Assembly: GCA_965214485.1 (NCBI GenBank)
Contig: CBDCBW010000010.1
Span: 130,594-194,593 of the forward strand
Source: Rhodothermales bacterium
Lineage (GTDB): Bacteria; Bacteroidota; Rhodothermia; Rhodothermales; JANQRZ01
Direction of reading: 5' to 3'
Length of the DNA: 64,000 bases
Shown: in pieces, positions 1 through 64,000 of the stretch
Position numbering within the stretch: position 1 is the stretch's first letter
How the letters are laid out: each line of letters opens with the position of its first letter
The notes under the pieces: generated by a model
Databases searched by the model: none
What the model saw: the letters and a program-made list of their open reading frames with translations, nothing else
Told to the model about the DNA's origin: nothing
Translations under genes and position numbers: made by a program

Positions 1-90
1 GTGCTCCGCCCTCGCCTCCCGCTCGACCGACCGACCGTGGACGTGCCGTCGTTTTTCCGCGCGGAGCACGCGGTGGAGGTTCCCGAGTGA
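1..90 (+). CDS. 3' end of an upstream gene (partial, product unknown)
   Basis: Frame 1 is open from the window edge to TGA at 88-90 (VLRPRLPLDRPTVDVPSFFRAEHAVEVPE*). The stop overlaps the GTG start of the next gene (GTGA junction), suggesting an operon. Too short to assign a product. Confidence 0.3.
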   Translation: MLRPRLPLDRPTVDVPSFFRAEHAVEVPE

Positions 91-1454
91 GCCCGCCTAC
101 GATCCCCGACCCCGTCCGCGCCGCTGCCTGCGCCCGGCCCGACGCGCCTGCACTCATCGCGCCGGAGAGAGTCGTGACGTACGCCGACCTCCACTGGCGC
201 GTGGCAGCAACCGCTCGCCGCCTGGCCGAATACGGCCTCGCACCCGGCGAGCGTTTTGCGGTCTACCGGCTTCCTGACGCCGACGCCCTCGTCGCGGTGC
301 TCGCGGCCCTCCGGGTGCGCGCCGTCGTTTGCCCGGTCAGTGCGCGGCTGCCGGTCGCTGCCGTGCCGGGGCTGCTCGACCCGCTCGGCATCAGCGTGAT
401 CGCCACGGCTTCTGACGGGATGGGGGACGAGGCGAGCGTGCTCCGCCTCGACACCTCCGCCGACGGCTCGGACGGGGAAGGCCCCGCGCCGTGGGGGCTC
501 ACGGATCCGGCTACGCTCGTTTTCACCTCCGGGAGCACGGGCGTGCCGAAGGCGGCGCTCCACAGCGTCGGCAGTCACGTTGCGAGCGCGCGCGGTTCCG
601 TCGCTTTCCTCGGACTGAGGCCCGGCGACCGCTGGCTCCTCACCCTTCCGCTCTACCACGTCGGCGGCCTCGCCGTTCTGTTTCGGTGTGTGCTCGCGGG
701 CGCGGCAGTTGTGCTCCCGGACGAGGGCGTGCCGATAGAACAGGCGGTCTCGGAGCACGGTGTCACCCACACGTCGCTCGTAGCGACGCAGCTTCTTCGC
801 GTGCTGCGAGGTGGCCGGCCGGAGGCCCTCGGCAGGATGCAAGCGGTTCTGCTCGGAGGAAGCGCGGTCCCGCCGGGCCTCGTCGCCGAAGCGCACGCGC
901 TTGGCCTCCCGATCCACACGTCGTACGGGCTCACCGAGATGGCCTCGACCGTCGCCGCCACCCCGCCCGGTGCCTCGCTCGACGCCCTCTCGACCTCGGG
1001 CGTTGTGCTGCCCGACCGCGCGGTGAGGCTGGCCGACGACGGCGAGATTCTCGTCCGGGGCGCGACGCTCTTCGAGGGGTACGTCGAAGGCGAAACGGTC
1101 GCGCTGCCGACCGGTGCCGGGGGCTGGTTTCCCACGGGCGACCTGGGCGCGTGGGCCGAGACCGACGGGGGCCGGATGCTGCGCGTGGTCGGGCGGAAGG
1201 ACCACCTGTTCATCTCCGGCGGCGAGAACGTGCAGCCCGAAGAGATCGAGGCCGCGCTCGGGCGGATCAACGGCGTCCGGCGGTCGGTCGTCGTGCCTGT
1301 CGGCGATGACGAGTTCGGGCAGCGGCCCCTCGCATTCGTGGACGCGGAAGAGTGGACCCCGGAGGCGTGGCGCGAGGCGCTCAGCGCCGTGCTGCCTCGG
1401 TTCAAAATCCCCGATGCGTTCCACCCCTGGCCGGACGATGCGCCGCCTGGATGA
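87..1454 (+). CDS. AMP-dependent synthetase/ligase, o-succinylbenzoate-CoA ligase (MenE)-like
   Basis: 455-aa ORF with adenylate-forming motifs TSGSTGVPKAA, LYHVGGL, SYGLTEM, GDLG and ISGGENVQPEEIE. Size and LYHVGG motif are typical of MenE-type ligases. Confidence 0.7.
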   Translation: MSPPTIPDPVRAAACARPDAPALIAPERVVTYADLHWRVAATARRLAEYGLAPGERFAVYRLPDADALVAVLAALRVRAVVCPVSARLPVAAVPGLLDPLGISVIATASDGMGDEASVLRLDTSADGSDGEGPAPWGLTDPATLVFTSGSTGVPKAALHSVGSHVASARGSVAFLGLRPGDRWLLTLPLYHVGGLAVLFRCVLAGAAVVLPDEGVPIEQAVSEHGVTHTSLVATQLLRVLRGGRPEALGRMQAVLLGGSAVPPGLVAEAHALGLPIHTSYGLTEMASTVAATPPGASLDALSTSGVVLPDRAVRLADDGEILVRGATLFEGYVEGETVALPTGAGGWFPTGDLGAWAETDGGRMLRVVGRKDHLFISGGENVQPEEIEAALGRINGVRRSVVVPVGDDEFGQRPLAFVDAEEWTPEAWREALSAVLPRFKIPDAFHPWPDDAPPG

Positions 1455-1508
1455 AGCCGGACCGGGTGTGGCTCCGGGACCGGGGACGCAGGGCTGGGTC
1501 GGGGCGCT

Positions 1509-1577
1509 ATACCCAATCCGTTTGATCCGCGCGTGATTGCTTAGGCGGCCCCTCCCCCCGGTCCCCTCCCCCCCTCC
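1509..1577. repeat. Dispersed intergenic element, copy A (first half only)
   Basis: atacccaatccgtttgatccgcgcgtgattgcttaggcggcccctccccccgg closely matches 13102-13150. It begins with a YPNPF-codon-like string (compare taccccaatccgtttgcc encoding YPNPFA at about 41200). Confidence 0.6.
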
Positions 1578-1578
1578 A

Positions 1579-1635
1579 GAAAATTATGCTAATTAATTTC
1601 AATATATAACTTTTTTTGACGTATGTTTCACATGG
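1579..1635 (+). promoter_or_regulatory. AT-rich island, probable promoter region for the 1885 gene
   Basis: gaaaattatgctaattaatttcaatatataactttttttgacgtatgtttc is a sharp AT-rich patch in high-GC DNA, about 250 nt upstream of the ATG at 1885. No exact consensus boxes could be assigned. Confidence 0.35.
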
Positions 1636-1884
1636 ATGCACCTGTGTTGAAAAGGAGAACGTGTGACGACGGAGGGACATCCACAGCGCTACGAGCCGGA
1701 GTGTGACCCTTTCTGCTCGCGGCGGTAGCGCCTCTCACCCCTTCTCACCTCAAGCCAGGGATGGTCTCACCTTTCAGGTATACGGGCTAGCGACCTAGCG
1801 CCCACGCGTTTTTTCGGTACTCGGCCTCTGTGCGGCCGTCGTGATGGAGGAGGGGATGCTGTTCACCCCAACCCCCAACCCATC

Positions 1885-4800
1885 ATGTCTCACCCCATTT
1901 CCTCTGCGAGCCTCTCCGGGCCGCGCTCCGTCCCGCTCGCGCCGGCCCTTCTCCGCGCGGCGCTGCTCCTGCTGCTTCTCGTCGGGAGCGGCCTGACCGC
2001 CACGGTCTCTGCCCAGGGAGCCGTCGTAGACTTCATCCTCGTCGACGCTGAGGTGGACCGTGACCTCTCGGACTTCGGGAGCGAGTCCACGCTCGATACG
2101 AAGACCCTTCCCCCGTTCACGATCCGGGCCGAGACCGACCCGGACCAGGTCGGGAGCGTGCGGTTCGTGCTCACGAACGACTCGACCGGCGGCACCGTTC
2201 AGCAGGAGAACGACAACGTGCCGCCCTACGCGCTCAACAACGACGACGCCGGGGACTTCACCGCGCTCGCGCTCGCGGACGGGTCGTACACCCTCACGGC
2301 CACCCCCTACTCGGGCAGCAACGCGGGCGGCATGGCCGGCGACTCGCTCGTGGTCACCTTCACGGTGGTCTCGGATTCCACCGGCTCAGAGATCGAGTCG
2401 GGCGTCGAGGCCGAGGCCGAGGCCGAGGCCGAGGCCGAGGTCGAGGCTGAAGTGGCAGACGGCGTGGGCGCAGCAGCGGCGGCCATCGGCGCGGCAGCGG
2501 CGGCCTCGGGCAGCAACGCCGTCGCCGAGGCTTCCTCCTCGGCGTCCGGCGTGATCTCGCACCGCACCCCGGCCCCGCGCGACCCGGGCGCGCAGGCCCA
2601 GGACCCGTTCGCCGGACGGGCCTCGGCCCCGCCGACCCAGGCGCGCACCTTACTCGAGAGCGCCGAGGCGGAGTCCGAGTCCGAGGTCGAGGCTGAAGCC
2701 GAAGCCGAAGTGACGAACGGCGCTGCGGTCGCGATCGGCGGCACCTCGGCCGCCGCCGCCGCCGTCGGCACGAGCGTCTACCTCTTCGACGACGGCTCCA
2801 TCGACCCCATCCCCGGCGACACCGACGTGCGGACCGAGATTGGAACCTCGACCATCACCGACGTATCGCGCCTCCTCATTCCCTACTACGTGGACGACCA
2901 GGGGGACGAAGGTAGCGGTTCGGCGTCGCGGTCGCAGGACCCGGTGCTCGAAATCGACACCGAGGCCGAAGTCGAGGCCGAAGTTGAAGTCGAGGCCGAG
3001 GTCGACGTCACGCCGGGGGCCGCCGCAGCGGTCTCGACGGGCGGGGCTGCCGTCTCCGCCGCCGGGGACTTCGCCCGCACCGACACCGACCTCTCCGTCG
3101 CCACGTCCGCCGTCACCTCGACTGTGCGCGAGCGCCGCCCGGCCCTCTTCCAGGACCGCGAGGACGGCCCGAACGAAAACGGGGGCGGCGCGTCGCGCGG
3201 CACCTTCGACGAGGACTTCGCCTCAGTTCGGCGCGGGATGACCGACGGCAAGGGGCTGTTCGAGGCTGAGGCCGAAGCCGAGGTCGAAGCCGAAGCCGAG
3301 GCCGAGGCCGACAACAACGCGGCCGCCGCCGCGGGCGTCGCCAGCGGCGGGGGCGGCTCGACCGGGCTCGGGGCGACCTCGCAGGTCGCGGCCTCCACCA
3401 CGGCCTCGACCTCGACGCGCCGGTGGGCGGGCTACCTCTACCGCCTCACTGACGGCTACGCCTACTACCTCAACCGCCGGCGGGCCGGCGTGATCGTGGA
3501 CGAGGCCGAAGCCACCGCCGAGGTCGATCCCGTCATAGCCACCGCCACGATCCCTGACGACGGCCCGCCCATGACGACGGCCTCTTCGACGGCGACGGCC
3601 GACGGCGACGCCACCGCCACCGCCACGTCCAACCTCGCGGGGAGCTACGGATCCAACGCCGCGCGGGACGGCGGCGAGCCGGTTCTCCTTTCGGGCGGCT
3701 CGCTCGGCGGCGCGCAGCGCGAGGCCGGGACCCACGCCGCGCGGCCCGAGCGCTCGCCCGTCCTCGCCTCGGCGCACCGGAGCGGCAACCTCGAGTCCGA
3801 GGTCGAGTCCGAGGCCGAGGCCGAAGCCGAAGCCGAGACGGACTTCGAGTCGGCCTCGGCGGCGGCGGCGGCGGTGGCGGTGCAGGCCGAGAACGGGCTG
3901 CTCCCGACGCCCGCCGACGCCGCGGCGGCGACCTCGACCTCGACGAGCGTCTTCAACCGGGGCCAGAACCGCAACGCCGAACGCGTCGAGCCCGGCCCCG
4001 CGCCGGAGGGCGACCGGGGCGGCCTGCCGCGCCCGATCATCGACCTGTCGCACTTCGCCTTCGAGGTCGAGGCCGAAGCCGAGGCCGAGGCCGAGGTCGG
4101 CTACGTCGCCGGGGCCGCTGCGGCCTCCGCCGCCGGGGCGGGCCGCGACGACCTCCAGGCCGACACCCGCGCGGCGACGTCGCCCTACGCCGCCGCTGCC
4201 GCCGCCGCCACCGGCCCCGTCATCACCCTCTCCGTCTCGATCCCGACGGGGAACAGCTCAGGGTCCGTCACCGCGACCGCCACCGCCGACGACCCCGACT
4301 GCAAGGCCGTCGCCGTCGCCGTCGCCGTTGCGGGCACGCCGCACCTCGACGGCTCGGACAACGAGTCGGAGTGGGAGGACGAGACCGAGCCCGGCGAGTG
4401 CCGCCCGCTGTCGGTCTCGGTGAGTGTGCAGACGGACCCGTCCTCGGTGGAGACGCCCCAGTTCGCGCTCGAGGACCCCGGCCCCGCCGACAGCACCAAC
4501 GGCGGAGGCAGCGGCCCGCCGCCGCAGTTCGTCGAAAACGGCTTCGGCATCGAGAGCGAGTCCGAGGCCGAAGCCGAGGCCGAAGCCGAAGCCGACTACG
4601 GCGTCGCCGCCGCCGCCGTCGGGTCCGCCGCGGCCGGCCGCCGGCCCGTCGTCTCGGCCCGGACCTCGACCTCGACGCGGACCTACCGGGGGGGCTACGA
4701 CTTCCCCGACAGCGGGAGCTTCGCCCGGATCTCGGACCTCACCGGGACCGCCGAGGGCGACCGGGCCACGCTCCGGTGGGAGGCCGCCGACGGCGTCTTC

Positions 4801-5295
4801 CTCGTCGAGCACCGGCAGGGCGAGGACTTCGCGCTCGTCGGGACCGTCGAGGGCATCAGCGAGGCCCCGGCGCGGCGCGGCTACCTGTTCCGCACCGAAG
4901 CGCTCGCGCCGGGCCGCCACCGGCTCCGCGTGCGCCTGGCCGAGGGTGCCCCGCCCTCGCGCGGGACCGCCGCCGGGCCGGACGCGCAGAGCCTCACCGG
5001 GATTGAGGTGGACGTGGACATCGAGCAGGTCGAGCCCGTGACCGTCGGCGTCTACCCCAACCCGTTCCGGGATCGGACGCAGCTCGTCCTTCGCCTCGCG
5101 CGGGACCAGGAGGCGACGGTCGAGGCGTTCGACGTGCTCGGCCGGCGCGTGGCGCTGCTGCACGAGGGCGACCTCGAGGCGGGCACGACGCACACGTTCA
5201 CGCTCGACGCGCGCAGCCTCGCCAGCGGGGTCTACGTCCTCCGCGTCCAGGCGGGCGACGTGGTCCAGAACCACCGCGTCACGCTCGTCCGCTAG
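1885..5295 (+). CDS. Large secreted T9SS-sorted protein with repeated (Glu-Ala/Val/Ser)n + poly-Ala/Gly modules
   Basis: 1136 aa. N-terminal signal-like hydrophobic stretch (LLRAALLLLLLVGSGLTATVSAQG). At least 7 tracts such as EAEAEAEAEVEAEV, each followed by an Ala/Gly-rich segment. The C-terminal about 80 aa (VYPNPFRDRTQLVL...SGVYVLRVQAG...VTLVR) match the T9SS C-terminal sorting domain pattern. Confidence 0.8.
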   Translation: MSHPISSASLSGPRSVPLAPALLRAALLLLLLVGSGLTATVSAQGAVVDFILVDAEVDRDLSDFGSESTLDTKTLPPFTIRAETDPDQVGSVRFVLTNDSTGGTVQQENDNVPPYALNNDDAGDFTALALADGSYTLTATPYSGSNAGGMAGDSLVVTFTVVSDSTGSEIESGVEAEAEAEAEAEVEAEVADGVGAAAAAIGAAAAASGSNAVAEASSSASGVISHRTPAPRDPGAQAQDPFAGRASAPPTQARTLLESAEAESESEVEAEAEAEVTNGAAVAIGGTSAAAAAVGTSVYLFDDGSIDPIPGDTDVRTEIGTSTITDVSRLLIPYYVDDQGDEGSGSASRSQDPVLEIDTEAEVEAEVEVEAEVDVTPGAAAAVSTGGAAVSAAGDFARTDTDLSVATSAVTSTVRERRPALFQDREDGPNENGGGASRGTFDEDFASVRRGMTDGKGLFEAEAEAEVEAEAEAEADNNAAAAAGVASGGGGSTGLGATSQVAASTTASTSTRRWAGYLYRLTDGYAYYLNRRRAGVIVDEAEATAEVDPVIATATIPDDGPPMTTASSTATADGDATATATSNLAGSYGSNAARDGGEPVLLSGGSLGGAQREAGTHAARPERSPVLASAHRSGNLESEVESEAEAEAEAETDFESASAAAAAVAVQAENGLLPTPADAAAATSTSTSVFNRGQNRNAERVEPGPAPEGDRGGLPRPIIDLSHFAFEVEAEAEAEAEVGYVAGAAAASAAGAGRDDLQADTRAATSPYAAAAAAATGPVITLSVSIPTGNSSGSVTATATADDPDCKAVAVAVAVAGTPHLDGSDNESEWEDETEPGECRPLSVSVSVQTDPSSVETPQFALEDPGPADSTNGGGSGPPPQFVENGFGIESESEAEAEAEAEADYGVAAAAVGSAAAGRRPVVSARTSTSTRTYRGGYDFPDSGSFARISDLTGTAEGDRATLRWEAADGVFLVEHRQGEDFALVGTVEGISEAPARRGYLFRTEALAPGRHRLRVRLAEGAPPSRGTAAGPDAQSLTGIEVDVDIEQVEPVTVGVYPNPFRDRTQLVLRLARDQEATVEAFDVLGRRVALLHEGDLEAGTTHTFTLDARSLASGVYVLRVQAGDVVQNHRVTLVR
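2407..4594 (+). repeat. In-frame GAG/GAA-GCC/GTC hexanucleotide tracts (coding EA/EV repeats)
   Basis: Tracts start near 2407, 2662, 2962, 3262, 3792, 4072 and 4552. The first four are spaced about 255-300 nt apart. They generate the many RP-, GL- and AS-rich shadow ORFs in the track. Confidence 0.8.
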
Positions 5296-5319
5296 GCGCT
5301 GCCTGGCCGACGCAGCATC

Positions 5320-5353
5320 GGGAGCCGCTGCCCCTCACCGGGCGGCGGCTCCC
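5320..5353. terminator. GC-rich hairpin between convergent genes (possible bidirectional terminator)
   Basis: gggagccgc (5320-5328) pairs with gcggctccc (5345-5353) around a 16-nt loop. It lies between the stops at 5295 (+) and 5366 (-). No clear U-tract. Confidence 0.4.
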
Positions 5354-5365
5354 AGCGCGTCGGCC

Positions 5366-6754
5366 CTAGGCTTCCTGCTGCGCGTAGGCGTCGAGGAAGC
5401 GGATCGAGGCCTCGATGCCCTGGTGGAAGCGGTCGAGGCCGAAGCGCTCGTTGGGGCTGTGGATGGCGTCGGAGTCCAGGCCGAAGCCCATCAGCACGGT
5501 GTCGAGCCCGAGCAGCCGCTTGAAGTCGGCGACGACGGGGATCGACCCGCCCTCGCGCGTGAAGTGCGGGCGCTGCCCGAAGACACCCTCGAGCGCCTGC
5601 GCCGCCGCCTGCATCGCCGGAGCCGAGGTGTCGACGATGGCCCCGTGGCCGCCGTGGAGGTCGCGGAAGTCGAGCGTCATCGTCTCCGGAAGGTGCGCCT
5701 CGAAGTGGCGGCGGAGCTTGGCGGTGATCTCGTCCGGGGTCTGGTCCGGGACGAGGCGGCACGAGATTTTGGCCGTCGCCTTCGACGGGAGCACGGTCTT
5801 CGCCCCCTTGCCGGTGTAGCCGCCCCAGAGGCCGTTCACGTCGAGTGTCGGGCGGCCGGAGGTGCCCTCGAGGACGGTGTACCCCTGCTCCGTCTTGGCG
5901 GCCTTGACGCCGGCCTCCTCGCGCCACCGGGCCTCGTCGAACGGGAGCCGGCGGTAGCCCTCGCGCTCCTCGTCGCTGAGGTCGCGGACGCGCTCGTAGA
6001 AGCCCTCGACGGTGACGCGGTGGCCCGCGTCGTGCAGGTCCGCGATCATCCTGCACAGGGCGTTGACCGGGTTCTCGACGCCGCCGCCGTAGACGCCCGA
6101 GTGGAGGTCGCGCGCCGGGCCGGTGAGCTCGACCTCGACGTAGGCCAGCCCGCGCAGGCCGTAGGCGATCGACGGGACGCCGGGCGCGAAGAGCGACGTG
6201 TCCGAGACGAGCACCACGTCGGCGGCGAGGAGGTCCCGGTGCTGCTCGATGAACGGCGCGAGGTGGACGCTGCCGCTCTCCTCCTCCCCCTCGACGAGCA
6301 TCTTGAGGTTCACCGGCAGCTCGGCCCCGCTCTGGAGGTACGCCTCGGCGGCCTTGACGTGCATGAAGGCCTGCCCCTTGTCGTCGGCGGCCCCGCGCGC
6401 GACGAGGTTGCCGCCCTTGACGACCGGCTCGAACGGCGGCGAGTCCCACAGCTCGAGCGGGTCGGGCGGCTGCACATCGTAGTGCCCGTAGACGAGCACC
6501 GTCGGGGCGTCGTCCGAGACGCGGTGCTCGGCGTAGACGATGGGGTGGCCCGGGCTCGTGGGCGAGCCCGTCTCCATGACCTCGACTTTCCGGACCCCGA
6601 TGCGCCGAAGGTCGGCGGCGAGCCAGTCCGCCGCGCGGCGGGTGTCGGCGTCGTAGTCGGAGTCGGTCGAGATCGAGGGGATGCGGAGCCAGTCGGTGAG
6701 CTGCTCGACGAAGGGGTCGGCGTGGGACCGGGCGTAGGCGAGGGCGTCTTGCAT
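5366..6754 (-). CDS. M20-family dipeptidase / metallopeptidase
   Basis: 462 aa with the M20/M25/M40 pattern: IPSIS near the N-terminus, YGHYDVQP, GRGAADDKG, EGEEESGS. Confidence 0.75.
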   Translation of the reverse strand: MQDALAYARSHADPFVEQLTDWLRIPSISTDSDYDADTRRAADWLAADLRRIGVRKVEVMETGSPTSPGHPIVYAEHRVSDDAPTVLVYGHYDVQPPDPLELWDSPPFEPVVKGGNLVARGAADDKGQAFMHVKAAEAYLQSGAELPVNLKMLVEGEEESGSVHLAPFIEQHRDLLAADVVLVSDTSLFAPGVPSIAYGLRGLAYVEVELTGPARDLHSGVYGGGVENPVNALCRMIADLHDAGHRVTVEGFYERVRDLSDEEREGYRRLPFDEARWREEAGVKAAKTEQGYTVLEGTSGRPTLDVNGLWGGYTGKGAKTVLPSKATAKISCRLVPDQTPDEITAKLRRHFEAHLPETMTLDFRDLHGGHGAIVDTSAPAMQAAAQALEGVFGQRPHFTREGGSIPVVADFKRLLGLDTVLMGFGLDSDAIHSPNERFGLDRFHQGIEASIRFLDAYAQQEA

Positions 6755-6782
6755 GAGGCTGTTAGCTGTTGACCGTTAGCTG

Positions 6783-7562
6783 TCAGGTGGAGAGCGAGGA
6801 GCTAATGGCTGAAGAGCCAACAGCTTTTCTCGCCACCAAAATAAGCCGGGGCGACCCGGCGGTGTGCGGTCCGCCGTCGTAGCCGCCGAAGGTGGACTCG
6901 AGGGCGAGGCCGGCGGCGGCGTACATCCGGCGGAAGTCTTCGCCCTCGAGGAGGCGGACGCTCTCGGCGAAGGCGTGCGTGTCGCCGTCGCGGTGCAGCG
7001 TGATCTGCTTCTCGACGCGGCGGCCGCCGGCCCCGTCCACGATCCGGCGGCGCTGCACGATGCGGACCCCGTCGACGCTGCGCTCGCTGCGGGGCACGAG
7101 GTGCTCGGCGAGGTACGGCGCGTTGAGGAAGTCCTGGACGAACCACCCGCCCGGGACGAGCGCCCGCGCCACGCCGTCGATCACGCGCTGGTGGTCGGCC
7201 TCGTCGTCGAAGTAGCCGAATGAGGTGAACAGGTTGACGGCCCCGTCGAACTCCGCGCGGAACGCGAGGGCGCGCATGTCGGCCTGCCGGAAGGTGACCG
7301 CCAGCCCTTCGCGCTCGGCGCGGCGGCGGGCGGACTGAAGCGCGTTCTCGGAGAGGTCCACGCCGGTCACGTCGTAGCCGCGCGCGGCGAGGATGCGCGA
7401 GTGCCGCCCGCGCCCGCACGCCACGTCGAGCACCCGGCCGCCCGGCCCAGGCCGCACCGTCCGCTCGATGAGGTCCGCGAGGCGGCGGGCCTCGGAGAGG
7501 TCGCGCTGATCGTAGACCAGCTCGTACGCATCGGAGTCGAACCAGTCTTCGTACCAAGCCAT
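6783..7562 (-). CDS. Class I SAM-dependent methyltransferase
   Basis: 259 aa with motif I VLDVACGRGRHS and acidic-loop GVDLS. Substrate unknown. Confidence 0.7.
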   Translation of the reverse strand: MAWYEDWFDSDAYELVYDQRDLSEARRLADLIERTVRPGPGGRVLDVACGRGRHSRILAARGYDVTGVDLSENALQSARRRAEREGLAVTFRQADMRALAFRAEFDGAVNLFTSFGYFDDEADHQRVIDGVARALVPGGWFVQDFLNAPYLAEHLVPRSERSVDGVRIVQRRRIVDGAGGRRVEKQITLHRDGDTHAFAESVRLLEGEDFRRMYAAAGLALESTFGGYDGGPHTAGSPRLILVARKAVGSSAISSSLST

Positions 7563-7610
7563 AGCGGAGGGCTGAGCTACGAGGGTCGAGGCACGAGTGG
7601 ACGCTTGGTA

Positions 7611-8876
7611 TCAATCATTCGGCACTCGCCACTCGGCATTCGTCACTTCGAAGAGGGCGTCTTCGACGGAGCGCGTCGCCGGGAACCAGCCGAGGACCCG
7701 GCGGACGACGCCGTCGAGGAGGGCGTCCGGGCACGAGGCCCCGGCGGTCAGGACGATGTCCACGGGGCGCTCGGCGGCGGTGGGCCACGGGAACCAGCCC
7801 TCGGTCTCGCGGACGCGGTGGGCGTGCAGGTCGAAGTGGCGGATCGCGCCGCGCCCGATGTCCTCGGCCCCGGAGACGAAGTAGGTCGGCATCCGGGTCT
7901 CGCACAGCTCGACGAGGTGGCTGGTGTTGGACGAGTTGTAGCCGCCGACGACGACGGCGAGATCGGCCCCGTCCTCGATCAGGGCGTAGGTCGCGTCCTG
8001 GTTCTCCTTCGTCGCGTAGCAGAGCGTGTCCGAGGTGTCGGCGAAGTGCTCGCTGAGCTCGCCGGGGTAGCGCGCGGCGACGGCCTCGCGGAGCAGGTCG
8101 GCGATGGCCTGCGTCTCGGTGGCGAGCATCGTGGTCTGGTTGACGACGCCGATGCGCCGGAGGTCGCGCTCGGGGTCGAAGCCGTCGGTGGCGCGGTCGG
8201 CGAAGCGCTCGAAGAAGAACGCCGCGCCCTCGTCGCCCCGGACGACGGCGGCGAGGGCCTCGGCCTCCTCGATGTCGCGGACGACGACGACCGGCGCGCC
8301 GGCCTTCGCGTGCGAGATCGTCGCGCGCGTCTCCTCGTGGTAGCGCTTGCCGTGGACGACGATCGTGTAGTCCTTGCGCCCGATCTGCTCGCTGCGCTTC
8401 CAGACCTTCTCGACGAACGGGCACGTCGTGTTGTACGCCTCGGTCGAGACGCCGCGCGCGCGCAGGTCCGCCTCGATCTCGCGCGTGGTCCCGAAGGCGG
8501 GGATGATGACGAGGTCGTCCGGGCCGAGAGCGTCGAACGGGATGAGCTGCTCGCCGGCGGTGGTCCGGAGGAACCGGATGCCGCGCGCCTCGAGGTCCGC
8601 GTTGACGTGCGGGTTGTGGATCATCTCGGAGAGCAGAAAGACGCGCCCGGCGGCGGCCTTGCCGGGGTGCTCGTCGAGGGCGCGGTAGGCGATCTCGATG
8701 GCGTTCTCGACGCCGTAGCAGAAGCCGAAGTGGCGGGCGATCTTGAAGCGCACCGGGCCGAAGTCGAGGATGCTCGGCGCGAGGTCGCGCTTGCGCGGAT
8801 CGGCCTCGCGGCGGGCGACCTTGACGGCCGAGATGATCGAGCTCTGGTAGAAGTCGGGGACGTCGAACTGGCGCAT
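7611..8876 (-). CDS. ispH: 4-hydroxy-3-methylbut-2-enyl diphosphate reductase (IspH/LytB)
   Basis: FGFCYGVENAIEIAY, NTTCPFVEKVW and SSNTSHLVELC correspond to the three Cys-containing IspH motifs. Start moved to the ATG at 8876 (MRQFDVPDFYQSS); the upstream 50 codons of the track ORF are R/S/P-rich. Confidence 0.85.
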   Translation of the reverse strand: MRQFDVPDFYQSSIISAVKVARREADPRKRDLAPSILDFGPVRFKIARHFGFCYGVENAIEIAYRALDEHPGKAAAGRVFLLSEMIHNPHVNADLEARGIRFLRTTAGEQLIPFDALGPDDLVIIPAFGTTREIEADLRARGVSTEAYNTTCPFVEKVWKRSEQIGRKDYTIVVHGKRYHEETRATISHAKAGAPVVVVRDIEEAEALAAVVRGDEGAAFFFERFADRATDGFDPERDLRRIGVVNQTTMLATETQAIADLLREAVAARYPGELSEHFADTSDTLCYATKENQDATYALIEDGADLAVVVGGYNSSNTSHLVELCETRMPTYFVSGAEDIGRGAIRHFDLHAHRVRETEGWFPWPTAAERPVDIVLTAGASCPDALLDGVVRRVLGWFPATRSVEDALFEVTNAEWRVPND

Positions 8877-9016
8877 GGACGAGAGCGGTGAGCGGCTCCG
8901 GTGAGGAAAGGCGGGGGTGATACGTGGGGGCAGAGACCCGGTTCGTGAAAGGCGCGTGACGGAGGCGACGGCTCCGGAACCACGCCTCGCAGCGCCGAGT
9001 CTGTGTCGCTCCCGGA

Positions 9017-9067
9017 CACTGTGCAAGCTATACCACTGTGCAAGCTATACCACTGTGCAAGCTATTC
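9017..9067. repeat. 17-bp tandem direct repeat x3 in a divergent promoter region
   Basis: cactgtgcaagctatac occurs at 9017-9033 and 9034-9050, and again at 9051-9067 with one mismatch. It lies between the ispH start (8876, -) and the secreted-protein start (9113, +). Confidence 0.9.
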
Positions 9068-9112
9068 CGGGCCGCTTGTGTTCGCCTCTCTCTCGCACGC
9101 CCTCTCCGAATC

Positions 9113-10684
9113 ATGTCTGTTGCACCCCGCCTCCTCGGCCTGCTCACCGCGCTCCTCGTGCTCACTGCTCCGGTCCGCGCGCAGTGGATCAACGAAGTCC
9201 ACTACGACAACACCGGCGGCGACGCGGGCGAGGCCGTCGAGGTCATCCTCCCCGAGAGCGCCGACCCCGCCGCCTTCGACCTCTACCTCTACAACGGCAA
9301 CGGCGGCGCGGTCTACACCGGCCCGCTCAACCTCGCAGGCTCCTTCACCGAGGGCGACACGGAGAATGGCTTCACGGTCTACTCGCGCGCCGTCGTGGTG
9401 CAGAACGGAGACCCGGACGGCCTCGCCCTGGCCGAGAACGGCGTGCTCGTCCCCGGCCAGTTCCTCTCCTACGAGGGCACCTTCACGGCCGTCGGCGGGC
9501 CGGCGGACGGCGCGACCTCGACCGACATCGGCGTGACCGAAGATGGGGACACACCCGTCGGGGCCTCGCTTCAACTTGGCGGGACAGGGTCGGCCTACGA
9601 GGACTTCTCGTGGCAGACCTCAGCAGACGACTCCTTCGGCAGCGTCAACGACGGGCAGACGCTGTCAATGCCCCTCCTGGCGCAGCTTCAAATCATCCAC
9701 AACGCGCCCGACCCGGCCTTCGCCGAGGTGGACGTCTATGTCAACGGCGACCTGCTCGAGGACGACCTCGCCTTCCGCAGCGCGACGCCGTTCCTCGGCG
9801 TCGCAGCGGACACCGAGCTGGAGGTCGCCGTTGCGCCCGGCACGTCGAGCAGCGCCGCCGACGCCATCTTCACCCAGACCTATGCCCTCGACGACGAGCT
9901 GAGCTACCAGCTCGTCGCCACCGGCGTCGGCGACGGCGACTTCGAGGCGAACCCCGACGGCAACGACATCGCCTTCACCCTCCTCGTCAACCCCGACGCC
10001 CGCCTCTTCTCGCCTACCCCCGACTCGACGCCGGACTTCAACTTCGTCCACGGCACGCCGGACGCCCCGGCCATCGACGTCCGCACCGGGGCGACGCAGG
10101 ACATCATCATCTACAACGATGTCGCCTTCGGCGAGCTCGCCCCCTACCAGCCCATCGCCGCTGAGCCGCAGACGATCGAGGTCACCACCGCCGACGGCAC
10201 CGCGAGCGTGGCGATGTTCGAGCTCGACCTCTCGGGCCGGCCCGAGGCTGCCGGGACGATCCTCGCCTCGGGCTTCCTCACGCCGGACAACGAGGACGAC
10301 GCCAACGGCACCCCGCCGGCCTTCGGCCTGCTCGTCGTCTTCGCCGACGGCTCCGAGACCTTCGCCGAGCCCCTCTCGGTTTCGAACGAGGGCGGCGCGG
10401 CGCTGCCGACGGCCTTTGCGCTGCGCGGCAGCTACCCCAACCCGTCGGCGACGCGGACGACGATCGCCTTCGACCTCCCCGCCGACGCCTCGGTCGGCCT
10501 CGACCTCTTCGATGTGCTCGGACGCCGGGTGCTGAGCCGCGCCCCGGAGCCGGTCGCAGCCGGCGCGGACCGGCGGCTGGCGGTCGAGGCGGCGCTGCCG
10601 AGCGGGGTCTACGTCTTCCGTCTGACGGCGGAGACGGCGGGCGGGCGGCTCGTCGAGAGCGGTCGGATGACGGTGGTGCGCTAG
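9113..10684 (+). CDS. Secreted T9SS-sorted protein, lamin-tail-like N-domain + DUF4397-like repeats
   Basis: Start at the ATG at 9113 gives a signal peptide MSVAPRLLGLLTALLVLTAPVRAQ. WINEVHYDNTGGDAGEAVEV resembles LTD domains. LQIIHNAPDPAFAEVDVYVNGD resembles DUF4397. The C-terminus has YPNPSATRTTIAFDL...GVYVFRL (T9SS CTD). Confidence 0.7.
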   Translation: MSVAPRLLGLLTALLVLTAPVRAQWINEVHYDNTGGDAGEAVEVILPESADPAAFDLYLYNGNGGAVYTGPLNLAGSFTEGDTENGFTVYSRAVVVQNGDPDGLALAENGVLVPGQFLSYEGTFTAVGGPADGATSTDIGVTEDGDTPVGASLQLGGTGSAYEDFSWQTSADDSFGSVNDGQTLSMPLLAQLQIIHNAPDPAFAEVDVYVNGDLLEDDLAFRSATPFLGVAADTELEVAVAPGTSSSAADAIFTQTYALDDELSYQLVATGVGDGDFEANPDGNDIAFTLLVNPDARLFSPTPDSTPDFNFVHGTPDAPAIDVRTGATQDIIIYNDVAFGELAPYQPIAAEPQTIEVTTADGTASVAMFELDLSGRPEAAGTILASGFLTPDNEDDANGTPPAFGLLVVFADGSETFAEPLSVSNEGGAALPTAFALRGSYPNPSATRTTIAFDLPADASVGLDLFDVLGRRVLSRAPEPVAAGADRRLAVEAALPSGVYVFRLTAETAGGRLVESGRMTVVR

Positions 10685-10709
10685 CTCCGACGGTGGTGCG
10701 CTAGCTCCG
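10670..10709 (+). repeat. 20-bp tandem duplication spanning the stop codon
   Basis: acggtggtgcgctagctccg is present twice in tandem (10670-10689 and 10690-10709). This duplicates the last four codons plus the TAG. Confidence 0.85.
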
Positions 10710-10726
10710 GAGGTCGGTCGGGACGA

Positions 10727-10758
10727 GCGCGGGCGGGGCCGATGTGCCCCGCCCGCGC
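10727..10758 (+). terminator. Strong GC hairpin, probable terminator
   Basis: gcgcgggcggggc / cgatgt loop / gccccgcccgcgc forms a 13-bp perfect stem, followed by ctgtgtttc. An almost identical copy lies at 13062-13093. Confidence 0.6.
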
Positions 10759-10859
10759 CTGTGTTTCGCCCGGCTCTACGCCTCCACATGTTTGCGAACC
10801 GGAGGCATTCCCTCTATCTTTGCCTCCTCTCCTGTTGTCTCTTTCTGAAACTCTATGTC

Positions 10860-12857
10860 ATGCGTATTCTTTTTTCGTTTAGCCTGCTTCTAGCCGTCAG
10901 CCCTGAGGTCCTCGGCCAAAGCGTCCGGATCAACGAGCTTCGCACCGGGCTGGTGGGGACCATCGGTGTCCAGGAGTACGTCGAGTTGGCGGGCCCGCCG
11001 GGCACCTCGCTCGACGGGCTGAGCTACCTCGTGATCGGGGACTCGCCCGAGGGCCGGAGCGGCGTCGTCGAGCATGTTACCACAGGGGGCGCGGGGACGA
11101 CTCTGCCGGACGACGGCCTCTTCGTGATCGGGGAGGGCCTGAGGCCCGGGCTGTCCGACGTGGAGGCACTGCTCAACTTCGAGGACCACGACAACGTCAC
11201 CCACCTCCTCGTGCGCGGCTTCACCGGCACCAACGGCGACGACCTCGACCTTGACGACGACGGCACGCTCGACGTGACACCGTGGGCCGAGGTGCTCGAT
11301 GCGGTCGGGCTCGAGGAGAGCACCACGATTGGCGACCCGGTCTATGCCGGGCAACTCGGCGGCCCGGTCGTCTCGCTGGTCACGCCCGGCCACGCGTGGC
11401 GCGACGGGGAGACGAGTGAGTGGCGAACCGGGTACGAGGGTCAGACCTTCGCCGAGGACACGCCGGGGGCGGCGAACAGCACGCTCGTCGGAGTTCCGCC
11501 CGTCTTCTCTCTGGCGAGCAGTCGCGCCTATGTGCTGGAGGGCGAGACGTTCGAGGTCCCCATCGTTCTCGACTACCCCGACGACCGACCTGACGGGCTT
11601 CCGGTCACCCTTCTCGTCGGCCCTTCGCACTTCCCCGACATTTACGCCGGTCTCTTCTTCGAGCGAACCACGCAGTACCTCACCTTCGACGGGACAGCGG
11701 ACGACGACACACTCGCTGTCCGCTACACGGTCGTGGAGGATGGGATACCGGGGACGAATGGATTGCAAATCTATTCGCTGGGCACCGGAGTTGCCGAAGG
11801 GGAGGCCACGCGGGCACCGGGGTTCGGGTTCGGGGTCTACATCGTCAACCGGGAAGCTCCCAGAAAACCTCGACTCCAACTCGTCCACAACGCCCCCGAC
11901 CCCGTCATGCACACGCTCGACGTGACGCTCACACCCACCGGTGGGAACGAGGCAACCGTCTTCGAGGACCTGGCCTTCCGCTCAGCCACCCGGTTTGCCG
12001 ACATCGACGGCGGGACCTACGAGGTCACGGTCTCCGACAGCGCAGACCCCAGCGTGGTCTACCTCTCGCAAACGGTGACGCTGGAGGCCGCCCGCAAGTA
12101 CCAGCTCACCGTCGCCGGCGTCGCCGACCCGAGCCGGTTCGCGCCGAACCCGGACGGGCAGGACATCTCGGCGCGCGTCCTGGTCAACCCGAACGTACTC
12201 GAACCCTGCTGCTTCGGAATCGAGACCACGTCTGCTGGGTTCACGCATGCCGCGCCCGACGCCCCGGCCATCGACCTTTACAACACCCGCATCGTGCCGG
12301 GCAACAATATCGTGTTTGGCTCCTTTAGCCCGGACTACGACGGCTCCTTTGGTTTCAACGCCGTCTCTGCCGAGACCTCAGAGGGCAGTGTAGACCTCGG
12401 CGGCGTCTCGCTCCCCTTCCAGCCGGACGGGGACTTTCCCTCGATGGTGCAGGCATCGGGCTTTCTCTCGCCCGAGGCTAACCAGAACGGCCCGGCCTTC
12501 GGGCTTATGATCGTCACACCGGGCGGCAGCACGTCGCTCTTCTCGGAGCAGCAGGATGCGGTGCAAACCGCTGCCAGCCTGAACGAGTTCGCCCTCCGTG
12601 GGGCCTATCCCAACCCCTTCGCCACCCGCGCCACGATCGTCTTCGACCTCCCCGCCGACGCCTCGGTCGGCCTCGACCTCTTCGACGTGCTCGGACGCCG
12701 GGTGCTGAGCCGCGCCCCGGAGCCGGTCACAGCCGGCGCGGACCGGCGGCTGGCGGTCGAGGCGGCGCTGCCGAGCGGGGTCTACGTCTTCCGTCTGACG
12801 GCGGAGACGGCGGGCGGGCGGCTCGTCGAGAGCGGTCGGATGACGGTGGTGCGCTAG
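10860..12857 (+). CDS. Secreted T9SS-sorted protein, paralog of 9113-10684 (LTD-like + DUF4397-like)
   Basis: Start at the ATG at 10860 gives the signal MRILFSFSLLLAVSPEVLGQ. INELRTG...YVELAGPPGTSL is LTD-like and LQLVHNAPDPVMHTLDV is DUF4397-like. The last 217 nt differ from the 3' end of 9113-10684 at only 2 positions. Confidence 0.7.
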   Translation: MRILFSFSLLLAVSPEVLGQSVRINELRTGLVGTIGVQEYVELAGPPGTSLDGLSYLVIGDSPEGRSGVVEHVTTGGAGTTLPDDGLFVIGEGLRPGLSDVEALLNFEDHDNVTHLLVRGFTGTNGDDLDLDDDGTLDVTPWAEVLDAVGLEESTTIGDPVYAGQLGGPVVSLVTPGHAWRDGETSEWRTGYEGQTFAEDTPGAANSTLVGVPPVFSLASSRAYVLEGETFEVPIVLDYPDDRPDGLPVTLLVGPSHFPDIYAGLFFERTTQYLTFDGTADDDTLAVRYTVVEDGIPGTNGLQIYSLGTGVAEGEATRAPGFGFGVYIVNREAPRKPRLQLVHNAPDPVMHTLDVTLTPTGGNEATVFEDLAFRSATRFADIDGGTYEVTVSDSADPSVVYLSQTVTLEAARKYQLTVAGVADPSRFAPNPDGQDISARVLVNPNVLEPCCFGIETTSAGFTHAAPDAPAIDLYNTRIVPGNNIVFGSFSPDYDGSFGFNAVSAETSEGSVDLGGVSLPFQPDGDFPSMVQASGFLSPEANQNGPAFGLMIVTPGGSTSLFSEQQDAVQTAASLNEFALRGAYPNPFATRATIVFDLPADASVGLDLFDVLGRRVLSRAPEPVTAGADRRLAVEAALPSGVYVFRLTAETAGGRLVESGRMTVVR

Positions 12858-13061
12858 GCCCCGTCCCGTTAATCCGGGTCCTGGCTCGGCGAGGCCCCTG
12901 AAGGGCCCTGCGGCGTTGTCCTCCTCGCCCGATGCTACGGCATCTGGCTTGTCGGACGCCTGGCCGGGTCCCTCCAGGCGGCCGGGTCCCTCCGGGGTCT
13001 CTCGCTCGCCGACGGACCGACCTACGCGACAGAGCCTAGCTCCGGAGGTCGGTCAGGACGA

Positions 13062-13093
13062 GCGCGGGCGGGGCCGATGCGCCCCGCCCGCGC
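13062..13093 (+). terminator. Second copy of the GC hairpin terminator
   Basis: gcgcgggcggggc cgatgc gccccgcccgcgc, preceded by the same ctagctccggaggtcggtc.ggacga context as at 10701-10726. Confidence 0.55.
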
Positions 13094-13101
13094 TGTGCTT
13101 C

Positions 13102-13195
13102 ATACCCAATCCGTTTGCTCCGCGCACTGCTTCGGCGGCCCCTCCCCCCGGCCCACTGCGTAGGGAGGGAGAGAGAAGTTGGGAGTGCCCGTTCG
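13102..13195. repeat. Dispersed intergenic element, copy B (full length)
   Basis: The first half matches 1509-1560. The second half (cggcccctcccc..gcgtagggag..gtt.ggagtgcccgtt) matches 23732-23781. It contains a CCCTCCC/GGGAGGG inverted repeat. Confidence 0.65.
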
Positions 13196-13349
13196 ACCTG
13201 ATCCATTTCAGCCGGACTTGGGATCAGCCGGTGTCCAGCGGCTCGTGGTCTACCAATTATTTAGCAGACCGCCGCTGCGTGAAATGAGTCGTATGCCATA
13301 TATTGTACTACTCTTCTCGTTTGCGTCCAAGACCTAGCATTACCTAGCC

Positions 13350-13874
13350 ATGCCGAGAGAAAAAGGCGTCATCCGCATCGACTCCGATTCGACGCACGGA
13401 TGGCAGGTCCGCGTATACCGACACGGAAAGACCTACTCCAAGCTTTTCAGTGACCGCAAGTGTGGGGGCAAAGAAGAAGCCTTCCAGGAGGCCGTCGCGT
13501 ACCGCGAGGAACTCCAACAGGACGTGGACGCCATGCCCGAGAGCGAGCCCAAGCGCCGCCCCATCCGCCACAACAAGAACAACGCGACCGGCGTCCTCGG
13601 CGTCTCGCGCACCTTCAAGCGGGACCGCCACGGCCACCGCCACGAGGTCTACGCCGTCTCGTGGAACCCCGCCCCCGGTCAGGCGCGCGGCACGTCCTTC
13701 TCGATCCGCAAATACGGCGAGGCGACGGCCTTCAAGATGGCCTGCAAGCTGCGCTATCAGAAGATGAAGGACATCTACGGCGACCGCTACCCGGTGACCT
13801 CGTACCAGGAGCTCTACGACCAGGGCAAGGGCCACCTCGGGCAGAGTGAACGCGCCGCCGACGAGAAACCCTAG
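13350..13874 (+). CDS. Tandem AP2-domain DNA-binding protein
   Basis: 174 aa with two AP2-like units: THGWQVRVYRHGKTYSKLFS...EEAFQEAVAYREEL and TGVLGVSR...YAVSWNPAPGQARGTSFSIRKYGEATAFKMACKLRY. An AT-richer promoter-like region lies upstream. Confidence 0.6.
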   Translation: MPREKGVIRIDSDSTHGWQVRVYRHGKTYSKLFSDRKCGGKEEAFQEAVAYREELQQDVDAMPESEPKRRPIRHNKNNATGVLGVSRTFKRDRHGHRHEVYAVSWNPAPGQARGTSFSIRKYGEATAFKMACKLRYQKMKDIYGDRYPVTSYQELYDQGKGHLGQSERAADEKP

Positions 13875-13903
13875 AAGAAGAGCACCCGGAAAAAGCAGCG
13901 CGC

Positions 13904-14428
13904 CTAACCGACGCCGGGCTCGCCCTCCAGCCTGAGCGCTTCGACCACCCCCTGGACGACGGCCTCCAGGCTCCCTTCGGCAGAGACCCGGGTGGCCTCC
14001 CCCGATGCCGGGGGCTCGAGCGCCCTCACCTGGCTCGCTAGCAGGTCCGGCTCGGCGAAGTGACCTCGGCGGGCTGCAAGCCGCTCGGCGATGACGGCGC
14101 GAGGGGCATCGAGCCAAACGACCGCGACGCGGGAATCGCCCCGGCCTAGCTGCGCGCGGTACGACGCCTTGAGGGCCGAGCACGCGAGCACGGCCGGAGC
14201 CTCTTCCGCGAGGCGCTTTTCGATGAGGGAGCGAATGGCCCGGAGCCACGGCTCCCGGTCGGCGTCGCTCAGCCCTTCGCCCCGGTGCATCTTCGCCACG
14301 TTCGCCGGCGGGTGGAGGTCGTCGGCGTCGAAAAATCGCCATCCGAGGTGCTCGGCCACACGCCGCCCGACGGCTGTCTTGCCGACGCCGGAGACGCCCA
14401 TCAGCACGAGGAGGGTAGGAGAGGGCAT
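13904..14428 (-). CDS. gntK: Gluconokinase (GntK/IdnK family)
   Basis: P-loop LMGVSGVGKTAVG, then FFDADDLHPPANVAKMHRGEGLSDADREPWL and CSALKASYR. Start set at the ATG at 14428 (MPSPTLLVLMG); the track ORF begins 34 codons earlier. Confidence 0.75.
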   Translation of the reverse strand: MPSPTLLVLMGVSGVGKTAVGRRVAEHLGWRFFDADDLHPPANVAKMHRGEGLSDADREPWLRAIRSLIEKRLAEEAPAVLACSALKASYRAQLGRGDSRVAVVWLDAPRAVIAERLAARRGHFAEPDLLASQVRALEPPASGEATRVSAEGSLEAVVQGVVEALRLEGEPGVG

Positions 14429-14552
14429 CGGGCCGAGGTCGACGTGGAGGTCGGCCAGAATACCACGTAACGCCCCCGCATAACCCCGAGCAGACCGAGC
14501 ATCGCTTATTATCTTCAGGGCGTGCCTCACCTCTCACCTTCCCCTCTGCATC

Positions 14553-15404
14553 ATGGCCTCCCCTAACCCCGCGTCTCACGGCCTGCAGGACGCCGCCGAG
14601 TCCGATACCGTCGAGAAAATCGCCCGGCTCGGGTACGCGGTCAAAGGCGTGCTCTACTTTGTGATCGGGGTGCTCGCGGTGATGGCGGCCTTCGGCGGGG
14701 GCGGCAAGACGGCGGGCTCGCGCGGCGCGATCAGAACGCTCTCCGAGGCGCCGTTCGGCCAGGTGCTGCTTTGGGTCGTCGCCGCCGGGCTGGCGGCCTA
14801 TGCGCTCTGGCGCTTCGTCCAGTGCTTCCTCGACCCCGACGACAAAGGCTCCGACGCGGGGGGCATCGTCAAGCGGATCGGGTACTTCGCCAGCGGCCTG
14901 CTCCACGCCGGGCTGACGGTCTGGCTCGTCCAGGCGCTCCTCAGCGGCGGCGGACCCAGCGGCGGCTCGGGCAGCGGCTCCGGCGGTGCCCAGGACTGGA
15001 CGGCGACGCTGATGCAGCAGCCGTTCGGGCGCTGGATCGTCGGGCTCGGCGGCCTCGCCGTGATCGGGTACGGGCTGTACCAGCTTTACAAGGCCGCCAC
15101 CGTAGACTTCTCCGACAAGTTCAAGACCGAGGAGATGAGCGAGGCGGAGCGGAAGGCGGCGCGGGTCGCCGGACAGACCGGGCTGGGCGCGCGCGGGGTC
15201 GTCTTCGGGCTGGTCGGCGGGTTCGTCCTCTACGCGGCGCTGAGCGCGGACCCGAGCGAGGCGCGCGGGCTGGGCGGCGCGCTCGACACGCTCGCCGCGC
15301 AGCCGTTCGGGCCGTGGCTCCTCGGGGCCGTCGCCCTCGGGCTGGCGGCCTACGGGGTCTACTGCTGGATCAACGCCCGCTACCGCGAGATTCCGAGCGC
15401 CTAG
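14553..15404 (+). CDS. DUF1206-like integral membrane protein
   Basis: 283 aa with three repeats of a paired-helix unit (ARLGYAVKGVLYFVIGVLAV...; RIGYFASGLLHAGLTVWL...; ARGVVFGLVGGFVLYAAL...), as in DUF1206 proteins. Confidence 0.55.
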   Translation: MASPNPASHGLQDAAESDTVEKIARLGYAVKGVLYFVIGVLAVMAAFGGGGKTAGSRGAIRTLSEAPFGQVLLWVVAAGLAAYALWRFVQCFLDPDDKGSDAGGIVKRIGYFASGLLHAGLTVWLVQALLSGGGPSGGSGSGSGGAQDWTATLMQQPFGRWIVGLGGLAVIGYGLYQLYKAATVDFSDKFKTEEMSEAERKAARVAGQTGLGARGVVFGLVGGFVLYAALSADPSEARGLGGALDTLAAQPFGPWLLGAVALGLAAYGVYCWINARYREIPSA

Positions 15405-15473
15405 GCGCACCGTTCAGTCGGGCCTTTCCACGGGGCATCGTTCGGGGCCCCCAATGCTGAGCCAACTCGTAAA

Positions 15474-16110
15474 GTGGCGGTCATGATGACTCCGAGTAGA
15501 AGGCGCGCGCTCAGCCTGACCGTCCTCGTCTTGGGTCTCGGCGCCTTCGGCCTGACGGGGCTGCGGAGCAGTTGGGAGACGGGCCACCGACGTGTCCCGG
15601 CGGGCGATTTTGCAACGTACTACTACGCGTTCGAGGCGGCGGCCAGTGGCGGGGACCCGTACGACACGGACGAGCTCCGCCGTTTGGCGCGTGAAGACGG
15701 GGTCCGGCGCGGGGTGCCAGGCTCGTGCTCCTCGGGCTGCTTGGGGCGCTGGCCGTGATGGCCGCCCCCAGGCGCGACGCGCTGGGGGGCGCTTGCCTGT
15801 GGGGACGTTCACGGCCGTGATGGTGCTCACGCCGGTCTAAGCCTACGAGCACCACCTCGTCAACTTCCTTCTGCCTATCGCCGGCGTTGCGACGGCGCTG
15901 TGCGCCCGACGCCTGCCGTGGTGGAGCGCCTCCCTCTTCCTCGTGGCCTACGCGGCGCTCGCCATGCCGCTCGACGCCCTGCGCGCGGCAGCGGAGGGCT
16001 TCCCCGGGGCTACCTGGTGGATCCAAGAGTCTAAGTTCTTCGGCGCCGTGCTGATGGGGGCCTTAGCCGCGTGGGCCTGCGCACGCAGTCCGGTCGAAGG
16101 CGAGGGGTGA
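15474..16110 (+). pseudogene. Degraded GT87/DUF2029-like membrane glycosyltransferase remnant
   Basis: The N-terminal piece (frame 0) has GDFATYYYAFEAAASGGDPYD, typical of GT87. Reading continues only after a frame change (LVLLGLLGALAVMAAP...). An in-frame TAA at 15838-15840 then precedes AYEHHLVNFLLPIAGV...stop at 16110. The total is about 210 codons, whereas such enzymes are usually over 400 aa. Confidence 0.4.
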
Positions 16111-16184
16111 GCGCAGCGGCCGGCCTCCGGGCCGGCTGAGGGGGGATACGCCTGGGAGAACGGCGACTCGGGGGCCGCGCCGCG

Positions 16185-17693
16185 CTAGGCATCGTCCGAC
16201 GATGCCTGCGACCGGGACGGCGCGCCGTCGCCGGACTTCGGCGGGACGAGGCGCGGCGGCTCGCCCTGCGTGCCGCCGCCGGTGAGGCGCTTGGCGAGGG
16301 CGTTGAGGTCCACGCCGGCGACGGTGCCGAGCATCTCGTTCGACGACGCCATGAGCTCGGTGACGTAGCCCGCGACGCGGCCCGCGCCCTGCCCTGAGCC
16401 GGTGTCGACGACCGAGATTTTGTCGATGCTCGCCAGCGGCGCGGCGACGCGGCCGGCGAACTCGGGAAGCATCGTCGCGATGATGTCGAGCACGGCGGCC
16501 TCGCCGTACTTCTCGAACGCCTCGGCGAGCTTCTCCTTGGCTTCGGCTTCGGCGAGGCCTTTGGCGCGGATCACGTCGGCTTCGGCGGAGCCCTCGGCGC
16601 GCGTGCCCTCGGCGCGGGCCTTGGCCTCGGCTTCGATGGCGAACTGCTGGGCCTCGGCCTCGCGGATGCGCTGGCTCTTGGCGGCCTCGGCGGCCTGCTC
16701 GACGCGGTAGCGCTCGGCGTCGGCCTTCTTCTTGACCTCGGCGTCGTACTCGCGCTCGCGGCGCTCGATCTCGAGCGTTTCGAGCTCGACCTCACGCTGC
16801 TTGCGGACGAGCTCGACCTGCATCTGCTCCTCGACGACCTGGCGCTGGCTCGAGGCCTCCTGCACGGCGTAGGCGAGGTCGGCCGAGGCGCTCGCCGTGT
16901 CCTGCTCCTGCTTGAAGGCGGCGATCTTGAGCTCCTTCGACTTCGTCGCCTCGGCGACGTTCGTGTCGCGGATGAGTTCGGCCTTCTGGGCGTTCTCGTC
17001 GGCCTCGGCCTTCTTGATCCGGGAGTCGCGCATCGCCTCGGCCTCGGCGATGTCGGCGTCGCGCTTGACGGCGGCGATGCGCGGGCGGCCGAGCGCCTCG
17101 AGGTAGCCGTTCTTGTCGCGGACGTCCTTGATCGTGAAGCTGACGATCTGGAGCCCCATCTTCTTCAAGTCGCGTGCGGCGACCTCCTGGACCTCCTGCG
17201 CGAACTTGTCGCGGTTGCGGTAGACCTCCTCGACGGTGAGCGTCCCGAGGATGGCGCGGAGGTGGCCTTCGAGGACCTCGCGGGCCTCGGCCTGGAGCAT
17301 CTCGTCGGGCTTGCCGAGGTACTGCTCCGCGGCGGTCGCCACGTCCTCGACCGAGGAGCCGACTTTGATGACCGCCACGCCGTCGGTCATCACCGGGACG
17401 CCCTGGACGGTGTAGACCTCGGGCGTCATCACGTCGAGCTTGTGCGAGAGCAGCGAGAGCCGCTCCTGCTGCTGGACGATGGGCATGATGAACGCCCCGC
17501 CGCCGCGGACGATTTTGACCTTGCGCCCGGACTCGTCGGTGAGGACGTTCTTGCCGCCCATCGCCGAGCCGGTGATGATCATGGCCTCGTCCGGGCTGAC
17601 GGTTTTGTAGCGCGACGCGAGGATCGTCACGAGCAGGACGAGGACGACGATCGGGATGATGATCGCAAGCAGGGTCGGGTCGAGGAGTTCCAT
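16185..17693 (-). CDS. Flotillin / SPFH (band 7) domain protein
   Basis: 502 aa with an N-terminal TM segment, an SPFH domain, and a long EA-rich coiled-coil (AEAEAMRDSRIKKAEADENAQKAE...) typical of flotillin FloT/YqiK. Confidence 0.8.
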   Translation of the reverse strand: MELLDPTLLAIIIPIVVLVLLVTILASRYKTVSPDEAMIITGSAMGGKNVLTDESGRKVKIVRGGGAFIMPIVQQQERLSLLSHKLDVMTPEVYTVQGVPVMTDGVAVIKVGSSVEDVATAAEQYLGKPDEMLQAEAREVLEGHLRAILGTLTVEEVYRNRDKFAQEVQEVAARDLKKMGLQIVSFTIKDVRDKNGYLEALGRPRIAAVKRDADIAEAEAMRDSRIKKAEADENAQKAELIRDTNVAEATKSKELKIAAFKQEQDTASASADLAYAVQEASSQRQVVEEQMQVELVRKQREVELETLEIERREREYDAEVKKKADAERYRVEQAAEAAKSQRIREAEAQQFAIEAEAKARAEGTRAEGSAEADVIRAKGLAEAEAKEKLAEAFEKYGEAAVLDIIATMLPEFAGRVAAPLASIDKISVVDTGSGQGAGRVAGYVTELMASSNEMLGTVAGVDLNALAKRLTGGGTQGEPPRLVPPKSGDGAPSRSQASSDDA

Positions 17694-17748
17694 AGCCGGT
17701 TCCGGTTAGGTGAGCAGGGTCAGGAAAAGCAGAATCGAAAGAGCAGAA

Positions 17749-18333
17749 TCAGGAAGGTAGGCGCGGCGGCATGTCTGGCGGCAGCGTGTCGGGCAGCGGC
17801 GTGCCGTCGATGGGGGTCAGCTCGTCGAAGGGCGTCACGAGGAGGTCGCCGTCGCGGACTTCGACGACGACGACGCGGGTGCCGCGCGGGATCGGCTCCC
17901 CGCCGAACGAGCCGGCGGTCTGGAAGGTGTTGCTCGCGCCCATCCTGACGAGGACCTCGCCGAAGCCCGTCGCGGGGATCGCGGTGATGACCTCGCCGAG
18001 CTTGCCGTGGTACTCCCGCATCGAGAAACCGGTCGAGTTCTCGCTCCGCTTCATCGGCTTGACGTAGACGAAGTGCATCGCTACGGCGAGCCCGAGGCCG
18101 ACGAGGGCCGCGAGGCCGGCGGTGGCCCCGGTGCCGAGGTCCGTCACCTCCTCGAGGAGCACCCCCGCGCCGCCGAAGACCGTCAGCCCGCCGACGAACG
18201 AGAGCGGATCGAGGAATTCGCCGAGCCCGTCGAACCCATCGAAGTCGAGGCTGTCGAGGAGATCGCCGAAGAGGAGCGTGAGGACGCTGAAGACGAGCCC
18301 TCCAAACAGACAGATCCAATACACGTCGGTCAT
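17749..18333 (-). CDS. NfeD/YqiJ-like membrane protein (flotillin partner)
   Basis: Start at the ATG at 18333 (MTDVYWICLFGGLVFSVLTLLFG). It has TM helices plus a C-terminal OB-fold-like segment (GKLGEVITAIPATGFGEVLV...GTRVVVVEV). It lies directly upstream of the flotillin gene, as in yqiJK/yuaF-floT. Confidence 0.6.
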   Translation of the reverse strand: MTDVYWICLFGGLVFSVLTLLFGDLLDSLDFDGFDGLGEFLDPLSFVGGLTVFGGAGVLLEEVTDLGTGATAGLAALVGLGLAVAMHFVYVKPMKRSENSTGFSMREYHGKLGEVITAIPATGFGEVLVRMGASNTFQTAGSFGGEPIPRGTRVVVVEVRDGDLLVTPFDELTPIDGTPLPDTLPPDMPPRLPS

Positions 18334-18629
18334 GGCGCGTCTCCCCGCAAATCGGTGGAAGATGATACAGCCGAGGCTACGGGAGCGCAAGGCGGGGGGT
18401 TACGCCGCGCGTTCGTAACGGCCTTCGCGGAGGCTTCACGACGGATCGCCGACGGGCTGCCAGGCCGTTGACATCCTGCGAGGACACTATGCCTCGTTCT
18501 GCGCCCGCCCACGGGATTCTACGAAGGACACACTTCTGTAGGAAAGAGCCCCGCCGATAACGTCACCGTCTGTGCTCCTCTGAGGAACGTATTCCTCTCG
18601 TTTTTGCCTCACCAACCCCATCCCACTCC

Positions 18630-18839
18630 ATGTACACCACCAAAGGCGTCGAAGCCATCGCGAGCATCACCGAGCTGCGCACCTACACCTCGGAGCTCGT
18701 GGAGCAGGCTAACAAGATCAAAAGCGGCGTGCTGATCCAAAAGAATAACGAACCCTACGCGGTGCTCCTCACCTACGATCTCTACAAGGAGCTGCTGGCG
18801 GCTCGCGACAAACTGAACGAGAAGGGCAAGGGCCGCTAG
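18630..18839 (+). CDS. Phd/YefM-family antitoxin-like protein (no adjacent toxin)
   Basis: 69 aa. IASITELRTYTSELVEQANKIKSGVLIQKNNEPYAVLLTYDLYKELL fits the Phd/YefM N-terminal fold pattern. Only 23 bp separate it from the convergent next gene. Confidence 0.55.
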   Translation: MYTTKGVEAIASITELRTYTSELVEQANKIKSGVLIQKNNEPYAVLLTYDLYKELLAARDKLNEKGKGR

Positions 18840-18862
18840 CCGGCCCCCGGCGGGGCGGCACC

Positions 18863-19420
18863 TCAAGGCCGGCCTCCTTCGCGCTCGTAGAACGGGTTCG
18901 TCTCCGGCGCGAGCTCGCCCCGGTACATCGCGCTCATGCGGACGTAGTGCGCCGCGTTGGCCCGGATCGTCTGGACCTCCTCCTCGGTGAGCGGGCGGAC
19001 GACCGTCGCCGGGCTGCCGAGCACGAGCGAGCGCGGCGGCACCACCGTGCGGCCCGTCACGAGCGCGCCGGCCCCGACGAGGCTGCCCGCGCCGACGACG
19101 GCCCCGTCGAGCACGACCGCCGCCATCCCGATCAGGCAGTCGGCCTCGACCGTGCAGCCGTGCACGACCGCGTTGTGCCCGACCGTCACGCCGGCCCCGA
19201 TCACGCAGGGGTGCGTCCCCCGGCTGACGTGGACGGTCGCGTTGTCCTGGACGTTCGAGCACGCGCCGATGCGGATGAAGTGCACGTCGCCGCGCAAGCT
19301 CGCGCCGTGCCACACGCTGGCCCCGAGCCCGAGCGTCACGTCGCCGATGACGGCAGCGGTGGGAGCGACGAAGTTGTCCCCTTCGAGCCGGGGGTGGGTG
19401 CCGAGGAAGGGTTCGGTCAT
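18863..19420 (-). CDS. Gamma-class carbonic anhydrase-like / hexapeptide-repeat protein (YrdA/PaaY family)
   Basis: 185 aa with left-handed beta-helix hexapeptide repeats and His ligand motifs (VWHGASLRGD, HV..G...IG..VTVGHNAVVHGC). Confidence 0.8.
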   Translation of the reverse strand: MTEPFLGTHPRLEGDNFVAPTAAVIGDVTLGLGASVWHGASLRGDVHFIRIGACSNVQDNATVHVSRGTHPCVIGAGVTVGHNAVVHGCTVEADCLIGMAAVVLDGAVVGAGSLVGAGALVTGRTVVPPRSLVLGSPATVVRPLTEEEVQTIRANAAHYVRMSAMYRGELAPETNPFYEREGGRP

Positions 19421-19479
19421 GGCCGGGCGGAATCACGGAGAGGGGCGGGGCGTTAGAACGAGACCTCGCCTCGTCCGTC

Positions 19480-19620
19480 ATGTCCGAAACCGTTCCCCCG
19501 CCCGAGCGCAAAGCTACGACGTGGCTCAGGCGTCTGGGCGCGGCCGGGTTTCTCTTCTTCCTCGTCAAGGGGCTGCTCTGGCTGAGCCTTCCGGCGCTCC
19601 TCGTCTGGCTCGGCTGCTGA
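19480..19620 (+). CDS. Small hydrophobic protein (46 aa), hypothetical
   Basis: ATG at 19480 to TGA at 19618-19620: MSETVPPPERKATTWLRRLGAAGFLFFLVKGLLWLSLPALLVWLGC. It has one clear TM helix. It is below the ORF-track size cutoff and was read directly from the sequence. Confidence 0.35.
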   Translation: MSETVPPPERKATTWLRRLGAAGFLFFLVKGLLWLSLPALLVWLGC

Positions 19621-19652
19621 CTCCTGCGCCCTCGTACGGCCCCTCTCCTCGC

Positions 19653-19931
19653 ATGGCCCACATCGACGTAGTCCGCGCTCACGCCCTCGGCCTCGCCGGA
19701 GCCCGCCGGGCCGCCGAGGAGGTTGCCGCCGAGCTTCGGGACGAGCTCCCGTTCCGCACGCACTGGGAGGGCGATACGCTCGTGGCCCGCGGCGCAGGCT
19801 TCGACGCGCAGTTCGTGGCCGACGACGAGGCGGTGCGCGTGCTGGTCAGGCTCGGCCTCGTGCTCCGCCCGATGCGCCGCAAGATTCACGGCGAGATCGA
19901 AGCCTACCTCGACCGCTACATTCCGGCCTGA
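19653..19931 (+). CDS. Polyhydroxyalkanoic-acid-system-like small protein (family assignment tentative)
   Basis: 92 aa from the ATG at 19653: MAHIDVVRAHALGLAGARRAAEEVAAELRDELPFRTHWEGDTLVARGAGFDAQFVADDEAVRVLVRLGLVLRPMRRKIHGEIEAYLDRYIP. This resembles the small 'PHA system protein' family recalled from memory. Confidence 0.45.
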   Translation: MAHIDVVRAHALGLAGARRAAEEVAAELRDELPFRTHWEGDTLVARGAGFDAQFVADDEAVRVLVRLGLVLRPMRRKIHGEIEAYLDRYIPA

Positions 19932-20014
19932 GTCCGCCCCATTCCGGTCTGAGTCTGCCCCGCGCTGCTCAGCCTCTCTTCTCTCCCTTCTCTCCTCCAT
20001 CCCCCACGTCTCCG

Positions 20015-20692
20015 ATGCGCTCTCACGTCCTCCGCTTTCTCTACAACCGCGCCGTCGGGGGCCTCCCGGTCCTCGGCACGCCTGCCGAAACGGCGGGCCG
20101 CTTTCTCTCCGGCCCCGGCACGCTCGCCGAGCGCGCCGAGGAGATGAGCAAAACCCACGTCATGCTCTGCGCGAGCACCGGCTTCGTGCTCGGGCTGCCG
20201 GGCTTCCTGATGCTGCCGATCACGCTGCCGACCAACCTCGCGGGCGTGGCCCTCGTTCAGCTCCACCTCGCCGCCGCCACGGCCTTCATGGGCGGCCACG
20301 ACCCGCACGACAAGGCGGTGCGCGAGCGCGCCGTGGCGTGCCTGCTCGGGCGGGGCACCGAGGAGCCGACCGAGGAGGACGAGGCCGTCGAGGTGATCGA
20401 CCGCTCGGCGGTGAAGCTGGCCGAGCGCGGGATCCGGTTCCTCGCCGAGGGCGCGGTCGGGCTGGCGACGCGGGCCGGGCGCTGGGGGGCGACGAAGGTG
20501 GTGACCCGGCAGCTTCCGCGCCGGAGCCTCCCGCTCGTCGGCGGCGTGCTCGGGGGGGCGTCGGACGCCTACAGCGCGGGCAAAGTCGCCGAGGCCGCGC
20601 GCCGGGCTTTTCTCGATGTCGAGCCGCCGCTCTCCCTCGTCGCCGAGATCGAGACGTCCGAGATCGAGGCGTCGGGCGACGGGGCCGGCTGA
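20015..20692 (+). CDS. EcsC-family protein
   Basis: 225 aa. The stretch THVMLCASTGFVLGLPGFLMLPITLPTNLAGVALVQLHLAAATAFMGGHD resembles the EcsC family core. Confidence 0.5.
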   Translation: MRSHVLRFLYNRAVGGLPVLGTPAETAGRFLSGPGTLAERAEEMSKTHVMLCASTGFVLGLPGFLMLPITLPTNLAGVALVQLHLAAATAFMGGHDPHDKAVRERAVACLLGRGTEEPTEEDEAVEVIDRSAVKLAERGIRFLAEGAVGLATRAGRWGATKVVTRQLPRRSLPLVGGVLGGASDAYSAGKVAEAARRAFLDVEPPLSLVAEIETSEIEASGDGAG

Positions 20693-20826
20693 GCGAGCGT
20701 CGGCGCTCTCTTTGGTGGGAGACCGGCGTATGTTCGCGGAGGGTGCTATTTTTAATCGGCAGTGGCAGCCCCGGGTTCAGTCCGCCGGGGAGTCTCCCGA
20801 TACCGCTGCCGACGCCCCGCCCCGCT

Positions 20827-22773
20827 ATGGCCGCATCCCCGCACCCCTTCGCGCAGCGCTCGGTGATCGAGCAGGCGCTCGTCAGCGTCTCGCACTTGCT
20901 GGTCTCCTCGAGCGAGGCCGACCTGCGCGAGGTGCTCCGCATTCTCGGCGAGGCGCTCGGCGCGGAGTGCGCTTACCTCGTCACCGTGCCCGACGAGAAC
21001 CACGCCCTGACCGAGGCCGCGACGCCGCTCGGCACGATGACTCGGTGGCACCGCGACGGGGCCTCGAGCGAGCAGTCCCTCTTCGACGGAGACCGCGACG
21101 CGAGCAGCCCGACGCTGCGGCTCCTCGCCAACGCGCAGCACCACCCGGGCCGAGACGTCCACGTCCAGACCGGCTCCGACGGGAGCGAGTCGGCGGGGGT
21201 TGCCATTCCGCTGCTCTCGAAGCAGGACCGGTTCGTCGGCTACCTCGGCATCGAGCACGCAGCGCTGCCGGACCAAGCCCTGCGCGAGCACGGCCGGGTG
21301 CTCTCCGTCTTCGGCGACCTCCTCTCGGGCTACCTCAGCCGCCGCGACGCCGAGCGGGCCCTCTCGGAGAGCGAGGAGCGCTGGCGCAAGTTCGTCGAGT
21401 TCAACCCCGAGCCGATCCTCATCACCACCGCCGACACGATCCTCTACGCCAACGAAGCCTGCATGCGCCTCCTCGGCATCGACGAGCCAGAGGCCCTCCA
21501 GGACTACGCGCTGCGCGACTTTCTCCCGGCCGACCAGGTCCACCTGATCGAGACGCAGCAGGCCATCGCCTCGGACCAGGCCCCCCTGGAGCACGACATC
21601 GTCCGGCTCGACGGCGAGGAGCGGGTCGTCGAGACCATCGCCGTGGCGGTGCGCTTCCAGGGCCTCGAGGCCGTGCAGATGGTGATGCGCGACCTCACCG
21701 ACCGCAAGCGCAGCCAGGAGCGCTACCGCACGTTCGTCCAGACGATCTCCGAGGGGGTCTGGCGCATCGACATCGCTAAGCCGGTCTCCGCCCTGGCCTT
21801 CCCCACGCTCCAGGCCGATCAGATGCTCGAGCACGGCTACCTCGCCGAGTGCAACACGATGATGACCCGGCTCCTCGGCGCTTCCCGCACCGAAGCCGTC
21901 GTCGGCAAGCCGCTCCGGACGCTGGTGCCGGCCCTCGGCAGGGGCATGGTCGAGACCTTCGTCGAGAACGGCTACCGGCTCCACAACCACGAGGTGTCGT
22001 TTCAAGGGGCAGGCCGGTCCCCGCGCCACTTCTCGCTCAACGCCGTCGGCCGGATCGAGCGGGGTGCGCTGGTCCGCATCTGGGGAAGCTGCGTCGAGGT
22101 CACCGAGCGCGTCGAGATGGAGCGCCGCATGGTGGCCGTGCTCGAGGAGCAGCAGGAGCGCATCGGGCGCGACCTGCACGACAGCGTGGGGCAGCTCCTG
22201 ACGGGGATCCGGATGCTGAGCGAGAACCTCGGGACGCGCCACTTCAGCCCTGGGGAGGAGGGCTACGCCGCCATGCAGAAGGTGACCACCTTCGCCGAGG
22301 ACGCCCTCCAGCGGGTGCGCGAAATCTGCCGGGGCCTGGTTCCGCCGCAGCTCTACCAGGAGGGCCTCGGGTCCGCGCTGCACGGGCTGTGCGCCACGCT
22401 CGATGTGCTCTCCGACGTCCGCTGCTCGTTCACCCAGCATGAAGAGACCGAGGTCGAGAGCTACGAGACGCAGCTCCAGCTCTACCGGATCGCGCAGGAG
22501 GCCGCCAACAACGCCCTCAAGCACGCCGAGCCGGAGCACATCTGGCTTCGCCTCACGCGCGAGAACGGGTTCGTCACCCTCGAAGTAGAGGACGACGGAC
22601 GAGGCTTCGAGGAGGAGCAGCACACCGGACGCTCCCTGGGGCTGTACAGCATGCGCCGCCGGGCGAGCAGCATCCGGGCTACGCTCGTCATCGACTCCGA
22701 GATCGAGGTTGGGACGCTGGTAAAGGTGGTGCTTCCGGCGAAGGAACCGGCGCAGGAGACGGCCGAGGTGTAG
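20827..22773 (+). CDS. Sensor histidine kinase (GAF-PAS-PAS-HisKA_3-HATPase), NarL-type partner
   Basis: Start at the ATG at 20827 (MAASPHPFAQRS). It has two PAS-like segments ending in MRDLTDRKRSQE, the H-box HDSVGQLLTGI, and the ATPase N-box IAQEAANNALKHA with DDGRGF. The 368 codons upstream in the track ORF overlap the EcsC gene out of frame. Confidence 0.8.
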   Translation: MAASPHPFAQRSVIEQALVSVSHLLVSSSEADLREVLRILGEALGAECAYLVTVPDENHALTEAATPLGTMTRWHRDGASSEQSLFDGDRDASSPTLRLLANAQHHPGRDVHVQTGSDGSESAGVAIPLLSKQDRFVGYLGIEHAALPDQALREHGRVLSVFGDLLSGYLSRRDAERALSESEERWRKFVEFNPEPILITTADTILYANEACMRLLGIDEPEALQDYALRDFLPADQVHLIETQQAIASDQAPLEHDIVRLDGEERVVETIAVAVRFQGLEAVQMVMRDLTDRKRSQERYRTFVQTISEGVWRIDIAKPVSALAFPTLQADQMLEHGYLAECNTMMTRLLGASRTEAVVGKPLRTLVPALGRGMVETFVENGYRLHNHEVSFQGAGRSPRHFSLNAVGRIERGALVRIWGSCVEVTERVEMERRMVAVLEEQQERIGRDLHDSVGQLLTGIRMLSENLGTRHFSPGEEGYAAMQKVTTFAEDALQRVREICRGLVPPQLYQEGLGSALHGLCATLDVLSDVRCSFTQHEETEVESYETQLQLYRIAQEAANNALKHAEPEHIWLRLTRENGFVTLEVEDDGRGFEEEQHTGRSLGLYSMRRRASSIRATLVIDSEIEVGTLVKVVLPAKEPAQETAEV

Positions 22774-22950
22774 TCCTATCCCGCTGTGCTCTATATTAAC
22801 GGCACGTTAGCGGCGCGCACCCGTGGTCTAGCGCTGTACGTCTCGCTTTGCTATAGCGGACGGGCACGGTTCTTGGCGGAGAGGCCCTCGAGCGGACTTC
22901 CTCCTTCCACCAACTAGGACCGTGCCCCGCCAGCGCCCCAAGATAACGGC

Positions 22951-23670
22951 ATGAACTCGAGCCCCTCTCCAGCCTCCCCGGACACTCCCGCCGCCTCGGC
23001 CCCGATCCGCGTCGTCGTCGTCGACGACCACCCGGCCATCCGCGAGGCCATCGCCGACACCATCCGCGCCCAGCCCGGACTCGAACTCTGCGGCGTCGCC
23101 GGCAGCGCCACCGACGCCTTCGACCTCGTGCGCGAGACCCAGCCCGACGTCGCCGTCATCGACATCTCGCTCGGCGACGCCCACGGCCTCGACCTGGTGC
23201 AGAACCTCCGCGCCCAGCACCGCTCGCTCGAGGTCGTCGTCTTCTCGATGTACGACGAGGAGGTCTACGCCGAGCGCGCCATCCGCGCCGGTGCCCGGGG
23301 CTACGTCATGAAGAGCGAGCCGACCCAGAGCGTCGCCGAGGCGATCCGGTGCGCGGCCTCGGGCGAGATCTACCTCAACCGCCGCGCCGCCAGCCGGATC
23401 CTGTCGAAGGTCGCCGCCGGGCACACCGGTGCCGGGCGCACCGGCGAGGCGGCGCCGGGGCTCGAGGACCTGACGGACCGGGAGATGGCGGTCTTCCAGA
23501 TGCTCGGGCAGGGTCGCCCGACCGAGGAGATCGCCGAGCGGCTGAACCTGAGCCGCAAGACGGTCGAGACCTACCGGCGGCGGGCGAAGGAGAAGCTGGG
23601 CTTCGAGACGGTGACCGAACTCCTCCAGTTCGCCATACGGTGGACCTACGCCCAGGGCAACGGCCCCTAG
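22951..23670 (+). CDS. NarL/LuxR-family response regulator, copy 1
   Basis: 239 aa with a REC domain (VVVVDDHPAIRE...DVAVIDISLGD...MKS) and a LuxR HTH (LTDREMAVFQMLGQGRPTEEIAERLNLSRKTVETYRRR). Confidence 0.85.
   Translation: MNSSPSPASPDTPAASAPIRVVVVDDHPAIREAIADTIRAQPGLELCGVAGSATDAFDLVRETQPDVAVIDISLGDAHGLDLVQNLRAQHRSLEVVVFSMYDEEVYAERAIRAGARGYVMKSEPTQSVAEAIRCAASGEIYLNRRAASRILSKVAAGHTGAGRTGEAAPGLEDLTDREMAVFQMLGQGRPTEEIAERLNLSRKTVETYRRRAKEKLGFETVTELLQFAIRWTYAQGNGP
23020..23643 (+). repeat. 624-bp block identical to 24370-24993
   Basis: Line-by-line comparison of the two regions shows no mismatch over the block (offset 1350 bp). It covers nearly the entire response-regulator coding sequence. Confidence 0.9.
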
Positions 23671-23731
23671 TGTCGCGGTCTCGCTCGTGCGCGGCCCCCC
23701 GGCCGTCAGCCCCTCGCTGTGCTCAACGGTC

Positions 23732-23781
23732 CGACGGCCCCTCCCCACAGCGTAGGGAGAAGTGTTTGGAGTGCCCGTTTG
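23732..23781. repeat. Dispersed intergenic element, copy C (second half only)
   Basis: cgacggcccctccccacagcgtagggagaagtgtttggagtgcccgtttg matches the second half of 13102-13195. It lies between the two response-regulator copies. Confidence 0.6.
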
Positions 23782-24303
23782 CTCGGAGCGGAGCGATGGC
23801 AGCGGAAGCGGGGGCCAGCCTGCGAGCAACGGTCTTCCGCTGTGGCAGTGCGGCGGGGCGGCTCTGCGGTCCTGGGCGTGAAGAACCCCTCGACTTCGGC
23901 CTACGGGACACGTCCTACGGCCCCCGCCCAGGATGACGGGACAAGGGGAGGCCATCGCGGCGCGCGGCTCCGTCTCCCGAGCCGGCACGCGGGCGAGGCG
24001 ACCGAGGCGCTTCCGACGCGATGACCGGTGAGTGTCCCGGAAAGGACCAGGGTGAGCTTGCCCCGGCACCGATCCCTCTTTTCGGCGCAGCGCGGGGGGT
24101 ACAGAAGCACTAGGCGGGATGCGCCCAAACTACCCCCTTGCATGTGCTAAAACTCAAGGGTTTCCTACCGCCCCAGCGGGTACTTTTAGATTGCCCTTCC
24201 TGCTGGTCCACGCCTCCGACCCTCTCCGCCTAACCGCCCCGGCTTCGTGTTCGCTTCCTTCTTCCCGGTCGCTGACCATGTGCCCCCCGAGGCCACCCGG
24301 ATC

Positions 24304-25029
24304 ATGCCCGTCCCTTCTCTCCATTCCGCCGCCACGGCCGCGAAGCGGGCCCCGATCCGCGTCATCGCCGTCGACGACCACCCGGCCATCCGCGAGGCCA
24401 TCGCCGACACCATCCGCGCCCAGCCCGGACTCGAACTCTGCGGCGTCGCCGGCAGCGCCACCGACGCCTTCGACCTCGTGCGCGAGACCCAGCCCGACGT
24501 CGCCGTCATCGACATCTCGCTCGGCGACGCCCACGGCCTCGACCTGGTGCAGAACCTCCGCGCCCAGCACCGCTCGCTCGAGGTCGTCGTCTTCTCGATG
24601 TACGACGAGGAGGTCTACGCCGAGCGCGCCATCCGCGCCGGTGCCCGGGGCTACGTCATGAAGAGCGAGCCGACCCAGAGCGTCGCCGAGGCGATCCGGT
24701 GCGCGGCCTCGGGCGAGATCTACCTCAACCGCCGCGCCGCCAGCCGGATCCTGTCGAAGGTCGCCGCCGGGCACACCGGTGCCGGGCGCACCGGCGAGGC
24801 GGCGCCGGGGCTCGAGGACCTGACGGACCGGGAGATGGCGGTCTTCCAGATGCTCGGGCAGGGTCGCCCGACCGAGGAGATCGCCGAGCGGCTGAACCTG
24901 AGCCGCAAGACGGTCGAGACCTACCGGCGGCGGGCGAAGGAGAAGCTGGGCTTCGAGACGGTGACCGAACTCCTCCAGTTCGCCATACGGTGGGAGCAGA
25001 GCCAGACCAGCCCGCGCTCGGACTCGTAG
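24304..25029 (+). CDS. NarL/LuxR-family response regulator, copy 2
   Basis: Identical to copy 1 except for the N-terminal about 25 aa and the last about 12 aa. Start chosen at the ATG at 24304 (MPVPSLHSAATAAKRAPIRVIAVDDH); the track ORF begins at the GTG at 24247. Confidence 0.8.
   Translation: MPVPSLHSAATAAKRAPIRVIAVDDHPAIREAIADTIRAQPGLELCGVAGSATDAFDLVRETQPDVAVIDISLGDAHGLDLVQNLRAQHRSLEVVVFSMYDEEVYAERAIRAGARGYVMKSEPTQSVAEAIRCAASGEIYLNRRAASRILSKVAAGHTGAGRTGEAAPGLEDLTDREMAVFQMLGQGRPTEEIAERLNLSRKTVETYRRRAKEKLGFETVTELLQFAIRWEQSQTSPRSDS
24370..24993 (+). repeat. Second copy of the 624-bp identical block
   Basis: See 23020-23643. Confidence 0.9.
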
Positions 25030-25103
25030 TCCGGCCAAGACTCGCCGTGCCGCAGAGCCGGCGCAGAGCCGGCGCGGAGCCTGTGCACCGCCGGGGCTCC
25101 GGG

Positions 25104-26231
25104 CTAGTCGGTCTCGGGGAGGTAGAGCTCTGCCGTCCGGCGCGCGGCGGAGTAGGCCCCGTACCGCAGCCCGCCTGCGACGCCGTCCTGCGCCAGCACG
25201 TTGAGCCGCACCCGGTCCCAGTACGGCTCGACCTTCATGTGAGCCTGTTTCGGAAGCCGCTCCAGCAGGTCGTGCCCCAGCGTTCTCACGCGGTGGTCGC
25301 GGCGGATGTCGTCCCGGACGTGCTTCGGCAGCGGAGCCGCCAGGAGGTCAGCGGCGAGCAACAGGCCGAGCCGGAGGATGCGGCGGCTGCGCATCGCGCC
25401 CATCCGGTCGTAGACGGCGTGCCAGTCCAGGCCGGGGTAGGCGCGGACGAGCTCGGCGACGTCGCAGATGTACTTGAACCGGTCCCACCGATTCTTCAGG
25501 CCGTGGTAGCACAGCACCTGGAGGAGGTCCTCCGTGCCCAGCGTGCGCACGTCGCGCCCGGCGATGGGCACCGTCACCGAGCGCGCGAGGAGGGCGTCGA
25601 AGCTCTCCGAGTACCGGTAGCCCGGCGGCATTATGGCCGTGTGCACGTCGATGAAAGCCTGCGCTTCGCCGAGGCTGTGGATGCGCCGCCAGAACGTGTA
25701 TTGGCCGTTGAGGTAGAGATAGCTCGCCTTCCGAAACGGGGTCAGCGGCTTGGACCCGTAGCCTTCGCGGGCCAGCATCCGGTCGAGCCGGTCGAAGTCC
25801 TCGCGCCGGACGACCAGGTCGATGTCGACGAACGGGCGGGCGGCGATGCCTCCGTAGACGCTCTGCGCAAGCACGGCCCCTTTGACGGCGAGCGTCGGGA
25901 AGGCCTCGCGCTCGAACACCTCGGACAGGCGCCCGAGCTCCTGCATCAGGATGAGGCTGTGGGCCGAGCGCGCCCCGACGACCCCGCGCAGCCACGTCAT
26001 GTGCGGCTCCGAGAGGAGGGCGTCGTCCATCTCGCGCAGGTGGCAGTAGAGGAGCGGCTGCACGCCGTGGTAGCCGGCCAGCGTGACGAGGTAGCCCCAC
26101 TGCAGATCGTCGTCGCGGAGGTGGTGCGCGACCTGTTCGGCATGGGACGGCTCGAGCTCCGTCCGGCAGCAGAGCCGCATGATGTTGTATTCGGGGCGGG
26201 AGCCGGCCTCGTCGGGGTGAATCGTAGCCAT
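25104..26231 (-). CDS. Uncharacterised nucleotidyltransferase family protein (NTP_transf_5-like)
   Basis: Start at the ATG at 26231 (MATIHPDEAGS...). The protein has PFVDIDLVVRREDFDRLDRMLAREGY and the overall helical N-domain typical of the PF14907-type family that often accompanies lasso-peptide/HPr-kinase-like clusters. Confidence 0.6.
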   Translation of the reverse strand: MATIHPDEAGSRPEYNIMRLCCRTELEPSHAEQVAHHLRDDDLQWGYLVTLAGYHGVQPLLYCHLREMDDALLSEPHMTWLRGVVGARSAHSLILMQELGRLSEVFEREAFPTLAVKGAVLAQSVYGGIAARPFVDIDLVVRREDFDRLDRMLAREGYGSKPLTPFRKASYLYLNGQYTFWRRIHSLGEAQAFIDVHTAIMPPGYRYSESFDALLARSVTVPIAGRDVRTLGTEDLLQVLCYHGLKNRWDRFKYICDVAELVRAYPGLDWHAVYDRMGAMRSRRILRLGLLLAADLLAAPLPKHVRDDIRRDHRVRTLGHDLLERLPKQAHMKVEPYWDRVRLNVLAQDGVAGGLRYGAYSAARRTAELYLPETD

Positions 26232-26240
26232 CAATCTCTC

Positions 26241-26292
26241 GTCATCAGAAGGGTGCCTCTTGTCCTCGGACCTCGTGTCATCAGAAGGGTGC
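26241..26292 (-). promoter_or_regulatory. Two 16-bp direct repeats in the promoter/5' region of the nucleotidyltransferase gene
   Basis: gtcatcagaagggtgc occurs at 26241-26256 and 26277-26292 (36-bp spacing). An AT-rich stretch follows, with TTGACG on the minus strand (attattgacgtgc) just upstream. Confidence 0.45.
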
Positions 26293-26461
26293 ACGTCAAT
26301 AATTCAGAACACACCGGTAGGCCTGACCGGGGCACAGCCGCCGCCGGAGGCATCGCGCGGCGAGCAGAGAGGCTGAGCGCGAGAAGGGGGTTCCGGCAGC
26401 GGGCGTCGGGGCAGTAAGATATCGCATGTTGTCCAACTTGCCTAAGGCTCCGCCAGCGCGC

Positions 26462-27598
26462 TCAGGGCTCGGACGGCCTCCGTGCAGCCTGAGCCGATGG
26501 CTTCAGCACCAGCTCGGCGATGACCGCCCGGTGGTCGGAAACCAGGTCGGGGTCCACGCGCGCGCGCCGGACCACCCAGTCGTCGCTGGCGAGCACGTAG
26601 TCGATGCGGACGAGGGGTAGGCCCGCCGGGAACGTCCCGCCCCAGCCCGTCCCGGCCTCGTCGAAGGCGTCCCGAAAGCCGTGCGCGAGGTGGGTGTAGG
26701 CCCAGTTCCGCGGCGTGCTGTTGAAGTCGCCGCACACGAGGAACGGGTGGGGCTCCGCGTCGAGCATCGCGCGTAGCTGGCGGGCCTGCTCGGCCCGGAC
26801 CTCGAAGTCGCGGCCGTAGGCGTGGAAGGCATCGAGCCAGGCGCGCGGCGAGAACCGCTGGTCCTCCCGCCGCCACGGGCGCTGGCTGCTGAACGAGTGG
26901 AGGTGCACGTTGTAGACCATGATGGTCCGGCCCTGCCACCGGTAGGCGCGGCGCGTGATGCCGCCGGAGCTCCACAGCCCCTCCGGGGGGTTGCCCCGCA
27001 CCAACTCGCTTCGCCCCACCGCCTCGATGCGCGAGAAGAGGGGCCGCGAGAACATGAAGTCCTTGCCGCCATCGGGCCGCGACATCTCGTAGGCTTTGTC
27101 CTTGAGCAGCGGGCCGAGCAGCGGCGCGCCCCAGGTCACGCCGGTGTCGCGGAGCAGGCGGATCGAGAACTCCTGGAGCGCGATGAGGTGGGGGCGGTCG
27201 CGCGCCAGCACGTTGGCGAGGACGTGCTGCTTGCCGCCGCCGTCCTTGCCTGCGTTGAACGTCATCACCGTGAGGCCGGGCGCGTCGGCGGCGGCGGTCG
27301 CGGGGTCAGCGCTGGCGTTCAGCTCCGGCATGAGCACGGTGGCGAGGCAGAGGAGGAGGTGAAGCGCAGCGAGAGCCCAGCGCCGCTTCACGATGAGACC
27401 GACGGCTACGAGCGCCGCCGCGACGAGAACAAGCGTGCCGAAGATGGCGACGACCTGGAGGCCCCAGAGCTGCTCCGGCGGCACGAAGGGGGCCGCGTTC
27501 GCCGCCGCGAGGAGGCCGACGAGCGCGGCGTCTGCCCCCCAGAGAAGCCATCGCCCCCTCCGGGACGGCGGGCGCTTCGGAACCGCTTCGGTCGTCAT
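26462..27598 (-). CDS. Membrane-anchored endonuclease/exonuclease/phosphatase (EEP) family protein
   Basis: 378 aa with about three N-terminal TM helices. The EEP motifs are VMTFN, IALQEF, VYNVHL, CGDFNSTP, RIDYVL and SDHRAV. The start overlaps the upstream stop (ATGA at 27595-27598). Confidence 0.75.
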   Translation of the reverse strand: MTTEAVPKRPPSRRGRWLLWGADAALVGLLAAANAAPFVPPEQLWGLQVVAIFGTLVLVAAALVAVGLIVKRRWALAALHLLLCLATVLMPELNASADPATAAADAPGLTVMTFNAGKDGGGKQHVLANVLARDRPHLIALQEFSIRLLRDTGVTWGAPLLGPLLKDKAYEMSRPDGGKDFMFSRPLFSRIEAVGRSELVRGNPPEGLWSSGGITRRAYRWQGRTIMVYNVHLHSFSSQRPWRREDQRFSPRAWLDAFHAYGRDFEVRAEQARQLRAMLDAEPHPFLVCGDFNSTPRNWAYTHLAHGFRDAFDEAGTGWGGTFPAGLPLVRIDYVLASDDWVVRRARVDPDLVSDHRAVIAELVLKPSAQAARRPSEP

Positions 27599-28503
27599 GC
27601 CGGAATGTAGAACCGCATCAGGACGAGGACGAAGGCGGCCACGTAGAGCGCCGGGGCGTACCGGAAGGTCTCACGCTCGCACTGCATGATCCCCATCGCC
27701 ACGATGAGCCACGCGAAGTACAGGATCGGCGCGACGACGTAGGTCGAGAAGACGAACGCCAGCAGCACCGCGTCGCGCCACTTCGCCAGCCAGAACCTCC
27801 TCGGGAGCAGAAAGGCCACGGCCACGGCTCCCTCGATGGCGAGCGTCCACCACGTCATCAGCGCGGCGAGCCAGCGCGCCTCCGCCGCCAACGGCACCGC
27901 GAGCGCCCCCGCCGGATCGCCGAAGGCGGTGTAGACCACCCGCTCAAGGCGCGCCCGCGCCAGCACCCCGGCGTCGAGCCCGACGAGGTGCTCGGCGAAC
28001 AGCCCGAAGCGCGTGTCCTGAAGCAGGAAGTAGTTGAAGAACGCGCCGCTCACGTAGTCCGGCGAGAGCACCTTCCACAGCGTGGCGAACAGGAAGCACA
28101 GCCCGATGAGCACGCGGGCGTTCACCCGCACCGCCTTCAACGGCTCCACCGCGAGGAGCGAGACGCCGAGGCCGAGGCACCAGTAGAGCTTGAGGAAGTC
28201 GTGGTTGTTCTGCTGGTGCCACGTCTGCCAATAGGCGAGCACGAGCACCCCCACGAGCCCGAGCCACAGCAGCGGGTTGCGCATGAGCGGCCGGAGCACG
28301 AGCGCCGTCACCGTGAGCGTGGTGAGGCCGAGCTGGATGTGCCACGCCGGCTCGTGCAGCGAGAGCACGATCATCACGAGCGTCATCGCCGCCCCGAGCT
28401 CGAACAGGTCGGCCCCGAGGAGCGCATCGACGGGCCGGCGGGCGAGCGTACGCAGCCGGCTCGGTGGTCGAGGGTGCACAGGGGAGAGGGGGGCGGAGTC
28501 CAT
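27595..28503 (-). CDS. Polytopic membrane protein, HTTM / vitamin-K-dependent gamma-carboxylase-like membrane domain
   Basis: 302 aa with about 8 hydrophobic helices. WHQQNNHDFLKLYW resembles the WNNHSYLYGLL motif of GGCX. LWKVLSPDYVSGAFF resembles GVKKLDADWVEGYSM around the catalytic Lys. MTWWTLAIEGAVAVAFLLP resembles VHWGGLLLDLSAGFLLF. The comparison is from a recalled human GGCX sequence, not a search. Confidence 0.45.
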   Translation of the reverse strand: MDSAPLSPVHPRPPSRLRTLARRPVDALLGADLFELGAAMTLVMIVLSLHEPAWHIQLGLTTLTVTALVLRPLMRNPLLWLGLVGVLVLAYWQTWHQQNNHDFLKLYWCLGLGVSLLAVEPLKAVRVNARVLIGLCFLFATLWKVLSPDYVSGAFFNYFLLQDTRFGLFAEHLVGLDAGVLARARLERVVYTAFGDPAGALAVPLAAEARWLAALMTWWTLAIEGAVAVAFLLPRRFWLAKWRDAVLLAFVFSTYVVAPILYFAWLIVAMGIMQCERETFRYAPALYVAAFVLVLMRFYIPA

Positions 28504-28509
28504 AGGGTG

Positions 28510-29118
28510 CTACTCGGCAGCGCTCGGTTGCACCGTCGCCTCGGCGATGCGCTCCCAGCGAAGCAGCTCGGCGTCGGGGTCGAAGACGGGCCTCCAGACC
28601 TCGACGCGCGCGCCCTCGACCTCGGCGTCGGTCGGGAGGCCGTTGTAGGGCGCGCGGCGCGGGTCGAAGGCCAGGTGGCTGGGGTAGAGACCGGAGGCAT
28701 CGACCGACGCCGAGTCCGCCCACGCCGCCTGCCACGCCTCGGAGGTGCGGAAGTAGTGCTGGAGGAAGTCCGGCAGCGACGGCCAGACCGTGCGGTACGT
28801 CGAGGCGTCGTAGACCCGCCAGTCCTGCGCGGCGACGGTGCGCGCCGCCGCCTCGAGGCGGGCCTGCGTCGGCTGCGTGTAGACCAGGCGCGTCTTGACC
28901 CCGAAGCGGGGCTCGACGACGAGCGCCTCGCCCCGGTCCGTCAGCACGTAGGCGCGGAGGGCGCGGGCCCCGGGCACGTCCACGGTCGAGAACATCCCGA
29001 AGCCGCCGCCGGCCCACTGTGTCTGGCCGTGGACCTCGACGTTGTAGCGCTGCAGCGCCACGCCGGCGATCAGCACGATGGGGGCGAGTCCGTAGGCGAG
29101 CCGCTGCGGGAGTCTCAT
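28510..29118 (-). CDS. Single-pass membrane/exported protein, resembles the start of the extracytoplasmic domain of HTTM/VKGC-family proteins
   Basis: Start at the ATG at 29118 (MRLPQRLAYGLAPIVLIAGVALQ), overlapping the ABC exporter stop (ATGA). GGGFGMFSTVDVPGARALRAYVLTDRGE resembles the GYSWDMMVHS...VKITYRDGRTGE segment that follows the membrane domain in GGCX. Otherwise there is no recognisable motif. Confidence 0.35.
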   Translation of the reverse strand: MRLPQRLAYGLAPIVLIAGVALQRYNVEVHGQTQWAGGGFGMFSTVDVPGARALRAYVLTDRGEALVVEPRFGVKTRLVYTQPTQARLEAAARTVAAQDWRVYDASTYRTVWPSLPDFLQHYFRTSEAWQAAWADSASVDASGLYPSHLAFDPRRAPYNGLPTDAEVEGARVEVWRPVFDPDAELLRWERIAEATVQPSAAE

Positions 29119-31025
29119 CGCGGTACGGCGGTGGGGTCCGGAGCAGGGGTCACCTCGGCGGTCTCGTCCCCGGCCTGCCCGTCGCCGACGATGGGCTCCG
29201 CCGTGCCGTCCTCCTGCCGCATCTGCGCCCGCCACGACGCCGCGTACCGCCCGCCGAGGGCAATCAGCTCGTCGTGCGTGCCGGTCTCGACGACCTGCCC
29301 GGCGTCCATGACGTGGATAATGTCGGCCTGCATCGCAGTCGTGAAGCGGTGGGTGATGAGGAGCGCCGTCCGGCCCTCGACCATCCGGCGGAACCGCGCC
29401 AGCCACTCGTTCTCGGCCCACGAGTCCATCGAGCTCGTCGGCTCGTCGAGCACGACGATCGGGGCTTGGCGGAAGAAGGCCCGCGCGAGCGCGACCCGCT
29501 GCCACTCGCCGCCGCTCAGCTCGCTCCCCGTCTCGAACCACCGCCCGAGGACCGAGTCGTACTTCCGGGGCAGCTTCTCGATGACCTCGTGCGCCCCCCC
29601 GCCGACGGCTGCCGCCTGCACGGCGTCGAGATCGACCTCGCGGCCGAGGTCGCCGAGGCGGATGTTGTCCTCGGCCGTCATCTGGTACTTCATCGGGACC
29701 TGGAACATCACCGAGACGTGGCGGCGCAGGTCGGTCTGCGCGAACTCCCGCAGGTCGATGCCGTCGACCGTGATGCGCCCGGCGGTCGGGTCATAGAACC
29801 GGCAGAGGAGCTTGATGAAGGTGCTCTTCCCCGCCCCGTTCTCGCCGACGATGGCGACGATCTTGCCCGACGGGATCGTGAGGTTGAAGCCTTCGAGCGC
29901 CTTCCGCTCGAAACCGGGATAGCTGAACGAGACGTCCTCGAACCGGACGCCCTCGTCGATCCGGTCGGGAAATGGGGTGGGCGTTGCCGGCTCGGCGAGG
30001 CCGTTCTCCTGGTCGAGGAAGTCGAAGAGGTGTTCGAGGAAGAGCGTGTTGGTGTAGACCTGTCCCATGTTCTGGAGCAGCCCGCCGACGAGCGCCTGCC
30101 CCTGGTTGAACGCCTGGTAGAAGAGCGCGAGGTCCCCCAGCGTGGCCGCGCCGCGCGTCGCCCGGAGCACGACCCACAGCATCGCCCCGCCGGTGGCAAT
30201 GAGGCCCATGAAGGTGGCGAAGATGCGCGCGACGACCTGGTTCTTGAGCAGCTTCAGGCGCTCCTCCCGAAGGGCCCGGCGCAGCGCGAGGTAGCGGCTG
30301 CGGAAGTACTCGCCGGTGTTGTTGATCCGCACCTCGGCCGCCGACGCATCGAAGGTCACCATCAGGTCGAAGTACTGCGCGAGGCGGCGGCGGGCCGTCG
30401 AGGCCTTCCACCACGCATGGTACTTCTTGTTGTGACGGACGACGACGAAGAACGCCGGCAGCGTGCTGACGATGAGCACGAGGGGCAGCCACAGGCTGTA
30501 GCTCAGCAGGATCGCCGAGATCGAGAGCAGCGTCACGGTCGCGCTGAGCAGCCCGCCGATGTTGCCGAGGAGCTGCAGCACCCGGCTGTTGGCCTGCGAG
30601 TTGACCTGCTCGAGCTTGTCGTGGTAGTCCGCCGACTCGTAGAAGCCGAAGTCCACCTCGGTCGCTTTCTCGTGGACGAGGGCCTTGACTCGGTCCCCGA
30701 CGAGCTCCGCCTGCGCGGTCGAGACCCACTCGTTGATCCCGCCGAGGACGCGCTGCAGAATCATGACCCCGCCCATCAGCGCCGCCGGAGCGATCACCAC
30801 CGCCAGCGCAGCCTCGCCCGCGACCGCCGCCGCGAGGCTATCGACGAGCCACTTCGTGAGGTAGACCACCGCCGCCGGCAGCGTCCCCTGCACGGCCAGG
30901 AGGAGGAACCACACCACGGTCCACCGGCTCGCCGCCGACCAGATCAGCCGGAGCGCCATCCCCACGTAGGACGCCCGCAGCCGGAGGTCGTCGGCCTTGT
31001 GCCGCCACGTCTGCGTTGCCGTCAT
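29115..31025 (-). CDS. ABC exporter, fused permease + ATPase (lasso-peptide D-type transporter)
   Basis: 636 aa with a six-helix TMD. The NBD has Walker A GENGAGKSTF, signature LSGGEWQRV and Walker B IVVLDEPTS. It sits inside the lasso operon. Confidence 0.85.
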   Translation of the reverse strand: MTATQTWRHKADDLRLRASYVGMALRLIWSAASRWTVVWFLLLAVQGTLPAAVVYLTKWLVDSLAAAVAGEAALAVVIAPAALMGGVMILQRVLGGINEWVSTAQAELVGDRVKALVHEKATEVDFGFYESADYHDKLEQVNSQANSRVLQLLGNIGGLLSATVTLLSISAILLSYSLWLPLVLIVSTLPAFFVVVRHNKKYHAWWKASTARRRLAQYFDLMVTFDASAAEVRINNTGEYFRSRYLALRRALREERLKLLKNQVVARIFATFMGLIATGGAMLWVVLRATRGAATLGDLALFYQAFNQGQALVGGLLQNMGQVYTNTLFLEHLFDFLDQENGLAEPATPTPFPDRIDEGVRFEDVSFSYPGFERKALEGFNLTIPSGKIVAIVGENGAGKSTFIKLLCRFYDPTAGRITVDGIDLREFAQTDLRRHVSVMFQVPMKYQMTAEDNIRLGDLGREVDLDAVQAAAVGGGAHEVIEKLPRKYDSVLGRWFETGSELSGGEWQRVALARAFFRQAPIVVLDEPTSSMDSWAENEWLARFRRMVEGRTALLITHRFTTAMQADIIHVMDAGQVVETGTHDELIALGGRYAASWRAQMRQEDGTAEPIVGDGQAGDETAEVTPAPDPTAVPR

Positions 31026-31053
31026 CGGATTGCATTCTCAGCCAACCCGGAGG

Positions 31054-31962
31054 CTAGCTGTGTGTGGGGACCGCATCGAGGTCTGCCTCGACCAGAGCGA
31101 AGATGTCGGGCAGGGCATCGAGAGACATGATACGCTCCAGAAGCGCCACCGGCGTGTGCTTGGCGAGCTGGGCGCACTGCTTGAAGTGCTCGGAGACGTA
31201 CTCGGGGGCGGTGATCCAGTTCGTCGAGTGCGTGTGGGCGACGAGGTGCATCGGCACCTCCTGCGTGCCGAGCTGCGTGACCCGGTTCGCCTCCGAGGTC
31301 TGCCGCCGCAGCACGTAGAGCTTCGACAGAGGTATCGACCGCACGTCCTCCCCCTTTAGAAGGCGCAGCCGCTTGGGCGAAATCTCGGTGACGAGCGGCA
31401 GGCTTTCGTGGTCCTCGACGAGCCGCTCGGCGGAGTTCGGGCGGAGGCGGACCTGTTTGATGCCCGGCGGGACGCGCGTCGGCTCGGTCTCCGTGCCGGG
31501 GAGCACCACCATCACGTCGTCCGTGATGAGCTCGTAGCCGTTCTGGCAGAAGTACTCGGCGAGGGTCGACTTGCCCCACCCGGAGTTGCCCAAAAACGCG
31601 ACCGCCCGCTCGCCGTCCGACACCGCCGAGCCGTGCAGCACGAGGAGGTGGCGCTGCCTGAGCGCCGCCGCGAGCAGCGCGCCCTGCACGAAGCTGCGGA
31701 GGAGGTCCTCCGAGATCGGCTTCAGCGTGTCGTAGGTGACGACCCTGCCCGCGTTGAGGTGGAAGAGGAGGTCGAGGTCCCACTCGTCTTCCTTGATGTG
31801 CCCGGAGACCACGTCCCCGTAGCGCGCGTCGGCAGCGCTCTTGCGCACGCGGAGGTTGCCTTTTTGGATCGTGACGTCGGGCGGACCGTCGTCGCCGGGT
31901 GCGAAGCCGGAGAGCTCGATGTCGGAGTGGATGGAGAGTCCGAAAGCCTTGTGGCGATGCAT
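31054..31962 (-). CDS. HPr-kinase-C-terminal-domain-like Ser/Thr kinase (lasso-peptide kinase type)
   Basis: Start at the ATG at 31962 (MHRHKAFGLSIHSDIEL). LHGSAVSDGERAVAFLGNSGWGKSTLA is the P-loop context seen in HprK-related kinases of paeninodin-type lasso clusters. Confidence 0.65.
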   Translation of the reverse strand: MHRHKAFGLSIHSDIELSGFAPGDDGPPDVTIQKGNLRVRKSAADARYGDVVSGHIKEDEWDLDLLFHLNAGRVVTYDTLKPISEDLLRSFVQGALLAAALRQRHLLVLHGSAVSDGERAVAFLGNSGWGKSTLAEYFCQNGYELITDDVMVVLPGTETEPTRVPPGIKQVRLRPNSAERLVEDHESLPLVTEISPKRLRLLKGEDVRSIPLSKLYVLRRQTSEANRVTQLGTQEVPMHLVAHTHSTNWITAPEYVSEHFKQCAQLAKHTPVALLERIMSLDALPDIFALVEADLDAVPTHS

Positions 31963-32021
31963 CGTGTGGTGGGCTGCAGGCGGCGGGACCTGGGTTGCAG
32001 AGATGAGAGCACCCCATTCTA

Positions 32022-32057
32022 GCGAAGGCTCCGAGGAATGATCCCCGAAGCCTTCGC
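32022..32057 (-). promoter_or_regulatory. Hairpin downstream of the precursor gene (possible attenuator/stabiliser)
   Basis: gcgaaggct (32022-32030) pairs with agccttcgc (32049-32057) in a 9-bp stem plus 2 further pairs. It lies about 45 nt after the precursor stop and about 60 nt before the kinase start. Confidence 0.4.
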
Positions 32058-32102
32058 CGAGTCGTGCTCCGGCCACCTGGGCCGGTCGTGTAGAGGCGAG
32101 CC

Positions 32103-32288
32103 CTACGGATCGATCATGCACGTTTCCTGGTTGACGGTCGGGCACTGGTCGACCGAGTTGAGTCCTTCCTCGATCACGTTGCCGTCCAGGTCGAACGACT
32201 GATCGCCCGTGAAGGGGTCGCCCAGCGTCGCCGTGATCTCCGCCACATCACCGTAAGCGGTGAGTTGAGGTGCGATATAGGTCTTCAT
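32103..32288 (-). CDS. Lasso-peptide precursor (A), 61 aa
   Basis: MKTYIAPQLTAYGDVAEITA|TLGDPFTGDQSFDLDGNVIEEGLNSVDQCPTVNQETCMIDP. The leader fits the lasso motif YxxPxLx3Gx5Tx exactly (Y4, P7, L9, G13, T19). Asp sits at core position 9. The gene lies between the cyclase and the kinase. The ATG at 32288 is internal to the 102-aa track ORF. Confidence 0.7.
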   Translation of the reverse strand: MKTYIAPQLTAYGDVAEITATLGDPFTGDQSFDLDGNVIEEGLNSVDQCPTVNQETCMIDP

Positions 32289-32361
32289 GGTGAAGTACCT
32301 CTTGGTTGTGTTGTTGTGAAGGTCTACGAGGCGTGTTCCCCGTAGGATGTGGCCGTCCGGG

Positions 32362-32373
32362 CGAACCGGTTCG
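32362..32373. promoter_or_regulatory. Perfect 12-bp palindrome upstream of the precursor gene
   Basis: CGAACCGGTTCG lies about 75 nt upstream of the precursor ATG, inside the 202-bp lower-GC gap between cyclase and precursor. It is a possible operator. Confidence 0.3.
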
Positions 32374-32490
32374 GCCAGGTGGTGCAGGCGGAGAGCAAAT
32401 GCTACTTCCAAGCCTGCCTAAGTCTACACCCTGAAAAGTCGTACGGAGTGTGCCGGATGGAGCCTTCTGTATGCGCCTAAGGCGACTCTG

Positions 32491-34587
32491 CTAGACCGGC
32501 ATCTCCCCACCTTCCGGTTTCGTGAGCGAGGGGGTACTCTCCGCCGTGTCCACGAATCTCTTCTTTAGCCAGAAAGACAGGGTAGCCACACGGGCGAGCT
32601 GGGCCTGTTCGATGTTGGAAACGTCTTTCCCCCCGCGGTAGAGGCTATCGACCTCGGCTTCGTCCACGTAGGGGCGGAGCGCCCCGAGGTCCGTGATGTG
32701 TTCGTCGAGGAGGCCGCGGTCTTGCTCGTAGAGGCCGCGCTCGAAGTTGGGAGCGAGCCACGCCTTGCCCACGCGCCACTGCACTTTCTTCGGCAGGACG
32801 CCCTCGAGCGCGCGGCGCAGGATGGACCGCGTCCACCCGTCTTTCAGGCTCTGCCCGGGCGGGAGCGCGAGGCAGAACTCGACGAGCCGTTTGTCGAAGA
32901 AGGGGTGACGGATTTCGATGCGGTGTGCTGCGCTGGCGTGGGTGGTGAGCTCGAGCGCCGTTTGGATGCGGGAGCCGTTGAGCAACTGGCGCTGCACGTC
33001 GCGCACCGTCGTTAGCCGAGGCTTCTGGACCTCGAAGGCCTGCAGGCGCTCGGCGACCCCGATGCGTTCGGCAAAGGCGGGGTTCAGCAGCGGCAGGAGC
33101 GGCTCGGGGCGGCGCTCGGCCTTGGGGCCGCTGCGCCAGGCGTCGCGGGCGCGCTGCAAAGCCAGCGGTTGCATCAGCCAGCGCCGGTAGCGCCGGAACA
33201 GCTCGGCGCGCTCAACGCCGAAGAGCCGGTGCGCCGCCGAGGCTTCGCGGACGAACTGCCAGCGCTTGCCCTGCTCGGCGAGACGCTGAAGCCGGGCCAG
33301 CCCGAACCGCTGGAACGCCGTGTTGAGGTTGGCGAAGCTGTCCTCGAAGTTGTGGCGCTGCTCGGTGCTCTGGAACTGCCGCGCCGCAGCCTTGCTCTCG
33401 TGGGCGAACGTCTCCCAGTCCCCAGCCTCCGCTAGCTCCTTGAGATAGAGCAGCCCGTGCCCGACGACGTTGTCCCCGTCGAGGCCATCGAGGAGCACGC
33501 GGACGCCCGCCTTGCGAGCGGCAGCCTTCGCGGCCCACACGAGATGCTGGTTGCCGCTGGCGAGGCCGTCGTCGAGGTAGGTGTACACCTCGTCCAAATT
33601 GGAGAGCGGCCCGAGCTGGTCCCCTCGCACGAAGTGCGGGATGAAATCGCCTTGCTCTAGCACCGCGTCGATGAACGGGCGCTCGTCGCACGTCGCGACG
33701 TCCTCGTAGACGAGCGAGACCGTGTGGAGCGGCTTCCCCTCTTTCTCCAAGAGCCGCGCTGCCACAGCCGTGATCGACGACGAGTCCATCCCCCCACTCA
33801 GTTCAGAGCCGACGGGGAACGCGCTGCGGAGGCGGGCGCGGACGGCCTCGGTGAACAGCTCCCGGAAGCGCGCCTCGTACTCGGCGTCGGAGGCGTCGGG
33901 TGGCACATCGGCCGCCGGGGCCAGCGTGTAGTAGCGCCAGCGCCGCAGCCCGTCCGGGGAGACGGTGAGCGCGTGCGAGGCCGGGAGGCGGAGGACCTCT
34001 TCGTAGATCGTGTTCTCCGGGTCCTCGCGCATGGTCGCGAGGAAATCGGCGAGGCGGACCTCGTTGAGCCGCTCCGGCACCTCGGGTACGGCGAGCAGGG
34101 CTTTGATCTCCGTCCCGCAGGCGAAGTGGCTCCCCTCCCGGTAGTGGTAGTAGAAGGGTCGGATGCCGAAGTGATCGCGCGCGCAGAACAGCCGCTGCGC
34201 CGGGCCGTCCCAAATGGCAAAGGCGAAATCCCCGATGAGATGATCGAGGCAGCCCTCGCCCCACGCCGCGTAGGCGGCCAGAATCAGGTTGCTGTCGGTG
34301 ACGGGCTCCGCCTGGTCGCCGAGCCGCAGCCGGGCGAGCAGCGCGTCCCGGTTGTCGATCCGGGCATCGGCGGTGATGGCGAGCCCCGCCTCGGTCGCCA
34401 ACGGCAGCGCTTCGTGCAGCGATTCCGGCGTGGTGTGGAGCATCCGGTGCCCCAGCCCGATCGGCCCCTCGGCCCACACGCCCGCGCCGTCAGGGCCGCA
34501 GTGCGCCACGGCGTCGCCCATGCGGCGCAGCGCGTCCCGGTCCACGCCGTGACCGTCGAGTCGGTATAGCCCGGTGAGTGCGCTCAC
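32491..34587 (-). CDS. Lasso-peptide cyclase (asparagine-synthetase-like, C protein)
   Basis: Start at the GTG at 34587 (VSALTGLYRLDGHGVD), overlapping the B2 stop (GTGA). There is no N-terminal Cys nucleophile. It has the PP-loop SELSGGMDSS and is 698 aa. The 121 upstream codons of the track ORF overlap B2 out of frame. Confidence 0.8.
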   Translation of the reverse strand: MSALTGLYRLDGHGVDRDALRRMGDAVAHCGPDGAGVWAEGPIGLGHRMLHTTPESLHEALPLATEAGLAITADARIDNRDALLARLRLGDQAEPVTDSNLILAAYAAWGEGCLDHLIGDFAFAIWDGPAQRLFCARDHFGIRPFYYHYREGSHFACGTEIKALLAVPEVPERLNEVRLADFLATMREDPENTIYEEVLRLPASHALTVSPDGLRRWRYYTLAPAADVPPDASDAEYEARFRELFTEAVRARLRSAFPVGSELSGGMDSSSITAVAARLLEKEGKPLHTVSLVYEDVATCDERPFIDAVLEQGDFIPHFVRGDQLGPLSNLDEVYTYLDDGLASGNQHLVWAAKAAARKAGVRVLLDGLDGDNVVGHGLLYLKELAEAGDWETFAHESKAAARQFQSTEQRHNFEDSFANLNTAFQRFGLARLQRLAEQGKRWQFVREASAAHRLFGVERAELFRRYRRWLMQPLALQRARDAWRSGPKAERRPEPLLPLLNPAFAERIGVAERLQAFEVQKPRLTTVRDVQRQLLNGSRIQTALELTTHASAAHRIEIRHPFFDKRLVEFCLALPPGQSLKDGWTRSILRRALEGVLPKKVQWRVGKAWLAPNFERGLYEQDRGLLDEHITDLGALRPYVDEAEVDSLYRGGKDVSNIEQAQLARVATLSFWLKKRFVDTAESTPSLTKPEGGEMPV

Positions 34588-35045
34588 GCGGCGTCCGGGT
34601 GGACCGGGCTCAGCGGCGTGTACCGGACCTGCGACAGCCCTCCCCCGATGACGACGTAGCCGTCGCGCTCGAGCCATGCATGCGCCAGGAGTTTGCGACC
34701 GTCCTTGCTGACGCCGAGGTGAAGCGAGGTTTCGTAGCCGCCCCGCCGCAGCATCCGCTGCGCGACGAGCGCCTGCGTCAGGCACGGCTTGTCGCCCAGC
34801 GTCCGTCGTCCCACCGCCTCCACGGCGGCGACGACGCGCTGCCGGAAGGCTGCCCCCTCTTGGATAGTGACAGGAGCTACCTCTCTTCGCCCTGAACTCG
34901 TTAGACCTGAGCCTGCCAGACGCTGCACCGTGCGATAGGGCAGCACCCACAACCCCACCCGCACCGCCGCTACCAGCGCAAGCGCGTGCAGCAGGAGCAT
35001 CTTGTCCTCCCCGGACCGGTCTAGGAATTTACGAAGGGCTCCCAT
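34584..35045 (-). CDS. Lasso-peptide leader peptidase (B2, transglutaminase-like Cys protease)
   Basis: 153 aa. N-terminal LRKFLDRSGEDKMLLLHALALVAAVRVGLWVLPYRTV, catalytic Cys context KPCLTQALVAQRMLRRGG and His context LLAHAWLERDG are all typical of lasso B2 proteins. Confidence 0.8.
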   Translation of the reverse strand: MGALRKFLDRSGEDKMLLLHALALVAAVRVGLWVLPYRTVQRLAGSGLTSSGRREVAPVTIQEGAAFRQRVVAAVEAVGRRTLGDKPCLTQALVAQRMLRRGGYETSLHLGVSKDGRKLLAHAWLERDGYVVIGGGLSQVRYTPLSPVHPDAA

Positions 35046-35319
35046 CCGTGATCTCGATGAGCTGACGCTGCTCCATCTCGTGCAAAAACGCGAGGAGGTC
35101 TTCCTTCAGCTTACTCTCCTTCACATCGTACTCCTGGAGCAAGGCGTCCATGATGCGTTCCACCGAACGCGGTTTCCGCACGAGGTCGAAGATGCGGGCT
35201 CCTAGCTCGTTCAGGCCGTAATAGCGCCCCGAGTTAGGGTCCAGCACGACGGCCTCTCCACCGAGATCAGCAGCCGTCAAGCCCGGCGTCACTACAACAG
35301 TCGATTGCTCTGTCATCAT
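35029..35319 (-). CDS. PqqD-family RiPP recognition element (lasso B1)
   Basis: GEAVVLDPNSGRYYGLNELGARIFDLV...ERIMDALLQEYDV is the PqqD/RRE pattern. ATG at 35319, with an alternative TTG at 35331. It overlaps the B2 start by 17 nt. Confidence 0.75.
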   Translation of the reverse strand: MMTEQSTVVVTPGLTAADLGGEAVVLDPNSGRYYGLNELGARIFDLVRKPRSVERIMDALLQEYDVKESKLKEDLLAFLHEMEQRQLIEITDGSPS

Positions 35320-35477
35320 GAGCAGGTTCAAGGTGAGTTACCTCCGAAGGGATTTAAGGGCACAGTATAGAGCGCGTCCGACTGAAGTGCCTACGCCCGC
35401 CCGAGATTCTACCGAGCAACGTGCCGTTTTGGTGCCAGCACATCCTGTGCCGTGAGCCTGCCAAGCACCGAGAGTTC

Positions 35478-36758
35478 TCAGGACGCTGCCCCCGACATAT
35501 TGAAGCCCGGTCTCGGACTGAGCCGCTGGCCTCCGTGCTCCTGAGCTTCCTGGATCCTTCCTGCAGCCACCGGCTCCGCAGGAGCATCCTGCTCCACGTC
35601 ATTCTCGAAAGCTGTGGCATACGACGCCAGCTCTACGTGCTCCCGAAGCCGGTCCTCAGTTCCGAGCGAAGGCACCCCGATCGGGTGAACGTCCGGTCCG
35701 ACGTAGCTACGCCGGAGATATTTCAGCCTGTTCAACCCGAGGCCAGCCAAAGCGAGCACGGCAACGACGATTCCGACGCTATAGGCAGCCGAGGTCACGC
35801 TCATCATCACAGCCGCGCCTCCGAACGAAACCGCCACCGCGTAGAGCACCAGCACAGCCTGGCGGTGCGACAGCGTCCGCGTGAGCCGGTGGTGAATGTG
35901 GTCCCGATCCGGCGCGAAGATCGCCTGCTGCCCGAGGAAACGCCGAGCGATGGAGAGCGCCGTGTCGATCAGCGGCAGGCCGAGCACGACGGCCGGGATG
36001 AGCACGGCCAGCCAGGGGTTGGGGTGGCCGGTGCCGGAGAGGCTGTACGTCGCCAGCAGATAGCCCAGGAACAGGCTCCCGGAATCGCCCATGAAGATAG
36101 ACGCCGGGTTGAAGTTGAACAGCAAGAACCCAGCGAGCGCCCCGGTGATGATGAGAGCGATCAGGACGAGGCCCAACTCGCCGTTGAGCCCGAAGATCAG
36201 TCCCAGCGACGCGAAGGCGATCAGCGACACCCCGGCGGCGAGGCCGTCGAGGCCGTCAAGCAGGTTGACGGCGTTGATCACGCCGACGACCCAGAGCAGC
36301 GTCAGCGGCATCGAGATGAGCGCGTGCGTGTAGGGGTCCTCGCCCAGGAACGGTATTCCCGCCAGGTCGATCCGGTACCCGGCGTGCAGCAGGGCGTACG
36401 CGACGAGGAGTTGGACGAGGAACTTGCCCTTGAAGCCGAGGCCCCGGATGTCGTCGTAGAAGCCGGCGGCCACAATCACGAGCGCGCCCACCCACAGAGC
36501 CGACGAGGGGAACTGAACATCGAAGTGCAGCAGGTCCCGGACCGCGTGCAGGTAGGCAAGCCCCACGGCGAACCCAATCGCGATGGCGACGCCGCCAACA
36601 GCCGGGACGATGGCCGCGTGTAGCTTCCGCTGTCCATCCGGGTGGTCAACCCAGTCCCGTTCAATTGCAAGACGCCGTACGACCGGCGTGAGCAGGCCCG
36701 TCGTCCCGAAAGCGACGAAGAAGCCTGTGATGAGGGTGATGAGTACCGAATACTCCAT
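35478..36758 (-). CDS. Polyprenyl-phosphate HexNAc-1-phosphate transferase (MraY/WecA/WbpL family, GT4 superfamily)
   Basis: 426 aa with about 10-11 TM helices and motifs YDDIRGL, NAVNLLDGLDGLA, NPASIFMGDSGSLFLGY and DRDHIHH. It also has an about 90-aa non-membrane C-terminal tail. Confidence 0.8.
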   Translation of the reverse strand: MEYSVLITLITGFFVAFGTTGLLTPVVRRLAIERDWVDHPDGQRKLHAAIVPAVGGVAIAIGFAVGLAYLHAVRDLLHFDVQFPSSALWVGALVIVAAGFYDDIRGLGFKGKFLVQLLVAYALLHAGYRIDLAGIPFLGEDPYTHALISMPLTLLWVVGVINAVNLLDGLDGLAAGVSLIAFASLGLIFGLNGELGLVLIALIITGALAGFLLFNFNPASIFMGDSGSLFLGYLLATYSLSGTGHPNPWLAVLIPAVVLGLPLIDTALSIARRFLGQQAIFAPDRDHIHHRLTRTLSHRQAVLVLYAVAVSFGGAAVMMSVTSAAYSVGIVVAVLALAGLGLNRLKYLRRSYVGPDVHPIGVPSLGTEDRLREHVELASYATAFENDVEQDAPAEPVAAGRIQEAQEHGGQRLSPRPGFNMSGAAS

Positions 36759-37156
36759 AGGACCGAGGGTGCGTGTCTCAGAGGGTGCTACCTACCGTAG
36801 GCAAGTAGTCCTTCCGCATTGGGCTGAAGGTAGTCGGTATGGAGTAGGTACCGGAATCGTGCCTTTTGCAGATGAGAGCGAGGACCTGTAAAGGGCTAGG
36901 CCCATATTCGCGCCCTGTTCAGAGTCTACAGCTTCAGAGAAGCTACGCCAAGCACCCTAGCTATCTTTGGAGAACAGAGGATGCGCCTTTGAGAGCTCGC
37001 GCCTAGCACCTCAGGCGTAGCAGCGGTGAGCTTAAAGCCAGACACGTCCTCCGCGCTAGGCAGAGGTCATTATCATCAGGTGAAATCTTGAAGGGGCTCT
37101 CCCCTCCCGAGACGGCTCTGAGGACGTGGAATGCCCGCCGGGCTAGTTGAACCGGG

Positions 37157-37651
37157 CTAATTGAACACTGAATAGAGGCGGAGGCCGAGCAGAGTCAGAC
37201 TCGCTAGTTCAGAGGCTAGCCTGAGCACCTGTCTGTAGTCGAAGGATCTCAAGGCCTGGGTCTCGATGGCGATGGCATCTCCGTCCTGCAGGGTAGGGTA
37301 GGCGTTAGCCTGAACGACCAGCTCTCCGGTCCTCGCCTCGTAGATCACGGTCCGCTCGCCGCCTTGCTCGCGCAGCACGCGCACGGTCTTTCTGACCTCC
37401 ACCTGGTCCGTCTCCCGCTCGAAGAACGAGACGCCGGCCAGGGCAAGAAACTTGTCTAGGGCGACGGATTCCCCAATCACGTAGACGCCGCTCCTCGTGT
37501 CCCCCATCAGTATCACTTCGTTCGTGGCCTCGCCGGGGAGGGCGAAGACGGTGCTGCCGGGATAGGGGACTTCCTGTGCCTTCACTTCTGCGGGGAAAAC
37601 GAGAAGCAGAGTCAGAGCACAGGCGGTGCAGAACGGTGCAAGACGTTTCAT
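37157..37651 (-). CDS. SLBB-domain periplasmic polysaccharide-export-like protein (short Wza-like)
   Basis: Start at the ATG at 37651 gives a signal peptide (MKRLAPFCTACALTLLLVFPAEVKAQ). The SLBB-like pattern is GVYVIGESVALDKFLALAGV ... LQDGDAIAIE. It is shorter than canonical Wza. Confidence 0.45.
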   Translation of the reverse strand: MKRLAPFCTACALTLLLVFPAEVKAQEVPYPGSTVFALPGEATNEVILMGDTRSGVYVIGESVALDKFLALAGVSFFERETDQVEVRKTVRVLREQGGERTVIYEARTGELVVQANAYPTLQDGDAIAIETQALRSFDYRQVLRLASELASLTLLGLRLYSVFN

Positions 37652-37767
37652 GGGCGTCGTAGAGGAGAGGGGGAACATAGCCGTGCGCCGTGTGCATCGG
37701 CCAGCAAGGCGTTACACACGGCGCACAGTGGAAGGGGGCCTAAGCCCTGGAACGGGAATATAACGCG

Positions 37768-40158
37768 CTAGGCCTTCTGGGACCAGCGCGACGGCTTCCA
37801 CCACGGCTCGACGGCCTGCTCGCCAGGGCCGTAGCTGTACTTCGAGTACGGTCCGTAGACCCCGTAGCTGTACTTGTAGCCGTAGGCCAGCGATAGGTCG
37901 AACCGGTTGAGCAGCGTCCCGACGACGTGGGCACCGACATCGGACAGGCGCTCGAGGCTGTGGTCGAGGTCGCCCTCTTTCGTCTTCCCTGCTGCCGCGA
38001 CGATAATCGTCGCGTCGGCCTGAGTCGAAAGAAGGACCGCCTCGGTGGCGGCGAGCACCGGCGGCGTGTCAATGATGATCATGTCGAACTGGCCGCGCAG
38101 CATCTCGAGCACGTCGCGCATCCGCTTCGAGCCGAGCAGCTCCGAGGGGCTTTCTATGAGCGTCGGATCGGGGTCGTCCGTCAGGTCCTGCTCGTCGAAG
38201 CCATTGTCGAGAAGGCCTCCGGCGGGCATGACGTAGAGGTTCTCGTCGAGCGAGCTCTGGAAGGCCTGCAGCGACTGCTCTCCGTCGAGGAGCACCTGCA
38301 CGAGGCCCGGCTCCAGACTGCGCCCGAGCAGCGAGTGCTGCTTCGGACGCCGAAGGTCGGCATCGATCAGCAGCGTCCGGCGCTTGGCCTGCGCCATCGT
38401 CAGCGCGAGGTTGGCCGCCGTCGTGGACTTCCCCTCGGAGGGGGCGGCACTCGTCACGAGAAGCGTCTGGACGATCACGCCGGGCCGGCTGAACTGGATG
38501 GCCGTCCGGAGGTGGCGGTAGGCCTCCGCCGCGGCCGAGAGCGGATCGAGCAGCGTGGTGAGACTCGTCGCCACGTTCATCCCTCGGAACTCGGTCACCT
38601 CGTCGCCGCCGTAGGCCTGTTTGATGTGAGGCTCCATGTTGGGAATCACCCCGATGACGTTCTGGTCCCGGTCGCGGAGCTGGTCCGGTTTGTAGATTCG
38701 GTTGTCGAGCTTGTCGCGCACGAAAGCCAGCGCGATGCCCAGAGCGAGGCCCAGCAGCAGGCCCATCGCTATGGTGTTCCAGCGGCTCGGACCCTCGGGC
38801 AGGCCCGGGACCTGCGCCGCGCGGAGGACGCGAGCGTATCCCGGCTCAGACTCCTGAGCGATCTCCGTTTCCTGAAGGCGCTCGACGACGAAGGAGTACA
38901 TCTGCTCGGCCTGCTGGCGCTGGCGCTCTAGACGAGCCAGGTCCGTGGACTGCCCTGGAATCTGGCTCAGTTCGCCCTGCATCTCTCCGATCCGGCGGTC
39001 CATCAGGTTGATGCGGGCGTCGATGCCGTTCATCGTGATGTCGTCCGATATCATCTGCCGGCTCAGCTCGGCGGCGTAGCTGACGGCGCTGGGGCCCTGA
39101 TCGATGCCGCCCGCTGCCAGCACGTCCTCGACGTAGGTTTCCGAGAGCCGCTGCCTCTCGGCTCGGGCAGCCGACAGCCGTCGGTCGATGACAGCAAGCT
39201 CCTCGGCGCGCTTCTGCTGAGCGGCTGTAGCGTCGGTGCCGATCCCGGCTTCAAAGCTCAGGATCGTCTGCTTCCGGTTCTCGAGGCTGGCGATCTCCTG
39301 CTCGAGGGAGACCAAACGCTGGTCCGTCTCCGAGGTCATGCGCTCGACGAGTTGGGGGCTGATCTGTGCCAGCGCCTCCTCGGTCGTCGCCATCTGTGCC
39401 CGGCGCATCTGCCGGTCGAGCTCTGCGCTCTCGCGCTGTGCCTCGAGGCTGGCGATCTGCGAGACCATGGCTTCACCGGACTGGGTGAGGCCGGCAGCCT
39501 GGTTGGTTTCCATAAAGCGCTGCACCTCGTCCTCGGCGGCGCGCAGCTCTTCCAGACGCTGCTCAGCCTGCTCCTCCAAAAACTCGTAGGTCTGGTCGAG
39601 GTACGTCCGGCTCACGTCCTGCGTCTGGCGGACGTATTCCTCGGCGTAGATGTTCGCCAAGCGCGCGGCCTCCTGCCGGTCCAGGCTCTCCGAGGTCACC
39701 TGAATCGCGTTATCCAGCGTCCGGCTCGCAGGGCCGAACTGGACGCGCCCCGTCGGGGGGTAGTTCACGTCCGGGTCCTCGTCGTTCATCTCCTCCAGCC
39801 GCTGGTAGACCCGGCGGTGGATATTCTGGTCGTTCTGGAGAATGAACAGCTCCGTCACCATGGAGCGGTCGCTGCGGACGAAGGGGGTGCCCGAGGCTTC
39901 CGGGGCACCGCTGCCGCCACTCGGTGCCCGCTGGAGCTCGAGCATGACCAGCGCTCGGGCTTGGTACTCGGGCTCCAGCGTCAGGCTGTAGATAAGCGCA
40001 CCGGTGGTGACGAGTACCAGCGCTACGATGATGATCAGCCGCCGCCGGTAGAGGGTGTCGAGAAGTTGCTCCAGCTGCTTGTTCTTCGTCTGCGAAGGGA
40101 TATACGAGTATCCTCCGGAAGAAGCACTACGCTCGCGGTCGGTCTCAGGAGTTTGCAT
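37768..40158 (-). CDS. wzc: Polysaccharide co-polymerase fused to BY-tyrosine kinase (Wzc/GumC-like)
   Basis: 796 aa with an N-terminal TM segment, a long coiled-coil periplasmic region and a second TM segment. The kinase has Walker A SAAPSEGKSTTAANLA, A' LLIDADLRRP and B IIIDTPPV. The C-terminal Tyr cluster is YGYKYSYGVYGPYSKYSYG. Confidence 0.85.
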   Translation of the reverse strand: MQTPETDRERSASSGGYSYIPSQTKNKQLEQLLDTLYRRRLIIIVALVLVTTGALIYSLTLEPEYQARALVMLELQRAPSGGSGAPEASGTPFVRSDRSMVTELFILQNDQNIHRRVYQRLEEMNDEDPDVNYPPTGRVQFGPASRTLDNAIQVTSESLDRQEAARLANIYAEEYVRQTQDVSRTYLDQTYEFLEEQAEQRLEELRAAEDEVQRFMETNQAAGLTQSGEAMVSQIASLEAQRESAELDRQMRRAQMATTEEALAQISPQLVERMTSETDQRLVSLEQEIASLENRKQTILSFEAGIGTDATAAQQKRAEELAVIDRRLSAARAERQRLSETYVEDVLAAGGIDQGPSAVSYAAELSRQMISDDITMNGIDARINLMDRRIGEMQGELSQIPGQSTDLARLERQRQQAEQMYSFVVERLQETEIAQESEPGYARVLRAAQVPGLPEGPSRWNTIAMGLLLGLALGIALAFVRDKLDNRIYKPDQLRDRDQNVIGVIPNMEPHIKQAYGGDEVTEFRGMNVATSLTTLLDPLSAAAEAYRHLRTAIQFSRPGVIVQTLLVTSAAPSEGKSTTAANLALTMAQAKRRTLLIDADLRRPKQHSLLGRSLEPGLVQVLLDGEQSLQAFQSSLDENLYVMPAGGLLDNGFDEQDLTDDPDPTLIESPSELLGSKRMRDVLEMLRGQFDMIIIDTPPVLAATEAVLLSTQADATIIVAAAGKTKEGDLDHSLERLSDVGAHVVGTLLNRFDLSLAYGYKYSYGVYGPYSKYSYGPGEQAVEPWWKPSRWSQKA

Positions 40159-40694
40159 GTCGTAAGGCCTGGTAGGCGTCTGTCGGCGTAAAATAAAAGG
40201 GTGTTAAGCGCGGAGACTTCCTCGCGCTCCACACGCGGCCTAGCACTAAGCCAGTACTAAGAACGTCAACTCTGCAGCCTAAAGGAAATGAAGAAGGTAC
40301 CACTTCCAGCAGGATCACGTCGGCGTCATCAGGCGCAGCGCCCATAGGCTTCTGGCGCAATGGGTGCTGGGCGATTCGCTCAAGGGTTATCGGCCCCCGC
40401 TACGAGCACTCCAGCATAGGCAAGAGCCATTCCGATTCTCGCCCGGCCGATTTCAAATTGTTCGAGCATTTCGAAATTCCCCCTCGGTACCTCTCTATCT
40501 ACTGCTCCTGCTACACACACCCTGCACCTTGCCGCTAAGAGAACCGCACGATTTGTAAGCGCGGCGTCACGCGGGGTGCATAGAGGTGTCAGTAACGGGC
40601 TGCTAAAGGAATCCAGGCCAAACCAGCGCCCCGCACGGTATGTCGCTTGTCAAACGTGGGAGTACGAAACGTGCCCACGACTACCGACAACCCC

Positions 40695-41444
40695 ATGCGA
40701 ACGCGTCTCTGCTTTATCCTCATCGCCCCTCTTTTGCTAAGCCTGGCGAGCGTTGTACGCGCCGATCCTCATTTTGATACGTGCAGCGCGCGCACGGGCA
40801 GCAATGCCACCATCGTAGTCCCCCTTTCTACCGCACGCATCAACGGGGCTCCCATGGAAGAGGGCGACGAGATGGCGATCTTTACCCCGGATGGGGTGTG
40901 CGCCGGCTACACGGTGTGGGAGGACGACCACGCCGTACTCGTCGCCTGGGAAAACAGCCCACTGACCACGGTGGCCGATGGCTTCGAACCGGGACAGCCG
41001 CTGGCGTATGCCATTTGGGATGCCTCCACAGCCGTTGAGTACGGGCGGGGTTTCGGTGGAGTGTACGTAGCCTACAACCTCGTGGTCGCCGAGAGCGAGC
41101 TGTTCGAGACCGATGCCATCTATGTGGTGTCAGACCTCGCTGCCTCGGACGCGGTATCGAACGAAGCATCGGCTCCGGCGACGTTTGCACTCGGCTCTAA
41201 CTACCCCAATCCGTTTGCCCAGCGGACGACCATCCGGTACGAGCTACCCGAGGGTACCCCTGTGACGCTCGAGGTCTTCGACATGATGGGACGCCGGGTG
41301 GCCGTTCTCGTCAACGAGACCATGCCTGCGGGCGAGCACGAGGTCAGCTTCGACGCGGAGAGCAGCTTGTCCAGCGGCGTCTATCTCTATTCGATCCGAG
41401 CAGGGGCATACGCGTCGAACCGAAAGATGACGATCCTCGGCTGA
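40695..41444 (+). CDS. Secreted T9SS-sorted protein of unknown function
   Basis: Start at the ATG at 40695 gives the signal peptide MRTRLCFILIAPLLLSLASVVRA. The C-terminus NYPNPFAQRTTIRYEL...SGVYLYSIRAG...MTILG is a T9SS CTD. Confidence 0.65.
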   Translation: MRTRLCFILIAPLLLSLASVVRADPHFDTCSARTGSNATIVVPLSTARINGAPMEEGDEMAIFTPDGVCAGYTVWEDDHAVLVAWENSPLTTVADGFEPGQPLAYAIWDASTAVEYGRGFGGVYVAYNLVVAESELFETDAIYVVSDLAASDAVSNEASAPATFALGSNYPNPFAQRTTIRYELPEGTPVTLEVFDMMGRRVAVLVNETMPAGEHEVSFDAESSLSSGVYLYSIRAGAYASNRKMTILG

Positions 41445-41679
41445 GCGGCCCTAGGCTTCGCGGGCACCGGCCCGGACTCCACCGACGAGTCCAGGCCAGC
41501 TTTCTTTGGCCGAGCCTTGAACGCAGGATTATGGTTCGGTGAGGTTCGGCAATTATTCGTTCTGGCTGCATTTTTGAGGTTTAGTTTTGGATACAGAAGC
41601 AGACTAGGTCGAAGGCTGAAGGGGAGAGCCCAGGACGCTGGGTGCCTCATGCGCTTCCAGCTATCGGAGAGGACACCTT

Positions 41680-43476
41680 ATGTGCGGGATTGCAGCAGCG
41701 TTTGCCTACGGCGGCTCGGGCGTGGACCCGGCCTGGCTCGGGCGAGCGTGCGACGCGATGGCCGCGCGCGGGCCGGACGGTTCGGGCCTCTGGATGACCC
41801 CGGACAGCCGCGCTGGGCTGGGACACCGCCGCCTCTCGATCATTGATCTGTCCGAGGCCGGCGCACAGCCGATGGCCTCCGGTGCCCACGTCCTCTGCTT
41901 CAACGGCGAGATCTACAACTACCGGGCGCTGCGCGATAACTTGGAGCGCCGAGGGCACCGCTTCGCCTCGCACTCGGACACCGAGGTGCTGCTTCGCCTC
42001 TGGGCCGAGCACGGCGAGGGCATGGTCGAGCACCTCCGGGGGATGTTCGCCTTCGCGCTCTGGGACGCCGAGCGCGGCGGGCTCTTCCTCGCCCGCGACC
42101 CCTACGGCGTCAAGCCGCTCTACCTCGCCGACGACGGCGCAACGTTCCGCGCGGCCTCTCAGGTGAAAGCCCTGCTCGCGGGCGGCGGCATCGACACGTC
42201 GCCGGAGCCGGCGGGCCACGTCGGGTTCTTTTTGTGGGGGCACGTGCCGGAGCCCTACACCTTGTATAAAGGTATCCGCGCGCTGCCCGCCGGGCATACG
42301 CTGTGGATCGACGGCTCGGGCGAGCGCCGCGAGCGCGCGTTCACGACCGTCGACGCCGTGCTGGCCGAGGCCACGCCGGAGCACGTCAACGGAGAGGCCC
42401 GGCACCGGCTCCGCGAGGCGCTGCTCGACAGCGTGCGGCACCACCTCGTGGCGGACGTGGACGTGGGCGTCTTCCTTTCGTCGGGCCGGGACTCGGCGAC
42501 GCTCGCGGCGCTCGCCGCCGAGGTCGGAGGGCGGCTCCGCACCGTCACGCTCGGCTTCGCCGAGTACCGGGGGAGCGAGCACGACGAAGTCCCCCTCGCC
42601 GAGCGCGTGGCGGCGCACTACGGGGCCGAGCACAACACCGTCTGGATCGGCCAGAGCGATTTCCGCGACGCCTTCGAGCGTTTCCTCGCCGCGATGGACC
42701 AGCCGACGACGGACGGCCTCAACAGCTATTTCGTCAGCCGGGCGGCGGCGCAGGCCGGCCTCAAGGTGGCCCTCTCCGGGCTGGGCGGCGACGAGCTCTT
42801 CGGCGGCTACCCGAGCTTTACCGAAATCCCCCGGCTCGTGGCTCTCACCCGGCGCATCCCTCTCGCGGCGCGGATCGGGCCGGGCGTGCGGGCGGTGTCG
42901 GCCCCCGTGCTGCGGCGCTTCACGTCGCCCAAGTACGCCGGGCTGCTCGAATACGGCACCGACTACGCCGGGGCGTACCTCCTGCGCCGGGGGATGTTCA
43001 TGCCGTGGGAGCTGCCCGAGGTTCTCGACCCGGACCTCGTGCGCGAGGGCTGGCGCGCGCTCGATACCCGCGCCCGGCTCAAGGCCACGGTCGCCGATAT
43101 CCGCGCGAGCCGGTTAAAAATCTCGGCGCTGGAGTCGATGTGGTATATGCGGAACCAGCTTCTTCGAGACACCGATTGGGCGAGCATGGCGCATTCGCTC
43201 GAAGTCCGGGTTCCGCTCGTCGATGTCGCGCTGCTGCGCGCCGTCGCCCCGCTCCTCGTTGCCCGGCCCGACCTCGGCAAGCACAGTCTCGCCGAGACGC
43301 CGGCCCGCCCGCTCCCCGACGCCATCTTGCACCGTCCCAAAACCGGTTTCACCACGCCCGTCCGCCAGTGGATGCTGGAGGACGGCACGGTCGCGCCGAG
43401 CGACCGCGGGCTGCGCGGTTGGGCGCGGCAGGTCTACGCGCGCACCTGGGACGCCGCCGCCGGGCCGGTCGCATGA
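41680..43476 (+). CDS. Asparagine synthase (glutamine-hydrolysing)-family amidotransferase
   Basis: 598 aa. The N-terminal MCGIAA provides the Cys2 nucleophile. It has GLGHRRLSIIDL and the PP-loop FLSSGRDSA. In glycan clusters this family commonly amidates uronic acids. Confidence 0.8.
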   Translation: MCGIAAAFAYGGSGVDPAWLGRACDAMAARGPDGSGLWMTPDSRAGLGHRRLSIIDLSEAGAQPMASGAHVLCFNGEIYNYRALRDNLERRGHRFASHSDTEVLLRLWAEHGEGMVEHLRGMFAFALWDAERGGLFLARDPYGVKPLYLADDGATFRAASQVKALLAGGGIDTSPEPAGHVGFFLWGHVPEPYTLYKGIRALPAGHTLWIDGSGERRERAFTTVDAVLAEATPEHVNGEARHRLREALLDSVRHHLVADVDVGVFLSSGRDSATLAALAAEVGGRLRTVTLGFAEYRGSEHDEVPLAERVAAHYGAEHNTVWIGQSDFRDAFERFLAAMDQPTTDGLNSYFVSRAAAQAGLKVALSGLGGDELFGGYPSFTEIPRLVALTRRIPLAARIGPGVRAVSAPVLRRFTSPKYAGLLEYGTDYAGAYLLRRGMFMPWELPEVLDPDLVREGWRALDTRARLKATVADIRASRLKISALESMWYMRNQLLRDTDWASMAHSLEVRVPLVDVALLRAVAPLLVARPDLGKHSLAETPARPLPDAILHRPKTGFTTPVRQWMLEDGTVAPSDRGLRGWARQVYARTWDAAAGPVA

Positions 43477-44609
43477 GAATCCTCGCGCTCATCACCGACG
43501 GCTTCGGCACCTCGGGCGGCATCGGCAAGTTCAACCGGGACTTGATGGAAGCGCTGTGCACGCACCCCGACGTGCGCGAGGTCGTGGCGCTGCCCCGGCT
43601 GATGGCCGACGGCACCGAGGCCCCGGCCAGCGGCCCGTTCGAGAAGCTGACCTACCTCACCGACGGCGTCAACGACAAGGCTCGCTACGTGCTCACGCTC
43701 GGGCGGCACCTCCTGCGCGATGCGGACTACGACCTCGTCCTCTGCGCCCACATCAACCTTTCGCCGCTCGGGTGGCTGTGCCGCCTGCGGACCGGGGCGA
43801 CGCTCGTCCAGGTCGTCCACGGCTCCGAGGCGTGGCACCCGACGGGCCGCGCGATCATCGACCGAGCCGTCCGCAGCATGGACGGTTTCATCACCGTGAG
43901 CGGGGTCACGAAGGGGCGCTTCTCACGCTGGACCGGCCTCGCCCCGGAGACGGGCTTCGTCCTCCCCAACTCCATCGACGCCGAGCGCTTCACGCCGGGG
44001 CCGAAGAGCCCCGCGCTGCTCAGCCGCTACGGGCTGCACGGCAAAACCGTCCTCCTGACGCTGGGTCGCCTCGACGCGGGGGAGCGGGCGAAGGGCTTCG
44101 ACGAGGTGATGGAGGTCCTCGGCGCGCTGGCCGAGGACACGCCCGACCTCGCGTACCTCATCGTCGGCGACGGCTCGGACCGGGCGCGGCTCGAAGCAAA
44201 AGCAGAGCGCCTCGGGCTGGGTGAGCGTGTGGTCTTCGCGGGGTTCATCCCGGAGGACGAAAAAGTCGACCACTACCGGCTGGCCGACGCCTACGTGATG
44301 CCGAGCAAGTGGGAAGGCTTCGGGATCGTGTACCTCGAGGCGATGGCGTGCGGCCTCCCGGTCGTCGGCAGCAGCATCGACGGGAGCCTGGAGGCCATCC
44401 CCGACGAGAGCTTCGGCCTCACCGTGGACCCGGCCAAGCCCGAGGAGCTCAAAGGCGCGGTGCGCGCGTCGCTCGCCCGAGGCCACGGCGTGCCGGAGCG
44501 CCTGAACCACTTCTCGTACGAGAACTTTTCACGCCGAGTGCACGGGATCATCGATGCCTTCGCCGGTACTACGTCGGAATCTGTAGACCGACCGAAGGAA
44601 GCCGCCTAA
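43473..44609 (+). CDS. Glycosyltransferase, GT4-like (GT-B fold)
   Basis: The ATG at 43473 overlaps the upstream stop (ATGA). MRILALITDGFGTSGGIGKFNRD is followed by the C-terminal E-x7-E region YVMPSKWEGFGIVYLEAMACGLPVV. Confidence 0.8.
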   Translation: MRILALITDGFGTSGGIGKFNRDLMEALCTHPDVREVVALPRLMADGTEAPASGPFEKLTYLTDGVNDKARYVLTLGRHLLRDADYDLVLCAHINLSPLGWLCRLRTGATLVQVVHGSEAWHPTGRAIIDRAVRSMDGFITVSGVTKGRFSRWTGLAPETGFVLPNSIDAERFTPGPKSPALLSRYGLHGKTVLLTLGRLDAGERAKGFDEVMEVLGALAEDTPDLAYLIVGDGSDRARLEAKAERLGLGERVVFAGFIPEDEKVDHYRLADAYVMPSKWEGFGIVYLEAMACGLPVVGSSIDGSLEAIPDESFGLTVDPAKPEELKGAVRASLARGHGVPERLNHFSYENFSRRVHGIIDAFAGTTSESVDRPKEAA

Positions 44610-44666
44610 GCGCGTGCACGGGAGACACGCGCCTACCCCCTTTTGAATTCCGCAAGCCGAAACCAG

Positions 44667-45599
44667 ATGAACGAGTCCGACATCACCGTGATCGAGAGAG
44701 AGCCCGAGCCGCTGACGGCAGCGGCCCTGCCCAGCGCGAACGGGCACCCCGCCGAGCCCGAGGAGTTCGTGCGCATCGAGCCGCCGAGCGGGTGGCAGTT
44801 CGTCAACTGGCGCGAGGTCCTCCAGTACCGCGACCTGCTCTGGACGCAGGTGCACCGGGGCGTGACGGTCGCCTACAAGCAGACCGTGCTCGGGTTCGGC
44901 TGGGCCATCATCCGCCCGATATCGAGCATGATCATCTTCACCGTCATCTTCGGCAACCTCGCCAAGGTGCCGTCGGACGGTATGCCGTACGCGCTGTTTT
45001 CGTACGCCGGCCTCCTGCCGTGGCAGTACTTCGGCGGCTCGCTCGGCGGGACGACGAGCAGCCTCGTCGGCAACAAGGGCCTCTTCACGAAGGTCTACTT
45101 TCCGCGCCTGTTGCTCCCGCTCATCCCGCTGGGCACCGGGCTGGTCAGCTTCGGCATTTCCTTCTGCATCTTCATCGCGCTGATGGTCTGGTACGGCGTC
45201 GCCCCGACGGCCTGGGCGGTGTTCGTGCCGGTGCTCCTGCTGATCCTGATGATGACGGCGCTCGGGGCGGGGCTGTGGCTGTCGTCGCTCGCGCTGCAGT
45301 ACCGCGACGTCGGCAAGATGGTCGGCTTCTCGTCGCAGCTGCTGATGTACGCGGCCCCGGTGGTGTGGCCGGTCTCGCTGATCGCGGAGAAGTTTCCCAA
45401 CAGCTACGAGACCGTCCGGCTGCTCTACGGCCTCTACCCGATGGCGGGCGTCATCGAGGGCTTCCGGGCCTCGCTCCTCGGGACCGTCCCGATGCCGTGG
45501 GACCTAATCGGGATGGGGGCGCTCACGGCCGTGACGCTCACCGTGACCGGCGCGTTCTACTTCCGGCGCACCGAGCACCTTTTCGCCGACGTGGCTTGA
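44667..45599 (+). CDS. wzm: ABC-2-type polysaccharide transporter permease (Wzm/KpsM/TagG-like)
   Basis: Six-helix ABC-2 permease pattern (YKQTVLGFGWAIIRP..., LFTKVYFPRLLLPL). ATG at 44667, with an alternative TTG at 44643. Confidence 0.8.
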   Translation: MNESDITVIEREPEPLTAAALPSANGHPAEPEEFVRIEPPSGWQFVNWREVLQYRDLLWTQVHRGVTVAYKQTVLGFGWAIIRPISSMIIFTVIFGNLAKVPSDGMPYALFSYAGLLPWQYFGGSLGGTTSSLVGNKGLFTKVYFPRLLLPLIPLGTGLVSFGISFCIFIALMVWYGVAPTAWAVFVPVLLLILMMTALGAGLWLSSLALQYRDVGKMVGFSSQLLMYAAPVVWPVSLIAEKFPNSYETVRLLYGLYPMAGVIEGFRASLLGTVPMPWDLIGMGALTAVTLTVTGAFYFRRTEHLFADVA

Positions 45600-45629
45600 G
45601 GCCGCCTCGGCTCGCTGCTGCGGGGAGCT

Positions 45630-46544
45630 ATGGAGCGCATCATCGTCGGCGGGATGCCCCGGACGGGCACGAGTTGGACGGGCCGGGTGCTCGGCTTCGC
45701 TCCCGGCTACACCTACTACCGCGAGCCGGACAACTTTGACAACGTCGAGGGCATCGAGCGCTACGTGCCGTACCTCTACCTGCCGAGCGGCGGGGACCAC
45801 GCGCCGTACCGACGCCACATGGACCGGGCGCTCAGCGGCAAGATCGCCACGCCGTTCACCATGCGCGATGCCGGCGGCCCCCTCCTCAGCCGTCTGCCGC
45901 CGCGGTGGCGGGGCCTCGGCCGCCGCCTCCCGGCGCTCTACCTTCGCCGGCCGAACACGATCGTCAAGCTCGTCCACTCCAGCTTCGCGCTCGACTGGCT
46001 CCAGGCCCGGTACCCGGCGGCCCGCGTCGTCTACCTGCTCCGCCACCCGTGCGGGCAGTTCGCCAGCGTGCGGCGCCTCGGCTGGCAGCCGAAGCCGCAC
46101 CGCCTGCTGTGGAGCGACGCCCTCGTGGGGGACTACCTCCGGCCATTTGAGGACCTGCTCCGGTCCGCCGAAACTTTCTGGGAGCGAGCCGGTGCGCTGT
46201 GGGGGGCCACGAACTACGTCGTGCACCGGCAGTACGCGCGCGGCACCCCGCGGGCGCTGCTCCCCTTCGAGTGGCTCTGCCAGGACCCCGCCGCCCGGTT
46301 CCGCCTGCTCTTCGAGCGCCTCGGCCTCCGGTGGACCGCCGACGCCGAAGCGTTCGTCGCCGACCGGCCCGCCGAGACCTCCGACCGTCCCTTTTCCCTG
46401 AACCGAAAGTCCGAAGAGCAAATCGACAAGTGGCGGACGGAGGTCTCGGCGGAAGACGCCGAGACGTGCCGCCGCTTCGCCGAGCCCTTCGGGCTGCCGT
46501 TCTACGCAGACTTCGACCCGTGGGCGGCTGAGGCCCTCTGGTAG
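45630..46544 (+). CDS. Sulfotransferase (PAPS-dependent, cytosolic type), paralog of 48891-49853
   Basis: 304 aa with the 5'-PSB loop GGMPRTGTSW and the 3'-PB-like YLLRHPCGQFAS. Its C-terminal half aligns with the 48891 gene (DKWRTE...FA.PFGLP). It lies between wzm and wzt. Confidence 0.7.
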   Translation: MERIIVGGMPRTGTSWTGRVLGFAPGYTYYREPDNFDNVEGIERYVPYLYLPSGGDHAPYRRHMDRALSGKIATPFTMRDAGGPLLSRLPPRWRGLGRRLPALYLRRPNTIVKLVHSSFALDWLQARYPAARVVYLLRHPCGQFASVRRLGWQPKPHRLLWSDALVGDYLRPFEDLLRSAETFWERAGALWGATNYVVHRQYARGTPRALLPFEWLCQDPAARFRLLFERLGLRWTADAEAFVADRPAETSDRPFSLNRKSEEQIDKWRTEVSAEDAETCRRFAEPFGLPFYADFDPWAAEALW

Positions 46545-46577
46545 GCCCCCTCCCCTCTCGCGCACTCCCTCCCTGTT

Positions 46578-47900
46578 ATGCCCCGTCCCGCAATACGAGT
46601 CGAGAACCTCGGCAAACGCTACCGCATCGGCGTCGAAGAAGAGCAGCACGAGACGCTCCTCGGCGCGATGGGGTCGTGGGTCACGGCCCCGCTCTCCAAC
46701 TACCGCCGGCTCCGAGAGCTCAGCCACTTCGGCGACCCCGACGAGGAGCGCGCCGACGTGATCTGGGCGCTGCGCGACGTGTCGTTCGATATCCAACCCG
46801 GCGAGGTCGTCGGGTTCATCGGACGCAACGGGGCCGGCAAGTCGACCCTGCTCAAGCTCCTCTCGCGCATCGCCTACCCCACGCTGGGCTCGATCGAGCT
46901 GGTGGGCCGCGTCTCGGCCCTGCTCGAGGTCGGGACCGGGTTCAACGGCGAGCTGACGGGGCGCGAGAACGTCTTTCTCAACGGGACCATCCTCGGGATG
47001 CCGAAGAGCGAGATCACCCGGAAGTTCGACGAGATCATCGAGTTCTCCGGCGTCGGGCAGTTCATCGACACCCCGGTCAAGCGCTACTCGTCAGGGATGA
47101 AGGTCCGCCTCGGGTTCGCGGTCGCGGCCCACCTCGAGCCGGACATCCTGGTCGTCGACGAGGTGCTCGCCGTGGGCGACGTCGCCTTCAAGAAGAAGTG
47201 CCTCGGCAAGATGGACGAGGTCTCGCAGTCCGGCCGGACGGTGCTCTACGTCAGCCACGAGATGAGCACCGTGACCAACCTGTGCCAGCGCGCCTACGTC
47301 CTCGACGCGGGCCGGATCGTCTACGAAGGGCCCGTGGACGAGGCCGTCGAGTGGTACCTCGACGACATGGAGGTGATCGACCGGAACAACCTCCGCCTCG
47401 ACGAGATCGACGCCGAGGACCGGGGCGGCGACGGCCGGCTGCGCTTCACAGCGGCCTACCTCGTCAACGAGAAGGGGCGGCAGACGCGCGCGCCGATGTC
47501 GGGCGAGCCGGTGGACCTGGTGCTCGAGTACGAGGCCGAGGAGGACCTGCCCCGCGTGACGGTCTGGTTCAACATCGAGAACCACCTCGGCGTCCCGGTG
47601 TCGATCTGCCACATGCGCTCCCACGAGGAGACCTACCACATCCGCAAGGGCCGGGGGCGCATTCGGTGCCGCCTCTCGAAGCTCCCGCTCCCGGTCGGTA
47701 CGTACCAGATCAAGCCGCACGCGAAGGACTACCTGATGCGCCAGAAGCTCGACGACGTGGACGCGGCGCTCGAGTTCGAGGTCGGGGCCAGCACGTTTTT
47801 CAAGTCGGGCTACATCCCCGACATCCGCTACTCGACCGTACTGCTCGACCACGAGTGGGCCCACGAGGAGACCGTCGACGAGCCGGTCGCTCAGCCCTAG
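46578..47900 (+). CDS. wzt: ABC polysaccharide transporter ATPase with C-terminal glycan-binding-type domain (Wzt/TagH-like)
   Basis: 440 aa. The NBD has Walker A GRNGAGKST, signature YSSGMKVRL and Walker B ILVVDE. An about 190-aa C-terminal extension has Wzt_C-like beta-sandwich character (RLRFTAAYLVNEKG...VDLVLEYEA...). Confidence 0.8.
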   Translation: MPRPAIRVENLGKRYRIGVEEEQHETLLGAMGSWVTAPLSNYRRLRELSHFGDPDEERADVIWALRDVSFDIQPGEVVGFIGRNGAGKSTLLKLLSRIAYPTLGSIELVGRVSALLEVGTGFNGELTGRENVFLNGTILGMPKSEITRKFDEIIEFSGVGQFIDTPVKRYSSGMKVRLGFAVAAHLEPDILVVDEVLAVGDVAFKKKCLGKMDEVSQSGRTVLYVSHEMSTVTNLCQRAYVLDAGRIVYEGPVDEAVEWYLDDMEVIDRNNLRLDEIDAEDRGGDGRLRFTAAYLVNEKGRQTRAPMSGEPVDLVLEYEAEEDLPRVTVWFNIENHLGVPVSICHMRSHEETYHIRKGRGRIRCRLSKLPLPVGTYQIKPHAKDYLMRQKLDDVDAALEFEVGASTFFKSGYIPDIRYSTVLLDHEWAHEETVDEPVAQP

Positions 47901-47925
47901 CCCCCACCGGAAGCCCGACAGCATC

Positions 47926-48861
47926 ATGGACCTCTCCCTGAGCACGGCGGACCTGTGGGCCGAGGCCGAGGCCTGCACCGGGCGCGCCACCGTCTTCATC
48001 GTCGGCAGCCCGCGCAGCGGGACGACGTGGCTCCAGCGGCTGCTGGCGAGCCACTCGCGCGTCAAGACCGGGCAGGAGTCGCACCTCTTCAGCCAGTACC
48101 TCGCGCCGCAGCTCCGGCAGTGGCGCAGGTCGCTCGCCCGCACGGCCGACCCCGAGTTCCAGGGCCGGAGCGGCCTCGGCCTCGGCGGCTACCTGAGCGA
48201 AGACGAGTTTCTGAGGGTCCTCCGGGTCTACGTCGTGGCGATGCAGCGAGCGGCGGGGGTGGAGCGCGGGGACCTGTTTCTGGAGAAGAGCCCGTCGCAC
48301 GCCCGCGTGATGCCGGAGATCAGGGCGGTCCTGCCCGAGAGCCGGTTCGTGCATCTCGTCCGCGACCCGCGCGACGTCGTGGCCTCGCTCGTGGCGGCGT
48401 CCCAGGGCTGGGGCAGCAAGTGGGCACCCAGCGACGTGACCGAGGCCGCCCGCGTGTGGGTCAGCCACGTCGAAGCCGTGCGCGAAGCCGCCGCCGACCT
48501 GCCCCCGGGCGCGTTCACGCAGGTGCGCTACGAAGACCTCGCCGCCGACACGCCGGGGGCCCTGCAGACGCTCTGCGGTTTCCTCGGGCTGGAGTGGGAC
48601 GCGGAGCAGATCGCCCGCGCCGTAGACGCCAACCGGCGGGACAAGGCGAGGCAGGGCGGCGGCACGCCGATCCCGCTCTACGGCCACCACCGAAAGCACG
48701 AGGGCGACGTGGCGGTCGAGCCCGAGGGGTTCGTCCGCAGAGCCGGGGAGAGCGGCGGCAAAGACGCCCTGTCGCTCAAGGAGAAAAAGCAGGTCTGGAC
48801 CGAGGTGCACCCCACGATGAAGGCCCTCGGCTATTCCTGGAAACTCACCGACTGGCTCTGA
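47926..48861 (+). CDS. Sulfotransferase (PAPS-dependent)
   Basis: 311 aa with the 5'-PSB loop VGSPRSGTTWLQRLL and the 3'-PB HLVRDPRDVVASL. Confidence 0.75.
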   Translation: MDLSLSTADLWAEAEACTGRATVFIVGSPRSGTTWLQRLLASHSRVKTGQESHLFSQYLAPQLRQWRRSLARTADPEFQGRSGLGLGGYLSEDEFLRVLRVYVVAMQRAAGVERGDLFLEKSPSHARVMPEIRAVLPESRFVHLVRDPRDVVASLVAASQGWGSKWAPSDVTEAARVWVSHVEAVREAAADLPPGAFTQVRYEDLAADTPGALQTLCGFLGLEWDAEQIARAVDANRRDKARQGGGTPIPLYGHHRKHEGDVAVEPEGFVRRAGESGGKDALSLKEKKQVWTEVHPTMKALGYSWKLTDWL

Positions 48862-48890
48862 ACACGCTGCCTGCAGGCCCGCCGATCCCC

Positions 48891-49853
48891 ATGCCCACTC
48901 TCTCGCCCCTCGCCGGAGCCGGCCGCGTCGCGGCCCTCGTTCGCAGCGCCCGTGCGCTGCCGAGCGATCTCCGCGCGGCCCGCCGCCCGCCGGTCTTCGT
49001 GATCGGGCTGCCGCGCTCGGGGACGACGTGGGTGGCCTCGACGCTGGCCCGGGCCGAAGGCGTCCGCTACCTCCACGAGCCGTTCAACGCGACGCACATC
49101 CCGGCGGCCCGACCGTTCTACATGCGCTACCTCCGCGCCGCCGACCCGGCCCCGGCCTTCGAGCGCTACAGCCGCGCCGCCTTCGCCGGGCGCGCCGACT
49201 ACAACGGGCACCACGGCGCGAAGGCCGACCACGCGCTTCAGCGGCGCTGGTGGTGGCCGAGCCGCGCGCTCGTCAAAGACGTCCACGCCTGCCTCGCGCT
49301 GGACTGGATCAGCCACCACATCGGGCCGCAGATCGTGATCGTGCTCCGGCACCCGTGCGCCACCGCGGCCTCGTGGGCGCGGCTGCGCGAGCGCGCGCCG
49401 ACCGACTGGAACTGGCGGAGCATGGACCCGCACCTCGGCACGCTCCTCTCGCAGCCGGCCCTCCTGGACGACCACCTCGCTCCGTTCCAGGAGGTGCTGG
49501 AGTCCGCAGAGACCTATTTCGAGAAGCTCGGCGCGTTCTGGGGCGCGTCCAACTACGTCATGCTCCGGCAGCAGGAGCAGCACCCGGAGTGGCTCGTCGT
49601 GCAGCACGAGGCGCTGTGCCTGGAGCCGGAGGAGGCGTTCCGCGAGCTCTTCGGCATCCTCGGGCTGGAGTGGTCCCGCGAGGCGCAGCAGCGGCTCGAG
49701 CACGACACCACCGCGACGAGCAACCGCCCCTACGTCCTCAAGCGCGTCTCGAAGGAGGAGCCCGACAAGTGGCGGACCGAGCTGAACCAGGCCGAGGCCG
49801 ACGAGGTCCTCCGCTTCGCCCGCCCCTTCGGCCTCCCCGTGTCGATCGACTGA
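48891..49853 (+). CDS. Sulfotransferase (PAPS-dependent), paralog of 45630-46544
   Basis: Start at the ATG at 48891, in frame with the 47955 track ORF. It has IGLPRSGTTWVASTL and VLRHPCATAASW. Confidence 0.7.
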   Translation: MPTLSPLAGAGRVAALVRSARALPSDLRAARRPPVFVIGLPRSGTTWVASTLARAEGVRYLHEPFNATHIPAARPFYMRYLRAADPAPAFERYSRAAFAGRADYNGHHGAKADHALQRRWWWPSRALVKDVHACLALDWISHHIGPQIVIVLRHPCATAASWARLRERAPTDWNWRSMDPHLGTLLSQPALLDDHLAPFQEVLESAETYFEKLGAFWGASNYVMLRQQEQHPEWLVVQHEALCLEPEEAFRELFGILGLEWSREAQQRLEHDTTATSNRPYVLKRVSKEEPDKWRTELNQAEADEVLRFARPFGLPVSID

Positions 49854-49866
49854 CGAGAGATCCCCT

Positions 49867-50937
49867 ATGCCCGTCCCCTCTTCGGACCAGCGCTCGCCCG
49901 CCGTCAGCGTCGTGATGTCGGTCTACAACGGCGCGCGGTACCTGCGCGAGGCGCTGGACAGCGTCCTCGCCCAGACCTTTACCGACTTCGAGGCGGTGTG
50001 CATCGACGACGGCTCGACGGACGAGACGCCGGCGATTCTCGCCGAGGCTGCGGAGCGCGACGGTCGGGTGCGGGTAATCTCGCAGGAGAACCAGGGGCTG
50101 ATCGCGGCGCTGAACCGGGGGTGCCGCGAGGCGCGCGCCCCGCTCATCGCCCGGATGGACGACGACGACGTGTGCCACCCCGAGCGCTTCGAGCGCCAGC
50201 TCGCGTTCCTCGACGCCCACCCCGAGGTCGGCGTCCTCGGCACGGTGGCGGCGTACATCGACGCCGGCGGGGAGCTCACCGGTGGGCGGTGGCCACGCTG
50301 GTCACCCGCGGGGGCCAACGGCTGGAAGACGCTTTTCCGCACCAACGTCTGCCACCCGACCGTCGTCATGCGACGCGCGGTGCTGGAGACCCTCAGCGAC
50401 GACGCCGGCCCCTACCGTGCCGGGGCGCTCCACGGCGAGGACTACGAGCTGTGGACGCGGGCGCTCTTCGCGACGCGCATCGCCAACCTGCCCGAGGCGC
50501 TCCTGACGCGGCGCAAGCACGACGGCACGATCGGCGCGCAGCACGCCGAGCGCCAGGAGCAGACCGTCGTCGAGGCGATGCAGCAGGCCCACGCGCGGCT
50601 GCTCGGGCGCGAAATCCGGCTCGGCACCGTGGCGCTCGTGCGGCACCTCGTCCTCCGCAACGCCGCGCCCGAGGCACCGCCGGAGCGCCTCGAAGCGGCA
50701 GCCGTCCTCATCCGCGACCTGTACGATGCCTACACGGCGCAGTTCACGCTCGACGCCGACGAGGCGGCGTGGGTCCGGCGCGACGCCGCCCGGAAGCTGC
50801 TCCGGCTCGCCCAACGGGTCCGCCCACGGTCCGCCGGCACCTACCTCACGGTCATGAACCTGCTGATGCGCGTCGAGCCGCGCGCGATGCTACGCGAGGT
50901 CGGCGCGCGGCTCCGGCGCAAGGTAGCCCGGACCTAA
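49867..50937 (+). CDS. Glycosyltransferase family 2
   Basis: VSVVMSVYNGARYLREALDSVLAQTF..FEAVCIDDGSTDET...MDDDD is the GT-A DxD pattern. Confidence 0.8.
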   Translation: MPVPSSDQRSPAVSVVMSVYNGARYLREALDSVLAQTFTDFEAVCIDDGSTDETPAILAEAAERDGRVRVISQENQGLIAALNRGCREARAPLIARMDDDDVCHPERFERQLAFLDAHPEVGVLGTVAAYIDAGGELTGGRWPRWSPAGANGWKTLFRTNVCHPTVVMRRAVLETLSDDAGPYRAGALHGEDYELWTRALFATRIANLPEALLTRRKHDGTIGAQHAERQEQTVVEAMQQAHARLLGREIRLGTVALVRHLVLRNAAPEAPPERLEAAAVLIRDLYDAYTAQFTLDADEAAWVRRDAARKLLRLAQRVRPRSAGTYLTVMNLLMRVEPRAMLREVGARLRRKVART

Positions 50938-50975
50938 GCCCGGCACGCCCCCTCCCTCTTCCATCCGGTCTCCCC

Positions 50976-52055
50976 ATGTCCCTCCGCGTGTTCAGCGTCC
51001 CGCCCAAGAGTAAGAACCCCTACATCCAACTGTTCTACCAAGCCCTCGAGCCCTACGGCGTCGAGCACGCCGACGAGTTCCACCTGTCGCCGAAGTGGGT
51101 GGAGGAGGAGCTCGGTCCGGGGGATGTGCTCCACTTCCACTGGCCGGAGATGCTCTGGGCCGGGGAGCGCTCCACGGTGAAGGTGCTCGCCAAGCTCTGG
51201 CGGATGCTGCGGGCCGCCGGGCGGCGAGGCGTCAAGCGCATCTGGACCGTCCACAACTTCGACCTCTTCGAGGAGGACACGTGGCTCGACCGGCTCGGCC
51301 TCCACCTCCTCGCCCGCCACAGCGACCTCCTCATCGTCCACCGCCCGACGATGGTCGAGTGGGTCCAGGACCGCTTCAAGCCGAGCGCGCCCGTCATCGT
51401 GATGCCACACGGGAACTACGAGGGGTACTACCCGCCGCCGCGGCCCCGCGCCGAGATCATGCGCGACCTCGGCATCGACGAGGGCCAGACGCTGCTCTGC
51501 TGCCTCGGGCGGATCCGCGACTACAAGGCGCTCGAGGTGGCCTGCGAAGCCTTCTCCCAACTCGGTGACGGGGTGTCCCTCATCATCGCCGGGAAGGTGC
51601 ATCAAGGCTATGACATCACGGTCATCGAGGACTACGCGGCGAAGCTGCCGGGGCTGACCCTCATGCCGACCCACATCTCGGACCAGGAGCTCGTCGACAT
51701 CCTCGCCGCGAGCGAGGCGACGCTCCTGCCCTACCGCCAGATCACCGGCAGCGGGACCCTCATTCTGGCCTGGAGCCACGGCTGCGGCGTCGTCGCCTCG
51801 GACCTCGAGTTCTTCCGCGAGATCATCCCCGCCGACTCCGCCGCCGGGCTGCACTTCCCCGTGGACGACGCCGGGGCGCTCGCCCGAGCCATCGGCGCGT
51901 ACCTTGACGTGCCCCGCGCCGAGCGGAAGGAGGCTGCCCTCGCCGAGGCCGCAAAATACGACTGGGACAAGTGCGTCGCCCCGCTCGGTGCCATCCTCCA
52001 GAGCTGGCAGGAGACCCATCCATCCTCTGACCTCGCCACCCAGCCCGCCTCCTGA
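50976..52055 (+). CDS. Glycosyltransferase, GT-B fold (GT1/GT4-like)
   Basis: Start at the ATG at 50976 (MSLRVFSVPPKSKNPYIQLF). The C-terminal half has LLCCLGRIRDYKALE...LLPYRQITGSGTLILAWSHGCGVV. Confidence 0.6.
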   Translation: MSLRVFSVPPKSKNPYIQLFYQALEPYGVEHADEFHLSPKWVEEELGPGDVLHFHWPEMLWAGERSTVKVLAKLWRMLRAAGRRGVKRIWTVHNFDLFEEDTWLDRLGLHLLARHSDLLIVHRPTMVEWVQDRFKPSAPVIVMPHGNYEGYYPPPRPRAEIMRDLGIDEGQTLLCCLGRIRDYKALEVACEAFSQLGDGVSLIIAGKVHQGYDITVIEDYAAKLPGLTLMPTHISDQELVDILAASEATLLPYRQITGSGTLILAWSHGCGVVASDLEFFREIIPADSAAGLHFPVDDAGALARAIGAYLDVPRAERKEAALAEAAKYDWDKCVAPLGAILQSWQETHPSSDLATQPAS

Positions 52056-52876
52056 TGCCGACCGCTACGTCCCTCCTTCGGCGCGCCTACCGCAAAGTCC
52101 GCCCCCACGGTGCGTCGCGGGCGGTGGAGCTGGAGAGGCTCTTCTTCCTCCACATCCCCAAGTGCGGGGGCACCTCGATCGACGCCGCCCTGCTCGATGC
52201 CTACCGCGCCGCCGGGGCTCTCTCCACCCACCTCGATCCCCGCGCCTCGGCGCGCGCAGCCGAGGCAGCCGGAGAGAACATCCACGACTTCCGGCACCAC
52301 CTGCTGCTCTACTACATGGCTAGCCGAGCCCGTCACCTCTCGGGACACTTCCGGTTCAGCGAGACCGCGCGCGGGGCGTTTGAGGAGTGGCGCTACGTGA
52401 CGGTCCTGCGCGACCCCGTCAAGCGCTGGCTCTCGAACTTCTTCTTCAACAAGTACAAGGACGACGGGCACTTTCAAATCGACGAGCCCATCGAGCGCTT
52501 CATCGAGTCGGAACGGGCCGAGTTCTACGGGTGGAACTACGTCTCGTGCCTCACCGACCGGGCCCTTTCGGCCTCCCCCGGCACCGAGGAGGCCATCGAG
52601 CGGGCTGTTGCCAACGTCGAGGCATTCGCCGTGGTCGGGGTGCTGGAGCGGCTCGACGTGTTCACGGCCGACTGCGAGCGCTACTTCGGCGTGAGCCTCA
52701 ACGTCGAGCACCGGAACAGGAGCCCGCACCCGGCGGGGCAGCAGCGCGAAGAGCTGAGCGACGAGATGCACGAGCGCATCCGCGCGCTCTGCGAGCCCAA
52801 CCGCCGGGTCTACGACGCCGCCCGCGCCCGCATCGACCGCCATGGCTCCTGGCTCACCGCACCGCCCTCGCCCTGA
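52055..52876 (+). CDS. Sulfotransferase family 2-type enzyme, module copy 1
   Basis: 273 aa with FLHIPKCGGTSID (5'-PSB of the membrane-type carbohydrate sulfotransferase family) and LRDPVKRWLS (3'-PB). Confidence 0.7.
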   Translation: MPTATSLLRRAYRKVRPHGASRAVELERLFFLHIPKCGGTSIDAALLDAYRAAGALSTHLDPRASARAAEAAGENIHDFRHHLLLYYMASRARHLSGHFRFSETARGAFEEWRYVTVLRDPVKRWLSNFFFNKYKDDGHFQIDEPIERFIESERAEFYGWNYVSCLTDRALSASPGTEEAIERAVANVEAFAVVGVLERLDVFTADCERYFGVSLNVEHRNRSPHPAGQQREELSDEMHERIRALCEPNRRVYDAARARIDRHGSWLTAPPSP

Positions 52877-53250
52877 CTGTGACCCCTCCCGCGACCCCCA
52901 TCCCCCTGAGCGCCGTCATCCCGACCTACGGGCGCGCGGCGCTCCTGGCGCGCACGCTCGACTCGCTCGCCGCCTGCGCCCGCCCGCCGGGCTACGCCGG
53001 CACGCTCGTCGTCGAGAACGGACCGAAGGGCGCGGCCGAGGCCCTCGTCGCCGAGGCCGCGGGGCGGCACCCGGGGCTGGGCCTGCGGTATCTGCACGCC
53101 GAGCGCGCCAACAAGAGCGCCGCGCTCAACGCCGCGCTCGCCGACGAGTCGCTGCGGGGCTTGCTGGTCTTCTTCGACGACGACGTGCGCATGGCCCCGG
53201 GGCTGCTGGAGGCCTACGCCGCCGCTGCCGCGGCGCACCCCGAGGGCGGC
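52774..53250 (+). repeat. 477-bp block identical to 54582-55058
   Basis: By-eye comparison shows no mismatch at offset 1808 bp. The block spans the 3' end of the sulfotransferase, the junction, and the first about 124 codons of the downstream GT2. Confidence 0.9.
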
Positions 53251-53862
53251 GCGTTCTTCGGTGGGCCGTTCAGCGTGGACTACGAGGAGGCCCCGCCGGG
53301 GTGGCTCCTGCGCCACCTCCCGTGGTCGGCGCGGGGCATGGAGTTCTCCGGCCCGGACGCCGAGAAGCGCCCCGACTACTACCTCGGATTCAACTGGGCC
53401 GCCTTCGCCGGCGACATTCGGGCGGCGGGCGGCTTCGACCCGAACTTCGGCCCCGGCTCGCCGACGGGTGCCCGAGGGCAGGAGACGTACATGCAGAAGG
53501 CCCTCCGGCAGTGCGGGGCCGAGGCCGTAGACGTACCCGAGGCGCGGGTCTGGCACTATGTCCCCCGCGAGCGCTGCTCGCCGCAGTGGGTGGTCCGCCG
53601 GCTCCACAGCTCGGGCCGGAGCCGGGGCAGCGAGGAGCGGCGGGCGCACGAGCGCCGCCGGACGAAGCGCGCCGTGCGGTCCGTCGCCAAGCTCCTGCCT
53701 CGCGCGGCCCGGCTGCTGCACCGGCGCGGCACCCGCGAGTGGTACCACGTCGCCATCCCGCTCTCGTGGTCGCTGGGCGTGCTGCGCGGCTACCTGATCC
53801 CTGCCTCCCCGCCGCAGGCGCGCCGCGACGCCGGGCGCACCTCCGCCACCTCGCACCCCTAA
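52879..53862 (+). CDS. Glycosyltransferase family 2, module copy 1
   Basis: GTG at 52879 (VTPPATPIPLSAVIPTYGRAALLARTLDSL), 3 nt after the upstream stop. The DxD-like motif is FFDDDV. Confidence 0.7.
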   Translation: MTPPATPIPLSAVIPTYGRAALLARTLDSLAACARPPGYAGTLVVENGPKGAAEALVAEAAGRHPGLGLRYLHAERANKSAALNAALADESLRGLLVFFDDDVRMAPGLLEAYAAAAAAHPEGGAFFGGPFSVDYEEAPPGWLLRHLPWSARGMEFSGPDAEKRPDYYLGFNWAAFAGDIRAAGGFDPNFGPGSPTGARGQETYMQKALRQCGAEAVDVPEARVWHYVPRERCSPQWVVRRLHSSGRSRGSEERRAHERRRTKRAVRSVAKLLPRAARLLHRRGTREWYHVAIPLSWSLGVLRGYLIPASPPQARRDAGRTSATSHP

Positions 53863-53868
53863 GCTCCG

Positions 53869-54684
53869 ATGCCCCCCTCGTTACTCCGAAGAGCGTACCG
53901 CCGCGTCCGCCGAGGCAGCCGGCCGGCCCCGGGCCCGCTGGAGAACGTGTATTTCCTGCACATCCCCAAGTGCGGCGGGACGTCGGTGGACGTGGCGTTC
54001 CAGGAAAGCTACCGCGCCGCCGGGCACGCCACGGCGCAGCTCGACGTGCACGCCTCGGAGCAAGCCGCGAAGGTGGCCGGCATGTGGGTCGAGCCGTACC
54101 GGCGTCGCATCCTCCTCTACCACCTGGCGTCGGAGAGGACGCGCTACCTCTCGGGCCACTTCAACTACAGCGGCTCCGCTCAGCGCGCCTTCCCCGACTG
54201 GCACTACGTCACGATCCTGCGCGACCCTGTCAAACGGTGGCTTTCGCATTATTTCTACAACCGGTACCAGAGTAAGGAGTACCGCATCGCCGAATCGCTC
54301 GACGCCTTCCTCGACTCGAAGCGGGCGCGGCGCTACGGGCTGAACTACGTGTGGAGCCTGGCCGAGGGCTTCAAGATGAAGCAGGCCGATTCCCCCGAGG
54401 CGATCGCGGCGGCGGTAGCCAACCTCGAACGCTTCGCCGTCGTTGGCCTGCTCGAACGCCTCGACGTTTTTGCCAGCGACTGCGAGCGGGCCTTCGGCCT
54501 CGACCCCGCCATCGGCCACCACCGCCGCAGCACGCGCGCCGCGCAGCAGCAGCAGGAGGACGTCAGCGACGAGGCGCTCGGGCGCATCCGCGCGCTCTGC
54601 GAGCCCAACCGCCGGGTCTACGACGCCGCCCGCGCCCGCATCGACCGCCATGGCTCCTGGCTCACCGCACCGCCCTCGCCCTGA
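53869..54684 (+). CDS. Sulfotransferase family 2-type enzyme, module copy 2
   Basis: 271 aa with FLHIPKCGGTSVD and LRDPVKRWLS. It is diverged from copy 1 except for an identical C-terminal 32 aa. Confidence 0.7.
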   Translation: MPPSLLRRAYRRVRRGSRPAPGPLENVYFLHIPKCGGTSVDVAFQESYRAAGHATAQLDVHASEQAAKVAGMWVEPYRRRILLYHLASERTRYLSGHFNYSGSAQRAFPDWHYVTILRDPVKRWLSHYFYNRYQSKEYRIAESLDAFLDSKRARRYGLNYVWSLAEGFKMKQADSPEAIAAAVANLERFAVVGLLERLDVFASDCERAFGLDPAIGHHRRSTRAAQQQQEDVSDEALGRIRALCEPNRRVYDAARARIDRHGSWLTAPPSP

Positions 54685-55058
54685 CTGTGACCCCTCCCGC
54701 GACCCCCATCCCCCTGAGCGCCGTCATCCCGACCTACGGGCGCGCGGCGCTCCTGGCGCGCACGCTCGACTCGCTCGCCGCCTGCGCCCGCCCGCCGGGC
54801 TACGCCGGCACGCTCGTCGTCGAGAACGGACCGAAGGGCGCGGCCGAGGCCCTCGTCGCCGAGGCCGCGGGGCGGCACCCGGGGCTGGGCCTGCGGTATC
54901 TGCACGCCGAGCGCGCCAACAAGAGCGCCGCGCTCAACGCCGCGCTCGCCGACGAGTCGCTGCGGGGCTTGCTGGTCTTCTTCGACGACGACGTGCGCAT
55001 GGCCCCGGGGCTGCTGGAGGCCTACGCCGCCGCTGCCGCGGCGCACCCCGAGGGCGGC
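54582..55058 (+). repeat. Second copy of the 477-bp identical block
   Basis: See 52774-53250. Confidence 0.9.
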
Positions 55059-55610
55059 ACGTTCTTCGGCGGCCCGATGAGCGTGGACTACGAGGAGGCC
55101 CCGCCGGGGTGGCTCCTGCGCCACCTCCCCTTCTCGGCGCGAGGCGTCGAGTTCGACCAGGGGCCTCGGCCCGACCACTTCATGGGGTGCAACTGGGCCG
55201 CCTTCGCCGGCGACGCGCGGGCGGCGGGCGGGTTCGCAGAAGACTTCGGCCCCGGCTCTGCGACCGGAGCGACGGGCCAGGAGTCCGAGATGCAGCGCCG
55301 GATGAGTCGGGCGGGGGTCAAGCGGGTGTACGTGCCCGGAGCCCGCGTGTGGCACTACGTCCCGCGCGAGCGCTGCTCGCCGCAGTGGACGCTCGGGCGC
55401 AAGTACCAAGCCGGGATCGAGAAGGGCACCTTCGTCCACGCCCGCCACGGTCGGCAGCCTCGGCGGCTTTGGAAACAGGCGGGGATGGGCCTCCGTGCCC
55501 TCGCGCACTGGGCCAGGGCCAGGCTCCAGGGCGACCCCGCCGAGGCCTTCACCGCCCACGCCGCTCTCCGGAAGAGCACCGGCTTCATCGTCGGCTATTT
55601 GTTCCGCTAA
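54687..55610 (+). CDS. Glycosyltransferase family 2, module copy 2
   Basis: The GTG at 54687 is in the same junction context as 52879. The N-terminal about 124 aa are identical to copy 1 and the rest is diverged. Confidence 0.7.
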   Translation: MTPPATPIPLSAVIPTYGRAALLARTLDSLAACARPPGYAGTLVVENGPKGAAEALVAEAAGRHPGLGLRYLHAERANKSAALNAALADESLRGLLVFFDDDVRMAPGLLEAYAAAAAAHPEGGTFFGGPMSVDYEEAPPGWLLRHLPFSARGVEFDQGPRPDHFMGCNWAAFAGDARAAGGFAEDFGPGSATGATGQESEMQRRMSRAGVKRVYVPGARVWHYVPRERCSPQWTLGRKYQAGIEKGTFVHARHGRQPRRLWKQAGMGLRALAHWARARLQGDPAEAFTAHAALRKSTGFIVGYLFR

Positions 55611-55673
55611 CTTGACGCAGCCCACGCGGCGCGCCCTCGCTGGGCCCCGCGTGCCTCCCCCTCCCCACCGGCC

Positions 55674-57590
55674 ATGCCTGCTCCAGCCTCCTCTTCGGTT
55701 TCCGTCGTCATTCCGTGCTACAACGTCGAGACCTGCGTCGCCGACGCGGTGGCCTCGGCGCTGGCCCAGACGCACGCCCCGCTCGAGGTCATCTGCGTCG
55801 ACGACGGCTCGACCGACGGGACGACGGCGGTGCTGGCCGGCCTCGCGGCGGAGCACCCGGAGGTCGTCCGGGTCGTCGAGGGGGCGCACCGGGGGGCACC
55901 GGCGGCGCGCAACGCGGGGCTCGCGGCGGCCGGCGGCACTTTCGTCCAGTTCCTCGACGCCGACGACCTCCTCTCCCCGCCGAAGCTCGCCCACCAGGTC
56001 AAGCTCGCCGAAGCGCAGCAGGCCGACATCGTCGCGGCGAGCTACTGGCGGCACCTGATCGGGAAGGACCCGTGGCTGCGGCCGGTCGAGCCGGGCGAGG
56101 TGTGGCTGAGCCTCATCAAGGGGCGGCTCGGGATCACCTCGGCCAACCTGTGGCGGCGCGCGGCGGTCAACGCTGCCGGGGGGTGGAACGAGGCGTGGAA
56201 GAGCAGCCAGGAGTACGAGATGATGTTCCGGATGCTCAAGGGCGGTGCGCGCCTCGCCTTCGACGAGGAGCCGCTGACGACGCTGCGCGAGTGGCCCGGC
56301 TCCGTCAGCAGCTGGCACAAGCCGGACGTGCGCGAGCGCCACGTGCGGCTGCGCGTCGAGGTGCTCGAATACCTGCTCGCGCACGAGGGGGTGTCGGAGA
56401 GCCTGCGCCGCGAGGCCCTCGACGCGGTGTTCTTCCGGCTCCGCCGCCTCTACTCGCTCAGCCCGGAGGCGGCCCGGAGGTTCCACCGCCAAGTCATCCC
56501 CCGGGGCTACGTGCCGCCCCGCGAGCTCTACAGCTCGCCGGCCTACGGGCTCGCCTACCGCCTCTTCGGCTTCCACGCCGTCGAGCAGCTCCGGGCGCGG
56601 CTCAGGCGTCCCCCCATCGTCGTCCTGAAGGAGCAGAGCGAGGCCGAGCCCTCTCCCCCTCCGCCGGAGGCCCACCCGCTCGTCTCGGTCGTCATTCCGT
56701 GCTACAACGTCGAGACCTGCGTCGCCGACGCGGTGGCCTCGGCGCTGGCCCAGACGCACGCCCCGCTCGAGGTCATCTGCGTCGACGACGGCTCGACCGA
56801 CGGGACGACGGCGGTGCTGGCCGGCCTCGCGGCGGAGCACCCGGAGGTCGTCCGGGTCGTCGAGGGGGCGCACCGGGGGGCACCGGCGGCGCGCAACGCG
56901 GGGCTCGCGGCGGCCGGCGGCACTTTCGTCCAGTTCCTCGACGCCGACGACGTCATCCTGCCGGAGAAGATCGAGCGGCAGGTCGCGCTTGCGCAGGGGG
57001 CGCGGGCGGACATCGTCGCGGGGGCGTTTCTCCGCTGCTACGACGACGGGCGCGAGGTGCTCCGCGAGGTCGGCGAGGACCCGTGGGTGTCGCTCGTCTG
57101 GAGCCAGCTCGGCGTGACGAGCGCGAACCTGTTCCGCCGGTCCGCCGTCGAGGCCGTCGGCGGCTGGCGCGAGGGGCAGCACAGCAGCCAGGAGTACGAG
57201 CTCATGTTCCGCATGATGAAGGACGGCTCGCGCGTCATCTTCGACCGGACGGTCCACATGCGCAAAGGCATCCGCGACGACTCGATCAGCGGCCCCTACG
57301 ACGCACCCGTCCGCGAGAGCTATCTCGCCTTGTGCACCGACGTGCTGGAGCACCTCCGCGCCGAGGGCTCGCTCACGCCGGAGCAGGAGCAGCGCGTCCT
57401 CGACAGCATCTTCGTCAAGGTCCGCAACCTCTACCCGCTCGACGCCGAGGCCGCGCTCCGCCACCACCGCCGCGCCGTCCCGTGGCGCTACCTCCCGGGC
57501 GACGGCACCGGGACCGGCCTGCCGTTTACGCTGACCTACAAGCTCTTCGGGCTGCGCGCCGCCGAGCGCCTCCGCACCCTCGCCCCGTAG
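55674..57590 (+). CDS. Tandem double GT2 glycosyltransferase (two GT-A domains in one polypeptide)
   Basis: 638 aa. Both halves begin VSVVIPCYNVETCVADAVASALAQTHAPLEVICVDDGSTDGT...FLDADD. The halves then diverge. Confidence 0.8.
   Translation: MPAPASSSVSVVIPCYNVETCVADAVASALAQTHAPLEVICVDDGSTDGTTAVLAGLAAEHPEVVRVVEGAHRGAPAARNAGLAAAGGTFVQFLDADDLLSPPKLAHQVKLAEAQQADIVAASYWRHLIGKDPWLRPVEPGEVWLSLIKGRLGITSANLWRRAAVNAAGGWNEAWKSSQEYEMMFRMLKGGARLAFDEEPLTTLREWPGSVSSWHKPDVRERHVRLRVEVLEYLLAHEGVSESLRREALDAVFFRLRRLYSLSPEAARRFHRQVIPRGYVPPRELYSSPAYGLAYRLFGFHAVEQLRARLRRPPIVVLKEQSEAEPSPPPPEAHPLVSVVIPCYNVETCVADAVASALAQTHAPLEVICVDDGSTDGTTAVLAGLAAEHPEVVRVVEGAHRGAPAARNAGLAAAGGTFVQFLDADDVILPEKIERQVALAQGARADIVAGAFLRCYDDGREVLREVGEDPWVSLVWSQLGVTSANLFRRSAVEAVGGWREGQHSSQEYELMFRMMKDGSRVIFDRTVHMRKGIRDDSISGPYDAPVRESYLALCTDVLEHLRAEGSLTPEQEQRVLDSIFVKVRNLYPLDAEAALRHHRRAVPWRYLPGDGTGTGLPFTLTYKLFGLRAAERLRTLAP
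55704..55967 (+). repeat. 264-bp intragenic block identical to 56688-56951
   Basis: By-eye comparison shows no mismatch at offset 984 bp. The block covers the first about 88 codons of each GT2 domain. Confidence 0.9.
56688..56951 (+). repeat. Second copy of the 264-bp intragenic block
   Basis: See 55704-55967. Confidence 0.9.
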
Positions 57591-57613
57591 TCCCTCCCCG
57601 ACTCCAGCCTCGC

Positions 57614-58627
57614 ATGAACTTCCGCAGCATCGCCCAACTCAGCGACCAACTCGTCAACTGGTCGAAGGAGCTCCCGCACGAGTTCGACCTCATCGTGGGC
57701 ATCCCGCGCAGCGGCCTGCTCGCGGCCAACATGCTCGCGCTCTACCGCAACCTCCCGCTCGCCGACCTCGACGGCTTCCTCGCCGGGCGGTGCATCGGGA
57801 CGGGGAGGACGCGCAAGACGGCCCTCGACGCGAGCGGCGGCTCGGGCGGCTTTCTGGACCAGCCGCGCGACGTGCTCGTGCTCGACGACAGCATCTGGTC
57901 CGGCGAGGCGCTGCACGAGGCGATGGCGAAGGTCGAGGCCGCCGGGCTGCCGCACCGCGTCCGCTACGCGGCGGTCTACGTCACCCCCGACACCGCCGAC
58001 CTGCCGGACTTCTACTGCGAGGTCCTCCGCTATCCCCGCTGCTTCGAGTGGAACGTGCTCCACCACCACGTCCTCCACTGGTCCTACCTCGACATGGACG
58101 GCGTGCTCTGCGCCGACCCGCTCGACCACGAGAACGACGACGGCGAGCGCTACCGGCAGTTCCTCCGCGAGGCCCGCCCGCTCCACCTCCCGAGCGACCG
58201 CCTCAAGGGCATCGTCACGAACCGCCTCGAGAAGTACCGCCCCGAGACCGAGGCGTGGCTCCGCGACCACGGCGTCGAGTACGGCGAGCTCATCATGATG
58301 GACTACCCCGACGGCGCGACGCGGCGGCGGATGAACGCCTACAGCGCGCACAAGGCCCAGGCCTACCGCGACGACGACGAGTCCCGGCTCTTCATCGAGA
58401 GCAGCATCAAGCAGTCCGTCGAGATCGCCGCGCTCTCGAACAAGCCGGTGCTCTGCATCGACACGATGCAGCTCGTCCAGCCGGGCGGCCTCCCCACGGC
58501 CCGGCCGGGGTGGCCGCTCACCGACGCCTACGAGCCGACGCTCTCGCGCCGCGTCGCGCGCCGCGTGCTCCCGGACCCGGTGCGCGAGCGGCTCTACGCC
58601 GTCCGCCGCGCATTCAACGGTAGCTAA
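57614..58627 (+). CDS. Phosphoribosyltransferase-domain / HAD-like phosphatase-domain fusion protein
   Basis: Start at the ATG at 57614. The N-half has DLIVGIPRSGLLAANMLA and the PRPP-binding loop VLVLDDSIWSGEAL. The C-half begins YLDMDGVLCADP (HAD motif I, DxDGV). Confidence 0.6.
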   Translation: MNFRSIAQLSDQLVNWSKELPHEFDLIVGIPRSGLLAANMLALYRNLPLADLDGFLAGRCIGTGRTRKTALDASGGSGGFLDQPRDVLVLDDSIWSGEALHEAMAKVEAAGLPHRVRYAAVYVTPDTADLPDFYCEVLRYPRCFEWNVLHHHVLHWSYLDMDGVLCADPLDHENDDGERYRQFLREARPLHLPSDRLKGIVTNRLEKYRPETEAWLRDHGVEYGELIMMDYPDGATRRRMNAYSAHKAQAYRDDDESRLFIESSIKQSVEIAALSNKPVLCIDTMQLVQPGGLPTARPGWPLTDAYEPTLSRRVARRVLPDPVRERLYAVRRAFNGS

Positions 58628-58643
58628 CCGATCTAGCTGACCG

Positions 58644-59609
58644 ATGCAGCCGCTCGTCTCCGTCCTCATCGCCGCCTACAACGCCGAGCCGTGGCTCGCC
58701 GAGACGCTCGACTCGGCCCTCGGGCAGACGTGGCCGCGCACCGAGGTCATCGTCGTGGACGACGGCTCGACCGACGGCACGCTCGCCGTGGCGCGGCGCT
58801 ACCGGGGGCGGGTGCGCGTCGTCGCGCAGGAGAACGCCGGGGCGTGCGCCGCCCGCAACGCCGCCCTCGCCCTCGCCCAGGGCGACTTCGTCCAGTACCT
58901 TGACGCCGACGACCTCCTCGACCCGGAGAAGATCGAGGTCCAGGTGCGCCGCCTCGCCGGCGAGCCGCCCGGCACCGTCGCCTCGTCGGCGTGGTCGCGC
59001 TTCTACGGCGACGACCTGGGCACGGCGGACCTCACGCCGCAGCCGGGCTGGCGGGACTTCGACCCGGCGCACACGTGGCTCATCGAGGCGTGGAAAGGGT
59101 GCGGGATGATGCCGCTGTTCGGCTGGCTCATCCCGCGCGCCGTCGCCGAGGCGGCGGGGCCGTGGGACGAGACGCTCCGGCGGAACCAGGACGGGGAGTA
59201 CAACGCCCGGGTGCTCACACGCGCGGCGAAGATCGCCTTCTGCCCCGAGGCGTGGGGGTACTACCGCAGTGGGATGGCCGGCAGCATCAGCCGCCGCCGC
59301 GACGACGGCGCGCTGCGCTCGCTCTTCGACTCCTACGCTTTGTGCCAGGCGCACCTCCTCGGCGTGGACGACTCCGCCGAGGCGCGGCACGCCGTGGCGT
59401 GCTCGTGGCAGACCTTCCTGTTCACCGTCTACCCCCGCGTGCCGGACCTCGTGCGCGAGGCCGAAGCCCGCGTCAGAGCGCTCGGCGGCGGCAGCCGGAC
59501 ACCCGGCGTCAGCCGCCCGTTCCGCCCGGTGCGCGACCTCATCGGGTGGAAGCCCGCCCTGCGCTTGCAGCGGCTGTGGTACCGGCTCCGCTACCCCGAA
59601 TACCTCTGA
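58644..59609 (+). CDS. Glycosyltransferase family 2
   Basis: VSVLIAAYNAEPWLAETLDSALGQTWPRTEVIVVDDGSTDGT...YLDADD. Confidence 0.8.
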   Translation: MQPLVSVLIAAYNAEPWLAETLDSALGQTWPRTEVIVVDDGSTDGTLAVARRYRGRVRVVAQENAGACAARNAALALAQGDFVQYLDADDLLDPEKIEVQVRRLAGEPPGTVASSAWSRFYGDDLGTADLTPQPGWRDFDPAHTWLIEAWKGCGMMPLFGWLIPRAVAEAAGPWDETLRRNQDGEYNARVLTRAAKIAFCPEAWGYYRSGMAGSISRRRDDGALRSLFDSYALCQAHLLGVDDSAEARHAVACSWQTFLFTVYPRVPDLVREAEARVRALGGGSRTPGVSRPFRPVRDLIGWKPALRLQRLWYRLRYPEYL

Positions 59610-59614
59610 GCCCG

Positions 59615-60862
59615 ATGGCACGAATCGCAATCGCGACCGGCGCTCACCTCTGCCGCAACCCGCGCGTGGTGAAAGAGGCCACGGCGCTCCGCGACGCCGG
59701 GCACGACGCCGTAGTCCTCGGGCCGGCGCTGGACGAAGCCCTAGTCGAGGAGGACGCCCGGCTGGCGCGCGAAGGGGGGTTCGAGCACCGCTTCGTCGTC
59801 GACGTGCGGCGCGGGGCCCGGGGCCGGGAGCGCCACCGCCTCGTCCGCCGCGCCGCCACCGAGGCCGTCGCGCGGCTCGGATGGGAGCGCCCCGAGGCCC
59901 TCGGCTACGGCGTGCGCCGCACCCTCGACGCCGCCCGCGCCGAGCGGGCCGACCTCACGATCGGACATCAGGAAATCGGCGTCTACGTCGCGGCCCAGCT
60001 CGGGCGCGAGGGCCGGCGGGTCGGGGCCGACATCGAGGACTGGCACTCCGAGGACCAGCTTCAGAGCGCGGCGACGCGCCCGCGCCGCCTGCTGCGCGCC
60101 AGCGAAACGGCCCTTGTCCGCGAGGCCGCCCACGTCACGACGACCTCGCAGGCGCTCGCCGACGCCCTCGCCAAGGCGGCCGGGGCCCGCACCCCGGCGG
60201 TGCTTTACAACGCCTTTCCTTGGGCGGACCGGGCCGCCCTCGACGGGCGCGCCGTGGACCGACCGGCGGGCGGCGAGCGCGCGTCGCTCCACTGGGTCTC
60301 GCAGACGGTAGGCCAGGGCCGGGGACTGTCGACGCTCTGCGAAGCCCTCGCTGCCGTCGCCCGGCCCGTCGACCTGCACCTGCGCGGGCGCACGAGCGCC
60401 GAGGACGAAGCGTGGCTCCGCGCCCGCTTCCCGGCGGCCCCCGGCCACCGGCTCTTGCTGCACGGCCTCGTCCCGCCGGGCAAGCTCCTCAGCCGCATCG
60501 CCGAGCACGACGTCGGGCTCGCGCTCGAGGAGTACGAGCCGCCGAGCCGAAACCTGACGGTGACCAACAAAATCCTGCACTACCTTCTGGCCGGCCTCGC
60601 CGTCGTCGCGACCGACACGGCGGGGCAGCGCGAGGTGGCGGCCCAGGCTCCGGGGGCCGTCGCCCTCTGCCGGGGCGGCGACGCCGACAGCCTGGCCGCC
60701 GCCCTCAACACCCTGCTGGCTGCGCCCGAAGCCCTCGGCACCGCCCGAGCCGCCGCCCTCGACGCTGCCGAGGCGACGTTCTCGTGGGAGCGCCAGGTGC
60801 CCGTGCTGCTCGAAAGCATCGAGCGCGCCCTGTCCCCTGTCCGCACCACCTCAGCGCCGTAG
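59615..60862 (+). CDS. Glycosyltransferase, GT-B fold (GT4-like)
   Basis: Start at the ATG at 59615 (MARIAIATGAHLCRNPRVVKEA). The C-terminal half has VGLALEEYEPPSRNLTVTNKILHYLLAGLAVV. Confidence 0.6.
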   Translation: MARIAIATGAHLCRNPRVVKEATALRDAGHDAVVLGPALDEALVEEDARLAREGGFEHRFVVDVRRGARGRERHRLVRRAATEAVARLGWERPEALGYGVRRTLDAARAERADLTIGHQEIGVYVAAQLGREGRRVGADIEDWHSEDQLQSAATRPRRLLRASETALVREAAHVTTTSQALADALAKAAGARTPAVLYNAFPWADRAALDGRAVDRPAGGERASLHWVSQTVGQGRGLSTLCEALAAVARPVDLHLRGRTSAEDEAWLRARFPAAPGHRLLLHGLVPPGKLLSRIAEHDVGLALEEYEPPSRNLTVTNKILHYLLAGLAVVATDTAGQREVAAQAPGAVALCRGGDADSLAAALNTLLAAPEALGTARAAALDAAEATFSWERQVPVLLESIERALSPVRTTSAP

Positions 60863-61174
60863 CTCTCCCGTCCCCGGTCTCCTTTGCCTTTCTCTCTGCC
60901 CTGGAAGCCGAGCCTGCTCAGGCGTCCCTCTGAAAAAGGCACTCCCGAAACACGTTCACGCCGCGCTTAGGGGTACCTTGCACACGGTAAACGAAACGAC
61001 TAACACGAAGCTCTGCCCTCCGCTGTCCCCTGCCGTCCGGTCTTCTGCCGCCCTCGAGCTCGTGGACCGGTCCTGCTCGCGGGACGAAGACCGACAGGAG
61101 AGGCACTTCGGCCGCGGCCCGGAGCGTGCTCGGTTCACCCTCTCGCCGCGCCCAGGGCTGAGCACCCGCACCCC

Positions 61175-62479
61175 ATGAAACGAGTCCTCATCGTAGCGCC
61201 ACACTTCCCACCGTCCAACCTCGCGGCGGTGCACCGGAGTCGGCTCTTCGCCAGGCACCTTCCGGCGTTCGGGTGGGAACCGGTCATCCTCACCGTCCAC
61301 CACAAGTACTACGAGGAGCGGCTCGACTGGAACCTGCAGGGGCTCGTCTCGGACGATCTCTGGGTGGAGCAAGTAAAGGCCCTCCCGACGCGGCCCCTGC
61401 GCGTCGTCGGCAACATCGGCGTGCGCGGCTTCCTGCCGATGCTCCAGCGGGCGCTCCAGATCATCGACCGCGAGGGCATCGACTTCCTCTACATCCCGAT
61501 TCCGTCGTTTTTCGCGGCCCCGCTGGGCCGCATCATTCACCGCCTCCGAGGCGTCCCCTACGGGCTGGACTACATCGACCCGTGGATCCACGAGTGGCCC
61601 GGCTCCGAGCAGGTGTTCACGAAGCACTGGGCGAGCCGCCGGCTCGCCGACGTCCTCGAGCCGTTCTCCGTCAAGGAAGCCTCGCTGATCACGGGCGTCG
61701 CCGAGGGCTATTACCGCGCCGTGCTCGAGCGCAACCCGCACCTCGAGGCCCGCGCGATCACCGCAGCGATGCCCTACGGCGGCGAGGCCGAAGACCACCG
61801 CCGCGTGAGCGAGCTGGGTGTGCAGCCGTACCTCTTCGGGAGGGAGCCGGGCGTCTTCCAGCTCCTCTACGCCGGGGCGCTCCTGCCGCGCGCCTTCAAG
61901 CCGCTCGACCGGGTGTGCCGCGCGATGGCCGAGCACCGCAGCCTGTTCGAGAACGTCCGCTTCCACTTCGTCGGGACCGGCACCTCGCCCAACGACGCCG
62001 AGGGCTACAACGTCCGCCCGATCGCCGAGAAGTACGGCCTGTGGCAGACCGTCATCACCGAGCACCCGGCGCGCATCCCCTACCTCGACGTGCTCGCCCA
62101 CCTCGACGTGGCCGACGCCGTGTTCATCCTGGGCAGCACCGAGCCGCACTACACCCCCTCGAAGGTGTACCAGGGCGTGCTCTCGGAGAAGCCGATCCTC
62201 GCCCTGCTCCACGAAGCCAGCACGGCCTGCGCGGTGCTCCGCGAGACCGGAGCCGGGCACGTCCTCAGCATCGCCGGCGAGGAGGACCTGGGCCGGATCG
62301 AGCGCGAGTTCGCGCCGGCCTTCGAGGACTTCCGCCGGTTCGCCGCCACGTTCGACCCCGCCCAGGTGGACCGGGCCCAGTTTGACAAGTACTCGGCGCG
62401 GAGCGTGACCCACATCCTCGCCGAGGCCATGGACCGCGTGCTCCAGCGTGACAGGGAGACGATGAGGCAACTGACCTGA
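61175..62479 (+). CDS. Glycosyltransferase, GT-B fold (family uncertain)
   Basis: 434 aa. MKRVLIVAPHFPPSNLAAVHRSRLFARHLPAFGWEPVILT is a typical GT-B N-terminal beta-alpha-beta unit. The gene lies in glycan-cluster context. Confidence 0.5.
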   Translation: MKRVLIVAPHFPPSNLAAVHRSRLFARHLPAFGWEPVILTVHHKYYEERLDWNLQGLVSDDLWVEQVKALPTRPLRVVGNIGVRGFLPMLQRALQIIDREGIDFLYIPIPSFFAAPLGRIIHRLRGVPYGLDYIDPWIHEWPGSEQVFTKHWASRRLADVLEPFSVKEASLITGVAEGYYRAVLERNPHLEARAITAAMPYGGEAEDHRRVSELGVQPYLFGREPGVFQLLYAGALLPRAFKPLDRVCRAMAEHRSLFENVRFHFVGTGTSPNDAEGYNVRPIAEKYGLWQTVITEHPARIPYLDVLAHLDVADAVFILGSTEPHYTPSKVYQGVLSEKPILALLHEASTACAVLRETGAGHVLSIAGEEDLGRIEREFAPAFEDFRRFAATFDPAQVDRAQFDKYSARSVTHILAEAMDRVLQRDRETMRQLT

Positions 62480-62481
62480 CG

Positions 62482-64000: not shown

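Follow-up and report, generated by a model that had tools for sequence, protein, structure and literature searches.

Curli (CsgA) and Fap (FapC) are secreted bacterial proteins in which an imperfect strand-turn-strand motif is repeated a set number of times, and the protein described here, encoded in a 64,000-nucleotide stretch of Rhodothermales DNA (the window), resembles them in this respect. Shared features are Gly/Asn-rich turns, variable linkers (FapC) and a tightly packed core of small or polar residues, and AlphaFold2 predicts stacked strands for curli, Fap and the window protein alike. In contrast, we found no sequence or profile similarity between curli or Fap and the window core, whose strands, at 14-17 residues, have roughly double the length and number three per repeat, one of them all Glu-x. 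The window core also lacks an N/Q ladder motif, a csg or fap operon is absent, and the protein is C-terminally anchored with Ig-like domains flanking.

RiAFP of Rhagium inquisitor is a flat, silk-like beta-sandwich antifreeze protein, to which the ice-binding solenoids with TxT arrays are related. It shares with the window core long strands, a strict two-residue periodicity with one residue type outside, and a thin interior of Ala, Ser, Thr and Gly. The window core, however, displays Glu and carries Thr/Ser on a separate strand, and its protein is about ten times larger, modular and equipped with long loops; neither homology nor a fold match to RiAFP was found.

For acidic beta-sheet matrix proteins of biomineralisation, Weiner and Addadi formulated the (Asp-Y)n hypothesis; mineral-associated proteins typically use Asp, and we know of no mineral association for the bacteria considered here. 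A synthetic peptide, ID8 or (Ile-Asp)4, is described as a Ca2+-responsive beta-sheet that templates mineral (PMC9514854). Common to these proteins, ID8 and the window protein is the alternation of acidic with small or hydrophobic residues, which brings all carboxylates of a beta-strand together on a single side. They differ in that the former use Asp, which is nearly excluded from the window family, and are eukaryotic or synthetic, often disordered or variable in length.

RTX beta-roll adhesins and repeat proteins of the T1SS and T9SS are, like the window protein, extracellular and very acidic beta proteins that marine bacteria build from repeats; RTX repeats together with a T1SS signal are present in many homologues of the window core. 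In these homologues, however, the RTX nonapeptides make up a C-terminal module of their own; they are lacking from the window protein, and the GGxGxDxUx motif has no counterpart in the core. One extracellular domain with different sorting signals is the hallmark of the 'choice-of-anchor' families of NCBI naming. The window core similarly occurs with a T9SS CTD, RTX/T1SS or LPXTG-type end across phyla, but no existing NCBIfam model matches it.

Runs of Glu-Ala dipeptides are also found as 'EA repeats' in bacterial flotillins (PMC4409396) and in the spacers of yeast alpha-factor, where two or three such dipeptides after the Kex2 site are processed by Ste13 and discarded. Flotillins are cytoplasmic SPFH proteins, and their repeats are helical oligomerisation motifs. 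Unlike either, the Glu-Ala runs of the window protein are extracellular, predicted to be strands, and 6-8 dipeptides long; they admit Val, Ser, Thr and Ile and are conserved more strongly than any other part of the protein.

The gene and the layout of its product

ORF analysis located a frame of 1136 amino acids plus stop, with an ATG start, whose GC content at codon positions 1, 2 and 3 is 73%, 57% and 93%, the pattern expected of a true frame in a genome of about 70% GC. Its ortholog in a Rhodothermales MAG is flanked by ORFs similar in size and order and is intact, contrary to the gene decay that an earlier reading made without database searches (the sequence-only reading) had considered. 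Judged by frame and ortholog, ORF 1885..5295 is a real, conserved gene. The upstream leader, which has an AT-rich island within a genome of 70% GC and a conserved 3' part, is probably promoter and 5' UTR; it gave no match to Rfam or to a sigma-70-type consensus. A cytosolic M20 dipeptidase gene adjoins the ORF. Neighbourhood comparison found no conserved partner genes near homologues, and an M20 peptidase and a methyltransferase were rejected as shared neighbours, not being orthologous between loci; the M20 gene near one homologue is unrelated in sequence to that of the window.

The layout that the sequence-only reading had outlined (signal peptide, beta domain, seven tract modules, Ig-like segment and T9SS end) was confirmed in the ORF. 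In the following list each Glu-x tract alternates strictly, and strands are those of the AlphaFold2 model.

1580..1884, + strand: upstream leader; AT-rich island at ~1580-1640, last ~100 nt conserved with the ortholog
1885..5295, + strand: complete ORF; GC3 93%, intact 70%-identical ortholog in a Rhodothermales MAG
1885..2013, + strand: Sec signal peptide, aa 1-43; Arg14, Arg24, core LLLLLLV, likely cleavage after VSA
2020..2370, + strand: N-terminal beta-sandwich domain, aa 46-162; all-beta in AlphaFold2, pLDDT 75-96
2395..2568, + strand: module 1, aa 171-228; strands E175-191, E194-208, E212-226; tract 1, EAEAEAEAEAEVEAEV, aa 175-190, nt 2407-2454
2653..2862, + strand: module 2, aa 257-326; strands E261-276, E280-294; tract 2, EAESESEVEAEAEAEV, aa 261-276, nt 2665-2712
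2950..3120, + strand: module 3, aa 356-412; strands E360-375, E380-393, E401-410, column profiles; tract 3, EAEVEAEVEVEAEV, aa 360-373, nt 2962-3003
3250..3420, + strand: module 4, aa 456-512; strands E460-475, E480-493, E499-510, column profiles; tract 4, EAEAEAEVEAEAEAEA, aa 460-475, nt 3262-3309
3499..3654, + strand: degenerate module 4b, aa 539-590; homologue alignment, module HMM cross-matches
3781..3954, + strand: module 5, aa 633-690; strands E637-652, E657-670, E677-688 (pLDDT 83-89), column profiles; tract 5, ESEVESEAEAEAEAET, aa 637-652, nt 3793-3840
4051..4215, + strand: module 6, aa 723-777; AlphaFold2, homologue alignment, module HMMs; tract 6, EVEAEAEAEAEV, aa 727-738, nt 4063-4098
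4219..4434, + strand: divergent ninth subdomain, aa 779-850; AlphaFold2 strands, Cys806-Cys839 pair
4540..4680, + strand: module 7, aa 886-932; strands E890-903, E908-919, E922-930, module HMMs; tract 7, ESESEAEAEAEAEA, aa 890-903, nt 4552-4593
4741..5019, + strand: Ig-like beta domain, aa 953-1045; AlphaFold2 strand pattern only, pLDDT 46-81
5050..5292, + strand: T9SS type A C-terminal sorting domain, aa 1056-1136; PF18962, TIGR04183

The signal peptide, where AlphaFold2 gives a pLDDT of about 30, was assigned by eye. The N-terminal domain has no Pfam match that we could find; it is present in thousands of proteins, with a maximum of 42 copies per protein, and is optional in this family, being missing from homologues P0017, P0013, P0021 and P0027. 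The Ig-like region is common to the T9SS-type homologues. Over aa 1056-1132 the sorting domain scores 33.1 bits with PF18962 (cut-off 27) and 32.8 bits with TIGR04183 (cut-off 23), above both curated cut-offs, as the sequence-only reading had anticipated; these profiles establish the product as a predicted cargo exported by T9SS. The computed net charge of the strongly acidic mature protein is about -116, with a pI of 4.1.

Scanning all six frames of the entire 64 kb with a regular expression revealed no further Glu-x tracts beyond these seven, of which the strings quoted in the sequence-only reading are all substrings. An Ala/Gly block such as GVGAAAAAIGAAAAASG or NNAAAAAGVASGGGGS comes after every tract, and every module is completed by a third strand, which is rich in Ser/Thr and of the ATSTSTS type; in module 1 the order is Glu-x, Ala/Gly, then Ser-rich. 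Module 4b, the eighth, reads DEAEATAEVD here whereas most homologues have AEAEAEAEA. The ninth subdomain consists of short alternating strands (TATATA, AVAVAVAVA, ESEWEDETE, SVSVSV). Its two cysteines are both present in 10 sequences and both missing in 17, a co-variation that fits a putative disulfide.

Conservation and predicted fold of the core

Initially 34 and later 43 clusters among 5.8 billion proved to share the core, co-linear over at least 900 positions, and only about 45-50 representatives span it among 1.84 billion proteins searched. The tracts are thus not low-complexity drift. Hosts belong to Flavobacteriaceae, Rhodothermales, Rhodobacterales and Acidimicrobiia, with DNA of 39% to 70% GC, and include Winogradskyella, Aggregatimonas, Yoonia, Sulfitobacter and Ilumatobacter. 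These searches demonstrate that the 770-aa core (aa 165-935) represents a family of marine bacteria that is rare, strongly conserved and as yet unnamed. The core is covered by no entry of Pfam, NCBIfam or the PDB, so that the failure of the sequence-only reading to recognise the architecture was fair, and the homologue search it had proposed places the repeats in no known fold family. Members are named after accessory domains only ('T9SS type A sorting domain-containing protein', 'tandem-95 repeat protein').

The export or anchor module is exchanged around one core. Homologues carry a T9SS CTD (4-5 members), RTX (7-10) or a T1SS C-terminal target domain (three), and P0027 ends with LPATG, a hydrophobic stretch and RRRR. 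Relatives also fuse or insert Cadherin_5, Big_9, He_PIG and HYR domains. Variable loops separate the modules and tolerate whole-domain insertions: inserts of 140-275 aa occur in homologues, and P0037 carries about 700 aa of Ig/cadherin-type domains.

Tract lengths, on the other hand, are invariant. Those of tracts 2, 4, 5 and 6 are unchanged in 28-30 of about 30 homologues, the module 2 segment measures 22 aa in all 30, and the length of module 4 is conserved in 30 of 31 sequences. In the ortholog all seven tract lengths are equal, and every indel between the two genes lies outside the tracts. Homologues have E at 89.8% of the tract Glu positions versus D at 1.5%; the x positions hold A (50%), V (25%), S (9%), T (8%) and I (4%), together about 95% small or beta-branched residues, with Pro not among the ten commonest. 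Against the ortholog, dN/dS is 0.38 overall, 0.60 in linkers, 0.14 in modules and 0.05 in the tracts (dN 0.04, dS 0.81). Our comparisons demonstrate that no part of the protein is under stronger constraint than the Glu-x tracts, in which length is fixed and Glu strongly preferred to Asp.

At the DNA level, Tandem Repeats Finder detected period-6 arrays in the ORF. Runs of identical hexamers usually comprise 1-3 units, with a maximum of five (the GAGGCC units of tract 1), and GAA makes up 16 of 52 Glu codons in the tracts versus 7 of 50 outside. Genomes of 39% GC keep the tracts with different codons; one Winogradskyella tract reads EVEVESEVEVEVE, and some homologue tracts contain no Ala.

Modules cross-match by HMM with E values down to 1e-6 to 1e-11, which demonstrates their mutual homology, and the core is an ancient array of fixed number, comprising eight modules of about 55 residues and one divergent subdomain. 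AlphaFold2 models a module as three long strands (Glu-x, Ala/Gly, Ser/Thr) linked by tight Gly/Asn turns, the first being (Glu-small)6-8. Every tract was modelled as a strand of 12-17 residues with pLDDT of about 75-89. The alignments behind the models were shallow (28-32 sequences), mean pLDDT was only 59-65, and AlphaFold2 can over-regularise repetitive sequence. With a pTM of 0.68 while 40% of its residues lie in disordered loops, the modelled core looks like a single rigid body. Strand packing, whether a parallel stack or an antiparallel meander, is inferred, like the spacing of the sheets and the lattice of Glu, from the sequence pattern and the pTM only. Compared with the PDB, the full-length model matched Ig-like folds best, all weakly; the top match of the core model was the FapC amyloid (E = 2), and pectate-lyase-like and pentapeptide beta-solenoids matched with E = 0.08-1, none of these being significant.

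Fixed tract lengths, Glu preference, low dN/dS and the modelled strands, with their small or beta-branched x residues, together support the proposal of the sequence-only reading that the tracts form beta-strands with one acidic face.

Alternative explanations

A self-assembling matrix fibre with cross-beta structure, akin to functional amyloid or silk, in which stacked modules make an open-ended solenoid that polymerises end-to-end or sheet-to-sheet, seems to us unlikely, and equally so its corollary that the Glu stripes act as solubility gatekeepers or a Ca2+/pH switch. Strand-turn-strand modules repeated between variable linkers, silk-like poly-Ala strands and the best fold matches, FapC and beta-solenoids, speak for a fibre, as does the precedent of curli, whose stacked repeats AlphaFold2 models well (PMC10192328). 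Yet those matches are not significant, no nucleator or secretion operon was found nearby, and a T9SS CTD or LPXTG end anchors the C-terminus rather than releasing the protein. Moreover, the module number is fixed, the flanking Ig-like domains would cap the ends as described for non-polymerising solenoids, and some 50 like charges per molecule disfavour stacking.

We likewise doubt that the core is a ligand-free rigid stalk or polyanionic shield, which would project N-terminal or inserted Ig domains or surround the cell with a hydrated layer of negative charge and have no specific ligand. The adhesin-type domains of relatives, the C-terminal anchor and the extreme acidity of the protein would suit such a role. 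However, the N-terminal domain to be projected is optional, conservation position by position (dN/dS 0.05-0.14) exceeds what a spacer or charge cloud needs, and the near-absence of Asp would be unexpected if charge alone mattered.

Binding of ice or carbohydrate by a hydroxyl-rich face is highly improbable. It would turn the T-S-T-S-T third strands into a flat Thr/Ser surface comparable to the TxT arrays of antifreeze proteins with a beta-solenoid fold, with the Glu face secondary, and the alternation of Thr and Ser is indeed 65-90% conserved (for example at aa 683-688) in a flat, small-residue beta architecture that recalls the Rhagium protein. But the Glu strands are conserved above the Thr/Ser strands, the named hosts are not specifically cold-adapted, and Pfam and NCBIfam profile searches matched no known ice-binding domain.

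The sequence-only reading had also suggested that the X-Ala tracts are spacers cut by dipeptidyl aminopeptidases to free the intervening segments, for which the classical Ste13 substrate of the yeast alpha-factor leader and the adjoining M20 gene could be cited. This we find barely credible: V, S, T or I occupy 45-50% of the x positions, Pro is rare enough to fall outside the ten commonest residues, some tracts lack Ala, inspection of the sequence found no dibasic or other cleavage site before the tracts, the tracts rather than the linkers are the most conserved and best structured, and the M20 neighbour is not conserved. Finally, slippage-prone hexanucleotide arrays (in-frame length or phase variation) or GC-driven filler have a negligible chance despite the period-6 arrays and the GAGGCC run, as tract length is invariant in family and ortholog, dS far exceeds dN, GAA and GAG are interspersed and low-GC genomes use other codons; length variation by slippage, a third idea of the sequence-only reading, is thereby refuted.

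A proposed Glu-striped body at the cell surface

To the explanation that we prefer as a whole, a conserved array of beta-modules whose Glu lattice forms a polyvalent binding face, we assign an even chance. Its structural component, a rigid flat body striped with Glu carboxylates, is probable from the alignments and models. Fixed-length, conserved strands with Glu on one face imply a regular sheet with about 50 negative charges, probably displayed. Through the alternation of residues, all Glu side chains of a tract would point to the same side of the strand, the small residues would make a thin, silk-like interior, and the modules would pack into one body bearing stripes of about 50 carboxylates (52 in the window protein), with about 7 A between neighbours on a strand.

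That Glu outnumbers Asp 60:1 may reflect a structural constraint of beta-propensity, which fits at least as well as mineral binding. Attached to the cell surface by its C-terminus, the protein would meet the Ca2+ and Mg2+ of seawater, which would probably neutralise and stiffen the Glu lattice. The lattice could offer these marine bacteria a polyvalent face for cations or for cationic or mineral surfaces, and we tentatively suggest that such binding may serve adhesion or cation capture.

Seven glutamate tracts under very strong purifying selection

The open reading frame at 1885..5295 (+) was borne out as first described, with an ATG start and a product of 1136 aa. Its GC content by codon position, 73/57/93%, is the signature of a true frame in this genome of about 70% GC. 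An antisense or alternative frame was rejected, since the Ser/Ala runs on the opposite strand find no support from homologues. The composition of the protein is extreme (A 205, G 114, S 102, E 102 and just 3 Lys). A regular-expression scan recovered seven strictly alternating Glu-x tracts, each directly followed by an Ala/Gly block:

aa 175-190, + strand, Glu-x tract 1
aa 261-276, + strand, Glu-x tract 2
aa 360-373, + strand, Glu-x tract 3
aa 460-475, + strand, Glu-x tract 4
aa 637-652, + strand, Glu-x tract 5
aa 727-738, + strand, Glu-x tract 6
aa 890-903, + strand, Glu-x tract 7

No further Glu-x tracts were found when all six frames of the whole 64-kb window were scanned in this way.

The sequence-only reading had offered three interpretations: beta-strands with an acidic face, processing spacers for dipeptidyl aminopeptidases, and slippage-prone hexanucleotide arrays allowing length variation. 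Only the first held up. With regard to slippage, Tandem Repeats Finder detected period-6 arrays in the tract DNA. Long perfect repeats were not seen: runs of identical hexamers are mostly 1-3 units long, with a maximum of 5, and GAA is interspersed with GAG (GAA 16/52 within the tracts vs 7/50 outside them). There was no tract-length polymorphism either. In the alignment, the 18-22-residue segment around each of four tracts keeps one length in 28-30 of the roughly 30 homologues (tract 2 in 30/30, tract 4 in 30/31, tract 5 in 29/30 and tract 6 in 28/29), and in a 70%-identical ortholog the lengths of 7/7 tracts are equal, with indels exclusively outside the tracts. Relative to this ortholog, dN/dS is lowest in the tracts (0.05, with dS reaching 0.81); it is 0.14 in the modules and 0.60 in the linkers between them, against 0.38 over the whole gene. 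Synonymous change has accumulated in the tracts but their amino acids have been retained, so that purifying selection on the Glu-x strands is very strong. Together, the constant length, the ortholog, and the selection and codon data refute slippage-driven variation.

Processing spacers fared no better. Such spacers call for X-Ala or X-Pro dipeptides, but among the homologues the alternate positions hold Ala in only 50% of cases (V 24.6%, S 8.7%, T 8.0%, I 3.7%), Pro is outside the ten commonest residues, and certain tracts have no Ala at all. None of the seven tracts checked is preceded by a dibasic site. Spacers should also be less conserved than the products they release, and it is instead the linkers that are less conserved than the tracts. 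The fixed length, the low dN/dS and the codon data thus argue against disposable processing spacers. The Glu positions themselves are occupied by E in 89.8% and by D in 1.5% of cases, again in homologues only. GC-driven filler was likewise rejected, because the family is co-linear and conserved and its tracts are retained in 39% GC genomes, where they are written with GAA- and GCT-type codons.

Within the protein, selection is thus strongest on the very sequence that looks like low complexity. For genome scans, strict dipeptide periodicity combined with invariant length and with high dS but very low dN distinguishes structural repeats from slippage repeats.

A rare family with interchangeable anchors

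Among 5.8 billion clusters, a search with the one sequence retrieved 34 homologues and a profile search 43. They are co-linear with the window protein, carrying the same modules in the same order, and share the non-repetitive landmarks RxND...R, PGPAPxGxRG, VQAENGxLPTPA, DPxCxGVAVAVAVAG, DNExExEAE and TDPxD. When 1.84 billion representatives were searched exhaustively by HMM, just about 45-50 covered the core (aa 165-935), and thousands of further proteins matched only through the N-terminal domain or an RTX-like tail. The named hosts are of marine type throughout and span four phyla:

Winogradskyella maritima and Aggregatimonas sangjinii, Flavobacteriaceae
Rhodothermales MAG, source of the 70%-identical ortholog, the one ortholog from a single-protein genome scan
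Yoonia and Sulfitobacter, Rhodobacterales
Ilumatobacter, Acidimicrobiia

When all 32 aligned members were compared with Pfam and NCBIfam, export, anchor and accessory domains were matched but never the core, and public records name family members by their accessory domains only. Full-text literature searches on tract strings, Glu-Ala repeats and Glu ladders returned no paper about the core family; they gave flotillin EA repeats, yeast alpha-factor spacers, designed EAK-type peptides and curli only. Flotillins combine an SPFH/Band-7 domain with helical repeats, whereas the window protein has no SPFH match and its tracts are modelled as strands. The core thus defines an extracellular domain family that is undescribed, rare and widely scattered, and we place the window protein within a known kind, the repeat-built secreted beta surface proteins.

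Five metagenomic homologues (P0026, P0028, P0029, P0030 and P0031) end early in sequence that looks out of frame; in one homologue locus (L006, 10001-12959), P0030 is followed by an overlapping ORF. These may be long-read assembly frameshifts in the repetitive tracts, or real pseudogenes.

The sole library match of the window protein in Pfam and NCBIfam is a T9SS type A sorting domain at aa 1056-1132 (PF18962, 33.1 bits against a cut-off of 27; TIGR04183, 32.8 bits against 23). At the other end, a putative Sec signal peptide was recognised by eye, with Arg14 and Arg24 ahead of a hydrophobic core (LLLLLLV) and with likely cleavage after VSA (VSA-Q, aa 43/44); the layout is the same in the ortholog and in another homologue, P0001. 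RTX GGxGxDxUx nonapeptides (PF00353) and a C-terminal T1SS signal are absent from the window protein and occur in 7-10 homologues. Across the family, the core is variously fused to a T9SS CTD, to RTX repeats with a T1SS C-terminal target domain, or to an LPATG-hydrophobic stretch-RRRR anchor, and some members add cadherin-like, Big_9, He_PIG or HYR domains. The family is a clean case of one core domain shifting among T9SS, T1SS and sortase-type display.

Between the signal peptide and the core lies one further domain:

2020-2370, + strand, N-terminal beta domain, aa 46-162, without a Pfam match

A sequence search of the PDB with this domain gave only spurious matches to 'Pizza' designer proteins, with no passing stretch. 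The domain recurs, commonly in tandem, in thousands of proteins; the 5527-aa protein P0035 has 42 stretches that match it, and P0052 has 7 copies together with what by eye is a T9SS-type C-terminal tail. Apparently this is a repeat domain of giant surface proteins, widespread but unannotated.

The gene itself stands alone. Its neighbours in the window (an AMP-binding enzyme, an M20 dipeptidase, a methyltransferase, IspH and two DUF4397 proteins) and those at four homologue loci are unrelated genes of housekeeping type, and no conserved gene neighbourhood was found. An M20 peptidase adjoins a family member in two unrelated genomes (window 5366-6754 (-) and homologue locus L004, 14146-15432), but the two enzymes have no detectable similarity (E = 0.45), so the proximity is coincidental; methyltransferases near the gene in the window and in Winogradskyella are likewise unrelated in sequence and coincidental. 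The two DUF4397 proteins lie side by side at 9038-10684 and 10761-12857 (+). Their 270-nt 3' ends (10415-10684 and 12588-12857) are 93% identical in DNA and encode, by eye, a sorting-domain-like tail, although neither protein matched a CTD at E <= 1e-4. This identity points to a recent duplication or gene conversion of an export signal between adjacent cargo genes.

Some 250 nt ahead of the start codon, at approximately 1580-1640, the 70% GC genome is interrupted by an AT-rich island (aaaattatgctaattaatttcaatatataactttttttgacg), and the C-rich last ~100 nt of the leader (1795-1884) are conserved with the Rhodothermales ortholog. The upstream region gave no Rfam match and no sigma-70 consensus promoter, and no convincing terminator was seen. 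The island and leader are possibly a Bacteroidota-type promoter followed by a long 5' UTR.

Predicted architecture of the core

AlphaFold2, supplied with the family alignment, modelled the full protein with a mean pLDDT of 64.9 and pTM of 0.58, and the core alone with 58.6 and 0.68. In the model, each module consists of three long strands, with turns of 2-4 residues between them, as in module 1:

aa 175-191, + strand, predicted Glu-x strand
aa 194-208, + strand, predicted Ala/Gly strand
aa 212-226, + strand, predicted Ser/Thr-rich strand

Strands have pLDDT values of about 75-89, linkers below 50. In the column profiles, Gly and Asn are conserved at the turns, and Thr/Ser strictly alternate in the third strand. 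Acidic-faced beta-strands are thus supported: the tracts are modelled as strands in which acidic and small residues alternate.

HMMs built from single modules recover the remaining ones (E-values from 1e-6 to 1e-11), which indicates that the array was born of ancient internal duplication. A divergent subdomain, in which the alternating strands are shorter, occupies aa 779-850. It contains two Cys in perfect co-variation, with both present in 10 sequences and neither in 17, a pattern that fits a disulfide within a folded extracellular domain. The first three linkers range over 26-60, 30-275 and 25-189 residues. In P0037, the 2326-aa homologue from Aggregatimonas sangjinii, modules 2 and 3 are separated by an insertion of about 700 aa that consists of Big_9, cadherin-like and He_PIG domains, and the other modules and the T9SS CTD are intact despite it. 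This natural experiment marks the linkers as permissive loops. The linkers behave like loops on a scaffold made by the modules. Although 40% of the residues are disordered, pTM is relatively high, which suggests a single body into which the modules would pack.

Foldseek found no PDB match at E <= 1e-3 for either model; the full model gave weak Ig-like matches, the best at 1.3e-3 with TM 0.06. In BFVD, the core model came closest to pectate-lyase-like and pentapeptide solenoids, at a non-significant E = 0.08-1. A family-profile sequence search of the PDB matched only the RTX parts of homologues and nothing in the core. As modelled, the architecture is unusual and without a solved counterpart.

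Possible roles of the glutamate face

The data show a secreted, C-terminally sorted protein built on a fixed array of homologous three-strand modules. The two-residue periodicity would place all Glu of one tract on the same face. The Ala/Gly strand, one face of the Ser/Thr strand and the small residues that alternate with Glu would make up a very thin, silk-like interior, and the whole could be a rigid, flat body striped with about 52 carboxylates. In seawater the Glu face would load Ca2+ and Mg2+, and it could bind cations, or cationic or mineral surfaces, in a polyvalent manner.

A self-assembling cross-beta fibre is a rival explanation. The best PDB match of the core model was the FapC amyloid, at a non-significant E = 2. 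However, the curlin/Fap repeat motif with its N/Q-ladder kernel was not detected by Pfam or NCBIfam profile in any of the 32 members. Curli and Fap subunit genes have a nucleator and a secretion operon beside them, and none is present in the window or at the four homologue loci. As to a possible stacked-repeat beta-solenoid fold, the core model has three strands per module and a pTM of 0.68, and its only solenoid-like fold matches are non-significant. A passive stalk or polyanionic shield is a second rival, the mature protein being highly acidic (pI 4.1, net charge about -116). A third is a binder of ice or glycan, acting through the hydroxyl face rather than the Glu face.

As to the Glu face as a binding surface, the classical (Asp-Y)n beta-sheet hypothesis of biomineralisation takes an acidic beta-sheet as the template. 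Mineral-binding proteins of (Asp-Y)n type have the alternating acidic/small beta pattern in common with our tracts, but here the acidic residue is Glu (90%) and not Asp (1.5%). This near-exclusion of Asp implies that the constraint may be mainly structural. Synthetic (Ile-Asp)4 is described as Ca-responsive and mineral-templating (PMC9514854). These two analogies back the chemistry of such a binding face, not its biology.

The boldest reading, which we regard as improbable, is that the core is a previously unseen flat beta fold, silk-like and filled with small residues inside, presenting a near-crystalline two-dimensional lattice of some 50-64 Glu, which templates or adheres to Ca2+/Mg2+ or minerals in four marine phyla. 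The candidate surfaces would then include carbonates or metal oxides, and the lattice would be displayed by whichever export or anchor system its host used. If this were true, the core would be the counterpart, natural and bacterial, of an acidic beta-sheet template that has long been hypothesised for biomineralisation. If the architecture alone holds, long Glu-striped strands over a poly-Ala core would be a new structural solution, of relevance to fold cataloguing and to the design of peptides and biomaterials such as EAK/ID8-type peptides and silk. It may also bear on how marine bacteria deal with cations and with mineral or particle surfaces.

What the first reader, a model, noticed from the sequence alone, without database searches (positions are those of the whole stretch)
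26462..35331. Complete lasso-peptide operon extended by three translationally coupled membrane genes
Reading the minus strand from 35319 to 26462, the gene order is as follows. First come a PqqD-like RRE (B1) and a transglutaminase-like Cys protease (B2; CLTQAL...HAWLERDG). Then comes an Asn-synthetase-like cyclase that lacks the N-terminal Cys but keeps the SGGMDSS PP-loop (C), followed by the 61-aa precursor (A). After these come an HPr-kinase-like P-loop kinase and an ABC exporter (D), and finally three further genes. Junctions are very tight: B1/B2 overlap by 17 nt, B2/C share GTGA, D/next share ATGA, then a 6-nt gap, then ATGA. The extra genes are therefore almost certainly co-expressed with the exporter. 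Kinase-containing lasso clusters of the paeninodin type are established. I know of no described lasso operon that also carries an HTTM/VKGC-like pair and a membrane EEP-family enzyme. The A gene sitting after C rather than first is also atypical. The host looks like a T9SS-bearing high-GC Bacteroidota/Rhodothermota-type organism, a group with little or no characterised lasso chemistry to my knowledge.
Basis: partly seen in the sequence, partly recalled or inferred. Interest (0 to 1): 0.88.

Follow-up and report, generated by a model that had tools for sequence, protein, structure and literature searches.

The report
Lasso-peptide operon with carboxylase-like membrane genes
This is a real, complete gene cluster for a knotted "lasso" peptide in a Rhodothermales bacterium, and fused to its exporter gene are a two-part membrane enzyme distantly resembling the vitamin-K-dependent carboxylase and an outward-facing phosphoesterase, which suggests the peptide is modified again after export.

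Summary
Genes on the minus strand from 35331 to 26462 encode B1 (PqqD), B2, cyclase C, a 61-aa precursor, an HPr-kinase-like protein and an ABC exporter. Three further genes follow with the stated overlaps (ATGA, 6-nt gap, ATGA). The C-A-kinase order is normal for paeninodin/pseudomycoidin-type clusters, not atypical.

The "HTTM/VKGC-like pair" is not recovered by Pfam or NCBIfam. Several weak lines of evidence nevertheless agree that X2 corresponds to the catalytic membrane half of vitamin-K carboxylase. They also suggest that X1 corresponds to its last helix plus the start of the lumenal domain, making the pair a split enzyme.

The X1-X2 pair is a large unannotated family (1577 clusters at 50% identity, many phyla). 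It usually sits downstream of a small secreted Cys-containing protein, which in five loci carries Gla-domain-like motifs. Only one Rhodothermales lineage (eight distinct loci examined) has it inside a lasso cluster, always with the membrane EEP enzyme.

The precursor is unusual: the core is about 39 aa, with an invariant FDxDG motif and two Cys, and no C-terminal Ser.

Most likely reading: post-export tailoring. Verdict: a new variant of a known kind, with chemistry unproven.

The parts
35364..35393 (-). sigma-70-like promoter candidate upstream of B1 (TAGGCA-18-TATACT)
   Evidence: This is a consensus match only (2 found against 0.3 expected in shuffles).
35029..35331 (-). B1, PqqD-type RiPP recognition element (100 aa from TTG 35331; alternative ATG at 35319)
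   Evidence: PF05402 3.3e-19. NF033536 lasso_PqqD_Bac scores 72 bits, below its cutoff of 80. GGAGG lies 9 nt upstream of the TTG.
34584..35045 (-). B2, transglutaminase-like Cys leader peptidase (153 aa)
   Evidence: PF13471 1.4e-21. NF033537 lasso B2 scores 90.9 bits against a cutoff of 33. It overlaps B1 by 17 nt.
32491..34587 (-). C, lasso macrolactam synthetase (698 aa, GTG start within GTGA). It has no N-terminal Cys and keeps the SGGMDSS PP-loop.
   Evidence: NF033535 scores 763.6 bits against a cutoff of 525. Asn_synthase 9e-49. Sequence.
32103..32288 (-). A, 61-aa precursor. The leader is MKTYIAPQLTAYGDVAEITAT(L). The predicted core is GDPFTGDQSFDLDGNVIEEGLNSVDQCPTVNQETCMIDP.
   Evidence: NF033528 scores 34 against a cutoff of 33; NF033521 scores 21.6 against 19. 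Ten family precursors were aligned.
32020..32058 (-). stable hairpin in the A-K intergenic region, possibly an attenuator or mRNA stabiliser after the precursor gene
   Evidence: the 148-nt spacer folds at -72.4 kcal/mol with z = -4.97, and 0 of 200 shuffles fold as well.
31054..31962 (-). K, HPr-kinase-like P-loop protein (302 aa; GNSGWGKST ... TDD)
   Evidence: Hpr_kinase_C 7.7e-4 (19.5 bits, below its cutoff). TIGR04352 3e-8, below its cutoff. PDB HPrK E 0.3. It sits directly after A, as in the psm and pade clusters.
29115..31025 (-). D, ABC exporter (fused TMD-NBD, 636 aa)
   Evidence: ABC_tran 1e-32. MsbA-like 1.5e-85, below that model's cutoff of 602 bits, so this shows similarity only.
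28510..29118 (-). X1 (202 aa): one N-terminal TM helix, the invariant W-x-GGGFGMFST-x-D motif and an outward alpha/beta domain. I propose it corresponds to the last TM helix plus the start of the lumenal domain of vitamin-K carboxylase.
   Evidence: No Pfam or NCBIfam hit. Alignment A2. AF2 pLDDT 87.7. Smith-Waterman against VKGC aligns X1 3-197 to VKGC 358-567 with z 5.1; 1 of 500 shuffles reaches the score. hhalign gives the same register with E 0.16 and 0.058. The start shares ATGA with the D stop.
27595..28503 (-). X2 (302 aa): polytopic membrane protein with invariant N100-H101 and near-invariant K144, R165 and E224. I propose it corresponds to the catalytic HTTM/VKGC membrane domain.
   Evidence: No Pfam or NCBIfam hit. 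AF2 pLDDT 91.5. In Foldseek against the PDB, the only hits with prob >0.9 and TMq about 0.5 are human VKGC (9bvo, 9wf3, 9l6q), at E 0.18-0.9. The family HMM aligns DNHxYL to VKGC NNHSYL, E 0.06. hhalign places K144 on the invariant HTTM Lys, E 0.079. Weak MauE and DoxX_3 hits occur in 16 of 149 members.
26462..27598 (-). EEP: membrane-anchored endonuclease/exonuclease/phosphatase-fold enzyme (378 aa) with three N-terminal hydrophobic segments. The catalytic domain is predicted to face the periplasm.
   Evidence: PF03372 2e-20. The motifs TFNAG, LQE, GDFN and SDH are present. Topology follows from the positive-inside rule. The start shares ATGA with the X2 stop. Homologs at >=42% identity are listed on contigs of the same lengths as X1/X2 hits; shared loci were checked directly only for the examined cluster loci.
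25104..26231 (-). N, PsmN-type uncharacterised nucleotidyltransferase (375 aa from ATG 26231; the ORF extends to GTG 26294).
   Evidence: PF14907 4.4e-52. It is present downstream of the EEP gene in L001, L002, L008-L011, L091 and L092. PsmN adds hexose to the phosphorylated lasso peptide (PMC6993621).

Best explanation
This is a ten-gene lasso-peptide pathway of the kinase/nucleotidyltransferase (paeninodin/pseudomycoidin) type. It has acquired a post-export processing module.

Shown by family membership:
- B1 binds the YxxPxLxxxGxxxxxT leader.
- B2 cleaves the leader.
- C makes the isopeptide ring.
- D is an ABC exporter.

Inferred from the sequence:
- The ring runs from Gly23 to the invariant Asp29 (7-membered), or from Thr21 to Asp29 (9-membered).
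- The tail is unusually long, about 32 residues, with an invariant F-D-x-D-G motif and a C-x7-C pair that probably forms a class-IV-like disulfide.

Inferred from the pseudomycoidin precedent: K and N add a phosphate and then a sugar in the cytoplasm. The site must differ from the canonical C-terminal Ser, which is absent. Ser45, Thr27 and Thr51 are invariant candidates.

Inferred from gene fusion, topology and remote homology: after export, two outward-facing membrane enzymes act on the peptide.
- X1-X2 is a two-gene, quinone-dependent enzyme distantly related to the vitamin-K-dependent carboxylase. It would carry out an oxidative or carboxylating modification of the acidic, Cys-bearing tail, or form its disulfide.
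- The EEP enzyme would hydrolyse the phospho(di)ester put on by K and N, releasing the active form.
For: - Core families pass curated cutoffs.
- The same order, B1-B2-C-A(1-4 copies)-K-D-X1-X2-EEP-N, is found in eight distinct loci spanning X2 identity 100 to 53-56% and EEP identity 100 to 52% in the loci compared directly. L011 is the same genome as L001, and L008 is truncated inside C, so it shows only the C-terminal end of C onward. In L091 the K/D, D/X1, X1/X2 and X2/EEP junctions are all 4-nt overlaps.
- In the window the junctions are ATGA, 6 nt and ATGA, with no terminator-like site between D and the EEP stop except one weak 5-bp match inside X2.
- Outside this lineage, X1 sits directly upstream of X2 in 75 of 79 loci across many phyla. 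The pair is typically preceded by a gene for a small secreted Cys-containing protein: a DUF6515-type protein in 32 loci, and a tandem EC-x4-C-x2-EE motif in 5 loci and nowhere else in 2.7 M translated residues. Pfam Gla is the top or second hit, below threshold, E 3.6e-4 to 0.047. This is an enzyme-next-to-substrate pattern, and in the lasso loci the only such cis-encoded peptide is the lasso precursor.
- VKGC relationship.
- The EEP catalytic motifs are intact and the domain is predicted to face outward.
- More distant EEP homologs (33-39% identity) in Salinibacter and Rhodocaloribacter are stand-alone genes, so the clustered copy is a dedicated paralog.
- A kinase and a PsmN homolog in the same cluster would supply a phosphoester substrate.
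Against: - No line of evidence for VKGC homology is significant on its own. The P-like values are 0.06-0.16, apart from the X1 Smith-Waterman result of about 0.002. Pfam HTTM does not hit, and profile searches against PDB sequences find nothing relevant.
- Glu is not conserved in the core. Two L002 precursors have none, so canonical Glu gamma-carboxylation cannot be the conserved reaction.
- The kinase match is weak, and its known substrate feature, a C-terminal Ser, is missing.
- All lasso-linked loci come from one lineage with syntenic flanks, so conservation of the arrangement is partly inherited rather than independently assembled.
- There are no expression or product data.
- N is separated from the EEP gene by about 230 nt containing a terminator-like hairpin.
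Confidence: 0.55

Rival explanations
1. X1-X2 and EEP form a self-protection or envelope-remodelling module rather than tailoring enzymes. Co-expressed with the exporter, they would modify a membrane lipid, a quinone or an envelope component that is the peptide's target, or destroy re-entering peptide. This would give the producer immunity.
For: - They are coupled to the exporter gene, which is the usual immunity determinant in lasso clusters.
- The EEP protein has a faint similarity to the membrane resistance protein VanJ (NF000373, E 0.0033, far below cutoff).
- Non-lasso X1-X2 pairs sit among envelope genes: OmpA, Gly-zipper, FadL, DUF2092/LolA-like.
- GerE-type response regulators of the cell-envelope-stress kind are adjacent in the window and in 17 non-lasso loci.
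Against: - The generic module is most consistently linked to a small secreted protein gene, not to a resistance context.
- VKGC-type enzymes modify peptides.
- The VanJ similarity amounts only to a shared EEP fold.
- PADLOC finds nothing, although that library covers anti-phage defence only.
Confidence: 0.22
2. The three genes are functionally unrelated passengers. On this view an autonomous membrane module happened to land behind the exporter gene in an ancestor of this Rhodothermales lineage and has been inherited with it ever since.
For: - X1-X2 is autonomous in at least 75 other loci with no lasso genes within 10 kb.
- All lasso-linked examples share flanking synteny (GT4 and Wzz upstream, response regulators downstream), so they trace to a single origin.
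Against: - Start-stop overlaps are maintained or even tightened (L091) while proteins have diverged to 52-56% identity.
- The small substrate-like gene that usually precedes X1 is missing and is replaced by the lasso genes.
- The EEP paralog at >=42% identity appears only on contigs matching those that carry the clustered X1/X2 genes.
- The lasso-linked X2 sequences form a separate identity class: >=53% among themselves against <=45% to all others.
Confidence: 0.13
3. X1-X2 is not related to VKGC/HTTM at all. It would be an unrelated polytopic protein plus a partner, for example a transporter or a DoxX/MauE-type thiol-redox protein, and the VKGC resemblance would be a generic helical-bundle similarity.
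For: - The Foldseek E-values are 0.18-0.9, and ABC-transporter TMDs rank above VKGC by E-value.
- The hhalign probabilities are below 2%.
- The commonest weak Pfam hit is MauE, not HTTM.
- The Gla-like motif proteins match Topo V HhH repeats equally well.
Against: - VKGC chains are the only PDB hits with TMq about 0.5 and prob 0.93-0.99, against about 0.2 and below 0.5 for all the others.
- Three independent alignment methods put the two VKGC catalytic motifs, NNH160 and K218, in register with the invariant or near-invariant residues of the X2 family.
- The obligate partner X1 aligns, in order, with exactly the part of VKGC that X2 lacks.
Confidence: 0.25

Closest known systems
Pseudomycoidin (psm) and paeninodin (pade) lasso clusters of Bacillus and Paenibacillus (PMC6993621; PMC8498205)
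   Same: - Split B1/B2.
- A C-A-K sub-block in which an HPr-kinase-like gene directly follows the precursor gene.
- An ABC exporter D.
- An NTP_transf_5 (PsmN-type) gene.
   Different: - The gene order is B1-B2-C-A-K-D...N instead of C-A-K-B1-B2-N-D.
- The precursor lacks the C-terminal Ser that PadeK and PsmK phosphorylate.
- The core is about 39 aa, against the 15-30 aa of known lasso peptides, and has two invariant Cys and an FDxDG motif.
- Three extra membrane genes are fused to D.
- The host is in Rhodothermales, not Firmicutes or Proteobacteria.
Vitamin-K-dependent gamma-glutamyl carboxylase / HTTM domain proteins (PDB 9bvo, 9l6q; bacterial HTTM proteins such as WP_284686687.1)
   Same: - The X2 model has the VKGC membrane fold as its only convincing PDB match.
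- The N-N-H and Lys motifs align.
- X1 aligns with the last TM helix, the W..G..(F/Y)S(W)xM motif and the start of the lumenal domain.
- Some family members sit next to Gla-motif-like proteins.
   Different: - The enzyme is split into two genes in permuted order, with the C-terminal part encoded first.
- Pfam HTTM does not recognise it.
- There is no propeptide-binding region comparable to that of the vertebrate enzyme.
- The substrate here has no conserved Glu.
SdpA/SdpB maturation of the SdpC cannibalism toxin in Bacillus subtilis
   Same: An HTTM-type polytopic membrane protein and a small partner protein are needed to mature a secreted peptide toxin of about 42 residues that contains a disulfide.
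   Different: - NCBIfam SdpA/SdpB models do not hit X1 or X2.
- SdpC is Sec-exported and is not a lasso peptide.
- The chemistry of SdpAB is itself unknown.
Class IV lasso peptides (a disulfide within the tail; from memory)
   Same: The two Cys both lie in the tail (C-x7-C), with none in the ring.
   Different: The tail is much longer, and additional tailoring genes are present. The topology is unverified.

Membership tests
Lasso peptide biosynthetic gene cluster | RRE (PqqD-like B1) present | tested here: met
   PF05402 69.4 bits against a cutoff of 23.4.
Lasso peptide biosynthetic gene cluster | Transglutaminase-like Cys leader peptidase (B2) | tested here: met
   NF033537 90.9 bits against a cutoff of 33. 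The CLTQAL and HAWLE motifs are visible in the sequence.
Lasso peptide biosynthetic gene cluster | Asn-synthetase-like macrolactam synthetase (C) | tested here: met
   NF033535 763.6 bits against a cutoff of 525.
Lasso peptide biosynthetic gene cluster | Precursor with a leader (Thr at -2) and a core with an Asp/Glu at position 7-9 | tested here: met
   NF033528 and NF033521 score above their cutoffs. T19, T21, G23 and D29 are invariant in 10 precursors. The exact cleavage site is ambiguous (G1-D7 or T1-D9).
Lasso peptide biosynthetic gene cluster | Product has a threaded lariat topology | not testable with these tools
   This needs MS/NMR of the product.
Paeninodin/pseudomycoidin-type (phosphorylated or phosphoglycosylated) lasso clusters | HPr-kinase homolog encoded next to the precursor gene | tested here: inconclusive
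   Hpr_kinase_C scores 19.5 bits, below its cutoff of 33.3. TIGR04352 scores 33, below 200. The P-loop and DD motif are present, and the gene sits directly after A. No PadeK or PsmK sequence was available for direct comparison.
Paeninodin/pseudomycoidin-type (phosphorylated or phosphoglycosylated) lasso clusters | C-terminal Ser on the precursor as the phosphorylation site | tested here: not met
   None of the 10 aligned family precursors ends in Ser. Nine end in Pro and one ends in Cys-Val.
Paeninodin/pseudomycoidin-type (phosphorylated or phosphoglycosylated) lasso clusters | PsmN-type NTP_transf_5 gene in the cluster | tested here: met
   PF14907 177.6 bits against a cutoff of 31.2. It is conserved in every related locus that extends that far.
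HTTM / vitamin-K-dependent carboxylase family | Match to the Pfam HTTM model (PF05090) | tested here: not met
   There is no hit at E<=10 for X1, X2 or any of 149 X2-family members.
HTTM / vitamin-K-dependent carboxylase family | VKGC-like membrane fold | tested here: inconclusive
HTTM / vitamin-K-dependent carboxylase family | Catalytic motifs (N-N-H160 and K218 in the human numbering) conserved and alignable | tested here: inconclusive
   N100 and H101 are invariant and K144 is at least 90% conserved in 149 sequences. The motifs are aligned to VKGC/HTTM by hmmsearch (E 0.06), Smith-Waterman (13 of 500 shuffles reach the score) and hhalign (E 0.079).
HTTM / vitamin-K-dependent carboxylase family | Single polypeptide carrying both the membrane domain and the lumenal domain | tested here: not met
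   The two parts are separate adjacent genes, X1 then X2, in 75 of 79 loci.
Endonuclease/exonuclease/phosphatase (EEP) superfamily | PF03372 match with the catalytic Asn/Glu/Asp/His motifs | tested here: met
   73.9 bits against a cutoff of 24.5. FN(114), QE(142), GDFN(290) and DH(355) are present.

The most novel reading that the evidence does not exclude
X1-X2 is a genuine bacterial, two-subunit vitamin-K(menaquinol)-dependent carboxylase. The 1577-cluster family it belongs to would then be a widespread, unrecognised prokaryotic Gla-type modification system, whose substrates are the small secreted proteins encoded next to it. In this Rhodothermales lineage it would carboxylate, or otherwise oxidatively modify, an exported lasso peptide at its invariant FDxDG/acidic tail. 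The result would be the first post-export, quinone-dependent RiPP tailoring step and a calcium-binding lasso peptide, with the EEP enzyme removing a cytoplasmic phospho-sugar protecting group.
Probability: 0.2. Interest if true: 0.92.

Novelty: new variant of a known kind. Interest (0 to 1): 0.74.

Why it matters
Known lasso tailoring steps (phosphorylation, glycosylation, methylation, acetylation, citrullination, hydroxylation, epimerisation) are carried out by soluble cytoplasmic enzymes. A cluster whose exporter gene is translationally fused to two outward-facing membrane enzymes would point to tailoring or activation after export, which is a different logic for this RiPP class.

The precursor lies outside the known size range, lacks the canonical kinase site and carries a DxDG-type acidic motif, so the product is likely to be chemically new.

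The work also exposes a large, unannotated bacterial gene pair that looks like a split vitamin-K carboxylase. In several phyla the pair sits beside proteins with Gla-domain-like ECx4Cx2EE motifs. If that relationship is real, the long-standing question of what bacterial HTTM/VKGC relatives do becomes directly testable with defined substrate-enzyme pairs.

Tried and rejected
- Profiles of the X2 family (33 and 149 sequences) searched against PDB sequences gave no VKGC hit.
- hhalign of the X2 profile against the single human VKGC sequence gave only a trivial 23-column match.
- Foldseek of X1 against the PDB found no meaningful match.
- PADLOC gave no hits for X1, X2, EEP, N or K.
- phmmer of the EEP protein against the PDB found nothing.
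- A metagenome-contig scan with the precursor alignment found no relatives, so I could not ask whether this precursor family exists without X1-X2-EEP.
- The paeninodin paper (PMC4919450) is not held.
- I considered canonical Glu gamma-carboxylation of the lasso core and rejected it as the conserved reaction, because two family precursors have no Glu in the core.
- I considered VanJ-like resistance for the EEP protein. The match is 16.9 bits against a cutoff of 700, so it reflects fold-level similarity only.
- I considered whether the upstream GT4/Wzz genes belong to the cluster. They are syntenic in all relatives, but they are ordinary polysaccharide-export genes, so I treated them as flank.

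Full report
**1. Observation**

The minus strand between 35331 and 26462 carries nine closely packed ORFs, exactly as described. I read every junction directly from the sequence:
- The B1 stop (35029-35031) lies inside B2, whose ATG is at 35045, giving a 17-nt overlap.
- The B2 stop and the C start form GTGA at 34584-34587.
- C and A are 202 nt apart.
- A and K are 140 nt apart.
- K and D are 28 nt apart.
- D and X1 share ATGA (29115-29118).
- X1 and X2 are 6 nt apart.
- X2 and EEP share ATGA (27595-27598).

A sigma-70-like promoter candidate lies just upstream of B1. The A-K spacer folds into an unusually stable hairpin (-72.4 kcal/mol, z = -4.97).

**2. Family assignments**

The core lasso genes pass curated thresholds:
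- PqqD: 69 bits against a cutoff of 23.
- Lasso B2 (NF033537): 90.9 against 33.
- Lasso cyclase (NF033535): 763.6 against 525.
- The 61-aa precursor: NF033528, 34 against 33, and NF033521 leader, 21.6 against 19.

D is an MsbA-like fused ABC exporter. The kinase is only weakly HPrK-like (below all cutoffs; PDB HPrK E 0.3). It does have the GNSGWGKST P-loop and a TDD motif, and it sits directly after the precursor gene. The last gene is a clear EEP-fold enzyme (PF03372, 2e-20) with intact catalytic motifs.

The two genes between D and EEP, here called X1 and X2, hit no Pfam or NCBIfam model even at E <= 10.

**3.

A tenth same-strand gene (25104-26231) is an NTP_transf_5 protein (PF14907, 4e-52). 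This is the family of PsmN, which adds hexose to the phosphorylated C-terminus of pseudomycoidin (PMC6993621; PMC8498205). It accompanies the cluster in every related locus that extends far enough to show it.

The published psm cluster reads psmC-psmA-psmK-psmB1-psmB2-psmN-psmD. The C-A-K order here is therefore the hallmark of this cluster type and is not atypical.

**4. Conservation**

Homolog searches found only about 45-60 close relatives each for X1, X2 and EEP among 5.8 billion proteins. Their listed contig lengths coincide.

Eight distinct loci have the same order: B1-B2-C-A(1-4 copies)-K-D-X1-X2-EEP-N. They are L001 (the same genome as L011), L002, L008 (truncated inside C), L009, L010, L091 and L092, plus the window. 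They span X2 identity down to 53-56% and EEP identity down to 52%. In L091 the K/D, D/X1, X1/X2 and X2/EEP junctions are all 4-nt overlaps.

The flanks are also syntenic: GT4 and Wzz-type genes upstream, and GerE-type response regulators downstream. All these loci therefore descend from one ancestral locus in a Rhodothermales lineage (record titles). This supports long-term co-retention but not independent assembly.

**5. What X1-X2 is**

A genome scan found X2 relatives in 222 species. They include Acidobacteriota, Myxococcota, Planctomycetota, Gemmatimonadota, Dadabacteria, Spirochaetia and Actinomycetota. An exhaustive profile search found 1577 clusters at 50% identity.

In 75 of 79 non-lasso loci an X1-like gene, with the motif W-x-G-[GA]-G-[FY]-[GA]-M-F-S, sits immediately upstream of X2. 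None of these loci has lasso, EEP or NTP_transf_5 genes within 10 kb. X1-X2 is thus an autonomous, widespread, unannotated two-gene module.

AlphaFold models are confident: pLDDT 91.5 for X2 and 87.7 for X1. Several lines of evidence link the pair to VKGC:
- In Foldseek against the PDB, the only hits with high probability (0.93-0.99) and TMq of about 0.5 are human vitamin-K-dependent carboxylase structures, although their E-values are weak at 0.18-0.9.
- I verified the human VKGC sequence against PDB 13ib_A.
- I retrieved three annotated bacterial HTTM proteins from plasmids and built an HTTM alignment, A7.
- An HMM of 193 X2 sequences aligns its invariant D-N-H-x-Y-L to VKGC N-N-H160-S-Y-L, E 0.06.
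- Smith-Waterman gives a collinear X2 16-194 to VKGC 50-282 alignment; 13 of 500 shuffles reach its score.
- hhalign puts the conserved K144 on the invariant HTTM Lys, which is human K218, E 0.079.
- X1 aligns with VKGC 358-567, meaning the last TM helix, the W..G..YSWDM motif and the start of the lumenal domain. The Smith-Waterman z is 5.1, and 1 of 500 shuffles reaches the score. hhalign recovers the same register twice, E 0.16 and 0.058.
- Weak Pfam hits in the X2 family go to MauE (12 members) and DoxX_3 (4 members). From memory, these belong to the same Pfam clan as HTTM.

No single result is significant. They agree, however, on one picture: X2 is the catalytic membrane half and X1 the C-terminal half of a VKGC-like enzyme, encoded as two genes in permuted order. 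I put this at about 0.7-0.75.

**6. Context of the generic module**

The gene upstream of X1 in non-lasso loci is usually a small secreted Cys-containing protein. In 32 loci it is a DUF6515-type protein, often preceded by a DUF2092 gene.

In five loci it carries tandem E-C-x4-C-x2-E-E motifs. These loci come from Pyrinomonadaceae (two), Nannocystis, Kofleriaceae and another Acidobacteriota genome. The strict motif occurs 10 times in 2.7 million translated residues, and all 10 lie on the same strand as X1-X2 and within about 1.7 kb of them.

Pfam's Gla domain is the best hit for two of these proteins and the second-best for a third, all below threshold (E 3.6e-4, 0.016, 0.047). Nine of 14 weak PDB hits are Gla domains of factors IX and X and of protein C, although Topo V HhH repeats score equally well.

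This is suggestive evidence that the family acts on cis-encoded secreted peptides. In the lasso loci, that position is taken by the lasso genes.

**7. The precursor**

Ten family precursors share invariant residues T19, T21, L22, G23, P25-F26-T27-G28-D29, F32-D33, D35-G36, S45, Q48-C49-P50-T51 and C57.

Position 24 varies (D, N or A), so D29 is the ring acceptor. The ring is either G23 to D29 (7-membered) or T21 to D29 (9-membered).

The core is about 39 aa, against the 15-30 aa of characterised lasso peptides. Both Cys lie in the tail, which is class-IV-like.

No precursor ends in Ser, so the defining substrate feature of PadeK/PsmK-type kinases is not met. Glu is absent from two cores, which rules out canonical Glu carboxylation as the conserved reaction. 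The invariant acidic residues form an F-D-x-D-G motif. From memory, this resembles the DxDG calcium-binding motif of calcium-dependent lipopeptides.

**8. The EEP enzyme**

It has three N-terminal hydrophobic segments, a +5 N-terminus, a KRR loop after segment 2 and an acidic stretch after segment 3. By the positive-inside rule, these features place the catalytic domain outside the cytoplasmic membrane.

Homologs at 33-39% identity in Salinibacter and Rhodocaloribacter are stand-alone genes in unrelated contexts. The clustered copy is therefore a dedicated paralog.

**9. Mechanism**

Shown: a split-B lasso pathway with an exporter.

Inferred from precedent: K and N install a phosphate and then a sugar, at a non-canonical site.

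Inferred from gene fusion, topology and remote homology: after export, the VKGC-like X1-X2 enzyme and the outward-facing EEP phosphoesterase act on the peptide. X1-X2 would carry out an oxidative or carboxylating modification, or form the disulfide. EEP would remove the phospho(glycosyl) group.

Rivals are an immunity or envelope-remodelling role (0.22), passenger genes (0.13), and the possibility that the VKGC resemblance is spurious (0.25; this is not exclusive of the first two).

**10. Novelty**

No paper in the searchable library combines 'lasso peptide' with 'HTTM'. None links lasso peptides substantively with Rhodothermales. A June 2026 review of interlocked peptides does not mention vitamin K, phosphatases or Bacteroidota in this context. 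The library is incomplete, and MIBiG and antiSMASH could not be queried.

I classify the locus as a new variant of a known kind: a kinase/nucleotidyltransferase-type lasso cluster. The side observation on the X1-X2 family may be of wider interest than the cluster itself.

Noticed in passing
window 25104-26294 (-): An NTP_transf_5 (PsmN-type nucleotidyltransferase) gene lies about 230 nt downstream of the EEP gene. It is conserved in every related locus that extends that far, so the cluster has ten genes rather than nine.
   Followed up: yes
L013 8928-9362, L014 8820-9305, L028 8793-9266, L065 ~8291-8450, L073 ~11622-11780 (relaxed form in L003 9067-9378, L019 9065-9355, L024 9052-9363): Small proteins next to non-lasso X1-X2 pairs carry tandem E-C-x4-C-x2-E-E-[VI]-x-E-L motifs. 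For the three proteins scanned (L013, L014, L028), Pfam Gla is the top or second hit, below threshold (E 3.6e-4 to 0.047). In all five loci the strict motif occurs nowhere else in the fetched loci. These may be bacterial Gla-like substrates of a split VKGC-like enzyme.
   Followed up: partly
L005 8897-9544, L079 8690-9421 and about 30 further loci; DUF2092 at L079 7887-8687: The commonest gene upstream of X1-X2 outside Rhodothermales encodes a DUF6515-type protein. It has a charged low-complexity region and ends in ...C...YYxCGxxWYxxxYxxGxVxYVVVxPPxGY. A DUF2092 (LolA-like) gene often precedes it.
   Followed up: partly
window 32020-32058 (-), within the A-K spacer 31963-32102: A very stable hairpin with a stem of about 17 bp lies directly after the precursor gene (z = -4.97). 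It may set the ratio of precursor mRNA to enzyme mRNA.
   Followed up: partly
window 26240-26300 (-) and about 26415-26425: A direct repeat, GCACCCTTCTGATGAC, occurs twice just upstream of the N gene start. The motifs ATATCTT and TTCTGATG in the EEP-N spacer are partly conserved in L001, L008, L009 and L010. A terminator-like hairpin lies at 26314-26330.
   Followed up: partly
window 22962-23261 and 24312-24611 (+): A 300-nt direct repeat at 94% identity lies downstream of the cluster. One copy falls within the REC+GerE response regulator gene (24247-25029), which converges on the cluster. By synteny with L001 and L092, the other copy probably falls in a second response regulator gene; this was not checked with Pfam. 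Relatives have two such regulators plus a PAS-HisKA_3 kinase. GerE-type regulators also neighbour X1-X2 in 17 non-lasso loci.
   Followed up: partly
L002 5346-6289, L091 4878-6451, L092 5336-5876: Related clusters carry two to four tandem precursor genes with different tail sequences. The window has one.
   Followed up: yes
window 41680-42804 (+): A second asparagine-synthetase homolog (34% identity to C over 398 aa) lies a few kb beyond the Wzz-type gene at 37768-40158. I presume it belongs to a polysaccharide locus and is unrelated to the lasso cluster.
   Followed up: no
L091 275-1501 and 1517: In one relative, the Glycos_transf_4 gene ends only 15 nt before B1. In the window the gap is about 147 nt (GT4 at 35478-36758). 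Whether this sugar-phosphate transferase contributes to the pathway is open.
   Followed up: no
L093 1-2862, L094 994-2862: Canonical bacterial HTTM genes on plasmids sit next to imelysin and di-haem oxidoreductase genes, or next to a DUF393 gene (from memory, the DCC thiol-disulfide oxidoreductase family). This hints at redox roles for bacterial HTTM proteins.
   Followed up: no

Follow-up and report, generated by a model that had tools for sequence, protein, structure and literature searches.

A two-gene membrane module in a Rhodothermales lasso peptide cluster is probably a split, order-swapped relative of gamma-glutamyl carboxylase

The stretch of DNA analysed here (the window, 64,000 nucleotides) contains a lasso peptide cluster in which two adjacent genes, for a 302-aa polytopic membrane protein and a 202-aa single-pass protein (the partner), together probably encode a split periplasmic enzyme that resembles gamma-glutamyl carboxylase (GGCX), is invisible to Pfam, and has been recruited to tailor the exported lasso peptide. 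We give about even chances to a more specific reading, in which the two proteins form one bipartite inner-membrane GGCX-like enzyme acting on that peptide, with quinol-dependent carboxylation as its likeliest reaction.

Gene anatomy, pairing and spread

The polytopic protein is encoded at 27595..28503 and the partner at 28510..29118, and both open reading frames are as a sequence-only reading of the window had described them. That reading had also placed them inside a RiPP operon, and the Pfam and NCBIfam matches of the flanking genes identify this as a lasso cluster, all of it on the reverse strand. The elements by which such clusters are defined are present in the window: a PqqD-like leader-recognition protein, B1 (35029..35331; PF05402 3e-19, NF033536); the transglutaminase-like leader peptidase B2 (34584..35045; NF033537 8e-26, PF13471); the asparagine-synthetase-like cyclase C (32491..34590, start approximate; NF033535 2.6e-228, PF00733); and a 61-aa precursor (32103..32288; NF033528 lasso_cyano 5e-8), divided into MKTYIAPQLTAYGDVAEITATL and GDPFTGDQSFDLDGNVIEEGLNSVDQCPTVNQETCMIDP. 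These are followed by an HPr-kinase-related gene (31054..31962; TIGR04352 5e-8, PF07475 1e-3), whose probable start is the Met of MHRHKAFGL; its counterparts in homologous loci give ScmC matches, and its product is likely a lasso-peptide kinase. An ABC exporter with fused permease and ATPase (29115..31025; PF00005 1e-32, MsbA-like NCBIfam matches) then precedes the pair. Downstream lie a membrane-anchored protein of the EEP family (endonuclease/exonuclease/phosphatase; 26462..27598; PF03372 2e-20, weak VanJ match) and the final gene of the conserved cluster, an NTP_transf_5 nucleotidyltransferase (25104..26294; PF14907 4e-52), which is syntenic in loci L001, L014-L017, L174 and L175. The EEP-family protein has three N-terminal TM helices and a catalytic domain predicted to be periplasmic, and among the loci surveyed its gene is restricted to those linked to lasso clusters. 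In L001, L174 and L175 the cluster is bordered by a Glycos_transf_4 gene, and the window has an ORF of equal size (426 aa) in that place.

The exporter stop and the partner start overlap (ATGA), 6 nt separate the partner stop from the start of the polytopic gene, and the stop of the latter overlaps the EEP start (ATGA); the partner and polytopic genes are thus translationally coupled in this cluster. The order exporter, partner, polytopic protein, EEP is kept inside the lasso cluster in 8/8 sampled clusters, at identities of at least 55%, which supports the view that the pair belongs to this family of lasso clusters as an integral, syntenic component. About 95% of family members are found without any lasso genes. 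At 50% identity the family falls into about 1,570 clusters; it is present in at least 222 species of many phyla, mostly outside lasso clusters. In 74 of 75 GTDB loci that could be evaluated, drawn from 10 or more phyla, the partner lies directly upstream of the polytopic gene, and the two constitute an obligate two-gene module. The partner has a long form of about 205 aa in pairs linked to lasso clusters or to the Gla-like proteins described below, as against about 113 aa elsewhere.

Remote likeness to gamma-glutamyl carboxylase

Standard tools do not place the pair in a known family. The two proteins, 223 relatives and the family consensus sequences all lacked matches to VKG_Carbox, HTTM, SdpB and DUF5819 in Pfam and NCBIfam. 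The polytopic protein itself had no Pfam match of any kind and none to VKG_Carbox or HTTM at E<=1, and neither its 40 + 148 family members nor their consensus matched VKG_Carbox or HTTM at E<=10; for the partner family, 35 members and the consensus had no Pfam match whatever at E<=10, PF22777 and DUF5819 included. Profile HMMs of the two families, run against PDB sequences, did not recover GGCX. Pfam criteria therefore leave the pair outside the family, an outcome that the sequence-only reading had itself listed as counting against its proposal. Structural searches were likewise short of significance. The AF2 model of the polytopic protein (pLDDT 91, about 9 TM helices) matched GGCX (9wf3_A) in Foldseek with a TM-score of 0.42, a probability of 0.69 and a non-significant E=0.83, although GGCX was top by TM-score and by probability among the 50 matches listed, the rest reaching at most 0.24. 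The partner model gave no fold match in the PDB, GGCX included.

The likeness emerges when the two proteins are treated as one. Joined in GGCX order and compared with a mixed human/bacterial HTTM profile, they gave an hhalign score of 50.3 (P=2e-5, probability 77%), in a co-linear alignment of 213 columns spanning GGCX 152 to 396; the score is this strong for an artificially joined sequence and with a single HTTM profile out of four. Alignments with shuffled columns scored 16.7 +/- 3.0 (maximum 25.4), which places the real score at z ~11, whereas the halves joined in genomic order, partner first, scored 20.7 (P=0.13). With the three other HTTM profiles the joined alignment also crossed the junction (P=0.008-0.09), and each half alone gave P=0.008-0.38. 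The likeness exceeds chance only for both halves taken together. The proposal of split halves in swapped order is thus upheld to the extent that the pair behaves as a very remote relative, and probably is a very distant one, of the GGCX/HTTM membrane enzymes.

Residues invariant in the family coincide with catalytic positions of GGCX, in an alignment that is significant for the joined pair with one HTTM profile. Among 40 homologs of the polytopic protein, N100, H101, W143, K144, W218, E224, F250 and F263 are invariant; among 148 cluster representatives at 50% identity, N100 and H101 are still invariant and K144 is conserved in at least 90%. hhalign pairs N100, H101, K144, D149 and Y150 with GGCX N159, H160, K218, D222 and W223, and W218, E224, F250 and F263 with W257, D263, F286 and F299. 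The three motif matches originally claimed for this protein are reproduced by the profile alignments and fall on family-invariant residues. GGCX residues described as catalytically important are N159, H160, K218, W223, F299 and Y395 (PMC12647623); at least nine family-invariant residues match identical or similar residues of GGCX, all six of these mutation-sensitive ones among them. The polytopic protein probably corresponds to the GGCX/HTTM membrane core.

At the N-terminus of the partner is a TM helix in which Q23 is conserved; a W35-x-GGGFGMFST-x-D loop follows, and then an alpha/beta domain on the periplasmic side. W35, G37-G39, M42-T45 and D47 are invariant in the family. Its Q23, W35 and F40 are paired by hhalign with GGCX Q374, W390 and Y395. 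When the partner is taken on its own, only the TM helix and W-GGFG segment align (P=0.02; shuffle z=3.8). Of the motif pairing first proposed for this protein, the match of LRAYVLTDRGE to VKITYRDGRTGE was kept by the algorithm, but that to GYSWDMM was shifted: W35-GGGFG is paired instead with W390-TNGLYG, about 4 residues upstream. In the AF2 model of the lone partner (pLDDT 87.5), confidence falls below 50 at residues 37-42 only, as expected of a loop that docks into another protein. We consider the partner the probable counterpart of three GGCX elements: the final TM helix, the active-site loop with Y395 and the beginning of the lumenal domain.

Gla-like neighbours, the lasso core and rival explanations

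Eight loci from Acidobacteriota, Myxococcota and Actinomycetota gave the GGCX-like reading what appears to be unexpected added support. The gene adjoining the pair there encodes a signal-peptide protein with Gla-domain-like repeats, EEC..(E/G)GC(S/D).EE..E, in 1-2 copies at the mature N-terminus, a motif absent elsewhere in 176 loci searched in six frames. Pfam Gla (PF00594) is the best match for 4/5 of the longer proteins and second-best for the remaining one, over two stretches each, with 14.5-22.1 bits (E 1.7e-4 to 0.04); all of these lie below the gathering score of 27 bits, and the query sequences are compositionally biased. When the Gla-like proteins were compared with the PDB by phmmer, 9/9 matches (E 0.045-0.56) were to Gla proteins (protein C, FX, FIX, TMG2). 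Three short Ilumatobacteraceae peptides (C-x3-C) had no Pfam Gla match. These neighbours belong to loci in other phyla and are absent from the window.

The sequence-only reading had offered gamma-carboxylation of Glu as a speculative example of a modification, and had pointed to Glu sites at EE and QET; both sites are present in the window precursor, but they are not conserved in sister clusters, and in several clusters with the pair the core is devoid of Glu. Glu carboxylation of this lasso peptide is therefore doubtful, and unlikely as the conserved reaction. In the 14 precursor homologues, from 8 clusters, the tail is long and acidic and holds a C-x7-C loop. Their invariant core residues are Asp and two Cys, so that the conserved target would more likely be one of the invariant Asp residues, as in MloH (see below), than a Glu.

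The same two Cys, present in 14/14 precursors, raise the alternative of a quinone-linked enzyme for thiol oxidation, of the DoxX, MauE or HTTM-DCC kind, which would form the C-x7-C disulfide of the exported peptide and, in other loci, oxidise Cys pairs of adjoining secreted proteins. Such pairs do occur in neighbours elsewhere, both in the Gla-like repeats (C-x4-C or C-x3-C) and in most of the proteins that we label x250 (C...YYxCG); HTTM proteins are frequently fused or adjacent to DCC/DUF393 thiol oxidoreductases, and the SdpAB-dependent toxin SDP contains a disulfide. The sole recurrent Pfam signals among the 148 polytopic members, all sub-threshold, are to MauE (12/148, best E 0.0023) and DoxX_3 (4/148), and Pfam gave no DoxX or MauE match for the window protein or the family consensus. 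We think this explanation improbable: the family alignments of the polytopic protein and the partner contain no conserved Cys or CxxC motif, several x250 homologs are without the Cys pair, and the positions that do not vary are the ones that form the carboxylation site in GGCX, among them the Phe on which CO2 stacks and the N-H pair for the Glu carboxylate.

It is also unlikely that the resemblance to GGCX/HTTM is convergent or a matter of chance, the pair being an unrelated envelope module, co-opted by the lasso cluster or merely sitting in it. Lipid or lipoprotein handling is one option for such a module, since in 29/80 loci the pair lies behind a gene for a LolA-like DUF2092 protein and one for a low-complexity protein, and the lack of significant matches in standard tools and the dependence of the hhalign score on concatenation and on a single profile fit this idea. 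The shuffle-controlled score, the crossing of the junction with all profiles tried, the invariant residues on GGCX counterparts, the recognition of Gla-like neighbours independently by the Pfam Gla model and by PDB searches, and the strict synteny in lasso clusters argue against it. Least of all do we expect a non-catalytic membrane complex that shields the producer or aids the ABC exporter. Small membrane proteins of RiPP clusters are often immunity factors, and the pair directly follows the exporter gene, to which it is translationally coupled; however, the bulk of the family occurs without lasso genes, the membrane-buried invariant polar residues and the invariant Gly-rich loop are typical of enzymes, and the co-linear similarity to GGCX and the association with Gla-like proteins also speak against such a role.

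Proposed mechanism, known systems and meaning

For the bipartite GGCX-like enzyme, we infer complex formation, quinol dependence, substrate and reaction as follows. The polytopic protein would supply the quinol-binding membrane core, with K144 as the catalytic lysine, N100 and H101 binding the substrate carboxylate and F263 as counterpart of the CO2-stacking Phe. The partner would contribute the missing last TM helix, a WxGGGFGMFST loop that closes the active site in the manner of the Y395 loop, and a periplasmic domain acting as substrate clamp. The active site is predicted to be on the periplasmic face, in keeping with the extracytoplasmic action first suggested, and the pair, co-translated with the exporter and the periplasmic EEP phosphatase, would modify the lasso peptide after export. 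Reduced menaquinone and O2 would generate a strong base able to take a proton from an acidic side chain of the tail, which is rich in Asp/Glu and looped by a disulfide, and addition of CO2 would yield a malonate-type, metal-binding residue. The family is found in lineages that, we assume, are largely anaerobic, which is a poor fit with O2-dependent chemistry, and an unsystematic look at the flanks examined revealed no quinone-epoxide reductase.

GGCX (PF05090 VKG_Carbox/HTTM + PF22777; PDB 9BUM, 9L54, 9WF3) shares its conserved blocks with the joined pair in the same order: (D/N)NHxYL; R..I......A..K-L-x-P/A-D-(W/Y)-x-x-G; W...(D/E); F; GxF; and, after these, a TM helix in which a Gln is conserved, followed by W-x-x-G-x-(Y/F)-G. 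The predicted extracytoplasmic active site is a further likeness, as are the Gla-like N-termini that follow the signal peptide in the candidate substrates encoded beside the pair in some loci. Unlike GGCX, the pair is split into two genes in reverse order, totals about 500 aa rather than 758 aa, is without the large lumenal domain and propeptide exosite, does not conserve the TM1 FR..fG and DKT motifs, and escapes Pfam, HMMER and Foldseek at standard thresholds. Adjacent DUF5819 and HTTM proteins provide a parallel: this split single-pass and HTTM architecture is predicted to mimic whole GGCX, and in AF3 predictions the TM helix fills the GGCX helix position, the soluble domain replaces the clamp, and the loop that comes directly after this helix is in contact with the vitamin K pocket (2026 preprint, 10.64898/2026.08.19.745780). 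As in DUF5819 + HTTM(-DCC) pairs, the gene for a single-pass protein of about 190-200 aa adjoins that for the polytopic protein. The present pair differs in having neither a DUF5819 nor an HTTM match and no DCC domain, and belongs to a separate, much larger unannotated family with lasso-cluster and Gla-like contexts.

Neither protein had an NCBIfam match at E<=1, in a library that presumably includes SdpA and SdpB family models. SdpB we take to be an HTTM protein. The sequence-only reading held that any RiPP link would be new; this is contradicted by B. subtilis sdpABC, in which SdpA and SdpB are needed for processing of the toxin precursor SdpC (PMC6818787), and by linaridin clusters, which carry HTTM proteins such as CrdG with a presumed role in maturation (PMC9927463). 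As with SdpA and SdpB, which are required for maturation, a polytopic membrane protein and a small partner are encoded beside a ribosomal precursor; the peptide class differs from that of both systems. Also to be set against the claim is MloH of the Streptomyces malonomycin pathway, cited as a characterised bacterial VKD-carboxylase and GGCX orthologue (PMC12647623; also 10.64898/2026.08.19.745780). As those citing accounts describe it, MloH is a natural-product enzyme that carboxylates an aspartyl residue, a precedent for an Asp target that fits the invariant Asp residues of the lasso cores; unlike the pair, it consists of one fused chain, and its substrate is a PKS-NRPS intermediate rather than a ribosomal peptide. 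The cluster itself resembles those of the paeninodin type in having B1, B2, C, precursor, HPrK-like kinase, ABC exporter and NTP_transf_5, and differs in the insertion of partner, polytopic protein and EEP between the exporter and NTP_transf_5 and in the long acidic tail and C-x7-C loop of its precursors.

Gamma-carboxylation is regarded as an animal modification, of clotting factors, osteocalcin and conotoxins, and we know of no demonstrated protein substrate for a bacterial HTTM protein. More tentatively, the pair may represent a large, Pfam-undetected family of split menaquinone-dependent carboxylases, with bacterial Gla-like proteins (e.g. in the cultured Nannocystis punicea FL3) and the Rhodothermales lasso peptide as substrates. 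On that reading the former would be the first Gla-domain-like proteins of bacteria, and the latter the first carboxylated RiPP, whether with Gla or with beta-carboxy-Asp, and the first lasso peptide with a known periplasmic tailoring step. If the GGCX-like reading is correct, there would be a large family of bacterial enzymes, as yet unannotated, that builds a minimal GGCX from two subunits, an example of a split, permuted homolog that evades all standard annotation and a compact bacterial system in which to study how GGCX works and evolved. Candidate natural substrates would be encoded next door, and bacterial Gla could be tested for by mass spectrometry in a cultured strain. For lasso peptides, the pair would bring a new CO2-using extracytoplasmic tailoring reaction.

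The pair and its place in the lasso cluster

A lasso-peptide cluster occupies 25.1–35.3 kb of the window, on the minus strand. It runs from PqqD/B1 (35029–35331) and B2 (34584–35045) through the lasso cyclase (32491 to about 34590; NF033535, 2.6e-228), the 61-aa lasso precursor (32103–32288), an HPr-kinase-related kinase and an ABC exporter (29115–31025) to a 202-aa single-pass protein (the partner, 28510–29118), a 302-aa polytopic membrane protein (poly, 27595–28503), a membrane-anchored EEP-family protein (26462–27598) and, last, an NTP_transf_5 nucleotidyltransferase (25104–26294). Because the exporter and partner genes, like those of poly and the EEP protein, share an ATGA overlap, and only 6 nt separate partner from poly, these four genes form one translational unit. 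The same cluster surrounds all eight sampled homologues of at least 55% identity (the window and loci L001, L014–L017, L174 and L175).

The EEP-family protein has three N-terminal transmembrane helices and a weak VanJ-like match, and its gene was found in lasso-linked loci only. Its catalytic domain is probably periplasmic, where it may remove, after export, a phosphate added by the HPrK-like kinase. At the 5' flank the window has a polytopic ORF of 426 aa (35478–36758, minus strand). Since L001, L174 and L175 have a Glycos_transf_4 gene there, likewise of 426 aa in L001, the ORF may be part of the cluster. Beyond the other end, adjoining a PAS/HisKA_3 kinase gene (19723–22773), are two LuxR/GerE-type response regulators (22951–23670 and 24247–25029, plus strand), whose ~200 shared identical residues suggest that some 1.3 kb was recently duplicated in tandem. 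The cluster has this kinase and these regulators at its flank in L001 and L175 as well, and a single regulator in L174; a HisKA_3 kinase and regulator also lie upstream of the pair in L002, a non-lasso locus.

Probable remote relationship to gamma-glutamyl carboxylase

The sequence-only reading took the pair for a split, order-swapped relative of gamma-glutamyl carboxylase (GGCX). Standard searches (Pfam, NCBIfam, PDB profile and Foldseek) gave no significant HTTM/VKG_Carbox profile or structure match, so that the claim of family membership fails on the refutation criterion which that reading itself had set. At E ≤ 1 poly and partner were both without a match in Pfam and NCBIfam, and at E ≤ 10 no VKG_Carbox/HTTM, GGCX lumenal-domain or DUF5819 match was found among 40 and 148 relatives of poly and 35 of partner. 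Pfam/NCBIfam scans likewise gave no SdpA/B match for the two proteins, these relatives or the family consensus sequences, and no HTTM or DUF5819 match for the consensus sequences; the only recurrent weak Pfam matches among the poly relatives were MauE (12 of 148, best 0.0023) and DoxX_3 (4 of 148). Family profile HMM searches of PDB sequences did not recover GGCX, and the best 120 matches of a homologue search seeded with human GGCX were all vertebrate GGCX, with no bridge to the pair. The AF2 models of poly and partner, although confident (pLDDT 91 and 87.5), had no significant Foldseek match in the PDB. GGCX (9wf3_A) led the hits listed for poly in both probability (0.69) and TM-score (0.42), yet at E = 0.83, and no other listed hit had a TM-score above 0.24; the partner model matched neither GGCX nor anything else.

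Profile–profile comparison was carried out with human GGCX, its sequence confirmed against the PDB, and with bacterial HTTM proteins, comprising five found by tblastn against plasmids and about 80 (79–80) close relatives of one subfamily from a metagenome scan, whose addition reduced hhalign scores. Taken singly, poly aligned best at residues 51–153 with GGCX 111–226, or at 130–180 with GGCX 204–249, while the transmembrane helix and W-GGGFG segment of partner aligned best with GGCX 362–396. The best alignment of either half thus falls at the GGCX site proposed from its motifs, with P = 0.008–0.05 (z = 2.8 and 3.8 against shuffled-column controls), or P = 0.38 and 0.07 against the larger, subfamily-biased HTTM profile.

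What proved decisive was a comparison of the HTTM profile with profiles in which the two families had been joined at each locus, in one order or the other. In GGCX order (poly then partner) a single local alignment to GGCX 152–396 spanned the junction, with a score of 50.3 (P = 2e-5, probability 77%), as compared with 20.7 in genomic order, 16.7 ± 3.0 (maximum 25.4) for shuffled profiles and 18.9 for the reversed profile. This supports the proposed split and swapped order but depends on the profile used, P = 2e-5 being reached with one of four HTTM profiles; the other three gave P = 0.008, 0.022 and 0.087, each with an alignment co-linear across the junction. The hhalign -glob mode was uninformative.

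Family-invariant residues were placed on GGCX through the hhalign alignments. In poly, N100, H101 and L104 correspond to GGCX N159, H160 and L163; A140, K144, D149, Y150 and G153 to A214, K218, D222, W223 and G226; and W218, E224, F250 and F263 to W257, D263, F286 and F299. Q23, W35 and F40 of partner correspond to Q374, W390 and Y395. In GGCX, N159, H160 and Y395 grip the substrate Glu carboxylate, K218 adjoins vitamin K and F299 stacks on CO2, while alanine substitutions at N159, H160, W223, F299 and Y395 impair activity (PMC12647623). Judged by the helices of the AF2 models together with the positive-inside rule, the mapped residues would all lie at the periplasmic face. The invariant GGGFGM loop (partner residues 37–42; window 28993–29010) is the sole partner segment with pLDDT below 50, and this low confidence in the lone partner fits a loop that would become ordered only upon docking into poly.

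A 2026 preprint predicts that DUF5819 + HTTM pairs are split in the same way: the single-pass protein would provide one helix of GGCX and a domain resembling its clamp, MloH being the fused form (10.64898/2026.08.19.745780). On the profile evidence, the likeness of the pair to GGCX/HTTM appears real despite the failure of standard annotation, and we consider the pair likely to be a true, if remote, split homologue of this enzyme. It would then represent a Pfam-invisible, permuted two-subunit GGCX-like family.

Genomic contexts and Gla-like neighbours

Clustered at 50% identity, the poly family comprises 1,567 representatives (E ≤ 1e-3), with lengths of about 250–340 aa in all 150 of those listed. 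A GTDB pattern scan placed the family in at least 222 species, from groups that include Rhodothermales, Acidobacteriota, Gemmatimonadota, Myxococcota, Planctomycetota, Thermodesulfobacteriota, Dadabacteria, Spirochaetia and Actinomycetota. The partner gene lies immediately upstream of poly in 74 of 75 evaluable loci. Of the 80 loci kept for context analysis, 4 are lasso clusters (all Rhodothermales), 29 have DUF2092 and x250 genes, 7 have Gla-like genes and 40 are unclassified. Lasso-linked and Gla-linked pairs have in common a long-form partner (medians 204 and 208 aa); the partner of the DUF2092 loci is shorter, at about 113 aa.

In the 29 DUF2092 loci a four-gene module encodes DUF2092 (a LolA-like periplasmic protein), x250, short-form partner and poly (for example L004:6176–8882 and L007:6336–9288). 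In x250 a signal anchor and low-complexity sequence rich in G/R/S/Q/D are combined with a conserved C-terminus (...LTC..T.V.V.G..YY.CG..WY...Y.GG.V.YVVV..PPGY), and the protein could be a substrate. Immediately upstream of the module in L004 is a molybdopterin oxidoreductase/4Fe-4S/NrfD (quinone-interacting) operon (L004:2045–6134), which may be a quinol link or else a coincidence.

Gla-like genes neighbour the pair at eight distinct loci in three phyla: in Pyrinomonadaceae (L019:5949–6362 and L020:5937–6305), an Acidobacteriota MAG (L079:8439–9560), Nannocystis punicea FL3 (L034:5793–6266 = NZ_CP114040.1 ~8057634–8058107), Kofleriaceae (L071:5249–6292) and Ilumatobacteraceae (L002:9067–9378, L025:~6065–6355 and L030:6052–6363). 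In N. punicea FL3 the pair itself occupies about 8058108–8059603 of NZ_CP114040.1. The proteins encoded by the Gla-like genes have a signal peptide followed by a mature N-terminus in which (Y)xEECxx(E/G)GC(S/D)xEE(V/I)xE(L/W) occurs once or twice, as in ADFEEECVEEECDGEELEE...DECLEEECDVEEVREL and DYQEECLSEGCSDEEVKELW, and then varied C-terminal domains, of which a Cys-rich domain of about 45 aa is common to L019, L020 and L034. When all 176 loci were scanned in six frames by regular expression and by HMM, the motif turned up in these neighbours alone, invariably adjacent to the pair and on the same strand. Among the five longer proteins, Pfam Gla was the top match in four and the second in one (E 1.7e-4 to 0.04, two stretches each), at 14.5–22 bits, under the 27-bit cut-off. 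A phmmer search of the PDB with the L079 N-terminus gave nine matches, all to Gla proteins (protein C, factor X, factor IX and TMG2; E 0.045–0.56), aligning in the style of ECLEEECDVEEVRE with ECIEEICDFEEAKE. The short actinobacterial versions from Ilumatobacteraceae, with C-x3-C, had no Pfam Gla match, nor did a PDB search with one of these peptides return a Gla protein.

A filter for acidic, Cys-containing neighbours with signal peptides gave no convincing candidate at 28 other loci, a 471-aa protein lacking the motif being the only one to pass. Bacterial HTTM proteins of the canonical, GGCX-like type, some 460 aa long, were seen in two contexts, in Chondrinema and Paracoccus (L009:450–6774 and L010:2473–4341), the former gene inside an imelysin/di-haem oxidoreductase/TonB-receptor cluster and the latter adjoining a DUF393 (DCC thiol oxidoreductase) gene; Gla-like neighbours were absent from both. 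Where a GGCX-like pair adjoins the gene for a secreted protein whose N-terminus is Gla-like, the arrangement mirrors that of enzyme and substrate in the vertebrate GGCX system. In the literature that could be searched, the coverage of which is incomplete, bacterial Gla-domain proteins were not described.

Lasso precursors and the possible reaction

Fourteen precursors from eight clusters follow the pattern TLG(D/N/A)PFTGDx(S/E)FD(L/V)DG...NS(V/I)(D/N)QCPT-x5-C, with D7 (the presumed ring residue), D11, D13 and two Cys as the invariant side chains. Sister clusters carry two to four tandem precursor genes (L001:5346–6289, L174:3878–5451 and L175:4336–4876), whose tails vary within a fixed C-x7-C loop around an invariant FD(L/V)DG(N/D) segment, which we take to resemble a calcium-binding DxDG loop.

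That the pair tailors the lasso peptide is, in our judgement, somewhat favoured. The peptide would be matured and phosphorylated in the cytoplasm, exported by the ABC transporter and then modified in the periplasm by the pair and the EEP phosphatase. As to the reaction itself, carboxylation is a tentative reading, on the doubtful side of even. The specific proposal, gamma-carboxylation of Glu at the EE and QET sites of the window precursor core, is unlikely as the conserved reaction because Glu is not conserved among the precursors; it was rejected in that role because sister precursors lack Glu. Two L001 precursors have no core Glu, and E-x-C precedes the second Cys in only about half of the set. 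If the pair carboxylates, an invariant Asp would be a better candidate target than Glu, with MloH as a precedent. A different base-dependent reaction and disulfide formation are also possible.

The expectation that any RiPP link would be new was partly mistaken, given linaridin HTTM proteins, SdpAB and MloH; a literature search for HTTM together with lasso peptides found no papers. The wider picture, of a large family that in places has Gla-like genes beside it, one such locus being in the cultured N. punicea FL3, is of greater interest than the claim originally made for the pair.
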